From positions 1 to 32,000 of the forward strand of contig JAUYHT010000006.1 in the NCBI GenBank assembly GCA_030688545.1: a stretch of DNA of 32,000 nt, given 5' to 3'. The notes below the pieces were generated by a model that did no database searches, was not told the origin of the DNA, and saw only the letters and a list, made by a program, of their open reading frames with translations. The DNA comes from Candidatus Iainarchaeum sp. (GTDB lineage Archaea; Iainarchaeota; Iainarchaeia; Iainarchaeales; VGJJ01). Shown here piece by piece: positions 1 to 32,000 of the stretch. Made by a program: the position numbers and the translations under genes. Positions within the stretch are counted from its first letter, which is position 1; each line of letters opens with the position of its first letter.

Positions 1-2
1 GC

Positions 3-656
3 GTGAAAAAAATGTCTTATACTTTATCACCAACTTCTCTCTCGTTGTTTAAGGATTGCCCCCGTTGCTTTTGGAGACAGTTCAAAGAAGGAGTAAAGCG
101 ACCAAATGGAATCTTTCCATCTTTGCCGTCTGGAATGGATAGAATTTTGAAAGAACATTTTGACTATTTTATGAAACGCGGAGAACTTCCTCCAGAATTA
201 CATACATTGAAACATATGCGATTATTTGACGATGAACCTATTTTGAGTCAATGGAGAAATTTTCGTAAAGGAATTCGCTGGAGTGATGAAAAGGGAAACG
301 TAATTTGTGGAGCAATTGATAATATTCTGGTTCATAAGGAAAAATTAGTCGTGTTGGATTACAAAACGCGAGGTTTTCCTTTGAAGAATGATACACACGA
401 ATATTACCAAGACCAATTGAATGTTTATTGCTATCTACTTCATCAAAACGGGTATGAAGTCGAGGATTACGCCTATCTTTTGTTCTATCACCCCAACAAA
501 GTAACAACAACTGGCGAAGTTCTTTTTCACAACGACCTAAAGAAAATCGAAATTTCAACCGGTGATGCTGAACGACTAATCCAAAAAGCCATTAATCTAC
601 TCAATGGCGACTGTCCGTCTAAAAAGTGTGTATGGTGTCAATTAAACAAGGATTAA
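3..656 (+). CDS. Cas4/RecB-like PD-(D/E)XK nuclease with predicted 4Fe-4S cysteines
   Basis: ORF track 3..656 (GTG at 3, first ATG at 12; may extend upstream of the window). N-terminal CPRC and C-terminal CPSKKCVWC cysteines. GAIDNIL and VVLDYKT (D ... D-x-K) and QLNVYCYLL (QxxxY) motifs are typical of Cas4/RecB-family nucleases. Confidence 0.7.
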   Translation: MKKMSYTLSPTSLSLFKDCPRCFWRQFKEGVKRPNGIFPSLPSGMDRILKEHFDYFMKRGELPPELHTLKHMRLFDDEPILSQWRNFRKGIRWSDEKGNVICGAIDNILVHKEKLVVLDYKTRGFPLKNDTHEYYQDQLNVYCYLLHQNGYEVEDYAYLLFYHPNKVTTTGEVLFHNDLKKIEISTGDAERLIQKAINLLNGDCPSKKCVWCQLNKD

Positions 657-659
657 AGT

Positions 660-860
660 ATGGCCGACCACGAAGAAATGCCCGTAACCTGCCCAAAATG
701 CGGGGAGAAAAATACTATCCTTTGGTTTCCCGCTCGACACCATTACGTCCGACAAAAAGGAACAACAGGTGGTTCCGAACTCGCATTCAGAGGAAAAGGC
801 GAAAGAGTAAGCGGAACCTGCAAATGCGGATATGTTTTCAAACCAAAAGACCTCGATTAA
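660..860 (+). CDS. small zinc-ribbon protein
   Basis: 66 aa. CPKC ... CKC cysteine pairs (TCPKCGEKN, GTCKCGYVF). Starts 4 nt after the stop of the nuclease gene, so probably co-transcribed. Confidence 0.55.
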   Translation: MADHEEMPVTCPKCGEKNTILWFPARHHYVRQKGTTGGSELAFRGKGERVSGTCKCGYVFKPKDLD

Positions 861-920
861 TGACCAAAACCATAGAATAAACAAATATCCTAAAACTGTA
901 TTTATTCACGAAATAGGAAT

Positions 921-930
921 TATTTAAATA
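921..930 (+). promoter_or_regulatory. TATA-like box upstream of ATG 951
   Basis: tatttaaata lies 21-30 nt upstream of the in-frame ATG at 951, the spacing expected for a leaderless archaeal transcript. Confidence 0.35.
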
Positions 931-950
931 ATGTATTGTTCACCAGTAGT

Positions 951-1289
951 ATGGGTGGTCGAATGACTGAAAAAGAAGGGAACAATACCATAAAATTGTC
1001 AGTATATTTTCACACATCAGGGGCAGGCGTGGAATTACGACCAAAAACAGCCTTCAAAAGTGGATGGGTGCAGATGCCTACAAACCATAAGCACGGAATT
1101 CGAGCCTCGGATGTAAAACCAATCTACTTTGGGTCTGGATTTTCACAAGGCAACCTTCTCGATGCAATTAAAGCCTGTCTAAAGGCCAACAAAATCAACT
1201 TTATTGACTCTGGCAAAGTGAAGGATTACAAAAAGTTCTTGGAAATGCAGAAAAAAGAAGAATTCTTCGACAATAACGGAGAACTTTGA
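951..1289 (+). CDS. hypothetical protein
   Basis: The ORF track gives 936..1289 from a TTG. The in-frame ATG at 951 has a TATA-like box at the correct distance (ATG 963 is an alternative). I recognise no motif. Sits in an AT-rich context. Confidence 0.5.
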   Translation: MGGRMTEKEGNNTIKLSVYFHTSGAGVELRPKTAFKSGWVQMPTNHKHGIRASDVKPIYFGSGFSQGNLLDAIKACLKANKINFIDSGKVKDYKKFLEMQKKEEFFDNNGEL

Positions 1290-1293
1290 CTTT

Positions 1294-1314
1294 GTGGGCA
1301 AAAAGCCCACTTTA
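1294..1314 (+). terminator. hairpin plus T-tract after the hypothetical gene
   Basis: GTGGGC-AAAAA-GCCCAC (1294-1310) followed by TTTAT, 5 nt after the stop at 1289. Confidence 0.3.
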
Positions 1315-1358
1315 TGGGCAGAACCCACTTAGTAGGCAAAGCCGGTGGGATGAAAACG

Positions 1359-1368
1359 TTTATATATT
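1359..1368 (+). promoter_or_regulatory. TATA-like box for the pilin-like gene
   Basis: tttatatatt preceded by a purine-rich gaaaac (BRE-like), about 36-45 nt upstream of ATG 1404. Confidence 0.4.
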
Positions 1369-1403
1369 CGGGTCTTTTCGTAGAGGCAGAGGTGAATCTT
1401 TTT

Positions 1404-1859
1404 ATGTTCAAGAGGAGAGGACAAGGAACGACCGAATACCTGATCATACTTGCTATCGTGATTGTGATCGCGTTGGTCGTAGTAAGCGTATTGGGAGGCA
1501 TTCCCAGCATTGGAACATCAGTGAATGAAAACACGAGCCGATCCTATTGGGGAAGCGTCTCACCATTGGCGGTAACCGAGTGGATATCCGCTCCCACGGC
1601 CGGTGGATCATTGGTCATGAAGAATTTGACCTCCCAGACTATTACGTTAACCCAGGTACATTGGGGGGGGACCACGATAAACGTAACGGATGTCGTTTTT
1701 GGACCGGGTGGAACACAAACCGTTCAAAATGATGCGTTCGATTGTGGAACGACGTCAGGTCAGCAATATAATCTGACGTTGGGTTACGAATATGACAGCC
1801 CCAATTTGACAGGGGTCGACGTGAATGGTTCCCAGAGCATTGTGGGTACCTGCCAATAG
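1404..1859 (+). CDS. class III signal peptide protein (archaeal type IV pilin-like, DUF361-type)
   Basis: From the in-frame ATG 1404 the N-terminus reads MFKRRG/QGTTEYLIILAIVIVIALVVVSVLGG. This gives a short basic leader, G at -1, Q at +1, E at +5, then a hydrophobic helix, which is the prepilin peptidase substrate pattern. The longer ORF-track start at 1314 adds an implausible extension. Confidence 0.75.
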   Translation: MFKRRGQGTTEYLIILAIVIVIALVVVSVLGGIPSIGTSVNENTSRSYWGSVSPLAVTEWISAPTAGGSLVMKNLTSQTITLTQVHWGGTTINVTDVVFGPGGTQTVQNDAFDCGTTSGQQYNLTLGYEYDSPNLTGVDVNGSQSIVGTCQ

Positions 1860-2374
1860 CTGGTTTCGTCCAGCTGGTTCGAAGGACGTGGGAGGTTTCC
1901 AACCTCCCAGCGGCCGTTCCTGTAGTGGCGACCTCCCGGTTGCCTTTTCTTTTTTCATGAGCCGTGAGAATACCAAAAAGTTATTCGGATGCGTGAAAAT
2001 AGAACTTTTCTCGCATTTTTGATAATCCGTGAGCGCGAAATGAAATCTTTTTATAGTTCGACACTGAAAGGGGTGCACGTATTGGGAGTTAGGGAGGGAA
2101 GCCATACTGCGGAACGCAGATCCCTGGCTTCTCCCCTATTCATCTTTTTCCACTCCCAATCTTCCTCTGTTTTTCCCTGTTTGTTGAATTCTTTTTAAAC
2201 GCTCCGGCACCCAATTGCCTTTAGCCATGGATGGGTTGATTCATGGGCTTCGCTCATAAAACCCGCACCTTTGTAGAAAAAGGTGCACGAAAAATTGATT
2301 CACAAGGGGTGCCGCGCAGCGGTACCCCGGGGACGAGCGGCCTATGTCAATGGCCAGCCTATGTTAATGGCCCT

Positions 2375-2446
2375 GGGCAGGTGGCGCAATGGTAGCGCGT
2401 CCGCTTCGCATGCGGAAGGTTAGGGGTTCAAGTCCCCTCCTGTCCA
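2375..2446 (+). tRNA. tRNA-Ala (anticodon CGC)
   Basis: Hand-folded cloverleaf. Acceptor GGGCAGG/CCTGTCC with G3:U70 (the Ala identity pair). D stem GCGC/GCGC. Anticodon stem TCCGC/GCGGA with loop TTCGCAT. Variable loop AGGTT. T arm AGGGG-TTCAAGT-CCCCT. Discriminator A. No encoded CCA. Confidence 0.9.
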
Positions 2447-2618
2447 TCATTATTTCATCCGACTCCTTATGGAGGAGGAAAGTCATACCTCTCTGGCATT
2501 CTAATGGGGGTTCAAATAAATGGGAAAATCCACGGGAAGGAATATAGGCTGATTTTTTCCTTTGAAAAAGGGGTTGAGGATATATCATTTAAAGCGTGGG
2601 AATCGTCATGGGGTCCTT

Positions 2619-5594
2619 ATGGAAGATGATAATCCGAGGGTGCATGTCGTGAAAAGCCGGGGTAATCCCTTTGACCGGCTGTTGGGAACCGCTCTTCCTC
2701 AATCGAAGCGGGTCCGGGAGGATGACGATGAATCCCCTCTCAAGGATGAGGATAAAGAAAACCCCCGAGAGGAGGACGACTTGGCAGATGAGGAGGATTC
2801 GGTGGAGGAAGATTTGGTTGACGAGAATGATCCCATGGAAGAGGATGAAAATACCCCCTTGAATGACGAACTTCCCAATGATGAAGATTCTGAGGAAAAC
2901 GGGGAGGATATTCCTGAAGAAAATGAAAATCCGGAAGAGGAAGGGGGAGATAAACCGGCGGAAGGAAATAGAAATGTTTCGCCCGGGGACCTGCGGGATC
3001 CCGAGTTATTAGATGAGGTGGGGGAGGAGATGGAAGATTTGCTCGTGGAACATGGCACCCATGAAGAAGGGGTGACAAGCGCGGATTCGCCAATGGAAAA
3101 AATAAGGTTGGTGGATCCGTCCCTGGTTGAGCGTCGCGAAAGGATCAAAGATCATCTGGTCCGAAAATCCCAGGGGCATTCCCTCCAGAAGGATGGAACG
3201 ACCATCAAATTGGATTTGCTTACGCATCCCAAAGAAAAAGTGGCCTTCATTGGGAGAAAGAAATCCCTGCTGCAGAAATTTGGTACGAAAGGAGGTTTGT
3301 TTATTGGCCGGGTCGCGGACGAAGAAGGATTACAAGATCATCAATTGCAATTGGATTCCCTCAACCCCCACGTGGTTTTCGTTTGCGGCACCCGCGGATC
3401 AGGGAAGTCCTACGTTCTTGGTGTCATCGCGGAGGAGTTAACGCTCAAAAACCCCGATGTGGGGATCATTGTGGTGGATCCGGTAGGGGTTTTCTGGTCC
3501 ATGAAATACCCCAACAAGGATGAGAAAGAGGTGCGCGCCCTCGCCAACTATGGGTTGATGCCCCAGGGGTTGGAAAGCCTCAAGGTTTTCATCCCGGAAG
3601 GGAGCAAGAATGATACGCCCCGCAACACGTATGACGCGTTGTATTCCATTCCCCCCTCCTTGCTCACGAGCGAGGATTGGTGTTTGACATTCGGGATGGA
3701 GCGGTTTTCCCCCACCGGATTAGTATTGGAGAAGGCCTTGAAAAAGGTGGAGAAGGGATTTCGAACCCTCACTGGAGAAAGCGTGAAAGGGAAAGGAAAG
3801 GGGTATGGATTGGAAGACCTCATCATCTGCCTCGAGAAGGACGCGGAAATTAATTCAAAAGAGCGGGGGTTCAAAACGGATAGTGTGCGCGCATTAGTGT
3901 CACGTTTCGAGGCGGCCAAGGGATGGGGGATTTTCTCAGAAAAAGGCACGCCTCTATCGGAGTTGTCGCGAGAAGGCCAATTGTCAGTTATCGATACCAG
4001 TTTCCTGGATGACACCGTAACAGCACTTGTCATTGGAATACTGGCCCGTCGTCTCCTGGCCGCGCGGAAGATCCAAACACGGAAAGAGGCGGCCAAGAGA
4101 TTCAAAGAGGATGATATGGAAAGACTCCTCGAGAGTGAAATTCCCCCGACGTGGTTATTCATTGATGAAGCCCATACGTTGATCCCTAGTGGCAACGTGT
4201 CTACTCCCGCGAGCAATGCCATTGTGGAATACGTGAAGCAGGGGCGAAGACCTGGGTGCAGTCTTGTGTTCGCTACGCAACAGCCTAGCGCGATTGACAC
4301 GCGTGTGCTATCCCAATTGGATGTGATTCTGGCCCATAAGCTCATCTTTGATGATGACATCAAAGCCATCATGAAACGCACCCCCACCATTATTCCACAG
4401 CGCTTCCGGCACGCTCATTTTCTCAAAACCCTGCCCGTAGGAACGGCATTGACCGGTGACCGACGGGAGGAAACCTCGCGTGCCTTTGTATTAAATGTGC
4501 GGCCGCGCATGTCGCAACACGAAGGAAGAGACGCTGAAACGAGCGAGCGGCACACCCAACTTGCTCCGGAGGAAGTGGAGAATCTCGCGGTGGAATTGCT
4601 CATGGGAACGATCGAAAAACAAGGGTCCATGGAAAAAAAGACGGTGGATGATGTCGTCCAGACGCTCAATCAAAAGTATAAGAGCGACGCTCAATTGTCG
4701 CACGTGCTGGATGGCATGGAGGAGAATGGAGTGGAAATTAATCCTAAAACCATGGTGCTGCGTTGGCCACCCTATTTCGAGGCATTGCAAACCGAGAAGG
4801 AAGAGGCCACTGACCAACGGTTGGTGGATGATTCCTTTCTCCCGGACGAAGGGGAATCAACCGCCCTCTTGGCGTTTCCCATCAAGATTTCCAATGAGGA
4901 AGTGGTGGCTTCCTTCCAGCGGGCGGCCAATAGGTCCATGTTGGGGTTAGGAAAACCGGTCGAGAAACTGGATAAAGTGGATTTGACCTACCGCCCCCTC
5001 TACAAGGTGGAGTATCGCCAGTTCACGGGGAAAACGAGTTACATCCCAAAGGAGTGTTTTGTAGATGCCGAGAGCGGGGAATTTTTGCACGTCGTGAAGA
5101 ATAGGATGGTTTCCTCCCGCGGCCTGAATGCGTTGCATGGGTTGAAAGAGGATCATTATCATTTGTTGCGTGAGGTGGCACGAAAGGGGGGGACGATCCC
5201 CCAATTGGCCAAACGGATGCGGTGCGAGGGGAAAGAGCTGGCAGCTCCTCTCCGCGTGCTCCAGAATAATGGGTTGATTCGCATGTCCAAGGATAAAGAA
5301 CCCGTTGTGTCCTTGTCGCCGCAAGTGGATATTCCTTTATCCGGAATGGAGAAGACCTTATCTTCCCTGACGCACGTGCCTTTGGTTCACGTGGATAAAG
5401 TGACGCGGACTCCATCGAATTTGAAACCTGAAGAGCTGCACACCCTCCTTGCCACCTGGTGGCCGGATGTGGTGGTGACGCAGGTTAAGGAAATCTTCCG
5501 CCCCACCTTTGACGGGCTGCTCATCAACCGCCAAACGGGCGAACACCGGGTGGTGCGCCTGGATGGGATGACGGGCGAGCGGCTCGAGGAATAG
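2619..5594 (+). CDS. HerA/FtsK-superfamily (DUF87-like) P-loop ATPase with acidic N-terminal tract and C-terminal wHTH-containing extension
   Basis: Walker A is VVFVCGTRGSGKSYVLG (about 3375-3425). Walker B is WLFIDEAHTLIP, followed by VFATQQPSAID. ATG 2619 has catttaaag 25-33 nt upstream; the ORF-track start is TTG 2562. Residues about 50-170 are D/E-rich low complexity. Near the C-terminus, LLREVARKGGTIPQLAKRMRCEGKELAAPLRVLQNNGLIRMS looks like a winged helix. Confidence 0.85.
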   Translation: MEDDNPRVHVVKSRGNPFDRLLGTALPQSKRVREDDDESPLKDEDKENPREEDDLADEEDSVEEDLVDENDPMEEDENTPLNDELPNDEDSEENGEDIPEENENPEEEGGDKPAEGNRNVSPGDLRDPELLDEVGEEMEDLLVEHGTHEEGVTSADSPMEKIRLVDPSLVERRERIKDHLVRKSQGHSLQKDGTTIKLDLLTHPKEKVAFIGRKKSLLQKFGTKGGLFIGRVADEEGLQDHQLQLDSLNPHVVFVCGTRGSGKSYVLGVIAEELTLKNPDVGIIVVDPVGVFWSMKYPNKDEKEVRALANYGLMPQGLESLKVFIPEGSKNDTPRNTYDALYSIPPSLLTSEDWCLTFGMERFSPTGLVLEKALKKVEKGFRTLTGESVKGKGKGYGLEDLIICLEKDAEINSKERGFKTDSVRALVSRFEAAKGWGIFSEKGTPLSELSREGQLSVIDTSFLDDTVTALVIGILARRLLAARKIQTRKEAAKRFKEDDMERLLESEIPPTWLFIDEAHTLIPSGNVSTPASNAIVEYVKQGRRPGCSLVFATQQPSAIDTRVLSQLDVILAHKLIFDDDIKAIMKRTPTIIPQRFRHAHFLKTLPVGTALTGDRREETSRAFVLNVRPRMSQHEGRDAETSERHTQLAPEEVENLAVELLMGTIEKQGSMEKKTVDDVVQTLNQKYKSDAQLSHVLDGMEENGVEINPKTMVLRWPPYFEALQTEKEEATDQRLVDDSFLPDEGESTALLAFPIKISNEEVVASFQRAANRSMLGLGKPVEKLDKVDLTYRPLYKVEYRQFTGKTSYIPKECFVDAESGEFLHVVKNRMVSSRGLNALHGLKEDHYHLLREVARKGGTIPQLAKRMRCEGKELAAPLRVLQNNGLIRMSKDKEPVVSLSPQVDIPLSGMEKTLSSLTHVPLVHVDKVTRTPSNLKPEELHTLLATWWPDVVVTQVKEIFRPTFDGLLINRQTGEHRVVRLDGMTGERLEE

Positions 5595-5595
5595 C

Positions 5596-5898
5596 ATGCT
5601 GCGCGGGGATTTCTTTGAAGCGCGGCTCTGCGACTCGCAACTCTCCTATGAGTTTGTCCCAAAACAGTCATTGAAGCTACCCCTCTTTACTTTAGGAAGG
5701 GAACTGAAGGATGCGGGACTATATGTGGAGATCAACACTCCCTTCATCGTGCAGGTCAAGCTACAAGACACCAAAATAAGCCTCTATCCCTCCGGCAAGG
5801 TATTCGTGAAACACGTATCCGAAAAGAAACAAGCCCAAACCCTATTCCGTCGCATGGTAAAGGCGCTTAATGCGTGTCCGGCGATGGCAAAGATTTAA
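5596..5898 (+). CDS. hypothetical 100-aa protein, possible single TBP-like fold domain
   Basis: The ATG lies 1 nt after the ATPase stop codon (TAG 5592-5594), indicating tight coupling. The C-terminal half DTKISLYPSGKVFVKHVSEKKQAQTLFRRMVKAL resembles one TBP repeat (xxLFSSGKxVxTGAKSxxxxxxAxxKxxxxL). Confidence 0.6.
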   Translation: MLRGDFFEARLCDSQLSYEFVPKQSLKLPLFTLGRELKDAGLYVEINTPFIVQVKLQDTKISLYPSGKVFVKHVSEKKQAQTLFRRMVKALNACPAMAKI

Positions 5899-5948
5899 AT
5901 TCGCCAAAATGCGCGTGAGGATACATAATCCCTTGGAGGAGCCTTCCC

Positions 5949-6275
5949 ATGACTGAAACCCCCACCCACGAAATTACCTTTTTGGATCCCCTCACCGCGG
6001 GGAAAGTGAATGCCGTCTTTGGATTAGTGGCGGGTTTGATTACGGGGATAGTGACATTGATCACCTCGGGGATACTATCTACTTATTTGCAAACCCAAAC
6101 GTGGGCCTCTCCGGAGGTCATTGCCACCGCGCAACAAGCGGGATTCATCGGGTTGCTGTTGTTCCTCGTATTAGGTATTATCACGGGCTTCCTCGCCGGG
6201 TTCGTGGGAGCATACATCTTCAACTTCACTGTCAAACTGGTAGGCGGTGTGAAGGTGGGCGTGAAGGACGAATAA
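5949..6275 (+). CDS. small membrane protein (2-3 predicted TM helices)
   Basis: GGAGGAG lies 8 nt upstream of the ATG. Hydrophobic stretches VNAVFGLVAGLITGIVTLITSGIL and FIGLLLFLVLGIITGFLAGFVGAYIF. Confidence 0.65.
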   Translation: MTETPTHEITFLDPLTAGKVNAVFGLVAGLITGIVTLITSGILSTYLQTQTWASPEVIATAQQAGFIGLLLFLVLGIITGFLAGFVGAYIFNFTVKLVGGVKVGVKDE

Positions 6276-6319
6276 AATAGGGAATTCTTTTCCCCATTCG
6301 TGCCTCCCCCTCCCAAAAA

Positions 6320-6348
6320 AAATAAACAAAAAAAAATTGTTTATTTTT
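6320..6348 (+). terminator. A/T hairpin with T-tract
   Basis: AAATAAACAA-A7-TTGTTTATTT followed by TT, 45 nt downstream of the stop at 6275. Confidence 0.3.
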
Positions 6349-6496
6349 CGATGTTGAATATTTTTGGATCACCCATATTGGTTAGTCTACTGAGTTGATT
6401 TAGCCAAATAGTGTGCATGAACGTCACTCGGCTCGCGCGATCGCTCGCCAAAAAATGGGCGACACGAGTCGTCCTGAAGGGCAAATTATGATCCAC

Positions 6497-6562
6497 TTTT
6501 TGATGAAACTTATTTCTAAAAAGTCCGTTTTTTGATGAAACTTTTTTCTAAAAAGTTTCATC
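6497..6562. repeat. two tandem copies of a 27-nt unit (period 33 nt); the second forms a 13-bp perfect hairpin
   Basis: ttttgatgaaacttAtttctaaaaagt (6497-6523) and ttttgatgaaacttTtttctaaaaagt (6530-6556). GATGAAACTTTTT (6534-6546) and AAAAAGTTTCATC (6550-6562) are exact reverse complements, and the hairpin overlaps the acylase stop codon (6558-6560). It lies between convergent genes, so it is probably a bidirectional terminator. Confidence 0.6.
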
Positions 6563-9452
6563 GGATGTAATTCAGCGTCACCGTGGATTCGGTGATATTC
6601 TGCAACCGGCTTTGGGTGAGGGGGGCGGAATAGAAGTTTTCGCTCGTCCAACGGGAGGCCAAATCATTAAAGTGCACATTTCCGGGGTTCTCAGAGTTGC
6701 CTAGAGGTAATAGCGTTCGCGCATCATCCGGTCGTGACAAATCAACGAATAGGGAATAGGATTGGGTCAATTGACTCCCAAGCGTCCCGATATCTGGATT
6801 CGTCCACCCGGTGTAAGTGCGATCTTTGGAGGGGTCCAAACTCCCGAATCCAAAGAAAACCGTATTGAAGTACTGCACCCGGTGTGAGGCACCTTGGGAC
6901 ACGTATTGGGAGGACCATTGCGCGGGATCATTCCCAAACTGGGAGGTGGTGAGGGACCACGCGGTGGATAATTTGTTTTCCAGCAAGGTTATTTCAAACG
7001 GGCGGAAATTCTGGTTGTTGGCCATTACTAACTTGGCATGCCGTATCCAGGCTCGCATCCCGGGTTCGCCCTCCCCATAAACATTAGTGATGCCCAACGA
7101 ATCGGACGCGCGCAGACGACTCCTGAAATTGGAAACCAGGGCAAAATAGGGCTCATTGATGGATGAGTGGGCGCCATCCTCATACCATTCTTCCAATAGG
7201 TTGAGGGCATTGATGGCCGTGGAACTGAATTTGTCTTCCCCCTGATTATCGCGAACATAGCGGGCTATTTCCACCAGATCGCGGCGGAAAATGCTCACGT
7301 CATCGAAATGAATATCTAATACTTCAGAGGGGGTGAATTTGGCTGGATGAGTCTCCAAGAGGAGCTCGCGCAAACGGTAGGATCGGGCCGTATCCCCCCC
7401 ACCGCCCCAGCCGGGATTATAAAAAATAGGATACCAGGCTCCCGCTGAAAGGTTGTTGGCGGAGAATAGGATACCGCTGCTCGGGTTGATCACATGGGGA
7501 CGCAACGTATGAGGGATAAATCCTTGCCAGAGATATTGGGAGTGGCTCCCATCCTGCGCCACCATCCCCGCAAGAGGAGACAACGAAGAGCGCGTGGGCA
7601 CGGCGGCCAAATGCCAGTAACCGATGTTCCCTTGGGAATCCCCGAAAATAATGTGTACCGCAGGACTCCGGTATTTGGCTAACGCATCCCTGAATTGATA
7701 CACGTCATCGGCGCGCATCATGGCAATGAGGGATTGAATCGTGTGAATATCTGAATCCACTAAAGGGACGGCCTGCACAATGTATTCCTCTCCCGGAAGC
7801 GCACTTACCATCGGAGTTATAATCGGGCCCAAAATGGTTTTCTTCACCGTGATGGATTGGGGGTTGCCATTCTTCACAAGAATGGTTTCATTTCGGGATT
7901 CGATAGTGTAGGTTTGGCCATTATACTCATACTGGTCGGTCCCCACCATCTTCAATTTGAACACGTCACTCAAATCCCCTCCCGCGGCGGTGATGCCCCA
8001 AGCCACCCGGGGATTGAACCCCACATAGATGCCCGGGGCCCCCGGAATGGCGGCCCCGCGCACGTCAAAGGTGGCCCCTTTCACGTGGATTTCATGCCAA
8101 GGGGAGGGGGAAGTAACATCCAGTTGGGGAGAGGAAACCAATATGGCGGCTCCCGTCGTCGAACGGCTGCCCCCCACTACCCAGGCGTGGCTCATTTTGG
8201 GTACTTCAATGAGATTCGTTGAATAGCCCCCGAAGGGAGAGTGTTGATTGGCATAGGTCTGCATGGCTTGGAGGGTGGCGGCGGGGACATCGCTTTGCTG
8301 AACCACGGCACCATCACTATCTACGTACGCCGTGGGTTCCATGTCCGCGGCCGCGGCATCAGCGGAACCCAGTTGGGCTACTTTTTGGTCAAACGTCCGC
8401 CTATTCGTCACTTCCGTGGCATCCACTCCGGCTCGAACTACTGAATCCCAAACTAAGAGAGAATCCACGGGGGTCCAGGGTTCGGGGACAGAATCGAAAA
8501 GATAGAGCAGGCTTGTTTTATGGGTCTCGAGGTAGTAATTTACTCCATCCGAATAGGCCTGGAGGAAATCTTTGGTCTCGGCATCCAGGTTAGGGTAGCG
8601 CGCGGCCGCGTAATCCGCGAACTGGAGGCGGCGCATCTTGATATCCAGGTTGATGGTGGCCCCCCCTCCCATACTCCCATTCAATTCAGACAACCGCCCT
8701 TTCATAATCATGCGGGTGCGATGCATCTGGTATATCCTGTCTTGAGCCGTGGCGTAGCCCATCCCATAGAAAGCGGAATAATCCGTGGTGGCAAACACAT
8801 GTGGCACTCCAAATTGATCACGGATGATTTTTAGGTCGATCCCGCAAGTTTGGGAAAGGAGAGGTTGGTCAACTTGGGTGCCGCAGGCATTCAAATCGGT
8901 GCAGGACCTGGTTTGCGTGCCATTCGTGCAGGGCCCCCAGTCCGTGCAGAACCAGTTCTCGGTACACTCACACACCCCACAATCAGATTCGCACGTGCTG
9001 CAGGTTTCGGTGGCATCACACACGCTATCCCCGCAGAAAGGTTGACAAGTCCCACAATCCTGGGGACACGTGAAACAATCCTCGCTTGATTGGCAGGCGT
9101 TGTCACCGCAGAAAGGGGGGATGGTCCCGCAGTCCGCGGGACAATTGGTGGAATTCTCTCCGGCTTCGCATATCTGGTTGCCGCACACCGGGGGGGAGAC
9201 ACACGATTGTTGGACAGGCGGTTTATCGTCTATCGTGCCACACGCATTCTGGTCGATACAAACTCGAGTCTGGATGCCATTGACACAAGCCGACCACCCG
9301 GAGCATTCCCAATCCTCCTCGCATTCAGGAGGCGGGGGAATAGGGGGTTGAGCGAAGAACAGGAACCAAATGCCTCCTGCTAATAGCAATAAGATAATGA
9401 ATCCCACCACGAAAGGAAGGATGGGGGTTGACTCGTCTTCCGCGGGGAACAT
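6558..9452 (-). CDS. membrane-anchored penicillin amidase / acyl-homoserine-lactone acylase family (Ntn hydrolase, S45-like) with N-terminal Cys-rich repeats
   Basis: N-terminal TM segment ILPFVVGFIILLLLAGGIWFLFF. Alpha-subunit signature RDQFGVPHVFATTDYSAFYGMGYATAQDRIYQM. Candidate beta-chain nucleophile in MSHAWVVGGSRSTTGAAILVSSPQL. A TATA-like cttttaaagaagg lies 22-32 nt upstream of the ATG on the minus strand. Confidence 0.9.
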   Translation of the reverse strand: MFPAEDESTPILPFVVGFIILLLLAGGIWFLFFAQPPIPPPPECEEDWECSGWSACVNGIQTRVCIDQNACGTIDDKPPVQQSCVSPPVCGNQICEAGENSTNCPADCGTIPPFCGDNACQSSEDCFTCPQDCGTCQPFCGDSVCDATETCSTCESDCGVCECTENWFCTDWGPCTNGTQTRSCTDLNACGTQVDQPLLSQTCGIDLKIIRDQFGVPHVFATTDYSAFYGMGYATAQDRIYQMHRTRMIMKGRLSELNGSMGGGATINLDIKMRRLQFADYAAARYPNLDAETKDFLQAYSDGVNYYLETHKTSLLYLFDSVPEPWTPVDSLLVWDSVVRAGVDATEVTNRRTFDQKVAQLGSADAAAADMEPTAYVDSDGAVVQQSDVPAATLQAMQTYANQHSPFGGYSTNLIEVPKMSHAWVVGGSRSTTGAAILVSSPQLDVTSPSPWHEIHVKGATFDVRGAAIPGAPGIYVGFNPRVAWGITAAGGDLSDVFKLKMVGTDQYEYNGQTYTIESRNETILVKNGNPQSITVKKTILGPIITPMVSALPGEEYIVQAVPLVDSDIHTIQSLIAMMRADDVYQFRDALAKYRSPAVHIIFGDSQGNIGYWHLAAVPTRSSLSPLAGMVAQDGSHSQYLWQGFIPHTLRPHVINPSSGILFSANNLSAGAWYPIFYNPGWGGGGDTARSYRLRELLLETHPAKFTPSEVLDIHFDDVSIFRRDLVEIARYVRDNQGEDKFSSTAINALNLLEEWYEDGAHSSINEPYFALVSNFRSRLRASDSLGITNVYGEGEPGMRAWIRHAKLVMANNQNFRPFEITLLENKLSTAWSLTTSQFGNDPAQWSSQYVSQGASHRVQYFNTVFFGFGSLDPSKDRTYTGWTNPDIGTLGSQLTQSYSLFVDLSRPDDARTLLPLGNSENPGNVHFNDLASRWTSENFYSAPLTQSRLQNITESTVTLNYIR

Positions 9453-9573
9453 GTGTCAGAAAATGGTATTTCCTTCTTTAAAAGGGACCTCTGAACCGGA
9501 AAAAATAACCCTATTCATACCTTCCTGGTTGAAAGAAGGCAACTCATAAAATACTGTTAAATAGGTCAGGCGC

Positions 9574-10809
9574 ATGACAGGTCGCATGACCAAGCCGGTT
9601 CCCTATCGTCCTATGCGTGGAAAAACGCATATGCGTCCCCGGCGCTCCCTTTACCCAATAAAGCGGGGGGAAGTACAAACCCCTTTCCCCGCGGCCAAAA
9701 GGAGCCTAACCGCATTGGACATCATTTTCCTCCCGGATGGAAAAGTGAAAATCCCTTTTTACAAGGAAGGAAAAACCCCGGATGAATTGCTCCGGTTACG
9801 CCATGTCGATTTACCCAATCCCTACTCGGCCGTGCGGTTTTCCCGTCATCAAATGGATAGTGTGGCTCTGGAGTCAAAGCGGTTGGATGACATCTACCGC
9901 CTCACCGCGGGCACCCATTTTGGGATCGAGCAGCAATGGAAATCGTTTAATTCGGAACAGAAAGAGAGCGCCCGGAATCTGATTATGGCGATGGCCGGCG
10001 CCATCGGGAATCCCAACCAGTTGCGGAGCCATCATAAGAAGAATATCCAGAAACGCTTAGTGCGCGCCGCGGAGTTGCTTTCAATGGGAAATGATGGAGC
10101 AGCTTTGCTTACATTGAGCGGGGCAGGCAATGATATCCTCGCGCGTCGCAATCAATTGGTTAGGCAACGAATTTTCTTGCGCCGGCGGCATTCATTACTG
10201 AAGGATCGGGCCACCATCGAACAACAGCGTTTGGAAGATTATCTAACGGCCAATTTCAGGCGCCTGGACACACTGCGCAGTCCTCGCGTGGTCAAATCGG
10301 ATCTGGAAAGATTGGCAAACGAATTGGATAGAGAAACACGCAGCATGCTGAAAAAGCGCGAGCCCGAACTGAAGCAGGCGGGGGGAATCCTGTCAAAATC
10401 CCGCGAGGCCATTAAGGAAAACCATTTACGAGAGGCCTATGGCATGATCCGTGAGGCGAATCGCCTGGTAATTCGGGCGTTGGCTCGTCAATATCTTCTG
10501 ACCGGGACATTCATTCAGGTCGTGGTAAACTCCTCCCAATCCGAATTGAGGAAAATGGTTTTCCAGACGCAGTTAGCCATGTTAGCGGAGAATGCCATTT
10601 TCTGGTTCGATCGCACATCCCATCGGGATAATATGGTGTATCATCTTGAGACATTTGCCCGGGCCTCCGCGCGAGACCTGGGAAGGGAAACTGCCCAATT
10701 GGTAAGGGAAGCAGCCGCGGCGGCCAAGAATAATATGGGAACCCTCATGGAAGAGAAACTCATGCTCGCCGCCGGCATCATACGTAAAACACATAAACCG
10801 ATGGTGTAA
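9574..10809 (+). CDS. hypothetical protein (Arg-rich, predicted mostly helical)
   Basis: 411-aa ORF with no competing frame. cataaaatac lies 22-31 nt upstream of the ATG. I recognise no domain. Confidence 0.6.
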   Translation: MTGRMTKPVPYRPMRGKTHMRPRRSLYPIKRGEVQTPFPAAKRSLTALDIIFLPDGKVKIPFYKEGKTPDELLRLRHVDLPNPYSAVRFSRHQMDSVALESKRLDDIYRLTAGTHFGIEQQWKSFNSEQKESARNLIMAMAGAIGNPNQLRSHHKKNIQKRLVRAAELLSMGNDGAALLTLSGAGNDILARRNQLVRQRIFLRRRHSLLKDRATIEQQRLEDYLTANFRRLDTLRSPRVVKSDLERLANELDRETRSMLKKREPELKQAGGILSKSREAIKENHLREAYGMIREANRLVIRALARQYLLTGTFIQVVVNSSQSELRKMVFQTQLAMLAENAIFWFDRTSHRDNMVYHLETFARASARDLGRETAQLVREAAAAAKNNMGTLMEEKLMLAAGIIRKTHKPMV

Positions 10810-10850
10810 TGCCAGAACCCCTTACAGCGGGATCGAGGAACAAGACCCTC

Positions 10851-10870
10851 GACGCGGAGTGAGAGATTCA
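10851..10870 (-). repeat. copy of the tRNA-Ser 3' end (att-like)
   Basis: gacgcggagtgagagattca versus gacgcggagtgagagattcg at 11834-11853. The T-stem 5' half and the rest of the tRNA are absent here. Confidence 0.6.
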
Positions 10871-10873
10871 GAA

Positions 10874-11064
10874 CCAACCTTTTGGAAAAAGGTTGGCGAA
10901 AAAGTATTTCACGATTTGTCTGGGCTCCTGCAAGGAGCCCTAACCCCGCAGCGATTCGATGGAACAGGCTAGAGGTGAATCCGTTTTTATTCTGGCCTAC
11001 TGGGGGTTGTTAAACCCCCATTGTAGTACTTCGTTCCGCACGCGCGAAAGCGTGCCGACGGAAC
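10874..11064. other. cluster of stable hairpins, candidate structured RNA (unassigned)
   Basis: CCAACCTTTT-GGA-AAAAGGTTGG (10874-10896). GGGCTCCT-GCA-AGGAGCCC (10922-10940). GGGGGTT-GTTA-AACCCCC (11002-11019). GTTCCG..CGCGC-GAAA-GCGTG..CGGAAC (11033-11064, GNRA-type tetraloop). No ORF. Confidence 0.3.
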
Positions 11065-11074
11065 GGGCCGAGCA

Positions 11075-11090
11075 CGGGGTGAGAGATTCA
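11075..11090 (-). repeat. degenerate copy of the tRNA-Ser 3' end
   Basis: cggggtgagagattca versus cggagtgagagattcg in the tRNA: 14 of 16 identical, same orientation. Confidence 0.4.
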
Positions 11091-11210
11091 CTTCCGGGGT
11101 TCAAACGCTGTTTTTTCGAAGCCTTTTCATAACTCAGAACAAGACTATTGGACTTAATAAAATTGATTAGATGGTACTCGTTTTTTTAAGTCCTAAATAA
11201 TTTTAGATTT

Positions 11211-11765
11211 ATGCCATTGTTGCGAAATGGGAAGGGCGTCATCAGAAGATTGGTAGAAATTAAGATCGGAGCTAAATTAGGCAGGGGGGGTGAAGGTACT
11301 GTTCGTGAAGCAAAATTTGTTTTTAAAGTCGGAGATCGAGTTCATGAAAAAAGATTTGTCATGAAAAAAGCGCATTGGATTCATGCATTTTCAGGTCTTG
11401 ATATTGGGCAAGGTAACAAAACATTTGGAAATCTCGAAGTCCAATTTCACACGATAAATGAACTTATTGAATTAAATCGAGTCAATCATCTTGGATTGCG
11501 GTTACCTAGTACAGTCGCACTACAAAAAAAACTATTAAGACGGGACAGGTTGTTTTCAACTCGACGTGATCTTATTCCATATAGACAACTCAGCCCTGAA
11601 CAACAAGATGAGTATTGGAAGGATGTAAAACGACAAACCGAAATACTCAAGCAAAACGGATATTTCACATTCCCTGAGACATTTCATCCTTCGAAAAATT
11701 CTAATTCAAAAAAAATAGAAGCGATTATAACTGATTTTGGAATGGTGTTAAAAAGAAAAAAGTGA
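11211..11765 (+). CDS. minimal protein-kinase-like protein (possibly catalytically degenerate)
   Basis: 184 aa in an AT-rich patch. Glycine loop LGRGGEGTV (residues 23-31), FVMKK lysine (49-53), ITDFG (173-177), and the protein ends 7 residues after DFG. The expected HxD catalytic loop position reads FHPSKNSN, with no Asp. Confidence 0.55.
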   Translation: MPLLRNGKGVIRRLVEIKIGAKLGRGGEGTVREAKFVFKVGDRVHEKRFVMKKAHWIHAFSGLDIGQGNKTFGNLEVQFHTINELIELNRVNHLGLRLPSTVALQKKLLRRDRLFSTRRDLIPYRQLSPEQQDEYWKDVKRQTEILKQNGYFTFPETFHPSKNSNSKKIEAIITDFGMVLKRKK

Positions 11766-11835
11766 GTCCATTGTAAGATTAAAGACTATTCGTGTGGATA
11801 AAAAGGCTTCGAACGCGATGGAACCCCAAATATGA

Positions 11836-11918
11836 CGCGGAGTGAGAGATTCGAACTCTCGTAGCCTTTCGGCCCCGGTTTTCGAGACCGGTGCATTTGA
11901 CCGCTCTGCCAACTCCGC
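11836..11918 (-). tRNA. tRNA-Ser (anticodon CGA), class II with long variable arm
   Basis: The reverse complement folds as follows. Acceptor GCGGAGT/ACTCCGC. D stem GCA/TGC. Anticodon stem CCGGT/ACCGG with loop CTCGAAA. Variable arm GGCC-GAAA-GGCT. T arm GAGAG-TTCGAAT-CTCTC. Discriminator G. No encoded CCA. Confidence 0.9.
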
Positions 11919-12026
11919 AGGTTTGATAGTATCCACTGGGGGGCCGTACGCCTAAAAAGGGGAATAGCCCCTCCGGTGAAGGGGGGAGACACCCAGGTAT
12001 ATATAGGAGATTTTTTTCTTGCAGGT

Positions 12027-12575
12027 ATGCGCGCGCGCATCATCCTCATCCCCCTCCTCCTAATGCTCCTCGTGAGTGGGGGACATGCTCAATCCATCAG
12101 TGGGGATGTGTATGTGGTCAAGCGGATGGCATTCCAAACGCCATTGCTTGAAGGGCAACCCGTCATCGTGGAAATCGAGGTAGTAGATGTACGCGGGGTG
12201 GGGGGTTCCGTCACTCTTAATTTCATCGTCCGCGATAACCAGGGAAATCAATTGCCCAATTCGTTTTCGGATTCGACCCCCATCTCTCTTCCCCCAGGGG
12301 GCGGAACCCACTTTTATACATCCCCCGACCTTACATTTGAATTCGACCCGAATGGTTTGGAGACCGGTAAAACGTACACGCTGTTCGTGAGCATCCCGCT
12401 GTATACCGGGTCACCTGGAGAAATCGTCACTGGAAACAATAGCGCCCTGGAGACATTTGTCATCCTCACCCCAACCGTCCAATTGAATGTCCCAGATACC
12501 CCGTGGTGGATGTTTTTGGTGGTGGGAATAGGAGTAATGGGTTTTCTTGGGTTAGGATTCCGACGGGAAAATTAA
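12027..12575 (+). CDS. secreted/surface protein with C-terminal membrane anchor (possible CARDB/Ig-like fold)
   Basis: ATG 12027 has gtatatatagg 20-30 nt upstream. Signal-peptide-like MRARIILIPLLLMLLVSGGHAQ. Beta-rich middle region. C-terminal WWMFLVVGIGVMGFLGLGF followed by RREN. Confidence 0.65.
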   Translation: MRARIILIPLLLMLLVSGGHAQSISGDVYVVKRMAFQTPLLEGQPVIVEIEVVDVRGVGGSVTLNFIVRDNQGNQLPNSFSDSTPISLPPGGGTHFYTSPDLTFEFDPNGLETGKTYTLFVSIPLYTGSPGEIVTGNNSALETFVILTPTVQLNVPDTPWWMFLVVGIGVMGFLGLGFRREN

Positions 12576-12599
12576 AGAGTCCACCATTCCCTATTAATC

Positions 12600-12962
12600 C
12601 TATTTTACGAATTCGACATTCTCAAGATATTCAAACCCTTTGTCGCCGGTGAGAAAGGGGATGCCATACCTCCCGGCCACCGTATAACCAATGACGTCAG
12701 GAATGGATAATGCCCTGTTTTGGAGGCGCAAATCCATGGCGATGGGAATATCCTCGGGTTCGACCGGAACCTGAATGGATGCATACTGTTTCACCAGCTG
12801 ATCGGCCATCATTTTATTATCCCGTTTGAATGCCCAATTGAGTTCAGCTAGATTGAAAATAGTGAGAATACCGTGAGCATTTTCATACTTCGCATAAGCG
12901 GGATCGCCCACCAGGAATTTGGCGATGGCATAGGAGTCGAAAAAATAAATTGGGCTATTCAT
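12600..12962 (-). CDS. vapC: PIN-domain toxin VapC
   Basis: From M14 of the tracked ORF: IYFFDSYAI (Asp), NLAEL (Glu), SIPDVIGY (Asp), FLTGDKGF (Asp). The start ATG overlaps the upstream antitoxin stop as ATGAATAG. Confidence 0.85.
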   Translation of the reverse strand: MNSPIYFFDSYAIAKFLVGDPAYAKYENAHGILTIFNLAELNWAFKRDNKMMADQLVKQYASIQVPVEPEDIPIAMDLRLQNRALSIPDVIGYTVAGRYGIPFLTGDKGFEYLENVEFVK

Positions 12963-13176
12963 CCCATGCCTCTCGATTGGTATCACTAAGGATTTTTTCA
13001 ATGGGGTGAGCTGTCTGGATACTCCCGAACATCCCTTTGAGTGGAGGTTTCTTTGGCAGGATTAGGATTCGGATGCGGTCACCGGGGTGGAAATGGGCTT
13101 TCTTCAATTTCTCCTTGGAAATGGTCGCTCCCCAAGATCCACCCCATTCCCGCACCGTGGTTATTTCTTCGATCAT
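12955..13176 (-). CDS. vapB: AbrB/SpoVT-family antitoxin VapB
   Basis: 73 aa. VREWGGSWGATISKEKLKKAHFHPGDRIRI matches the swapped-hairpin AbrB/MazE-type pattern. 8-nt overlap with vapC. Confidence 0.8.
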   Translation of the reverse strand: MIEEITTVREWGGSWGATISKEKLKKAHFHPGDRIRILILPKKPPLKGMFGSIQTAHPIEKILSDTNREAWDE

Positions 13177-13177
13177 T

Positions 13178-13194
13178 ATTATACTGAGTATAAT
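13178..13194. promoter_or_regulatory. perfect palindrome next to the vapB start, candidate operator
   Basis: ATTATACT-G-AGTATAAT begins 2 nt upstream of the vapB ATG (13176). A second AGTAT-N5-ATACT inverted repeat lies at about 13208-13222. Confidence 0.45.
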
Positions 13195-13239
13195 TACTTT
13201 AAGAAAGTATCTTGAATACTACATTAAATAAATTTACAA

Positions 13240-14289
13240 TCAGCTGGCCCGTTCCCCTTCCTCTTCATCGTCTTCCGGTTGGGGTTGGGGAGGGGGAGGT
13301 TCGGGTGGGGGAGCGGGTTCGTGTTCAGGGGGTTCCTCGGGGGGTTGGTCGGGTTGAATAGGGTGTGCGGGAGGAATGGGGGGTGGGGAAAAAGGCATGG
13401 GAAGCTGATTGGAGGGATCCTGGACCGGGAACATCGCATTTTGAGGCGGGGTTTGGGTTTGGGCGTTTAGGAGGCGCTCCATCAAATGGCTGGGGCCGCG
13501 GATGACCACGTTTTCACGGTGCAGGTCCAATGAAAATAGTCCCAGATAGGCCTTCATCCCAGGGAAATTCCCATCCTGGAGTTGGGCGAGGCGCGTTAAT
13601 ATCGTGGGAAAATGGGCGCTGGCGATAGTGAAGCGCGTGCCTTTGGAAATAGGATCTAACCCTTCCAGGATGGGGAGTACAGGAGCGGCTTCCGTGATGC
13701 CCAGAGCGGGTTCTACTTGTACTTCCGGAGTATTGGAGAGGGTGAGCAAATGCCCGGATAAGGGGCGCATCTCCTCGAGGGAAAGTTTGTGCGCCGAAGG
13801 AAAATTGAGTTCCTTGAGCGAGGCGACCTGATGGTCTAATGTTTTTTCGAGGTAATGAAGATGTTGGATGTGGGTGGAGAGGAACTGTTTCACCTTGTCG
13901 ATGTCCGCCACCGAAAAATTGACGGACGCCCGGGCATTATCCAGGAGGCGCTGGTCCTGCTTGCCCCGTTCGAGGAGGATGGAGAGATGCTGCACTAACG
14001 CATCGGGATTGTGGCCCAACCCCCGGGTCTGCATGAGCTGGTTGAGCTTGAGCACGAGCTTGTCGTGCATCTTCACCTTGAGGGAGGCCATCCCCTTGTC
14101 CGTGAGAAAGAGCTGATGGTCGCGCCGCTGGACCATGCCAAAAGAAACCGCATCCTTGAGCACCCGGGATAAAGCCGCGCGGGCTGAATTAAGGTTAGAA
14201 TAATTGGGGGCTATTTTAGAAAGGAGAGATTGATAGTCCATCCCCGGATTCTGCTGAATGATTAACAAGATACTCGTCTTAGAAGTCAT
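13240..14289 (-). CDS. hypothetical protein with N-terminal winged-helix-like domain and Pro-rich acidic tail
   Basis: The N-terminus ILLIIQQNPGMDYQSLLSKIAPNYSNLNSARAALSRVLKDAVSFGMVQRRDHQLFLTDKG looks like wHTH. The C-terminus is PPIPPAHPIQPDQPPEEPPEHEPAPPPEPPPPQPQPEDDEEEGE. Confidence 0.65.
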   Translation of the reverse strand: MTSKTSILLIIQQNPGMDYQSLLSKIAPNYSNLNSARAALSRVLKDAVSFGMVQRRDHQLFLTDKGMASLKVKMHDKLVLKLNQLMQTRGLGHNPDALVQHLSILLERGKQDQRLLDNARASVNFSVADIDKVKQFLSTHIQHLHYLEKTLDHQVASLKELNFPSAHKLSLEEMRPLSGHLLTLSNTPEVQVEPALGITEAAPVLPILEGLDPISKGTRFTIASAHFPTILTRLAQLQDGNFPGMKAYLGLFSLDLHRENVVIRGPSHLMERLLNAQTQTPPQNAMFPVQDPSNQLPMPFSPPPIPPAHPIQPDQPPEEPPEHEPAPPPEPPPPQPQPEDDEEEGERAS

Positions 14290-14462
14290 GTGTTAAGGAA
14301 CGGGTTTGGAGAATAAAAAACAGGCGGGTGGGGGGGATCAAATTATTTTAAGGAAAAGTGTTGCTTGAACCCCAAACAGATGTTATCCAAACAAAGTATT
14401 TCTAAAGAAAAGAAAATTCCAGAAGTTGATCCTGATTCGGATCGATAGAAATTACTTAAAAA

Positions 14463-14747
14463 TCACGCCGTGGCCAGTTCGGCTTTCTTCATGCGCTTGG
14501 GGATGACGTAGTATTTCTTCATCTTGCATACCCCGCATTCGGCCAGGAAAACGGGTTTTTTGGTCTGCTTCTTGACGGGGATGACGAACTTGGCTTTTCC
14601 CCCATAGCCCTTTTTGTGCTTGCGGATATTCCGCCGTTGACCAATGGCCATAACCCGAGGAGAACCTGATTTGAAGGCCTTGAGCTTATGGTCAGAATGG
14701 GCATTGCATTTCTTGCAGTAGAGCTTCTTGGAGCGAGGAATCTTCAT
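14463..14747 (-). CDS. rpl44e: 50S ribosomal protein L44e (eL42)
   Basis: From M77 of the tracked ORF: MKIPRSKKLYCKKCNAHSDHKLKAFKSG...GQRRNIRKHKKGYGGKAKF...KKQTKKPVFLAECGVCKMKK. This has the CxxC...CxxC zinc ribbon and the GYGG and TKK motifs of L44e. The 76-aa upstream extension is Pro-rich junk overlapping the divergent gene. Confidence 0.9.
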   Translation of the reverse strand: MKIPRSKKLYCKKCNAHSDHKLKAFKSGSPRVMAIGQRRNIRKHKKGYGGKAKFVIPVKKQTKKPVFLAECGVCKMKKYYVIPKRMKKAELATA

Positions 14748-14925
14748 AAGTAAAACCGGTATCTCAAAAGTCGTCCAAGAAACCCTTAAAAAGAGAGGCC
14801 AAATGGGGCAGTGGGGGAATGGGGAGAAAGAAGGATTATTTGGGGGTGGGGAAATAGGAAAAATCGGAGGTTCGCTTATATACGACGCGGGGGTAGGAGA
14901 TAGGGGTAAGGGAGGATCCATTCGC

Positions 14926-15690
14926 ATGCTCGTGTCGCTGGGAGGGGGGGTAACATTTCTCCTTAGGAATCCCATCCTCTACATTGGAACGGTCTTCCTA
15001 TTGCTAATTCAAGGGGGAGTACTCCTGATCGCCGAGCCGTTTATCCAACCCCTCCTGGATTTGGGGACGCTAGACATCCTTTTCACCCACCCCCTGAATG
15101 GAATTATTGTCTTACTCGCTTTACTGATTAATGCGAGCATTGCAGTGTTCATCGTGGCCTGGGTGGCCCAGAGGATGCATCATCCTTCCTCCCAAGGATT
15201 AATAGGAAAGGCCGTGCAGGGTGCGCTCGTGATGGGATTGGCAGTAGGGGCGTGGGCGTTCATCCTATTAGGATTGGCATCGGGATCGTTGAGTGATAAT
15301 AGTCTCATTTCTTTGGTGAGCCTGGTGGCAGGAATAGTATGGATGGCCCTGGGTATTTTTGCCGTGGTTAAATGGATGTTTGTTTTTTCTTTTTTGGGAA
15401 CAGGTTCCTCATTGAAGGAAGCCCTGGCGCAATCGTGGCATTACACCCAGGGGAGGTGGATAACGACGCTTATTCTTGGATTGGTTTTAGTCGTGATCGG
15501 GGCCCTATTTGGAGGGATTACTGAAATTCTCGCACTCGCTTTTGAAAATGATATTTTGATCCAAATCGCCATCGCCGCGGGGGTGCAAGCCATCCCCACG
15601 GTATATGGCGCCGCCGTCCTCGCGCAGGCCATGCGCCTCTACACATGGCCCGCCGAGAAGCATTTTGCTAACCATGGGAAGAAGGGGTAG
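14926..15690 (+). CDS. polytopic membrane protein (about 6-7 TM)
   Basis: From ATG 14926 (M67 of the tracked ORF) the sequence is continuously hydrophobic-helical. The stop at 15688-15690 lies 3 nt before the ATG of the SMC/Rad50-like gene. Confidence 0.65.
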   Translation: MLVSLGGGVTFLLRNPILYIGTVFLLLIQGGVLLIAEPFIQPLLDLGTLDILFTHPLNGIIVLLALLINASIAVFIVAWVAQRMHHPSSQGLIGKAVQGALVMGLAVGAWAFILLGLASGSLSDNSLISLVSLVAGIVWMALGIFAVVKWMFVFSFLGTGSSLKEALAQSWHYTQGRWITTLILGLVLVVIGALFGGITEILALAFENDILIQIAIAAGVQAIPTVYGAAVLAQAMRLYTWPAEKHFANHGKKG

Positions 15691-15693
15691 GGT

Positions 15694-18012
15694 ATGCGTC
15701 TCGCCCGATTACGATTGAAGAATTTCAAATCATTCAAACAAGCCACCCTTCCCTTTGCCAATGGGTTCACGGCCATCGCGGGGGCCAATGGTAGCGGGAA
15801 GAGCAACATCATGGATGCCCTCCTCTTCGTTTTAGGAGAAACGAGCTTGAAATCCTTGCGCGCGTCCCGGTTAACAGATTTGGTGCTTACAGGTTCCCCG
15901 GATGGGTATGCGGTGGTAAACTTAACCTTGGAGGGGAAGGAAAGGAATTATGAGATTTCGCGCACCGTGGACAAGCATGGGAAATCCGTGTACCGGATGG
16001 ATGAGAAGCGCGTCACATTGGGAGAAGTCCAAAATCTCCTGGGAGAATTGGGATTGCGCGTGGATGGCCATAATCTCGTGGGGCAGGGAGATTTGTTGCG
16101 GGTCATTGACATGAATGATTATCAGCGCCGGGAAATGATTGATGAGATTGCGGGACTGCAGGAATTTGAGGAGAAGAAAAATGAGGCGTTGAAAGACCTG
16201 GATAAGGTGGAGCGTAAGATCAAGGATGTGGCTATTGTCCTCAATGAACGCATGGCGATCATCCAACAGCTCGCCAGAGAAAGGGAGGTGGCGCAACGAT
16301 TCACGGCCTTGGAGGACGAATTGAAAAAATCAAAAGCCACTATTCTTCATCTGGAAGAAAAGGAATTATCCGCGCGTCTCCAGGTCCTCGTGGAAAGTCA
16401 GGTCGAATTAATAGGGAAGAAAGAAACCGCACGGGAATCCCAGATGAAGAGTTTGTCGGAGGTTAAACAGTTAGAAGAGGCCTTTTCGGGTTTGGACAAA
16501 CAGGTCATTGGAATCAAGACGCAGGCATTTGCGGGAGATGAAAGGAGTGTGGAGAAGGTTGAGGCCGATATCCGGGTGAATGAGGAGCGAATTTCCCAAT
16601 GCAAGAAACGGTTGGAGGAGTTGGCCCACCAGCGCGTGGAATGGCAATTGGATCTCACGGAATGGGAGAGACTATCCCAGAAATATCCGGCTATTGATGA
16701 GGAAAAAAGGAAGATTGGAAATGAAATGGGTCAGCTTGAAAAGGGTATAGTTGAGCGTGGAGGGATGGCTTATGCCCACCTTCATAGTATTCAGGAATTG
16801 AAGAAGGCCAAATCCAATTGCCCGGTATGCGCCCGGGAGCTCAGCGCCAAAATCAAAACCAAATTGCTTGCGGAGAAGGAAACATTGCACCAGGAGGCGC
16901 AGACCCAAACGAATGCGTTGAAATTAGAGCGTGACCGTTTGAGGAAGAAATGGGAAGAGGTACAAGGTGAAGCGGTTCTCCTCACCCAATTGGCCAAGAG
17001 CGATGAAAAAGTGAAACAGCTCAACACGGATGAACAGCGGGTCGAGAAAGCCTTGAAAGGATGGGTTAGAATAACCCCCCAGTTAGAGAAGGAAAGGGAC
17101 GCCGCCGCCAAGAGACAAGCCTCTTTCGTGAAAGAGAATGAAGCCCTCCTGGGGAAGCGGGACAAAATAGGGGAGCGTCTCCATTCAGAGAGAGAGAAAG
17201 AGCGGGCCTTCCAGGAAAAAGTCATCCGATTGGATGCGCAGCTCTCCGAGATCAAGATTGAGCAATCCAAATTCGACACGAGGTTGCAGGACGTGAAAGA
17301 GGAGATGCGGAATTACCAAGGCATTCCTCCCCTGGAAGGGGGGGATGGCCCCACCCTCAAGAAACGCGTGCCGGTAATCGAACATGAAATGCGGCAATTG
17401 GGCACCGTCAATCTCAAATCGCTCGAGGACTTCGGCCACTATGAGAAAGAGGTCATGGAGATCAAGCGGCGTTCGGATACCTTGGATGAGGAAAGGATGG
17501 CAGTCCTTGACCTAATCCAAGGGATTGAAACTAATCGTACGGCGGCGTTCATGATGTGCTTTGATGCCATCAATGCCCATTTCAACCGGTTGTATGAGAG
17601 TTTCTTTGATGGAACCGCGCGATTAAGCCTGTCTAATCCTGAGAAACCATTAGAGTCCGGCCTCCTCATTGAAGCCATGCACGGGGAGGATAAACGGATG
17701 AAGGCCATCGATTCCATGTCGGGAGGAGAGAAGTCATTGACCTCCCTGGCGTTCATTTTTGCCATCCAATTGTATGAGCCCGCGCCCTTCTATTTCTTTG
17801 ATGAGGTGGATGCCGCGTTGGACATGACTAACTCAAAGAAAGTGGGGCATTTGATAAAAGAGATGTCCAAGGCCTCCCAATTCATCGCCATCACCCACAA
17901 TGATGCGGTGGTGAAAGTGGCCGATCAGATTTTGGGAGTCGCCAAGCGCAACACCGCCTCTACTGTGATCGGGTTGAAATCGGCGGCGGAAGCACGAACT
18001 TTGGAAGCGTGA
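15694..18012 (+). CDS. short SMC-family ATPase with Rad50-type CxxC zinc hook
   Basis: N-terminal FTAIAGANGSGKSNIMDALLFVLGETSLKSLRASRLTDLV and VGQGDLLRVIDMNDYQRREMIDEIAGL are SMC-like. The C-terminal signature MSGGEKSLTSLAFIFAIQLYEPAPFYFFDEVDAALD and QFIAITHN are also SMC-like. Heptad-rich arms. AKSNCPVCARELS sits at residues 372-384 of 772 (CPVC = 16819-16830), where a hinge domain would be expected. Confidence 0.85.
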   Translation: MRLARLRLKNFKSFKQATLPFANGFTAIAGANGSGKSNIMDALLFVLGETSLKSLRASRLTDLVLTGSPDGYAVVNLTLEGKERNYEISRTVDKHGKSVYRMDEKRVTLGEVQNLLGELGLRVDGHNLVGQGDLLRVIDMNDYQRREMIDEIAGLQEFEEKKNEALKDLDKVERKIKDVAIVLNERMAIIQQLAREREVAQRFTALEDELKKSKATILHLEEKELSARLQVLVESQVELIGKKETARESQMKSLSEVKQLEEAFSGLDKQVIGIKTQAFAGDERSVEKVEADIRVNEERISQCKKRLEELAHQRVEWQLDLTEWERLSQKYPAIDEEKRKIGNEMGQLEKGIVERGGMAYAHLHSIQELKKAKSNCPVCARELSAKIKTKLLAEKETLHQEAQTQTNALKLERDRLRKKWEEVQGEAVLLTQLAKSDEKVKQLNTDEQRVEKALKGWVRITPQLEKERDAAAKRQASFVKENEALLGKRDKIGERLHSEREKERAFQEKVIRLDAQLSEIKIEQSKFDTRLQDVKEEMRNYQGIPPLEGGDGPTLKKRVPVIEHEMRQLGTVNLKSLEDFGHYEKEVMEIKRRSDTLDEERMAVLDLIQGIETNRTAAFMMCFDAINAHFNRLYESFFDGTARLSLSNPEKPLESGLLIEAMHGEDKRMKAIDSMSGGEKSLTSLAFIFAIQLYEPAPFYFFDEVDAALDMTNSKKVGHLIKEMSKASQFIAITHNDAVVKVADQILGVAKRNTASTVIGLKSAAEARTLEA

Positions 18013-18063
18013 CTTCTTTCAAAAGAAAAATACTTATCCTACTTGACGCGAAAAATCCTTTTC

Positions 18064-18816
18064 CTATTTTAGGCGCAATTTCTTCAAATCATCCAAAGCG
18101 GATTGGGCGTCATCCACGTGCTTTTTGGGCGCGTGTGACGGTTTAGAAGGAGTGCCCAGCAGGACCTCGAGGGCAGCCCTTTCTTTCCGCCATTCGGCCT
18201 CCGCGGCCTCGTCCCCTGATAGGGGTTGAGCGGTTCGACGATTCGACTTTGCTAAGGAAGTATGCGTCTTGGAATGTGTGTGAGTGGGAGTAATTATTGG
18301 GGAATGAGAATGAGTGTGGGAGGTGATGAACAAATGGCGGAAATACCAGATCCAGGCCATCGTTATAATGAATTGGATGAGGTAGGCGATTTCCTCATAG
18401 GGGAGTTCCCCAGGAAGCAGGCAACACGTGGAGAGTATCGCGGTGGGATCCCCAAAGTGCACGCGAAACTGAGTAGGATGGCGGAGAAGAATAAGATGAA
18501 CGATTTCATGCCCAATGCCCCCCACCAGTATACCTGAAAGTGCCACCGCGATAAACCCGCGCAGGGCGAATGGAAGGTCATCCTTCCCCGAGTGATGGGG
18601 TAATGTGGTGCGGAGGATGAGGGCCGCCACTAAAACGATGGCGAGGAGGGCGAGATAGAGTACGGGGGTCTGCTTGAGCCCCCCCTCCGGGTCGACGAAG
18701 GCGAATATGTCATTCTGGAGTAAGGAAAAGAGAATGGCGATGGCAAAGAGGAGAAAGAAAGCCAACCCCATATAGAGCCACGTGCGCCGCATGGCACGAA
18801 AAATGGGATGGAGCAT
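18064..18816 (-). CDS. membrane protein with HExxH motif and His/Thr-rich tail
   Basis: Start chosen at M59 (18816) so as not to overlap the divergent DHH gene. TM helices. GGIGHEIVHLILL lies within a helix. SHTHSHSPIITPTHTHSKTHT tract. Confidence 0.55.
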   Translation of the reverse strand: MLHPIFRAMRRTWLYMGLAFFLLFAIAILFSLLQNDIFAFVDPEGGLKQTPVLYLALLAIVLVAALILRTTLPHHSGKDDLPFALRGFIAVALSGILVGGIGHEIVHLILLRHPTQFRVHFGDPTAILSTCCLLPGELPYEEIAYLIQFIITMAWIWYFRHLFITSHTHSHSPIITPTHTHSKTHTSLAKSNRRTAQPLSGDEAAEAEWRKERAALEVLLGTPSKPSHAPKKHVDDAQSALDDLKKLRLK

Positions 18817-18868
18817 ATAAAACCGTCTTTGGCGGAATGGTCTCCCAAGGATTAAAAGAACGCGGGAT

Positions 18869-20335
18869 ATGATTCGTCTCATGGACCTCTCCCCCCAATC
18901 GGCATGGACCGAGCGGGTGCGCGCCTTCGAGGAACGCATGGCGGGAGCATCTGAACGGTTAAAATTATTGGATAAGGCTGTAGTGTGCACCCATCACGAT
19001 TGTGATGGGATGACAAGCGGGGGGATCATGACCCAAGCCCTGCGTCGGGCGGGGGTTAAAGTGGACACCATCACCCTCAAACAATTGTATTCGGAGGACA
19101 TCGCGCGCCTGGCGCATTTCAAATCCACCATTGTTTTCACGGATTTCGGCTCGGGATACATCCCCCTGCTCCAGAAGGAAATGCCCCAGCCATTCTATAT
19201 TTTGGACCATCATCAGAAGGGGGAGGGGGATTTCGAGGGCCATTTGAATCCCATGCAGTTCGGTTTGGATGGCGGCACGGAGATTTCAGCCGCGGGCATC
19301 GCGTATTGGGTGGCCAAGGGGATGGACCCCAAAAACAAGGATTTATCTTCGATAGGAGTCGTGGGAGCCGTGGGGGATATGCAGGATGCCCGCACCTATG
19401 GGTTGCAGGGGATGAATGCCGTGATGCTTCAGGAAGGCGTGGCGCAGGGCGTGCTCGATGTGAAAAAGGATCTGCGGTTATATGGTCGAATTTCAAGACC
19501 CTTGGTTCAATACATCAGCTTCTGCACCAATCCTATTTTGCCTTCCCTCACAGCGAACCCAGAGAATAGTTTGCGCTTCCTTCAGTCTTTGGGAATCCCA
19601 TTGCAGACGCGGGAAGGGAAATGGCGATCGTATGAGGAATTAGACCCGGACGAAAAAAAAACATTGTCCACGGCGCTCATATTACATCTCCATGAGCATA
19701 AGGCGCCCCCCTGGAAATTGGATGAGCTGGTGGGGGAAGTGTATACTTTAGTCAAGGAAAATGAGAAATCCCCCCTCCGGGACGCCAAAGAATTTTCAAC
19801 AGTATTGAATGCTTGTGGACGAAATGGCCAATCCACTATTGGTTTTGAGGTGTGCATGGGGGATAGGGAGGACTACTATGCGCGCGCCATGGGATTGCTG
19901 CAGGAGCACCGCCGCAATCTCGCGGAGGGCATCCGGTTGATGCAGGAGGAAGGGTTGAAGACGCATGCCCATTTCTATTTCTTCGATGCGGAACAGCGGA
20001 TCAAGGATACAATCGTGGGAATCGTGGCGGGCATGCTGTATGGATCAGGAACCGTGCCCACGGATAAACCCATCGTGGCCTTCGCGCGCCATACGGATGG
20101 AAGCATTAAAGTGAGCGCCCGGGCGACAAGCGAACTGGTAAGGGGTGGAGTCAATTTGGGTTTGGCGCTGAGGGAGACGTGTTTGGAAATAGGAAAGTCG
20201 GCAGAGGGGGGCGGTCACAAAATTGCTGCTGGATGTCGAATAGAAGCGGATCAAGCCGAGGCCTTCCTGAAGGCCTTTGATACCAAATTGGGGCAGCAAA
20301 TGGATGGGAACATAAAATCATTAAAAACGGGTTAG
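18869..20335 (+). CDS. archaeal RecJ/GAN-like DHH-DHHA1 phosphoesterase (ssDNA exonuclease family)
   Basis: Motifs VVCTHHDCDGMTSG, VFTDFGSG, ILDHHQ, GAVGDMQD, and DHHA1 GGGHKIAAG. The alternative start ATG 18881 has attaaaag 23-30 nt upstream. Confidence 0.85.
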   Translation: MIRLMDLSPQSAWTERVRAFEERMAGASERLKLLDKAVVCTHHDCDGMTSGGIMTQALRRAGVKVDTITLKQLYSEDIARLAHFKSTIVFTDFGSGYIPLLQKEMPQPFYILDHHQKGEGDFEGHLNPMQFGLDGGTEISAAGIAYWVAKGMDPKNKDLSSIGVVGAVGDMQDARTYGLQGMNAVMLQEGVAQGVLDVKKDLRLYGRISRPLVQYISFCTNPILPSLTANPENSLRFLQSLGIPLQTREGKWRSYEELDPDEKKTLSTALILHLHEHKAPPWKLDELVGEVYTLVKENEKSPLRDAKEFSTVLNACGRNGQSTIGFEVCMGDREDYYARAMGLLQEHRRNLAEGIRLMQEEGLKTHAHFYFFDAEQRIKDTIVGIVAGMLYGSGTVPTDKPIVAFARHTDGSIKVSARATSELVRGGVNLGLALRETCLEIGKSAEGGGHKIAAGCRIEADQAEAFLKAFDTKLGQQMDGNIKSLKTG

Positions 20336-20349
20336 TCCTCAATATAGGA

Positions 20350-20901
20350 ATGGCAACCCGAAAAACAATCATTTCAATGACCGTCATCCTTTTTTCATTG
20401 GTACTAATTGGTTCCATTTTCTCCATTAACGCATGGGCACAACCCGCATCCACCATTCCCCAGGATTTATCCCCTTATTTCGACGCGGAAGGTGAGGCGA
20501 CGGCGCTCACCCAATCATTCTATGGTGAGGCTAGTGAAGTTTTGCAGCAGCTTCCAGAGCCCACAAAAAGTATCTTTGGAAACCAGCAGATGCGCGTGGA
20601 AGTAGCGCGAGGGGATGGAACCACCCAAGTTTTTGGCATCACCACCTCTTCCGAGCGGGTGCAGCGTATCACGTCTTTCCCCCCCTCGAACCCTACTCTC
20701 GTGGTTAAGACAGATGAGGCTACGCTTCAAGGAATTGTAACGAGTGAGGATCCCGTTCAGGAGTTTTCCCAAGGGGTAGTGGGAAAAAAGATAACGTATA
20801 CCTCCACCGATGCCGGGACCAATGCCAATTTGTTTGTCCTGGATATTTTCGCCTGGCTCAAGATCATCGTCGATGCCTTTGCCCACTTTTTGGGAATATA
20901 G
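20350..20901 (+). CDS. secreted hypothetical protein
   Basis: Signal-peptide-like MATRKTIISMTVILFSLVLIGSIFSINAWAQP. 14 nt after the DHH gene stop. No motif I can name confidently. Confidence 0.6.
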   Translation: MATRKTIISMTVILFSLVLIGSIFSINAWAQPASTIPQDLSPYFDAEGEATALTQSFYGEASEVLQQLPEPTKSIFGNQQMRVEVARGDGTTQVFGITTSSERVQRITSFPPSNPTLVVKTDEATLQGIVTSEDPVQEFSQGVVGKKITYTSTDAGTNANLFVLDIFAWLKIIVDAFAHFLGI

Positions 20902-21040
20902 GATTCGAATTTATTGGAAAATGAACCTTCATCAAAACAACCACCCATATTTTGCAAAATCCACTTCTTTTTTTAGCTAACCACCGAATACCAAAAAATA
21001 GCAAAACACCCTTTATGGGCAAAGCCGGTCCGGGCAGAAT

Positions 21041-21048
21041 ATTTATAA
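21041..21048 (+). promoter_or_regulatory. TATA box for the sulfatase gene
   Basis: atttataa lies 24-31 nt upstream of ATG 21072. Confidence 0.4.
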
Positions 21049-21071
21049 CCCCTCATACACCCTTTCCCTGT

Positions 21072-22622
21072 ATGCGTAGGTTCCTCCCCCCTCATATTCG
21101 AAACAATTTGCTGGTTGTTTTTGGGATTCTGTTTCTTTTGGCTGCCTTCTCGGGCTTGTTTCTGCCACCGGTAGAAAAGGTGCACGCGGCCCCTTATGAG
21201 CGGGGGTCGGTCTCCAAACAAGACCCTTCGAGACCCAACATTATTTTTATCCGCACGGACGACCAGGACTACAACTCTATTTTCACCCGATTGCCAAACT
21301 CCAATAAATACATCATGCAGAATCTACATAATCAGATCATAAGTAAGGGGGTCTTTTTCACCAATTCCTATGTGGAATTCTCCCTCTGCTGCCCTTCGCG
21401 CGTTACCACGCTCACGGGGTTGTATTCCAAGAATCACGGGGTGCTGGGAAACAAGCTGCCATATGGGGGGTATCATAAATTTACCAACACCCATAATACG
21501 CTCCCCGTCTGGCTGCGGAACGCGGGCTATTACACGATTCTGGTGGGAAAGTACCTCAACGATACGAACGTTTACGACCCTCCCCCTCCGGGGTGGAATC
21601 GAACGTATTTAACGGATGGGGAAGCAATGCATAAGTACTATAATTACAAGGTCATGGAGGACGGCACCACCCTGCATTCGTTCGGCCAGGCGCCGGGGGA
21701 CTACAAGACGGATGTCTTGACCAACAGGGCGGTGCAGTATCTGGCGGACAAAGAATACGGATCCTCCCCCTTCTTTCTGCAGATTGATTATACCGCCCCC
21801 CATGCGAGTCCCGAGGTATTTGGCAACACCATTCCAGCCCCTCGTCATGCGGGAGCAATGGATGGAGCACCCTTTCCTCTCTCTCCATCCTTTAATGAGG
21901 CGGATGTTTCGGACAAGCCCGCGGCCGTTCGATCCCTCCCATTGATTGGGCCGGTGCAACAGGATGCCATCATCACGCGCTATAAAAAGCGGCAGGAAAC
22001 GCTCATGGCCGTGGATGAGGGGATTGGGCGCATTATTCGGAAGCTGAAGCAGACGGGGCAATACGACAAAACCATCATCGTCTTTGCCAGTGACAATGGA
22101 TGGATGCAGGGGGAACATCGCATTGAGAAGGGAAAGCAGGTGGCCTATCAAGCCGCGGGACGCGTGCCGCTGGCTATTATGGGACCCGGCATCCCTCAAA
22201 ACGTAACCATCCATTCGCTGGTGAATAACGTGGACTATGTGCCCACCTTCCTTGAATGGGCAAACGCCACCTCCACGCTCGTGCCGGAGGGGCGTTCGCT
22301 GGTTCCATTAATGCAGAATCCCAATATTCCCTGGAGAACCGACTTCCTGATCGAGAACCCCTATTTGGACTTCTATTCGGGACTGCGTACGCGGGACGCG
22401 AGTACGGGAGAAGAGTACAAGTACGTGGAGTATGATTACGACTTGGACGGTAATGCGGATGAATTTGAACTTTATGCCCTTACCCCCAATGCGTGTTCGC
22501 CGATTGGAGACCCGTATGAGTTGGAGAGTCAGCACAACAACCCATGCTATGCACCCCTCCTTCAGAATCTCCACAATGTGCTCATGCAGCGCTTGGCATG
22601 CGTGGGAAGCACCTGCAGATAG
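21072..22622 (+). CDS. formylglycine-dependent sulfatase (arylsulfatase / N-acetylglucosamine-6-sulfatase-like)
   Basis: From ATG 21072: signal anchor LLVVFGILFLLAAFSGLF. PNIIFIRTDDQD metal site. CCPSRVTTLTG (C-x-P-x-R formylglycine motif). The TTG start at 20952 in the ORF track adds an unlikely leader. Confidence 0.9.
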   Translation: MRRFLPPHIRNNLLVVFGILFLLAAFSGLFLPPVEKVHAAPYERGSVSKQDPSRPNIIFIRTDDQDYNSIFTRLPNSNKYIMQNLHNQIISKGVFFTNSYVEFSLCCPSRVTTLTGLYSKNHGVLGNKLPYGGYHKFTNTHNTLPVWLRNAGYYTILVGKYLNDTNVYDPPPPGWNRTYLTDGEAMHKYYNYKVMEDGTTLHSFGQAPGDYKTDVLTNRAVQYLADKEYGSSPFFLQIDYTAPHASPEVFGNTIPAPRHAGAMDGAPFPLSPSFNEADVSDKPAAVRSLPLIGPVQQDAIITRYKKRQETLMAVDEGIGRIIRKLKQTGQYDKTIIVFASDNGWMQGEHRIEKGKQVAYQAAGRVPLAIMGPGIPQNVTIHSLVNNVDYVPTFLEWANATSTLVPEGRSLVPLMQNPNIPWRTDFLIENPYLDFYSGLRTRDASTGEEYKYVEYDYDLDGNADEFELYALTPNACSPIGDPYELESQHNNPCYAPLLQNLHNVLMQRLACVGSTCR

Positions 22623-22623
22623 C

Positions 22624-22646
22624 CAACCTTTTTCCCAAAAAGTTTG
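22624..22646. terminator. hairpin between the convergent sulfatase and ispE genes
   Basis: CAACCTTTTT-CCC-AAAAAGTTTG: 10-bp stem with one mismatch and T/A runs on both strands, starting 2 nt after the sulfatase stop. Confidence 0.35.
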
Positions 22647-22731
22647 AGCGGCTCCACATGGAGGGGCTGCAAGCGGCACCCTATGGAGAATTTATCCAAG
22701 TAGTATGCTCAAAACTCCCTTTCTCCAATGG

Positions 22732-23625
22732 TTATTCTTCAGCGCCCGCCGTATGCGTGACAAACCCGATCCATCCCCGCGCGCGGAAGGGTTCGATGAC
22801 CTGATGGGCGAGTTTCCGGGTTTCGCACACGATGGCCACCGTGGGCCCCGCCCCGGCAAGCACACATTGTAGGACACCCGGCATTTTCCTCATTTCTTCA
22901 ATCAGGGAGAAAACCGGTGCATACTCGGGCAACTCCAGGGTCTCGAAGACGTTGCCCATGCCGTGAGCGATGTCGGCCGGATCCCCGGTTTCGAGCGCCG
23001 CGATCAATTCCAAGGCCGAGGGATGAAAACCCACTTTATCAACATCGAAGGCCCCGTAGATCCATTTCGTTTTGGCGGGGGGCACGGGCACGGGAGGCAC
23101 CAGGAAGGCGATTTCCAGGCGCGGGCAGGAAGGGAGGAGGGTGATGATTTCCCCTCTACCGGTGGCGCGGCAGGTTTTTCCATAAAAAAAGAAGGGGACA
23201 TCCGAGCCTATTTTTCCTCCCAAAACGGATAGCGCGTCCCGCGACAACCCCAATCCCCATGCGTCGTTCAAGCCCGTGAGCACGGCGGCCGCATTGCTGC
23301 TGCCTCCCCCTAATCCTCCGGTCGCGGGAATTTTTTTGGCGAGATGGATCCGCACCCCCTCCATTGGTTTTCCTTTTTTCTCACATTCAACTTGGAGGAG
23401 ACGCGCGGCTGTGTGGCAGACATTCCTCTCATCCGTGGGAACCGTGGGATCGGTGCACGTAATGGTAATGCGGGGATCATCGGGAATGGTTTCAAGTGTT
23501 ACGTCATCATGCCAATCCAGTTCCTGCATCACCAAATCAACCTCATGATAGCCATCATCCCGTTTCCGGAGGATATCCAATACGAGATTGAGCTTGGCGG
23601 GAGAACGAAGAATAAGAGGGGGCAT
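22732..23625 (-). CDS. ispE: 4-diphosphocytidyl-2-C-methyl-D-erythritol kinase
   Basis: N-terminal APAKLNL-type SPAKLNLVLDIL, GHMP kinase loop KKIPATGGLGGGSSNAAAVL, typical length of 297 aa. Confidence 0.9.
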   Translation of the reverse strand: MPPLILRSPAKLNLVLDILRKRDDGYHEVDLVMQELDWHDDVTLETIPDDPRITITCTDPTVPTDERNVCHTAARLLQVECEKKGKPMEGVRIHLAKKIPATGGLGGGSSNAAAVLTGLNDAWGLGLSRDALSVLGGKIGSDVPFFFYGKTCRATGRGEIITLLPSCPRLEIAFLVPPVPVPPAKTKWIYGAFDVDKVGFHPSALELIAALETGDPADIAHGMGNVFETLELPEYAPVFSLIEEMRKMPGVLQCVLAGAGPTVAIVCETRKLAHQVIEPFRARGWIGFVTHTAGAEE

Positions 23626-23638
23626 ACTACCGCCCGTA

Positions 23639-24652
23639 TCAGTGCACCACGTATTCGGGTCGGATGATTTCGCTTTCCGTGTGGTTGGTTTCTTTATCTA
23701 AATCGGCGATCCAGGAGACCACGTCCTCGATGTCCTCATCCGGGGTGCTCGCCCCTGCCCCGATGCCCACATGGGGAACATTCTCGAACCACTCGGGTTT
23801 CAATTCTTCCGCGGATTCAATCCATTGGGTTTTGGTTTGCTGGCCGCAGAGTTCGGCTTGGCGCTTGGTGTTCCCCGAATTCCTTCCTCCAATAATAATC
23901 ATGAGGGGCACGCGCATCGCTAAATCCACCGCCCCAGGCTGCATCTCGTGCATGGCGTTGCAGATGGTATTGTATACGCGCACTTCCCGGGCTTTGCCCA
24001 TCAGCTCTTGCGTGATGAGGTGCACATTGTCATTGCTCTGCGTGGTTTGGGACACAATCCCTATTTTTGTTAACACGGGATAATGCAATTTCTCCACTAT
24101 TTCTGAATCCGTTTTAGCTTTCATGAGTTCATCATTAGTATAATATTGGGTTTTCTTGGGAAACAGTTTTCGTGCCTCCTCCGGATTGGCCACTACAATA
24201 GCGTTGGGGGCATAGCTCTTAATCCCTTCTACTTCCGGGTGGCCATGTTCCCCCACGATGATGACCTGATAATGTTCATCGTTCAATACTTTGGCTGTTT
24301 TGTGGACCATGGTGACGAAGGGGCAGGTGGTGTCCACAACATTAAAACCTTTTTCTTTGGCCTTCTCTAAAGATTGCATCCGCACCCCATGCGCGCGCAT
24401 CAATACGGTGGATCCATCCGGGATCTCTTCCATGGTATTCAAGTGAGCAAATCGAGATATCTTGGAGGCCGCATAAGGATTATCTTCCACCAGCTTCCCC
24501 CCCGCGTCCATAATTTTTTGGACCACCCTTTGATTGTGGACGGGCATCCCATAGAGGTAGGCTTCTCCTTTTCCCAAGGTTTCCATGGACAGCTTGACAC
24601 TGCGTTTGACACCAAAACAGAACCCGGCGGCGCGGGCGATCTCGATTTTCAT
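23639..24652 (-). CDS. ispH: 4-hydroxy-3-methylbut-2-enyl diphosphate reductase
   Basis: From M38 (TAGGAGGAA 8 nt upstream). The three cluster cysteines lie in AAGFCFGV, DTTCPFV and YNTICNA. Stop is 13 nt before the ispE start. Confidence 0.9.
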   Translation of the reverse strand: MKIEIARAAGFCFGVKRSVKLSMETLGKGEAYLYGMPVHNQRVVQKIMDAGGKLVEDNPYAASKISRFAHLNTMEEIPDGSTVLMRAHGVRMQSLEKAKEKGFNVVDTTCPFVTMVHKTAKVLNDEHYQVIIVGEHGHPEVEGIKSYAPNAIVVANPEEARKLFPKKTQYYTNDELMKAKTDSEIVEKLHYPVLTKIGIVSQTTQSNDNVHLITQELMGKAREVRVYNTICNAMHEMQPGAVDLAMRVPLMIIIGGRNSGNTKRQAELCGQQTKTQWIESAEELKPEWFENVPHVGIGAGASTPDEDIEDVVSWIADLDKETNHTESEIIRPEYVVH

Positions 24653-24702
24653 GGGGATGGTTCCTCCTAAGGAATAGTGATACCTATTCCAATGGGAATA
24701 GG
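24653..24702 (-). promoter_or_regulatory. ispH 5' leader with mutually exclusive hairpins next to the SD
   Basis: mRNA sense: CCTATTCC-CATT-GGAATAGG-TATCA-CTATTCC-TTAGGAGGAA-CCATCCCC-ATG. The middle segment can pair with either flank. A TATA-like GTTTTTTATT lies at 24744-24735. Confidence 0.35.
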
Positions 24703-24881
24703 GCAGCCTGTTGAACCAGTAGGTGAAAAGACCCAATAAAAAACAATCGGAAAAAATGGACAATCGTCAAAATAAAGAACGGCGAATAGCGTAATCCTTA
24801 ATCGGTAGGTAATTGGGTGGACCAAATGAATAAACGGGGTCTTTCAACAGATTTATATGATGCGTGGAGATTCAAGATCGT

Positions 24882-25496
24882 ATGGAAAAAAAATGGATTA
24901 TTCCAGGAATACTCATACTAGTTGGAATATTAGCCGTGGCATGGGCGTTGTTCCCCATGGAACAAGCCAACCCTGATCCTAATCATACGCATGCCGATTT
25001 TGCAGTATATATACATAATGAGCGCGTGGACTTTTCCCAACCCCAATACATGTCCACTGAAACCCAGAAGCGCTCCCCTTACACCCATTTGCATGATGGG
25101 GATGGGGAGGTCATGCATATCCACGCCCTCGGGGTAACACTCGGATTGTTCTTCCATACCCTTGACATGCGCCTCACCACGGATTGTTTTACCTTGGATA
25201 CGGGAGCTTCTTACTGCACGGACGAAACCAATTCCCTGCGTGTTTACGTGAACGGCCAACCCATAGCAGATGGTATGGCTTACCAGCCCCAGGATTTGGA
25301 CCAAATACTCATTACATTCGGCGATGAATCCCCGGATGAAATACAAGTCCAATTGGATTCCCTCACCGACAAAGCCTGCATCCCCTCCAAGGTATGCCCC
25401 TGGCGCGGCACCCCTGAAGATGAATCCTCCTGTTCCTCGGACGAAGGATGTCTTATCGTTCCTCCGTCCGCTTATCCTGATTATTCCACGGAATAA
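24882..25496 (+). CDS. membrane-anchored His-rich extracytoplasmic protein (unknown function)
   Basis: tttatata lies 23-30 nt upstream of ATG 24882. TM segment KKWIIPGILILVGILAVAWALF. HTHADFAVYIHNERVDF and YTHLHDGDGEVMHIHA histidine clusters. Confidence 0.6.
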   Translation: MEKKWIIPGILILVGILAVAWALFPMEQANPDPNHTHADFAVYIHNERVDFSQPQYMSTETQKRSPYTHLHDGDGEVMHIHALGVTLGLFFHTLDMRLTTDCFTLDTGASYCTDETNSLRVYVNGQPIADGMAYQPQDLDQILITFGDESPDEIQVQLDSLTDKACIPSKVCPWRGTPEDESSCSSDEGCLIVPPSAYPDYSTE

Positions 25497-25648
25497 AAAA
25501 TAGTTTTGGTATGCGGTTTAATATATAGCCCAAATACTACACTCCCTTACGGCCGCGCGGGATAAAAATCGTGATACAACGAAGATTGGAATACGTGTCC
25601 TAAAAATTTAAGATAGGCCTTTATAGGGATGCAATCCCTCCTTTGCCG

Positions 25649-26839
25649 ATGGAGACCAGGAACATCTCATTATTGGGCAGCACCGGAAGCATTGGCACGC
25701 AGACATTGGATATCGTAGATAGGAATCCGGGCCGATATACTATCAAGACGCTTTCCGCGCATTCCAATATCGAATTATTGAAAAAACAAATTGAAAAATT
25801 CCACCCGGAAGCCGTGGGGGTGGTGGATGAGGAAAAAGCGGAAGCCCTCAAAAAGGAAGTGGGAAACCAAACTCATGTTTATTCAGGCTATGCGGGATTG
25901 GATGAATTGGCCCGCTGGGAGAGCGCGGATACATTGGTCACCGCGGTCGTGGGAAACATCGGTTTGAAACCCACGCTGGAAGGCATTTATGCCGGGAAGA
26001 AAATTGCTTTGGCGAACAAGGAAACATTAGTGAGTGGGGGCGCCGTGGTGATGCGGGCCGTAAAAAAAGCAGGGGTGGAATTGGTGCCTATTGATTCAGA
26101 GCATTCGGCGATATTCCAATGCTTGAAAGGTGAAACCACTAAAGAAGTGGAGAAGATCATCCTCACCTGCTCCGGAGGCCCTTTCAGAGGAAAAAGTTGG
26201 GGGGATTTGGAGGGCGTCACCAAAGCCCAAGCCCTAAACCATCCCACTTGGAAGATGGGGGGAAAAATTACTATTGATTCAGCTACGCTCATGAATAAGG
26301 GATTTGAGGTGAACGAGGCCATGTGGTTGTATGATGTGCCTGCCGATAAAATTGAGGTGGTGGTGCACCCTCAATCCATCATCCATTCCATGGTGGAATT
26401 CGTGGACCGGAGTATAATAGCACAAATAGGAAGCCATGACATGCGGATCCCCATCCAGTACGCCCTGACCCATCCGCAACGCCTTCCCCTCGATTTGCCC
26501 CGGTTTGATTTCGTGGCAGCCAAGGAATTCACGTTTGAAAACCCGGATACAACGACCTTCCAATGCCTCCAGATGGGAATGGAGGCCGCCGCGCAGAAGG
26601 GAACGGTGTGTTGCGTGCTGAATGCCGCCAATGATACGAGTGTTGACGCGTTTTTGAATGATCGGATTGAGTTCCTGGATATCCCCCGCACCATCCGGAA
26701 AGTAATGGATAAACATGCCAACATTTCCCAACCCTCATTGGAGGATGTGCTAGCCGCGGATGAATGGGCACGGAAGGAAACGGAGAAGCACTTAGACGGG
26801 TTGCAGGAACAACGAAACGCGACCGCCCAATCGACGTGA
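25649..26839 (+). CDS. dxr: 1-deoxy-D-xylulose 5-phosphate reductoisomerase
   Basis: LLGSTGSIGTQTLDIV NADPH loop, LANKETLV, DSEHSAIFQC, LNHPTWKMGGKITIDSATLMNKGFEVNEA. ctttatagg lies 22-30 nt upstream of ATG 25649 (ORF track starts at TTG 25643). Confidence 0.92.
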   Translation: METRNISLLGSTGSIGTQTLDIVDRNPGRYTIKTLSAHSNIELLKKQIEKFHPEAVGVVDEEKAEALKKEVGNQTHVYSGYAGLDELARWESADTLVTAVVGNIGLKPTLEGIYAGKKIALANKETLVSGGAVVMRAVKKAGVELVPIDSEHSAIFQCLKGETTKEVEKIILTCSGGPFRGKSWGDLEGVTKAQALNHPTWKMGGKITIDSATLMNKGFEVNEAMWLYDVPADKIEVVVHPQSIIHSMVEFVDRSIIAQIGSHDMRIPIQYALTHPQRLPLDLPRFDFVAAKEFTFENPDTTTFQCLQMGMEAAAQKGTVCCVLNAANDTSVDAFLNDRIEFLDIPRTIRKVMDKHANISQPSLEDVLAADEWARKETEKHLDGLQEQRNATAQST

Positions 26840-26843
26840 GATC

Positions 26844-27119
26844 ATGCCCCGGAACAAAAACGCGGGAAACCGTGCCGATCCCAAAAAAGGGGGTTCAATT
26901 CCACGACTCATCAAGGGAGGACACCCTTCTTCTAAACTCTCGACGGGAAAAGGTCTTCTTTTGGGCGGGCATTGGTACCCGGGTCTGGTTGAGGTCCGGA
27001 TGCCTTCCGGGAAAATAAGATATATCTCCCGCGGCGCGTATGAGAGGTATGTGAAAAAAAGCCGTGCCCGGAATAAAACAGTGGGGGAAATGGTCGCGGA
27101 AGCCCTGGGGGATGCATAA
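26844..27119 (+). CDS. hypothetical basic 91-aa protein, possible ribbon-helix-helix C-terminus
   Basis: Starts 5 nt after the dxr stop. Its TAA overlaps the ispD ATG (ATAATG). C-terminal KIRYISRGAYERYVKKSRARNKTVGEMVAEAL has a strand-helix-turn-helix pattern. Several overlapping alternative ORFs exist on both strands. Confidence 0.5.
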   Translation: MPRNKNAGNRADPKKGGSIPRLIKGGHPSSKLSTGKGLLLGGHWYPGLVEVRMPSGKIRYISRGAYERYVKKSRARNKTVGEMVAEALGDA

Positions 27120-27853
27120 TGGCCGTGCATGCAATCATATGTGGTGGGGGCTCGGGCACCCGCATGGGGGGAACCACCAACAAATCCTTCATCCTATTGG
27201 AGGGAAAACCGGTCATTGCGTATTCTCTGGAGCTGTTCCAGAATCACCCCCAAATAACCACCATTACATTGGCCATGCATCCAGAATGGGTGCAGGAAAC
27301 CATGCGCTGGATCAACCGGTTGGGCATCACCAAGATGAAACGCCTCGTGGAAGGAGGAAAAGAACGCCAGGACTCGGTGCGTCGGGCGTTGGAGGCGGTG
27401 GGAAACGCCCATCCGTCCTCGGAAGATATCATTCTGGTTCACAATGCCGCCAACCCTCTGGTGGAAGAAGCTACGATTACAGAATGCATCCGGGCCGCCC
27501 ATTTGCATTCGGCGAGCGTGGCGGGGTACAAGGTGAAGGATACCATTCGAAAGGTGGGGGAGGATGGGAAATCGATTAGTACTGTGGATCGAAGCGGGTT
27601 ATGGGGGATGCAGACCCCCCAATGCATCCGGTATGGGGTGTTTGTTCAAGCCCATAAGCGGGCCGCGGAAGAGGGGTTTTTAGGCACGGACGATGTGCAA
27701 TTGGTGGAACGGTTGGGGATATTTCCAGCCGTCGTGGATGGCGGATATGAGAACATCAAAATTACCACGCCCGAAGATATCCTCTTCGCCCAGCAAGTTA
27801 TCCAAAGGCGGAAGGCCAAAAGGGAAGCGGCGTCAGAAAAAGACATTAATTAA
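27119..27853 (+). CDS. ispD: 2-C-methyl-D-erythritol 4-phosphate cytidylyltransferase
   Basis: AIICGGGSGTRMGG P-loop-like motif, VLVHNAANPL-type ILVHNAANPLV, ITTPEDI near the C-terminus. Confidence 0.9.
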   Translation: MAVHAIICGGGSGTRMGGTTNKSFILLEGKPVIAYSLELFQNHPQITTITLAMHPEWVQETMRWINRLGITKMKRLVEGGKERQDSVRRALEAVGNAHPSSEDIILVHNAANPLVEEATITECIRAAHLHSASVAGYKVKDTIRKVGEDGKSISTVDRSGLWGMQTPQCIRYGVFVQAHKRAAEEGFLGTDDVQLVERLGIFPAVVDGGYENIKITTPEDILFAQQVIQRRKAKREAASEKDIN

Positions 27854-28397
27854 TAGTGCAACCAATTCGGGGGATGAAACTATTGAATATGTTGATTGGC
27901 TCGATCCCACTGGCAAGCCATTTGCTCAAGTAACCAAAAAATTCGCCCATGATCATGGATTGTTCCACGCGGCCGCGCACATATTTGTTATAGACCAAAA
28001 AGGAAATCTCATCCTCCAGAAGCGCCATAAAAACATGCTCCTTGTGCCGGGAAAATGGGATGCTTCCGCGGGGGGGCACATCAGCGCGGGAGAAACGTCC
28101 CAAGCGGCCGCGGCACGCGAGACCAAAGAGGAGATAGGGGCGACCGGGGTATTGCATTATCTGGGTAAGATTGAAATCCATGATACAACGGAAAAATATG
28201 ATAATCGGGAACGATTATTCTATTACGCCATGAAAACCAAAAATACCATTCGATATCAAAGAAGCGAGGTTGAGAAAATCGCGCGCCTCCCTTTAGATAA
28301 AGTGGATGCCTTCCTGAAAACCCACTCCCACACCCCCTGGATGGGTAAAGCCTGGGAGAAATTTAGATTTCGCATAATTAAATTAGGAGGAAACTAA
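27747..28397 (+). CDS. Nudix hydrolase, type-1 IDI (COG1443)-like; start codon uncertain
   Basis: Nudix box GGHISAGETSQAAAARETKEEIGA. The N-terminal part aligns by eye with IDI (GLFHAAAHIFVIDQKGNLILQKRHKNMLLVPGKWDAS), but the position of the IDI catalytic Cys reads SAGGH. There is no in-frame ATG/GTG/TTG between the ispD stop (27853) and the start of the domain. The nearest upstream ATG is 27747, which overlaps ispD by 107 nt. Confidence 0.7.
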   Translation: MRTSKLPRPKISSSPSKLSKGGRPKGKRRQKKTLINSATNSGDETIEYVDWLDPTGKPFAQVTKKFAHDHGLFHAAAHIFVIDQKGNLILQKRHKNMLLVPGKWDASAGGHISAGETSQAAAARETKEEIGATGVLHYLGKIEIHDTTEKYDNRERLFYYAMKTKNTIRYQRSEVEKIARLPLDKVDAFLKTHSHTPWMGKAWEKFRFRIIKLGGN

Positions 28398-28401
28398 ACG
28401 C

Positions 28402-28893
28402 ATGTTCCGCATTGGATTGGGGGTGGATTCCCACGCGTTCGAAAATCCCCGTACTGAAAAGAAATTGATAATGGGAGGGGTTGAGGTTCCCCATCATGTG
28501 GGCATGCGTTCCCATTCGGATGGGGATGTGGTGTTGCATGCGCTTTTCAATGCCTTATCCTCCGCCCTCGGGGAAAAATCCATCGGACAATTCTTCCCCG
28601 ATTCGGATACGGCAAACAAGGGCAAGGATTCCCGCCAATTCGTTTCATTCATCATGGAACGGGCGCGTGATAAAGGATATGGAGTGGAAAACGTGGTGGT
28701 TTCCTTGGAATGCCAAACCCCTAAAATAGCTCCGATTGAAATGGATATCCGAAAAAATGTCTCCCAACTCCTGAATATTCCTTTGGATGCGATCGCCATC
28801 CATGCCACCTCGGGAGAAGGATTAACCCCTTTCGGCCAGGGAAAGGGGATTTATTGCCAGTGCGTGGTGCTATTGCACCAAACCCATAAATAA
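28402..28893 (+). CDS. ispF: 2-C-methyl-D-erythritol 2,4-cyclodiphosphate synthase
   Basis: GLGVDSHAFE and HSDGDVVLHAL zinc/metal motifs. 163 aa. TAGGAGGAA lies 12 nt upstream. Confidence 0.92.
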   Translation: MFRIGLGVDSHAFENPRTEKKLIMGGVEVPHHVGMRSHSDGDVVLHALFNALSSALGEKSIGQFFPDSDTANKGKDSRQFVSFIMERARDKGYGVENVVVSLECQTPKIAPIEMDIRKNVSQLLNIPLDAIAIHATSGEGLTPFGQGKGIYCQCVVLLHQTHK

Positions 28894-28915
28894 GACCCCG
28901 CTCCTCTTTCTTGAC

Positions 28916-29758
28916 GTGCCACACGATAAAAAACTGTTTGAATTACTCAAAAGATTGGCCCCCCGATTAGGGAAGATGGCTTTGCCATATTATGGTAAAA
29001 TAGAATCAACCACTAAATCCATCAGAGTCCACGATCGTGTGCATGAGTCCCCGGTCACGGCCATCGATCATTGCCTGCAGGAATTGGTGTTGGCGGAACT
29101 GGTCATGCATGGATACACGGACGTCGCCTTTAATGGGGAAGAAGACACGCATCTCCAATTCTTCTTCCCCCATTCCTTTGAAAGAGAAAAGGGGATAACG
29201 GTACACTGCGACCCCATTGACGGTACCCTTTCGTATGTGAGAGGGGATAATCGATTTGCAGTTGGCTTCGGCCTTTCCCGTTACGTGGAGGGAAAGCATC
29301 ATTTCTTTGGCACGGTTATCTATTCCCCGCTCGAGGATGATCTATTTTGGGCATTTGAAAATGAAAAGAGTTCCCATACCAGGGAAAAAAACATCCCTCG
29401 TACGATTGCCGCCCGACGCCGATTCACTCAACCTATAAAGGATAAATTGCAGGACGCGGGGTACCGCTTGGTCAATCCCGGGAATGCCCACTTGGGTATT
29501 GTGGATGTCGCCCTTGGGCGGGTCGGAGCCGCATTCTATTCCGCTCACGTGCACGATGTCTTGATCCCCTTTGCGTTCGCCGCCAACCATGGGGTATTTC
29601 CCTTGGATGAAAAAGGGAAACGAATGGACCCATTTGAGTTACCCATCACTAATGGCCACTTTTCCCGGATTCCCATCATCAATTATTTTGCCTCCAAGGA
29701 AATTCAGGAGGAGCTGATGCCCATCCTTCAGAATCCTAATTATATCAAAAAGCAATAG
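28916..29758 (+). CDS. inositol monophosphatase / FBPase / CysQ-family phosphatase
   Basis: FNGEED and VHCDPIDGTLSYV metal-binding motifs of the IMPase superfamily. GTG start at 28916 (alternative ATG 28976). Confidence 0.8.
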   Translation: MPHDKKLFELLKRLAPRLGKMALPYYGKIESTTKSIRVHDRVHESPVTAIDHCLQELVLAELVMHGYTDVAFNGEEDTHLQFFFPHSFEREKGITVHCDPIDGTLSYVRGDNRFAVGFGLSRYVEGKHHFFGTVIYSPLEDDLFWAFENEKSSHTREKNIPRTIAARRRFTQPIKDKLQDAGYRLVNPGNAHLGIVDVALGRVGAAFYSAHVHDVLIPFAFAANHGVFPLDEKGKRMDPFELPITNGHFSRIPIINYFASKEIQEELMPILQNPNYIKKQ

Positions 29759-29821
29759 TGGATGACCCTCCCCCCCTTAACCTAAAAACCGCGTTTCCAG
29801 GCTGGATGTAATCGGGTGGTT

Positions 29822-29848
29822 ATCGACTTTTTGAAAAAAAAAATCGAT
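29822..29848. terminator. A/T-run hairpin between convergent genes
   Basis: ATCGA-C-TTTTT-G-AAAAAAAAAA-TCGAT. Confidence 0.35.
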
Positions 29849-29905
29849 TGATTGACGATTGGACAACAATAGTTCATTCAGTGGACGGGTTTTTTGAACA
29901 ACGAG

Positions 29906-30745
29906 TTACTTTTTAATTTTCCTGTTCACAGATGTCACCAATGCAGCCATAGCAGCCCCAACCATTAACCCAAACAATACAGATCCAAACCTAATCCTTG
30001 GAAGTTCCGATCTGATAATGTCTTTTATTCTCTCTAATCGTGCTTCAGGTAAGGAGGCGATACTTTGTTGAATTTGCTTCTTTTCTTGCGGAGAAAAAAC
30101 TTTTTCCAATTCCGATGGGGATAGGGATAAAAGGTATTGGTGGACATCCATTTTTCCTACGCGTTTGACGATTAAATCTAGAATGTCAGGATTTTTCATA
30201 GCTTCTTGTGCAATGGCTTCAGCTCGTCGGTCAACAATGGTTTGAATCGGTTTAAAATATACGCCCATAAATTTTCGAATGGATGTCAGCCGCCTCATTT
30301 GAAAAAGATCGAGGCTGAGCTTTTCGATTGTATGTTTATCCGGGTGAACATAATAAACCGTTCCAGGTTTTGCATGTGCATTTCTTCGTCCAACCTCAGC
30401 GAGAATGGCACTCCCTAAAGGGTTAGAAGATAAATCGGTTCGTCTTTCAATATCCCTTGTCGTTGTGTTATATGTTTTACCAGCCAAATCACTTATTTCT
30501 GAACCTGTCCCTAATCGATATAAGACTTTTTGAAACCCCACTCCTGAAGCAATCGGTATACTCGCCAATGCGGCAAACGTTACCGCTTTTTTGGTGGTTT
30601 GCCAGGCTTTACGAGCACGCTCTCTGGCTTTGGACGGAGGCCTAATTCGTATTATTCGCGGTTTATCAGGTGATCTTCGTCTTGAAAAAGGGAATGCCAT
30701 GGCGCCATAAATGATTGAAGATATATAAGTATTCCTCCTTTCCAC
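29906..30745 (-). CDS. hypothetical protein with N-proximal and C-terminal TM segments
   Basis: Lower-GC region. The in-frame ATG at 30700 (M16) has acttatatatct 20-29 nt upstream and may be the true start. TM segments AVTFAALASIPIASGVGF and VLFGLMVGAAMAALV. No recognised domain. Confidence 0.55.
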   Translation of the reverse strand: MERRNTYISSIIYGAMAFPFSRRRSPDKPRIIRIRPPSKARERARKAWQTTKKAVTFAALASIPIASGVGFQKVLYRLGTGSEISDLAGKTYNTTTRDIERRTDLSSNPLGSAILAEVGRRNAHAKPGTVYYVHPDKHTIEKLSLDLFQMRRLTSIRKFMGVYFKPIQTIVDRRAEAIAQEAMKNPDILDLIVKRVGKMDVHQYLLSLSPSELEKVFSPQEKKQIQQSIASLPEARLERIKDIIRSELPRIRFGSVLFGLMVGAAMAALVTSVNRKIKK

Positions 30746-30880
30746 CTACTTTCTGTACAAAACTAATTAATCGTCAATCCCCAATTTTTGTTGGTACGAT
30801 TAACGTAGGGGTTTATAACGTCCTTTTGGGAGGAGTTGGTCCTGCCTTTTGGGGCGGCGATCATGAGCAGGGGGAAAAAC

Positions 30881-32000
30881 ATGTACACCGAGAGCCAGCA
30901 TACGACTAAACCCAATGGGATGGTGATCGCCAAAGCGACACTCAAGGATGTCTATTCCCCCAAGGATTTGAGAAAGATCCCCGTGGATGAGCTGCCAGCT
31001 ATCGCCCAGGAAATCCGCCAATTGCTCATTGACACCTGCGCCACCAATGGGGGGCATATCGGGGCCAATTTGGGGGTGGTGGAATTGACCATGGCCACGC
31101 ACTACGTGTTCAACACCCCTAAAGATAAGGTCATTTTCGACACCTCGCACCAGTGTTATACCCACAAGATTATCACCGGTCGCCAGGAACAATTTCCCAC
31201 TTTATGCAAATATCCCGGAGGGTTATCCCGATTCATTGTGCGGGGAGAAAGCGAGTACGATTTGTTTTCCGCCGGGCATGCGTCCACAGGTTTGAGTGCA
31301 TCCATGGGGTTTGCGGAAGCGGCTAAGCTCAAGAATGCCGATTACCAAACCGTGTGCATCGTAGGAGATGGCGCCCTCACTGGGGGAATGGCCTTTGAAG
31401 CCCTGAATAATATGGGGTACAACCAGACTGACATTACTATCATTCTCAATGACAACAAAATGGGCATCTCCCATAACGTGGGGGCCATGTATGAGTACCT
31501 CAAACGCCTTTCTGAAGTGTCGACGGAGGAGCAGGGGAGGCGGGGCATCGGAACCATATTTGAAAAGCTGGGATTCAAGTACTATGGTCCCATTGATGGA
31601 CACGATTTCCACGAATTGATCCATCATTTGGATGAGATGAAGCACATCAAGGGGCCTAAGATTTTGCACGTTCTAACGGATAAGGGTCGGGGCGTGGAAT
31701 ACATGCAGAATGACAAAGTGACCTGGCATGAGCACGCGGCGTTTGACATCCCTTCAGGAATGGCCAAGACCAAAATGGACAAGACCAAACCCCAGCATGC
31801 CAGCATTGAATCCATCGCCGTCAATACGCTTATCAAACTGGCTGAGACGGATGAAACTATTATTGCCCTCACAGCGGCGATGGCCACGGGAACCGGAATG
31901 GTCAAATTCGGGGAAAAATTTCCCAAGCGGTTTTATGATGTTGGCATCGCCGAGGAGCATGCGGTGACCTTTTCGGCAGGATTGGCCGCAGAAGGGATGA
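30881..32000 (+). CDS. dxs: 1-deoxy-D-xylulose-5-phosphate synthase (5' partial, runs off the window)
   Basis: Absent from the ORF track because there is no stop in the window. Own translation from ATG 30881 (alternative in-frame ATG 30863): ...NGGHIGANLGVVELTMATHYVFNTPKDKVIFDTSHQCYTHKIITGR...CIVGDGALTGGMAFEALNN...ILNDN...GIAEEHAVTFSAGLAAEGM. Open to position 32000. Confidence 0.9.
   Translation, partial: MYTESQHTTKPNGMVIAKATLKDVYSPKDLRKIPVDELPAIAQEIRQLLIDTCATNGGHIGANLGVVELTMATHYVFNTPKDKVIFDTSHQCYTHKIITGRQEQFPTLCKYPGGLSRFIVRGESEYDLFSAGHASTGLSASMGFAEAAKLKNADYQTVCIVGDGALTGGMAFEALNNMGYNQTDITIILNDNKMGISHNVGAMYEYLKRLSEVSTEEQGRRGIGTIFEKLGFKYYGPIDGHDFHELIHHLDEMKHIKGPKILHVLTDKGRGVEYMQNDKVTWHEHAAFDIPSGMAKTKMDKTKPQHASIESIAVNTLIKLAETDETIIALTAAMATGTGMVKFGEKFPKRFYDVGIAEEHAVTFSAGLAAEGM

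Follow-up and report, generated by a model that had tools for sequence, protein, structure and literature searches.

An uncharacterised HerA-clade ATPase of Iainarchaeota with an acidic tail, a C-terminal winged-helix and PepSY-like module and a TBP-like partner

A contig of Candidatus Iainarchaeum sp. (JAUYHT010000006.1, assembly GCA_030688545.1; positions 1 to 32,000, hereafter the window) encodes a HerA-like ATPase that is followed by two small genes, and the question arises what such an ATPase might do in a locus that lacks NurA. The initial annotation saw in the three genes, possibly together with a pilin-like gene upstream, an undescribed DNA-transfer or defence module. The analysis places the ATPase in a wider, uncharacterised archaeal family of P-loop ATPases of the HerA clade (DUF87), in which it represents the branch of Iainarchaeota (Diapherotrites, DPANN); a literature search found no biochemical or genetic datum on any member. 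The gene is a core gene of Iainarchaeota/Diapherotrites, and most likely no mobile defence or DNA-transfer module.

Domain order of the ATPase

The open reading frame spans 2562-5594 on the + strand, and a start at ATG 2619, which the N-termini of homologues (M-x-E-E...RV) fit, gives 991 aa; the length is thus about twice that of a usual HerA, as had been noted initially. The domain order is an acidic disordered tail with two short motifs, a HerA-like core, a winged helix, a linker, a PepSY-like domain, a TrmB/MarR-like winged helix and a second PepSY-like domain:

2619..5594, + strand: gene of the 991-aa HerA-clade (DUF87) P-loop ATPase (ORF; Pfam DUF87 and HerA_C; homologues)
2619..3203, + strand: disordered, net-acidic N-terminal tail, aa 1-195 (D/E composition; homologue charges)
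2664..2687, + strand: tail motif 1, NPFDRLLG (consensus D-phi-F-[DE]-[DE]-phi-phi; F18 nearly invariant in alignment A1)
3054..3074, + strand: tail motif 2, GTHEEGV (consensus G-x-x-E-E-G-[IV]; E144, E149 and E150 nearly invariant in A1)
3204..4538, + strand: ATPase core, aa 196-640, with a RecA-like HerA fold that contains a helical insert and is preceded by a short beta region
3387..3410, + strand: Walker A GTRGSGKS, aa 257-264 (intein site in homologues, GSGK|C...HN|SY)
4158..4175, + strand: Walker B FIDEAH, aa 514-519 (D516, E517, A518 and H519 invariant in A1)
4272..4289, + strand: ATQQPS, aa 552-557, a sensor region typical of DUF87/HerA_C (invariant in A1; aligned to HerA 8xau)
4500..4529, + strand: RPRMSQHEGR, end of the core (invariant in alignments A1 and A4)
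4563..4766, + strand: winged-helix domain 1, aa 649-716 (AlphaFold model m7e93b0ceb403, block pLDDT 84-94)
4767..4859, + strand: acidic, variable, disordered linker, aa 717-747 (pLDDT <50; median net charge -7)
4860..5123, + strand: PepSY-like alpha+beta domain 1, aa 748-835, net basic, ending in VDAESGEFLH (model; Pfam PepSY)
5142..5321, + strand: winged-helix domain 2, aa 842-901, TrmB/MarR/ArsR-like, net basic (profile, Foldseek, TrmB)
5424..5591, + strand: PepSY-like alpha+beta domain 2, aa 936-991, ending in LDGMTGE (model; homologue matches)

Sequence comparison assigns the core to the HerA clade, as the three motifs reported initially (Walker A, Walker B and ATQQPS) had indicated. The protein matches Pfam DUF87 with 58.4 bits (1.5e-15; cut-off 23.2 bits) and HerA_C with 2.3e-6, and every match among PDB sequences is a HerA. 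More than 421 homologues share 44-61% identity with the protein, and identity within the core is 65-77% across the phylum. A low-confidence model of the core (pLDDT 59.5) finds its best Foldseek matches in the HerA proteins of T. kodakarensis (9x1m, 6.9e-13) and S. solfataricus (4d2i, 8.8e-13). Some 60 aa lie ahead of the P-loop in the core, a space into which a canonical HAS-barrel would not fit.

The tail is richest in acidic residues at its centre (aa 33-151, nt 2715-3071), where D/E make up 47% and K/R 6%, which agrees with the D/E-rich tract of about 120 residues first described. It differs among homologues in both length and sequence and is net acidic in 23/23 of them, with net charges from -8 to -82.

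The C-terminal extension of about 350 aa, including its winged helix (wHTH), was likewise seen from the start, and the model of this module is confident (pLDDT 85). Winged-helix domain 1 has the modelled topology H-b-H-H-b-b and is neutral to acidic. Winged-helix domain 2 matches MecI (E 3.6e-4) and AdcR (1.5e-3) in profile searches of the PDB and the ArsR/MarR fold in Foldseek (HlyU and CzrA at an rmsd of ~2 A), and a TrmB wHTH match is found in 10/16 ATPase homologues. Pfam PepSY is matched in 9/16 homologues (best 2.9e-8); PepSY domains are extracytoplasmic as a rule. The first PepSY-like domain and winged-helix domain 2 are consistently net basic, while the rest of the ATPase is acidic. 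A NurA-like nuclease fused to the C-terminal region, which had been considered, is rejected in view of this domain content.

Partners and inheritance of the locus

Downstream of the ATPase, the following features are relevant:

5596..5898, + strand: 100-aa single-TBP-domain protein (ATG 1 nt past the ATPase stop; Pfam TBP in its family)
5935..5940, + strand: GGAGGA, Shine-Dalgarno-like, 8 nt upstream of ATG 5949
5949..6275, + strand: 108-aa DUF3566-like protein with two hydrophobic segments (Pfam DUF3566 3.5e-5; hydropathy)
15694..18012, + strand: short SMC of 772 aa, a loosely syntenic neighbour and only a candidate link to the module (NCBIfam SMC_prok_A)

The ATPase stop (TAG 5592-5594) and the ATG at 5596 are separated by one base, and the TBP-like nature of the 100-aa protein, proposed at the outset, holds at the level of its family: Pfam TBP is matched weakly by the protein of the window (E 0.004) and by 12/18 family members (best 1.1e-6). 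Its more than 187 homologues are all 85-155 aa long, and all but two have at most 107 aa. In both deep clades, the first co-directional gene to follow the ATPase is the TBP-like gene. It adjoins the ATPase in 13 loci, L018 among them, and does so in L089 of the distant clade as well; in other loci it is the next same-strand gene past an inserted convergent GlmS block. Within 5 kb, none was seen in 53/83 loci, many of which end inside or just past the inserted block, and none was found next to ATPase relatives outside Iainarchaeota.

The trio as a single module did not survive this comparison, since the pair of ATPase and TBP-like gene is co-conserved but the trio is not. The 108-aa membrane protein, which does have the ribosome-binding site and hydrophobic segments initially ascribed to it, is a subclade-specific addition to the pair: homologues occur in 13/83 loci, it follows the pair only in the subclade of the window (10 other genomes), and none was found in L087-L089. 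The pilin-like gene encodes a protein with a class III signal peptide, has a tRNA gene between it and the ATPase, and recurs in no other ATPase locus, which removes it from the proposed module; a Cas4-like nuclease gene 2 kb upstream of the ATPase is also found in none of the other loci. The reported absence of known HerA partners was confirmed, as no NurA, Sir2 or Mre11 family was detected among the 35 window ORFs scanned.

The ATPase gene is inherited vertically across Iainarchaeota in housekeeping synteny. Relatives are present in 274 species genomes, nearly all of them Iainarchaeota and two of them complete chromosomes (CP064981 and CP010424), and the conserved neighbours are GlmS/GlmM/hexapeptide transferase, HAD-CofD, L44e and SMC. 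Inteins lie within the P-loop (Walker A) in ~12% of homologues, and 2.9 million viral contigs yielded one weak relative. From the ATPase to the SMC gene downstream, the distance is 2.2-5 kb in eight loci (L034, L038, L039, L065, L071, L075, L082 and L089), with opposite-strand genes breaking the synteny, which may be mere conserved gene order. This neighbour was first taken for Rad50, an assignment rejected on NCBIfam scores (SMC_prok_A 1.2e-144 versus Rad50 1.7e-27).

Possible functions

On balance, the ATPase is probably an uncharacterised, NurA-independent HerA-type DNA translocase of chromosome maintenance, with its own nucleic-acid-binding module and a TBP-like adaptor. It would form a ring and pump double-stranded DNA, like HerA and FtsK, and would work without a NurA nuclease. 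The basic pair of PepSY-like domain 1 and winged-helix domain 2 could be its own nucleic-acid-binding module and the TBP-like protein a DNA-binding or loading adaptor, while the acidic tail might mask the basic module or recruit partners via its two motifs. In the cell, it would help to maintain the chromosome, through segregation, clearance or repair, rather than act in defence or gene transfer, and the SMC synteny agrees with a role at the chromosome. DNA as the presumed substrate is read only from family membership and the winged-helix and TBP folds, which mediate protein contacts as well as DNA binding.

It is unlikely that the ATPase instead replaces canonical HerA in double-strand-break end resection, with an unlinked nuclease in place of an operonic NurA. 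The closest structures are indeed the HerA of HerA-NurA complexes, RecJ/GAN and SMC are also encoded in the window, and DPANN genomes are reduced, but the ATPase scores 33-36 bits against HerA equivalog models with cut-offs of 800-970, the supposed Rad50 neighbour is an SMC, and neither the window nor the neighbours annotated at 14 loci include a NurA, Mre11 or Rad50.

Unlikely, too, is an ATP-driven regulatory or protein-remodelling device that does not pump DNA, in which the winged helices would provide a transcription-factor output or protein docking and the ring would sense or remodel a partner. Winged-helix domain 2 has a regulator-type fold, domain 1 is acidic, and PepSY domains act as protein-interaction modules in known cases; moreover, relatives in Thermoplasmatota contain an inserted signalling domain, the inactivated-KaiC domain DUF835 (PMC5847659). 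Against this stand the very strong core conservation and the P-loop inteins, both more characteristic of information-processing enzymes, and the DNA-binding (TBP) fold of the conserved partner. To our knowledge, every characterised HerA-clade ring has nucleic acids as its substrate.

The module proposed initially fares worse in both its forms, given the phylum-wide gene, its housekeeping synteny, the P-loop inteins, the viral contigs and the CedB score. Import or export of DNA (Ced/Ted-like or conjugative), with the ATPase docked on the 108-aa membrane protein and possibly aided by the pilin-like protein, is very improbable: CedB and VirB4, ATPases of the HerA/FtsK superfamily, act together with small membrane proteins, the two-TM protein does follow the pair in the subclade of the window and a class III signal-peptide gene lies upstream, but the suggested check for CedB similarity gave 11.7 bits (NCBIfam cut-off 700), CedD and VirB4 gave 15.7 and 17.9 bits, the ATPase has no TM segment, the membrane protein is missing from most of the phylum, and the pilin-like gene is set off by the tRNA gene. 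By analogy with Sir2-HerA, DUF4297-HerA, TdpAB and MADS, the TBP-like and membrane proteins could also be novel effectors that a HerA-type hexamer scaffolds or activates in a new anti-phage system; this reading is the least probable, and only a remote one, since the matches that favour it (the defence predictor PADLOC, with mad8 best at 8.8e-21 and several HerA models at 1e-18 to 1e-8; Foldseek hits to Sir2-HerA, TdpA and DUF4297-HerA structures at 1e-11 to 1e-7) are at the level of the generic ATPase core, where archaeal housekeeping HerA matches at least equally well, the nearby Cas4-like gene, which would also favour it, is confined to this locus, the three proteins yielded no nuclease, Sir2, TIR or protease effector domain, and the gene is neither patchy nor located in variable islands.

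Comparison with known systems

The HerA of archaea, which forms the HerA-NurA complex of end resection (S. solfataricus 4D2I; T. kodakarensis 9X1M), shares superfamily, clade and DUF87 with the ATPase, provides its best Foldseek matches, and has the same layout of Walker A, Walker B and sensor together with the helical insert. Identity is, however, 16-18%, the NurA, Mre11 and Rad50 partners are missing, HerA has a full HAS-barrel at the place of the short region before the P-loop, and the ATPase adds to the HerA plan the acidic tail of ~195 aa and the ~350-aa C-terminal module.

The nearest relatives outside the phylum are Thermoplasmatota proteins that combine DUF87, DUF835 and the C-terminal module, and shorter DUF87 proteins of Theionarchaea, Hadarchaeales, Micrarchaeota and 'Euryarchaeota', all of them uncharacterised and annotated as 'DUF87 domain-containing protein' or 'ATP-binding protein'. 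Across the full core (aa 201-639), the 1185-aa Thermoplasmatota protein P0388 shares 39% identity with the ATPase (E 4e-104), and it has the signatures FWS, EDWC, EYxKQGRRPG and RPRxSxHxG, the last retained as RPRLSHHAG. The same PepSY-wH-PepSY module is carried by the DUF87 ATPases of Thermoplasmatota, Theionarchaea, Hadarchaeales and Micrarchaeota, but these extra-phylum relatives have neither the acidic N-terminal tail nor an adjacent TBP-like gene, and the Thermoplasmatota copies differ from the Iainarchaeota ATPase by the inserted inactivated-KaiC domain.

The anti-phage HerA proteins (Sir2-HerA/Nezha, DUF4297-HerA, TdpAB) and mad8 of MADS resemble the ATPase in its core, yet the latter lacks an effector partner and a defence-island context and is phylum-wide, whereas defence systems are patchy. 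CedB of the crenarchaeal Ced system is likewise a HerA/FtsK-superfamily ATPase beside a small membrane protein, a likeness limited to the subclade of the window, where this protein is DUF3566-like and not conserved. The 100-aa protein can be likened, by size and Pfam family, to the monopartite TBP-domain proteins of Thermococcales, which stand alone, have ~82-96 aa with one TBP domain and have diverged from real TBP (Brindefalk et al. 2013, PMC3597702); a conserved site downstream of a HerA-like ATPase is not described for them.

FtsK, SpoIIIE and Streptomyces TraB belong to the same superfamily, but the ATPase has a HerA-clade core and no N-terminal membrane domain, and it matches neither Pfam FtsK_SpoIIIE nor FtsK_gamma, the one FtsK-like match being a weak PHROG hit (4.2e-5). 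These pumps carry a winged-helix gamma domain at the C-terminus, which in FtsK reads KOPS DNA and can load or orient the motor. The resemblance is a functional analogy only, in which the shared logic would be that a translocating ring is followed by a winged helix that reads DNA.

A HerA-clade ATPase with an added C-terminal module

The 991-aa ATPase and its immediate neighbours are organised as follows (nucleotide positions refer to the window, aa positions to the ATPase; wH, winged helix; PepSY1 and PepSY2, PepSY-like domains).

Features of the ATPase locus
3-656, Cas4-like PD-(D/E)XK nuclease, 2 kb upstream of the ATPase
660-860, small zinc-ribbon ORF after the Cas4-like nuclease
1314-1859, class III signal-peptide (archaeal pilin-like) protein
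2374-2448, tRNA-Ala gene between the pilin-like ORF and the ATPase
2562-5594, +, ATPase ORF, with ATG at 2619 giving 991 aa
aa 257-264, +, Walker A GTRGSGKS
aa 514-519, +, Walker B FIDEAH
aa 552-557, +, ATQQPS
aa 649-716, wH1 (C-terminal model)
between wH1 and PepSY1, disordered acidic linker (C-terminal model)
aa 748-835, alpha+beta domain 1, PepSY1 (C-terminal model)
aa 842-901, wH2 (C-terminal model)
aa 936-991, alpha+beta domain 2, PepSY2 (C-terminal model)
5592-5594, +, TAG stop of the ATPase, one base before the ATG of the 100-aa ORF
5596-5898, +, 100-aa ORF
5935-5940, +, GGAGGA ahead of the ATG of the 108-aa ORF
5949-6275, +, 108-aa ORF with two hydrophobic segments

The elements described in the initial annotation, namely the 991-aa ORF with its Asp/Glu-rich tract, Walker A, Walker B and ATQQPS motifs, the 1-nt gap and the 100-aa and 108-aa ORFs, are all in the sequence, and the start at ATG 2619 is concordant with the N-termini of homologues. 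The tract, placed there at about nt 2715-3072, has an Asp/Glu content of 47% over aa 33-151 (nt 2715-3071). A net acidic N-terminal tail is present in 23/23 homologues (net charge -8 to -82), and two short motifs within it, at aa 16-23 and aa 146-152, are conserved.

The core was assigned to the HerA clade by Pfam, with DUF87 ("Helicase HerA, central domain") matching aa 228-478 at 58.4 bits (cut-off 23.2) and HerA_C matching aa 508-624 at 27 bits (cut-off 22), so that the protein combines a DUF87 match above the gathering score with the Walker A, Walker B and TQxPs sensor motifs that delimit the clade. Among solved structures, every significant match is a HerA protein. An AlphaFold model of the core (pLDDT 59.5) was used for a coarse fold match only, its low confidence being due to a shallow alignment, as core identity across the phylum is 65-77%; the best 40 Foldseek matches of this model are all HerA chains (TM ~0.5), led by the housekeeping archaeal HerAs of T. 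kodakarensis (HerA-NurA 9x1m, 6.9e-13) and S. solfataricus (4d2i, 8.8e-13), followed by anti-phage HerAs, with VirB4 far lower. Only about 60 residues (aa 196-256), modelled at low confidence as three to four short strands, separate the tail from the P-loop, which makes a canonical N-terminal HAS-barrel doubtful. The ATPase scores only 12-36 bits against the curated NCBIfam equivalogs for HerA, anti-phage HerA, CedB, CedD and VirB4, whose cut-offs are 590-970, and is in this sense the atypical HerA-like protein that had been proposed. In keeping with the reported lack of NurA, which in canonical HerA operons usually occurs with Mre11 and Rad50, no NurA was found among the 35 window ORFs scanned or in the Pfam-annotated neighbour lists of 11 loci around relatives (L001-L003, L084-L089, L091, L092).

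The C-terminal extension of about 350 residues, for which one wHTH-like segment had been noted, contains two winged helices in a model built with 16 homologues (pLDDT 85), and 10 of the 16 match TrmB in Pfam. wH2 resembles MecI/AdcR by profile (3.6e-4) and ArsR/MarR-type regulators by fold. Foldseek with the whole C-terminal model matched wH2 alone, and PepSY was assigned by scanning the homologues with Pfam, where 9/16 match (best 2.9e-8); a PepSY-like signature, D-x-x-(S/T)-G-E, closes both alpha+beta domains. Every homologue has a net positive charge on PepSY1 and on wH2, and the linker between wH1 and PepSY1 is acidic. A fused NurA-like nuclease, an outcome that would have placed the extension in a well-characterised family, was looked for and ruled out, since no nuclease or other catalytic family was detected in the extension.

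The TBP-like partner and the surrounding genes

ORFs were called and clustered in 83 fetched loci. In 13 of these (12 genomes) the 100-aa gene starts at most 100 nt after the ATPase stop; in a further eight it is encoded on the same strand, 1.5-4.5 kb downstream, and it was never found upstream of the ATPase. The loci scored as "none within 5 kb" (53/83) include many whose sequence stops inside a convergent hexapeptide transferase/GlmM/GlmS block, just behind it, or behind an additional wHTH gene. With 5-kb flanks the linkage had appeared limited to one subclade, a reading overturned by 10-kb flanks, which add the gene in three more distant-clade genomes: it adjoins the ATPase in L089 and directly follows the inserted block in L087 and L088. 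L051 (complete AR10 genome) shares the latter arrangement, as do L073 and L076, where one or two extra small ORFs follow GlmS. From these positions, the most plausible reading is that the ATPase and the 100-aa gene formed a two-gene unit ancestrally, which insertions later split.

Searched as a single sequence, the 100-aa protein gave two matches (word index), and an alignment from the fetched loci gave >187, all stand-alone proteins of 85-155 aa with no fusion to another domain; the window's protein is also on record in a 446-kb contig of "Candidatus Diapherotrites archaeon". Pfam TBP is matched by 12/18 aligned family members (best 1.1e-6), the window's own copy reaching 17.3 bits, under the 22.9 cut-off. 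The TBP-like fold suggested in the initial annotation, a helix-grip fold, is thus predicted from Pfam matches only. The family motif S-L-Y-P-S-G-K-I-L-V-K resembles the TBP signature.

Conservation of the trio was borne out for the ATPase/TBP-like pair but not for the third gene. The 108-aa protein is, as described, a membrane protein preceded by a Shine-Dalgarno sequence, and matches the transmembrane family DUF3566; it is found downstream of the pair in the window's subclade only, in 10 other genomes and, at a distance, in L011 and L080, and none was found in L087-L089. The pilin-like gene, which had been considered a possible part of the module, has no counterpart in any fetched locus, nor have the Cas4-like and 117-aa upstream ORFs, and the zinc-ribbon ORF is not conserved beside the ATPase in these loci.

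Both deep clades share a recurrent block further downstream (L034, L038, L039, L065, L071, L075, L082, L089 and the window), in which a wHTH-like protein of 267-349 aa, encoded convergently, is accompanied by L44e, a polytopic membrane protein and an SMC_N protein. Identification of the SMC_N neighbour as Rad50, as in a herA-rad50 cluster, was rejected, as TIGR02169 (SMC) scores 1.2e-144 versus 1.7e-27 for Rad50. At 772 aa, the window SMC (15694-18012) is short compared with the SMC_prok_A model (~1,165 aa), which it matches in two stretches, indicating that its coiled coil is strongly reduced. Its gene begins 4 nt behind that of the polytopic membrane protein (14728-15690), a pairing seen in eight other Iainarchaeota loci, where the SMC has 745-989 aa. 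The wHTH-like protein of the window (349 aa, 13240-14289, -) begins with a wHTH-like region, ends in an acidic tail very rich in Pro, and matched nothing in Pfam or NCBIfam; its family is convergent to the ATPase in 22/83 loci, often at <100 nt, and adjoins L44e. A functional link of this protein to the ATPase or the SMC is possible. A 411-aa protein (9574-10809, +) without a family match is close to the trio in seven loci of the window's subclade. Convergent with the trio lies a penicillin amidase (Ntn hydrolase, E 1.8e-136; 6558-9452, -) with a ~200-aa Cys-rich-repeat N-terminal extension after a signal/TM segment, which is absent from all related loci.

The window also carries a cluster for the bacterial-type MEP/DOXP isoprenoid pathway (22732-28893). 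Archaea normally use the mevalonate route, and the cluster therefore looks horizontally acquired.

Genes of the MEP/DOXP cluster
22732-23625, -, IspE-like GHMP kinase
23639-24763, -, IspH/LytB
25643-26839, +, DXR
27119-27853, +, IspD
28402-28893, +, IspF/YgbB

Distribution, inteins and the wider family

A search of 5.8 billion proteins returned >421 ATPase relatives (44-61% identity), nearly all labelled Diapherotrites, Iainarchaeum or "archaeon", and a one-genome-per-species scan yielded 274 genomes with a relative, the complete chromosomes CP064981 and CP010424 among them. Five loci (L016, L030, L043, L057 and L054) stem from MAGs deposited as Thaumarchaeota, Falkowbacteria, Chloroflexi, Peregrinibacteria and Micrarchaeota, names that probably reflect misbinning in public databases. 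One weak relative was found in a set of 2.9 million viral contigs, and comparison with PHROGs gave generic ATPase-core similarity only. The literature searched, on DPANN HerA, on inteins and NurA of Diapherotrites, and on archaeal DUF87 and DUF835 proteins, held no description of the family. We regard the protein as an uncharacterised, phylum-wide HerA-clade ATPase of new architecture, probably with a housekeeping function.

About 12% of the homologues among the matches listed are 1,190-1,550 aa long because Walker A is interrupted exactly at GSGK/C...HN/SY (slashes marking the junctions) by an intein, which may or may not contain a LAGLIDADG endonuclease. Carriers include homologues P0011, P0073, P0100, P0103 and about 10 more, as well as loci L013, L069 and L080; most of these inteins have the homing endonuclease, P0103 has a mini-intein, and a Micrarchaeota relative (P0286) has an intein at the same site.

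When 1.84 billion representatives were searched with a profile of the C-terminal module, the 47 proteins at E<=1e-30 were members, whole or fragmentary, of the Iainarchaeota family. Another ~150 proteins form a second tier (1e-30 to 1e-10), and those sampled are DUF87 ATPases of 510-1,470 aa with the module at the C-terminus, some with a P-loop intein and some with an insert of DUF835, an inactivated-KaiC domain (PMC5847659), from Thermoplasmatota, Theionarchaea, Hadarchaeales, Micrarchaeota and "Euryarchaeota" MAGs. The Thermoplasmatota member P0388 has 39% identity to the window ATPase over the entire core (E 4e-104). Sequence signatures of the family's core are PVGVFWSM, EYVKQGRRPG and RPRxSxHxG. 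Relatives outside Iainarchaeota lie among housekeeping genes with no common partner gene, and neither NurA nor the TBP-like gene was found near them in the fetched loci. Some have genes of cell division or the cell cycle nearby: SepF lies a few kb from a Thermoplasmatota relative (L085, 15118-15522), a PRC-barrel protein and Cdc48 a few kb from a Theionarchaea relative (L091, 9715-12251), and an M50 site-2 protease downstream of the ATPase in four loci (L087-L089, L091), all of which may be chance.

Possible function and comparison with known systems

Domain architecture, conservation, synteny and linkage to the partner gene are shown by the data above. By analogy with the HerA/FtsK superfamily, the protein would be a ring ATPase that translocates double-stranded DNA. 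As NurA is absent and the PepSY1-wH2 module is basic, substrate recognition or loading would be built in; the TBP-like protein may serve as a DNA-bending or DNA-binding adaptor, and the acidic tail with its two motifs may be a DNA mimic with an autoinhibitory effect or an arm on which partners dock. A housekeeping role on the chromosome, which may lie in segregation, clearance or repair, agrees with vertical inheritance, with inteins in the P-loop and with the loose SMC synteny. A much more specific version, and a long shot, is the long-sought archaeal counterpart of FtsK, in which a HerA-clade ring translocase reading DNA through its winged-helix/PepSY module and the TBP-like protein would act together with SMC, and possibly XerA/dif, in clearing or segregating the chromosomes of dividing FtsK-less archaea, the acidic tail being an autoinhibitory DNA mimic freed at the division site.

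Of the other readings, replacement of HerA in end resection has a modest chance of being correct, and a regulatory or protein-remodelling ATPase, to which the regulator-type wH2 and the DUF835 insert of relatives point, a rather small one. The DNA-transfer reading of the initial annotation, in the form of a Ced-like machine, is very unlikely, since CedB and CedD score 11.7 bits (cut-off 700) and 15.7 bits (cut-off 600), and neither the pilin gene nor the membrane gene, confined to one subclade, is conserved. Its defence reading is the least credible: the PADLOC run matched the ATPase (mad8, 8.8e-21, and HerA models), but no neighbour except the non-conserved Cas4-like ORF, no effector of anti-phage HerA or MADS systems (Sir2, DUF4297, TdpB, methyltransferase etc.) or full gene set was found, and instead of patchy islands the gene shows phylum-wide presence and conserved housekeeping synteny. 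A HerA match from a defence HMM library, here PADLOC mad8, does not by itself indicate defence for a gene that occurs throughout a phylum in conserved synteny. Overall, the initial annotation stands as an observation, while its interpretation is borne out only in part.

HerA-type rings are known as partners of NurA in archaeal DNA repair or as scaffolds in bacterial anti-phage systems. The present family adds a third layout, a strongly conserved chromosomal ATPase with its own putative nucleic-acid-binding module and a single-TBP-domain partner, which spans a whole DPANN phylum and is related to proteins of several further lineages of uncultivated archaea. Should it prove to be a DNA translocase that serves chromosome maintenance, it would be a concrete candidate for DNA movement or clearance in FtsK-less archaea, and would give a first functional context to orphan "monopartite TBP-domain" proteins.

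Compared with canonical HerA, the hexameric, dsDNA-translocating helicase of double-strand break repair, the ATPase falls below both equivalogs (NF040937, 36.4 bits, cut-off 800; NF040819, 32.6 bits, cut-off 970). Anti-phage HerA and MADS systems have an adjacent effector and a patchy distribution, whereas the ATPase has neither, and Ced DNA import pairs CedB with CedA-type membrane partners, whereas here the CedB equivalog is not reached and the membrane ORF is DUF3566-like. Unlike FtsK/SpoIIIE, the ATPase has no Pfam FtsK_SpoIIIE or FtsK_gamma match and no TM segment, and its winged helices are of the TrmB/MarR type rather than that of FtsK gamma. The 100-aa family, as complete stand-alone proteins with one TBP domain, fits the monopartite TBP-domain proteins of Thermococcales, a class of unknown function (PMC3597702).

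Follow-up and report, generated by a model that had tools for sequence, protein, structure and literature searches.

An intact bacterial-type MEP pathway gene cluster in an Iainarchaeota genome suggests ancient horizontal acquisition followed by domestication

Published reports already describe MEP pathways in DPANN lineages, naming Woesearchaeota, Micrarchaeota, and "a few DPANN" (PMC6107057, PMC8204110, PMC8421398, PMC12892359); the statement in a first-pass annotation of the DNA studied here that MEP genes have been noted in archaeal bins was correct. We analyzed a stretch of 32,000 nt (the window) from a member of the Iainarchaeota ("Diapherotrites"), a DPANN lineage. MEP clusters of Woesearchaeota were described by Castelle et al. 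2021, Huang et al. 2021, and Castelle & Banfield 2018, the last as cited in PMC8204110 and PMC8421398. In both lineages, bacterial-type MEP genes are grouped in a DPANN genome beside archaeal informational genes, and both clusters read as horizontal acquisitions from bacteria. However, the two Woesearchaeota loci that we compared (L026 and L027) display the order ispG-dxr-ispDF(fused)-ispE-ispH next to an operon of ribosomal protein genes and encode a short IspG of 349 aa, with no Nudix, dxs, TIM, or IDI-2 (type 2 IPP isomerase) gene nearby, whereas the Iainarchaeota cluster has another order, separate ispD and ispF genes, a long IspG of 423 aa that is Thermus-like among solved structures, and all four additional genes. 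The low identities of the Woesearchaeota proteins to those of the window lineage (IspH, 29%; IspG, 38%; IspE, 32%) argue for separate acquisitions. Complete MEP pathways have been reported for the Micrarchaeota orders Norongarragalinales, Zaosheniarchaeales, and Micrarchaeales (PMC12892359, 2025). According to the accessible part of that report, this DPANN lineage, which is grouped with Iainarchaeota at the 'IBM' node, likewise gained the complete pathway by horizontal transfer, but after its orders had diversified and in coexistence with a complete MVA pathway; the same part reports no MEP pathway for Iainarchaeota.

Compared to bacterial systems (E. coli, Clostridia, Thermus), the Iainarchaeota locus encodes the same seven enzymes, with equivalog-level matches and the same catalytic residues where these were checked. 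MEP genes are mostly dispersed in bacteria. By contrast, the Iainarchaeota locus, which belongs to an archaeal host and has archaeal-looking promoters, gathers all of them in one cluster together with IDI-2 and a YfcD-like Nudix hydrolase.

Gene content of the cluster

Positions 22.7 to 32 kb of the window constitute most of an isoprenoid-precursor supercluster of about 16 kb. Enzyme identity was tested by comparing scores with the curated NCBIfam equivalog cut-offs, and Pfam was also used. The functions of all cluster genes are predictions; scores are followed by their cut-offs.

14463..14747, minus strand: ribosomal protein L44e (Pfam 44 > 25; CxxC...CxxC zinc ribbon)
18869..20335, plus strand: archaeal RecJ/GAN nuclease (NF053576 RecJ_archaeal 510.5 > 360)
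22732..23625, minus strand: ispE, CDP-ME kinase, 297 aa (TIGR00154 214.6 > 138.7; GHMP motif GGLGGGSS)
23639..24652, minus strand: ispH, HMBPP reductase, 337 aa (TIGR00216 232.5 > 187.9)
24653..24881, no strand: divergent intergenic region ispH/orf204, with TATA-like TTTATATG at 24852-24859
24882..25496, plus strand: orf204, His- and Cys-rich, with a predicted N-terminal membrane anchor
25620..25626, plus strand: TTTATAG, TATA-like box preceding the dxr ATG by 29 nt
25649..26839, plus strand: dxr, DXP reductoisomerase, 396 aa (TIGR00243 484 > 315.7; NF009114 507 > 461)
26844..27119, plus strand: orf91, small, basic, genome-specific ORF
27119..27853, plus strand: ispD, MEP cytidylyltransferase, 244 aa, monofunctional (TIGR00453 210.6 > 181.3)
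27873..28397, plus strand: YfcD/IDI-fold Nudix hydrolase (Pfam NUDIX 61.8)
28402..28893, plus strand: ispF, MEcPP synthase, 163 aa (TIGR00151 175 > 116.5)
28916..29758, plus strand: divergent IMPase-superfamily phosphatase-like gene (Pfam Inositol_P 55.5 > 27, match restricted to the N-terminal half)
29906..30700, minus strand: orf264, low-GC3 ORF interrupting the cluster (only a weak BET match)
30881..32000, plus strand: dxs, DXP synthase, truncated at the window end after the N-terminal 373 aa (partial copy 426.6)

The minus-strand pair ispE-ispH is followed by the diverging series orf204-dxr-orf91-ispD-Nudix-ispF-(IMPase-like), then by dxs-ispG and, further on, TIM and IDI-2. Full-length copies of all seven MEP enzymes exceeded their equivalog cut-offs. 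The full-length dxs copy (L001) encodes 616 aa (TIGR00204 703 > 466), and 223 nt separate dxs from the following ispG, which falls shortly after base 32000 (423 aa; TIGR00612 348.5 > 280.3); the MEP pathway is therefore complete. Beyond ispG, the same genome carries a bacterial-type TIM gene and then IDI-2 (TIGR02151 339 > 281). The first-pass annotation had noted the absence of ispG from the window, which is accurate, and had called the set near-complete, which is corrected by ispG immediately past the window end. Its positions and strands for ispE and ispH (minus) and for dxr, ispD, ispF, and dxs (plus) were reproduced by our gene calls, as was the tight spacing, with ispH 13 nt upstream of ispE, 4 nt between dxr and orf91, a 1-nt overlap of orf91 and ispD (ATAATG), 4 nt between the Nudix gene and ispF, and 22 nt between ispF and the IMPase-like gene. 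The ispH ORF stays open to a TTG at 24763, but conservation places its start at the ATG of position 24652. The catalytic motifs, claimed to be intact, were borne out where checked. Alignment with the E. coli and Aquifex IspH structures recovered the three Fe-S cluster cysteines and the conserved segments 'HN', 'AHGV', 'GHPEVEG', 'NSGNT', and 'GASTP'; the translations contained GSTGSIG, DSEH, and HPTWKMG (DXR), GGGSGTRM (IspD), DSH...H with the Zn ligands D8, H10, and H42 (IspF), and GGH and GDG...NN (DXS). The active-site residues of IspG aligned with those of solved structures.

Several embedded genes accompany the enzymes. Homologs of orf204 (35 to 43% identical) were found between ispH and dxr in six related loci, and the protein has no Pfam or NCBIfam match. 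For orf91, neither a family match nor a homolog in related loci was found. The IMPase-like gene contains a DPIDGT motif, while the C-terminal WDxAAG motif is not recognizable; it is absent from related loci and thus constitutes a genome-specific insertion. orf264 is likewise absent from relatives, and its GC3 is 0.33, versus about 0.6 in its neighbors. The Nudix gene is conserved between ispD and ispF. Its ORF is open from 27693; the stretch from the ispD stop to the conserved Nudix N-terminus contains no canonical start codon, and the true start is uncertain. Among solved structures, E. coli YfcD (2fkb) is the closest relative. The protein shares the IDI-like Nudix fold of YfcD and type 1 IPP isomerase (IDI-1) and keeps the His residues aligned to IDI H25, H32, and H69; in contrast to IDI-1, it lacks the catalytic Cys67 (Gly or Ser in 13 of 13 orthologs) and has an intact canonical Nudix box, a feature no longer present in IDI-1. 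Its scores were below the NCBIfam cut-offs of both families (YfcD, 57.9 versus 152; IDI, 57.8 versus 127). Assignment as a type 1 IPP isomerase was rejected because the catalytic cysteine is missing, and the gene is predicted to encode a YfcD-like hydrolase with an isomerase-like, IPP-binding fold. Judged by titles and abstracts, none of the YfcD and Nudix papers retrieved seemed to characterize this function; speculatively, the enzyme would most likely hydrolyze prenyl diphosphates (IPP, DMAPP) to monophosphates.

Vertical inheritance of an intact cluster within an archaeal clade

The order L44e-SMC-GAN-ispE-ispH|dxr-ispD-Nudix-ispF-dxs-ispG-TIM-IDI2 recurs in 15 species-level relatives, including the closed 1.05-Mb Candidatus Iainarchaeum genome CP064981.1, which agrees with the small-genome, DPANN-like host that had been proposed. 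Identities to the window proteins across these species were 81 to 85% for IspG, 77 to 86% for IspH, 69 to 79% for DXR, 67 to 79% for DXS, 56 to 66% for IspD, 56 to 60% for IspE (in related loci that cover that position), and 42 to 62% for IspF. IDI-2 was found downstream of the cluster in six loci, and genes of the geranylgeranyl-reductase family were found within the cluster or next to it in CP064981.1 and in a low-GC contig (L030), in keeping with downstream use of the pathway products. This contig (IspG, 63%) and a deeper lineage (L028; DXR, 61%) keep the order ispE-ispH|dxr-ispD-ispF-dxs; the L030 IspH is only 27% identical to that of the window, so at least one gene was replaced somewhere. 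The data show all seven MEP enzymes to be intact and subject to purifying selection, with vertical inheritance of the cluster throughout the clade's radiation.

The genes also appear integrated into their host, as the first-pass annotation had suggested in calling them domesticated. Codon usage and tetranucleotide composition of the MEP genes were indistinguishable from those of archaeal neighbors (RSCU correlation with archaeal-context genes, r = 0.944; baseline from random halves of non-MEP genes, 0.895 +/- 0.033). At dxr and the gene at 24882, for which TATA-box starts had been described, TATA-like sequences were found, with TTTATAG before dxr and TTTATATG at about -30 relative to the orf204 ATG, where it may have a promoter role. 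Of 18 orthologous loci, 16 have an A/T-rich TATA-like heptamer within positions -36 to -24 relative to the dxr ATG, compared to 6 to 9 of 18 in control windows. The MEP genes would thus now be expressed from archaeal TATA-box promoters.

Since the enzymes are bacterial-type and their closest homologs outside the clade are bacterial, we considered whether a bacterial fragment had been fused to archaeal DNA during assembly or binning, a concern that the first-pass annotation had raised. However, a single contig of a separate Logan assembly (SRR13727534) is 100% identical to positions 15649-32000, covering SMC, GAN, and the MEP genes, and starts about 4.6 kb further left, where it would take in L44e. 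The junction L44e-SMC-GAN-orf174-ispE-ispH was found again in related species, GAN adjoins orf174-ispE in the related loci reaching that far and also in L028, and CP064981.1 shows GAN-orf174-ispE-ispH. Agreement of the assemblies and the recurring junction effectively refute a chimera, to which we assign a negligible probability; the uniform composition and codon usage over the window and the archaeal-type TATA boxes before dxr also contradict it. Together, the recurring gene order, the matching codon usage, and the dxr box exclude a chimera and indicate an old, domesticated horizontal acquisition. Equally far-fetched is a wholly bacterial contig (e.g., CPR/Patescibacteria) with misread archaeal-looking genes. 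The nearer outgroups include one Patescibacteria DXR (56%), and a sigma-70-like ORF lies 5 kb past the window, but L44e (true start, M77 of the long ORF; syntenic in four related loci) has no bacterial homolog, the RecJ_archaeal equivalog carries a DHH-CID domain, and the contig encodes a class III signal peptide protein, whose score (23.7) exactly equals the threshold. The relatives are labeled Iainarchaeum or archaeon in public records, and the window DXR and IspG are 100% identical to NCBI 'Candidatus Diapherotrites archaeon' proteins on a 445,965-bp contig, in line with the archaeal assignment made earlier. The cluster might instead be a decaying relic, with pseudogenes or a partial pathway, in that genome-specific insertions (orf91, the IMPase-like gene, and orf264) break it and no canonical start codon is present in the Nudix gene. 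This is very improbable, as the seven enzymes are full length and above cut-offs with the checked active-site residues intact, and 56 to 86% protein identity (outside IspF) is kept across 15 species.

Origin and predicted role of the pathway

Bacterial-type enzymes in an archaeal context and synteny across the clade support the horizontal acquisition that had been postulated. On the basis of synteny, we infer that the genes entered the ancestor of the lineage by horizontal transfer, probably as one block. The nearest named bacterial matches of DXR are from Clostridia (about 57%), those of IspG are from Deltaproteobacteria and Paraburkholderia (about 60 to 64%), and the closest solved IspG structure is that of Thermus; as the closest matches differ by gene, the set may have been acquired in mosaic fashion instead of en bloc. 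The backbone of a DXR neighbor-joining tree was without support.

Whether the cluster replaced the archaeal mevalonate pathway or supplements a retained one, as a second route or mainly for DXP-derived cofactors and special isoprenoids, was also weighed. MVA genes have been reported in Iainarchaeota MAGs (PMC10936187) and in 39.7% of Diapherotrites (PMC8407392; see also PMC6107057), both complete pathways are reported for Micrarchaeota orders (PMC12892359), and IDI-2, the typical archaeal isomerase, is kept beside the cluster. Conversely, no MVA gene was found in the approximately 45 kb examined, the tightness and high conservation throughout the clade of the seven-gene cluster, together with TIM and IDI-2, point to a main route, and two full pathways are unlikely in a 1-Mb genome. 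None of these points is decisive, and we regard a retained MVA pathway as a realistic but rather unlikely alternative.

The explanation that we consider highly probable is a complete, clustered, bacterial-type MEP pathway that was horizontally acquired, vertically inherited, and integrated into its host, where it would feed archaeal isoprenoids. Following established pathway knowledge, TIM would supply glyceraldehyde 3-phosphate, which DXS, DXR, IspD, IspE, IspF, IspG, and IspH would convert with pyruvate to IPP and DMAPP, and IDI-2 would balance the two. No GGPP synthase or GGGP/DGGGP synthase was seen in the 45 kb examined. The products would go into archaeal isoprenoid lipids and perhaps also into quinones. 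With MEP pathways in DPANN already known, the Iainarchaeota cluster adds a well-documented case.

MEP genes and their archaeal setting

ORF listing and profile searches reproduced every gene named in the first-pass annotation, which had described a near-complete MEP pathway with only ispG missing. DXS, DXR, IspD, IspE, IspF, IspG and IspH each scored above the cut-off of their own equivalog family. Six of the seven enzymes are encoded in the window, where the dxs frame stays open to the final base and is truncated there. A Logan assembly contig carrying the DXR protein (L001, from SRR13727534) was 100% identical to window positions 15649-32000 and extended rightwards. On this contig, ispG was found 223 nt 3′ of dxs; the gene thus lies outside the window, as had been stated, but the description as near-complete did not hold. 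Judged from its genes, the cluster is complete: all seven steps are encoded, and the pathway would lead to IPP/DMAPP. They fall within about 11.5 kb, and the next 5 kb are predicted to encode glyceraldehyde 3-phosphate (G3P) supply and IPP/DMAPP isomerization.

MEP genes and associated features (profile score against cut-off in brackets)
22732-23625, minus strand, ispE (TIGR00154, 214.6 against 138.7)
23639-24652, minus strand, ispH (TIGR00216, 232.5 against 187.9)
25620-25626, TATA-like box of dxr, TTTATAG in the window copy
25649-26839, plus strand, dxr (TIGR00243, 484 against 315.7)
27119-27853, plus strand, ispD (TIGR00453, 210.6 against 181.3)
28402-28893, plus strand, ispF (TIGR00151, 175 against 116.5)
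30881 to window end, plus strand, dxs (full-length L001 copy of 616 aa; TIGR00204, 703 against 466)
223 nt 3′ of dxs, same contig, just outside the window, ispG (423 aa; TIGR00612, 348.5 against 280.3)
L001:20173-20961 (about 35821-36609 in window coordinates), after ispG, triosephosphate isomerase (TIM) of bacterial type (TIGR00419, 168.6 against 130.6)
About 5.8 kb past the window end, type 2 IPP isomerase, IDI-2 (TIGR02151, 339 against 281.3)

The genes are tightly spaced, with ispH and ispE 13 nt apart and gaps or overlaps of 1 to 22 nt along the plus-strand run. The catalytic motifs, reported earlier as intact for the six enzymes of the window, were recovered for all seven. Aligned with the IspH structures of Aquifex and E. 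coli, the window protein retains all three cysteines of the cluster and the conserved His/Glu/Ser/Asn segments; IspG, whose best solved relative is the Thermus enzyme, carries CPGCGR and GCxVNGPGE. The signature motifs of DXR, IspD, IspE, IspF and DXS were read off the translations. Public records already name the MEP genes correctly. The deposited dxr starts at an ATG two codons 3′ of the TTG start, and the product of the TTG start had no exact database match. The archaeal TIM model reached only 32 on the TIM next to the cluster, compared to a cut-off of 132.

Profile matches identified L44e, a class III signal peptide protein and HerA among the context genes, together with an SMC-family ATPase with a weak Rad50 zinc-hook match and a RecJ/GAN nuclease that scored 510 against the RecJ_archaeal equivalog cut-off of 360. 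The archaeal context noted from sequence was thereby recovered. DXR and IspG each have an identical counterpart at NCBI under the name 'Candidatus Diapherotrites archaeon', encoded in both cases on a 445,965-bp contig. These marker genes, the identical named proteins and synteny with a closed Ca. Iainarchaeum genome place the contig in an archaeal (Iainarchaeota/DPANN) genome. Scanning the window for Rfam families and tRNAs returned only tRNA-Ala and tRNA-Ser. The long L44e ORF (170 aa, 14463-14975, minus strand) is artefactual and results from a frame that stays open upstream; the true protein starts at M77, has 94 aa and contains a CxxC...CxxC zinc ribbon. A mechanical ORF at 14728-15690 (plus strand) overlaps the spurious extension. 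This small archaeal genome also has a large gene of the penicillin amidase family (964 aa; 6558-9452, minus strand; Pfam, 457 bits), with a TATA-like box 30 nt 5′ of its start.

Gene order, composition and origin

A scan in which a single genome represented each GTDB species yielded 15 archaeal loci with DXR proteins 69-79% identical to that of the window, among them the closed chromosome CP064981.1 of a Candidatus Iainarchaeum archaeon (1,048,949 bp). Window proteins were compared to these loci by tblastn, and the order was shared wherever the contigs reach: L44e-SMC-GAN-orf174-[ispE ispH]<->[(orf204) dxr ispD Nudix ispF dxs ispG TIM], with IDI-2 after TIM.

Identity of the clade enzymes to those of the window
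IspG, 81-85%
IspH, 77-86%
DXR, 69-79%
DXS, 67-79%
IspD, 56-66%
IspE, 56-60%
IspF, 42-62%

The TIM position is kept in several relatives, and IDI-2 orthologues lie 3′ of TIM in loci L007, L008, L014, L015, L016 and L028. The last of these, a deeper 'Diapherotrites' lineage (DXR, 61%), keeps GAN-orf-ispE-ispH/dxr-ispD-...-ispF-dxs-TIM with IDI-2 nearby, and its Nudix position holds YjbQ and a RuBisCO-like gene. A low-GC contig (L030, GC 34.5%) has the bare core ispE-ispH/dxr-ispD-ispF-dxs-ispG and carries a homologue of a winged-helix ORF that adjoins the cluster in the window's genome; family matches among its flanking ORFs were limited to this homologue and a geranylgeranyl reductase (GGR)-family protein. 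The L028 GAN/RecJ gene (L028:3772-6726) contains an intein in which Intein_splicing and LAGLIDADG domains occur. One locus labelled 'Thaumarchaeota archaeon' (L006, JAGVNS010000056.1) shows the same ispH-orf204-dxr arrangement, with a DXR 74% identical to that of the window, and this record is probably mislabelled or mis-binned.

Bacterial genes next to archaeal ones could reflect an assembly chimera or a contig that is bacterial altogether. The misassembly doubt raised in the first-pass annotation was resolved by a second assembly that agrees over the junction and by recurrence of this junction in many species and in the closed genome, which exclude a chimera. Both readings are excluded, and composition counts against them too. 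GC and tetranucleotide profiles were uniform (thirds of the region correlated at r = 0.92-0.93), and relative synonymous codon usage (RSCU) of the MEP genes correlated with that of the archaeal-context genes at r = 0.944, above the 0.895 ± 0.033 obtained for random halves of the non-MEP genes. An A/T-rich TATA-like heptamer was present 24-36 nt 5′ of the dxr start in 16 of 18 orthologous loci, compared to 6-9 of 18 for other upstream 13-nt windows, and a similar box lies 30 nt 5′ of orf204. The boxes agree with the leaderless-style starts proposed earlier and would fit archaeal promoters whose transcripts have a short leader or none. In this archaeal clade, the cluster is a trait that has been conserved and assimilated, neither sporadic nor chimeric.

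The MEP enzymes are of bacterial type. The nearest named DXR proteins outside the clade came from Clostridia, a Patescibacteria MAG and Woesearchaeota (51-57%), and the nearest named IspG proteins from Deltaproteobacteria and Paraburkholderia (about 60-64%). Such differing top named matches from gene to gene give a hint, but only a hint, of a mosaic origin. A bootstrapped neighbour-joining tree of DXR recovered the clade and placed next to it the Diapherotrites sequence of 61% identity; the sister group beyond these was not recovered. Because support along the backbone of this tree was 18-58%, a donor could not be named. The order common to L028 and L030 suggests that the cluster may have arrived as one block. 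At 27% identity, the L030 IspH represents another subtype; some replacement must therefore have taken place.

Embedded and neighbouring genes

A Nudix gene is conserved in the ispD-ispF interval of 12 related loci (33-52% identity). Among solved structures, E. coli YfcD comes closest to its product and type 1 IPP isomerases (IDI) come next, and the protein scored below the cut-offs of both families (for the IDI models NF002995, 57.8 against 127, and TIGR02150, 42.2 against 105.8). Histidines aligned to IDI H25, H32 and H69 are kept. We considered a type 1 IPP isomerase and rejected it: the catalytic Cys67 (TNxxCxHP) is replaced by Gly or Ser in 13 of 13 sequences, the Nudix box is intact and IDI-2 is encoded nearby. 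The window copy of the box (GX5EX7REUXEEXGU) reads GGHISAGETSQAAAARETKEEIGA, with a Pfam NUDIX score of 61.8 against 21.1, and its core G...E...RE..EE is conserved in the orthologues. Since IDI-2 is encoded nearby, the gene is best read as a putative hydrolase with an IPP-binding fold; that its product turns IPP/DMAPP into monophosphates is speculation. A search for Nudix-domain homologues returned only four proteins, none with a functional lead, as the gene evolves quickly, and no functional lead was found in the YfcD literature.

This gene has no clear start codon in the window. Within 27853-27960, no ATG, GTG or TTG occurs from the ispD stop to the conserved Nudix N-terminus (about 27882), and the sole in-frame ATG lies 160 nt upstream, within ispD. 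In public records the gene is called once as 120 aa and once as 145 aa, and either version loses the conserved N-terminal part. These features suggest a non-canonical start or coupled re-initiation.

The other embedded genes are less widespread. orf204, predicted to be membrane-anchored and without a family match, is found in about half of the relatives. orf91, an IMPase-like gene and a minus-strand ORF of low GC3 (29906-30700) are restricted to the window's genome in comparison to the related loci. The IMPase-like gene (28916-29758) scored 55.5 against a Pfam cut-off of 27, with the match confined to residues 13-157; DPIDGT is present, WDxAAG is not recognizable and no NCBIfam model reached its cut-off. 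Low GC3 (0.27-0.39, compared to about 0.55-0.65 elsewhere) marks four ORFs, which probably are recent insertions. One is a PD-(D/E)XK nuclease fragment and another is the ORF interrupting the MEP cluster; apart from the nuclease fragment, none has a convincing family match.

ORFs of low GC3
window 3-656
window 11211-11765
window 29906-30700
L001:18680-19210

Two genome-specific ORFs, one of them sigma-70-like, separate TIM from IDI-2, and an FMN reductase gene follows IDI-2. The sigma-70/ECF-like ORF (197 aa; L032:14201-14794, L032 being the same genome downstream; about 37155-37748 in window coordinates) matched Sigma70_r2 (29.5 against 24), r4 (31.4 against 24.1) and TIGR02937 (61.7 against 42.9). 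A bacterial-type sigma factor is unexpected in an archaeon, and no homologue was found in the related loci. Three divergent lineages encode a winged-helix protein of 158 aa (HTH_12, 22.8 against 21.4) next to the MEP/IDI-2 cluster (L032:16726-17202, minus strand; L028:20642-21106; L030:9255-9710; 47-52% identity); this protein is a candidate cluster-linked regulator. In the closed genome (L014), a GGR-family gene and a UbiE/COQ5-like methyltransferase gene lie between ispH and dxr (L014:7523-9922), and L030 has another GGR-family gene after ispG (L030:10630-11847). These neighbours hint at downstream use of the precursors in lipid saturation or quinones.

Relation to other DPANN clusters

The earlier remark that MEP genes have been noted in archaeal bins is borne out by published work on DPANN. 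MEP genes in 'a few DPANN archaea' have been attributed to horizontal transfer (PMC6107057), and they have been reported in Woesearchaeota subgroups F and J (PMC8421398). In PMC8204110, following Castelle & Banfield 2018, 52 Woesearchaeota genomes whose MEP genes are co-located form a monophyletic clade, and PMC12892359 reports MEP in three Micrarchaeota orders. For Iainarchaeota specifically, we found no accessible paper describing an MEP cluster and only reports of mevalonate (MVA) genes (PMC10936187; PMC8407392, in 39.7% of Diapherotrites). The Woesearchaeota clusters have the order ispG-dxr-ispDF-ispE-ispH with a fused ispDF and a short IspG, whereas ispD and ispF are separate and the order is different in the window, which sets it apart from this type; IspH, IspG and IspE share only 29-38% identity. 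From these differences, we infer that the Iainarchaeota cluster was acquired separately. The phenomenon is already known in other DPANN groups, and the present cluster has its own architecture.

A more far-reaching scenario appears possible but doubtful. The clade and its deeper relatives might have discarded the MVA route and make their membrane isoprenoids solely via a bacterial MEP pathway, captured once as a block before their radiation, placed under archaeal promoters and combined with the bacterial TIM and IDI-2 in a supercluster; the IDI-fold Nudix protein would have been recruited for a new role, for example the formation of IP/DMAP from IPP/DMAPP.

One way in which textbooks separate Archaea from Bacteria is by how isoprenoid precursors are made (mevalonate versus MEP), a difference linked to the "lipid divide." Because MEP pathways have already been published for other DPANN groups, the added value is incremental and consists of a further lineage, a distinct architecture that implies independent acquisition and an unexplained, conserved Nudix hydrolase. 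The locus combines a complete MEP route, stable inheritance, compositional assimilation and apparently archaeal promoters in a clade with a closed reference genome. It thus constitutes a clean system for asking whether an archaeon can run an ether-lipid membrane on MEP-derived precursors and how the Fe-S enzymes IspG and IspH are reduced in an archaeal host.
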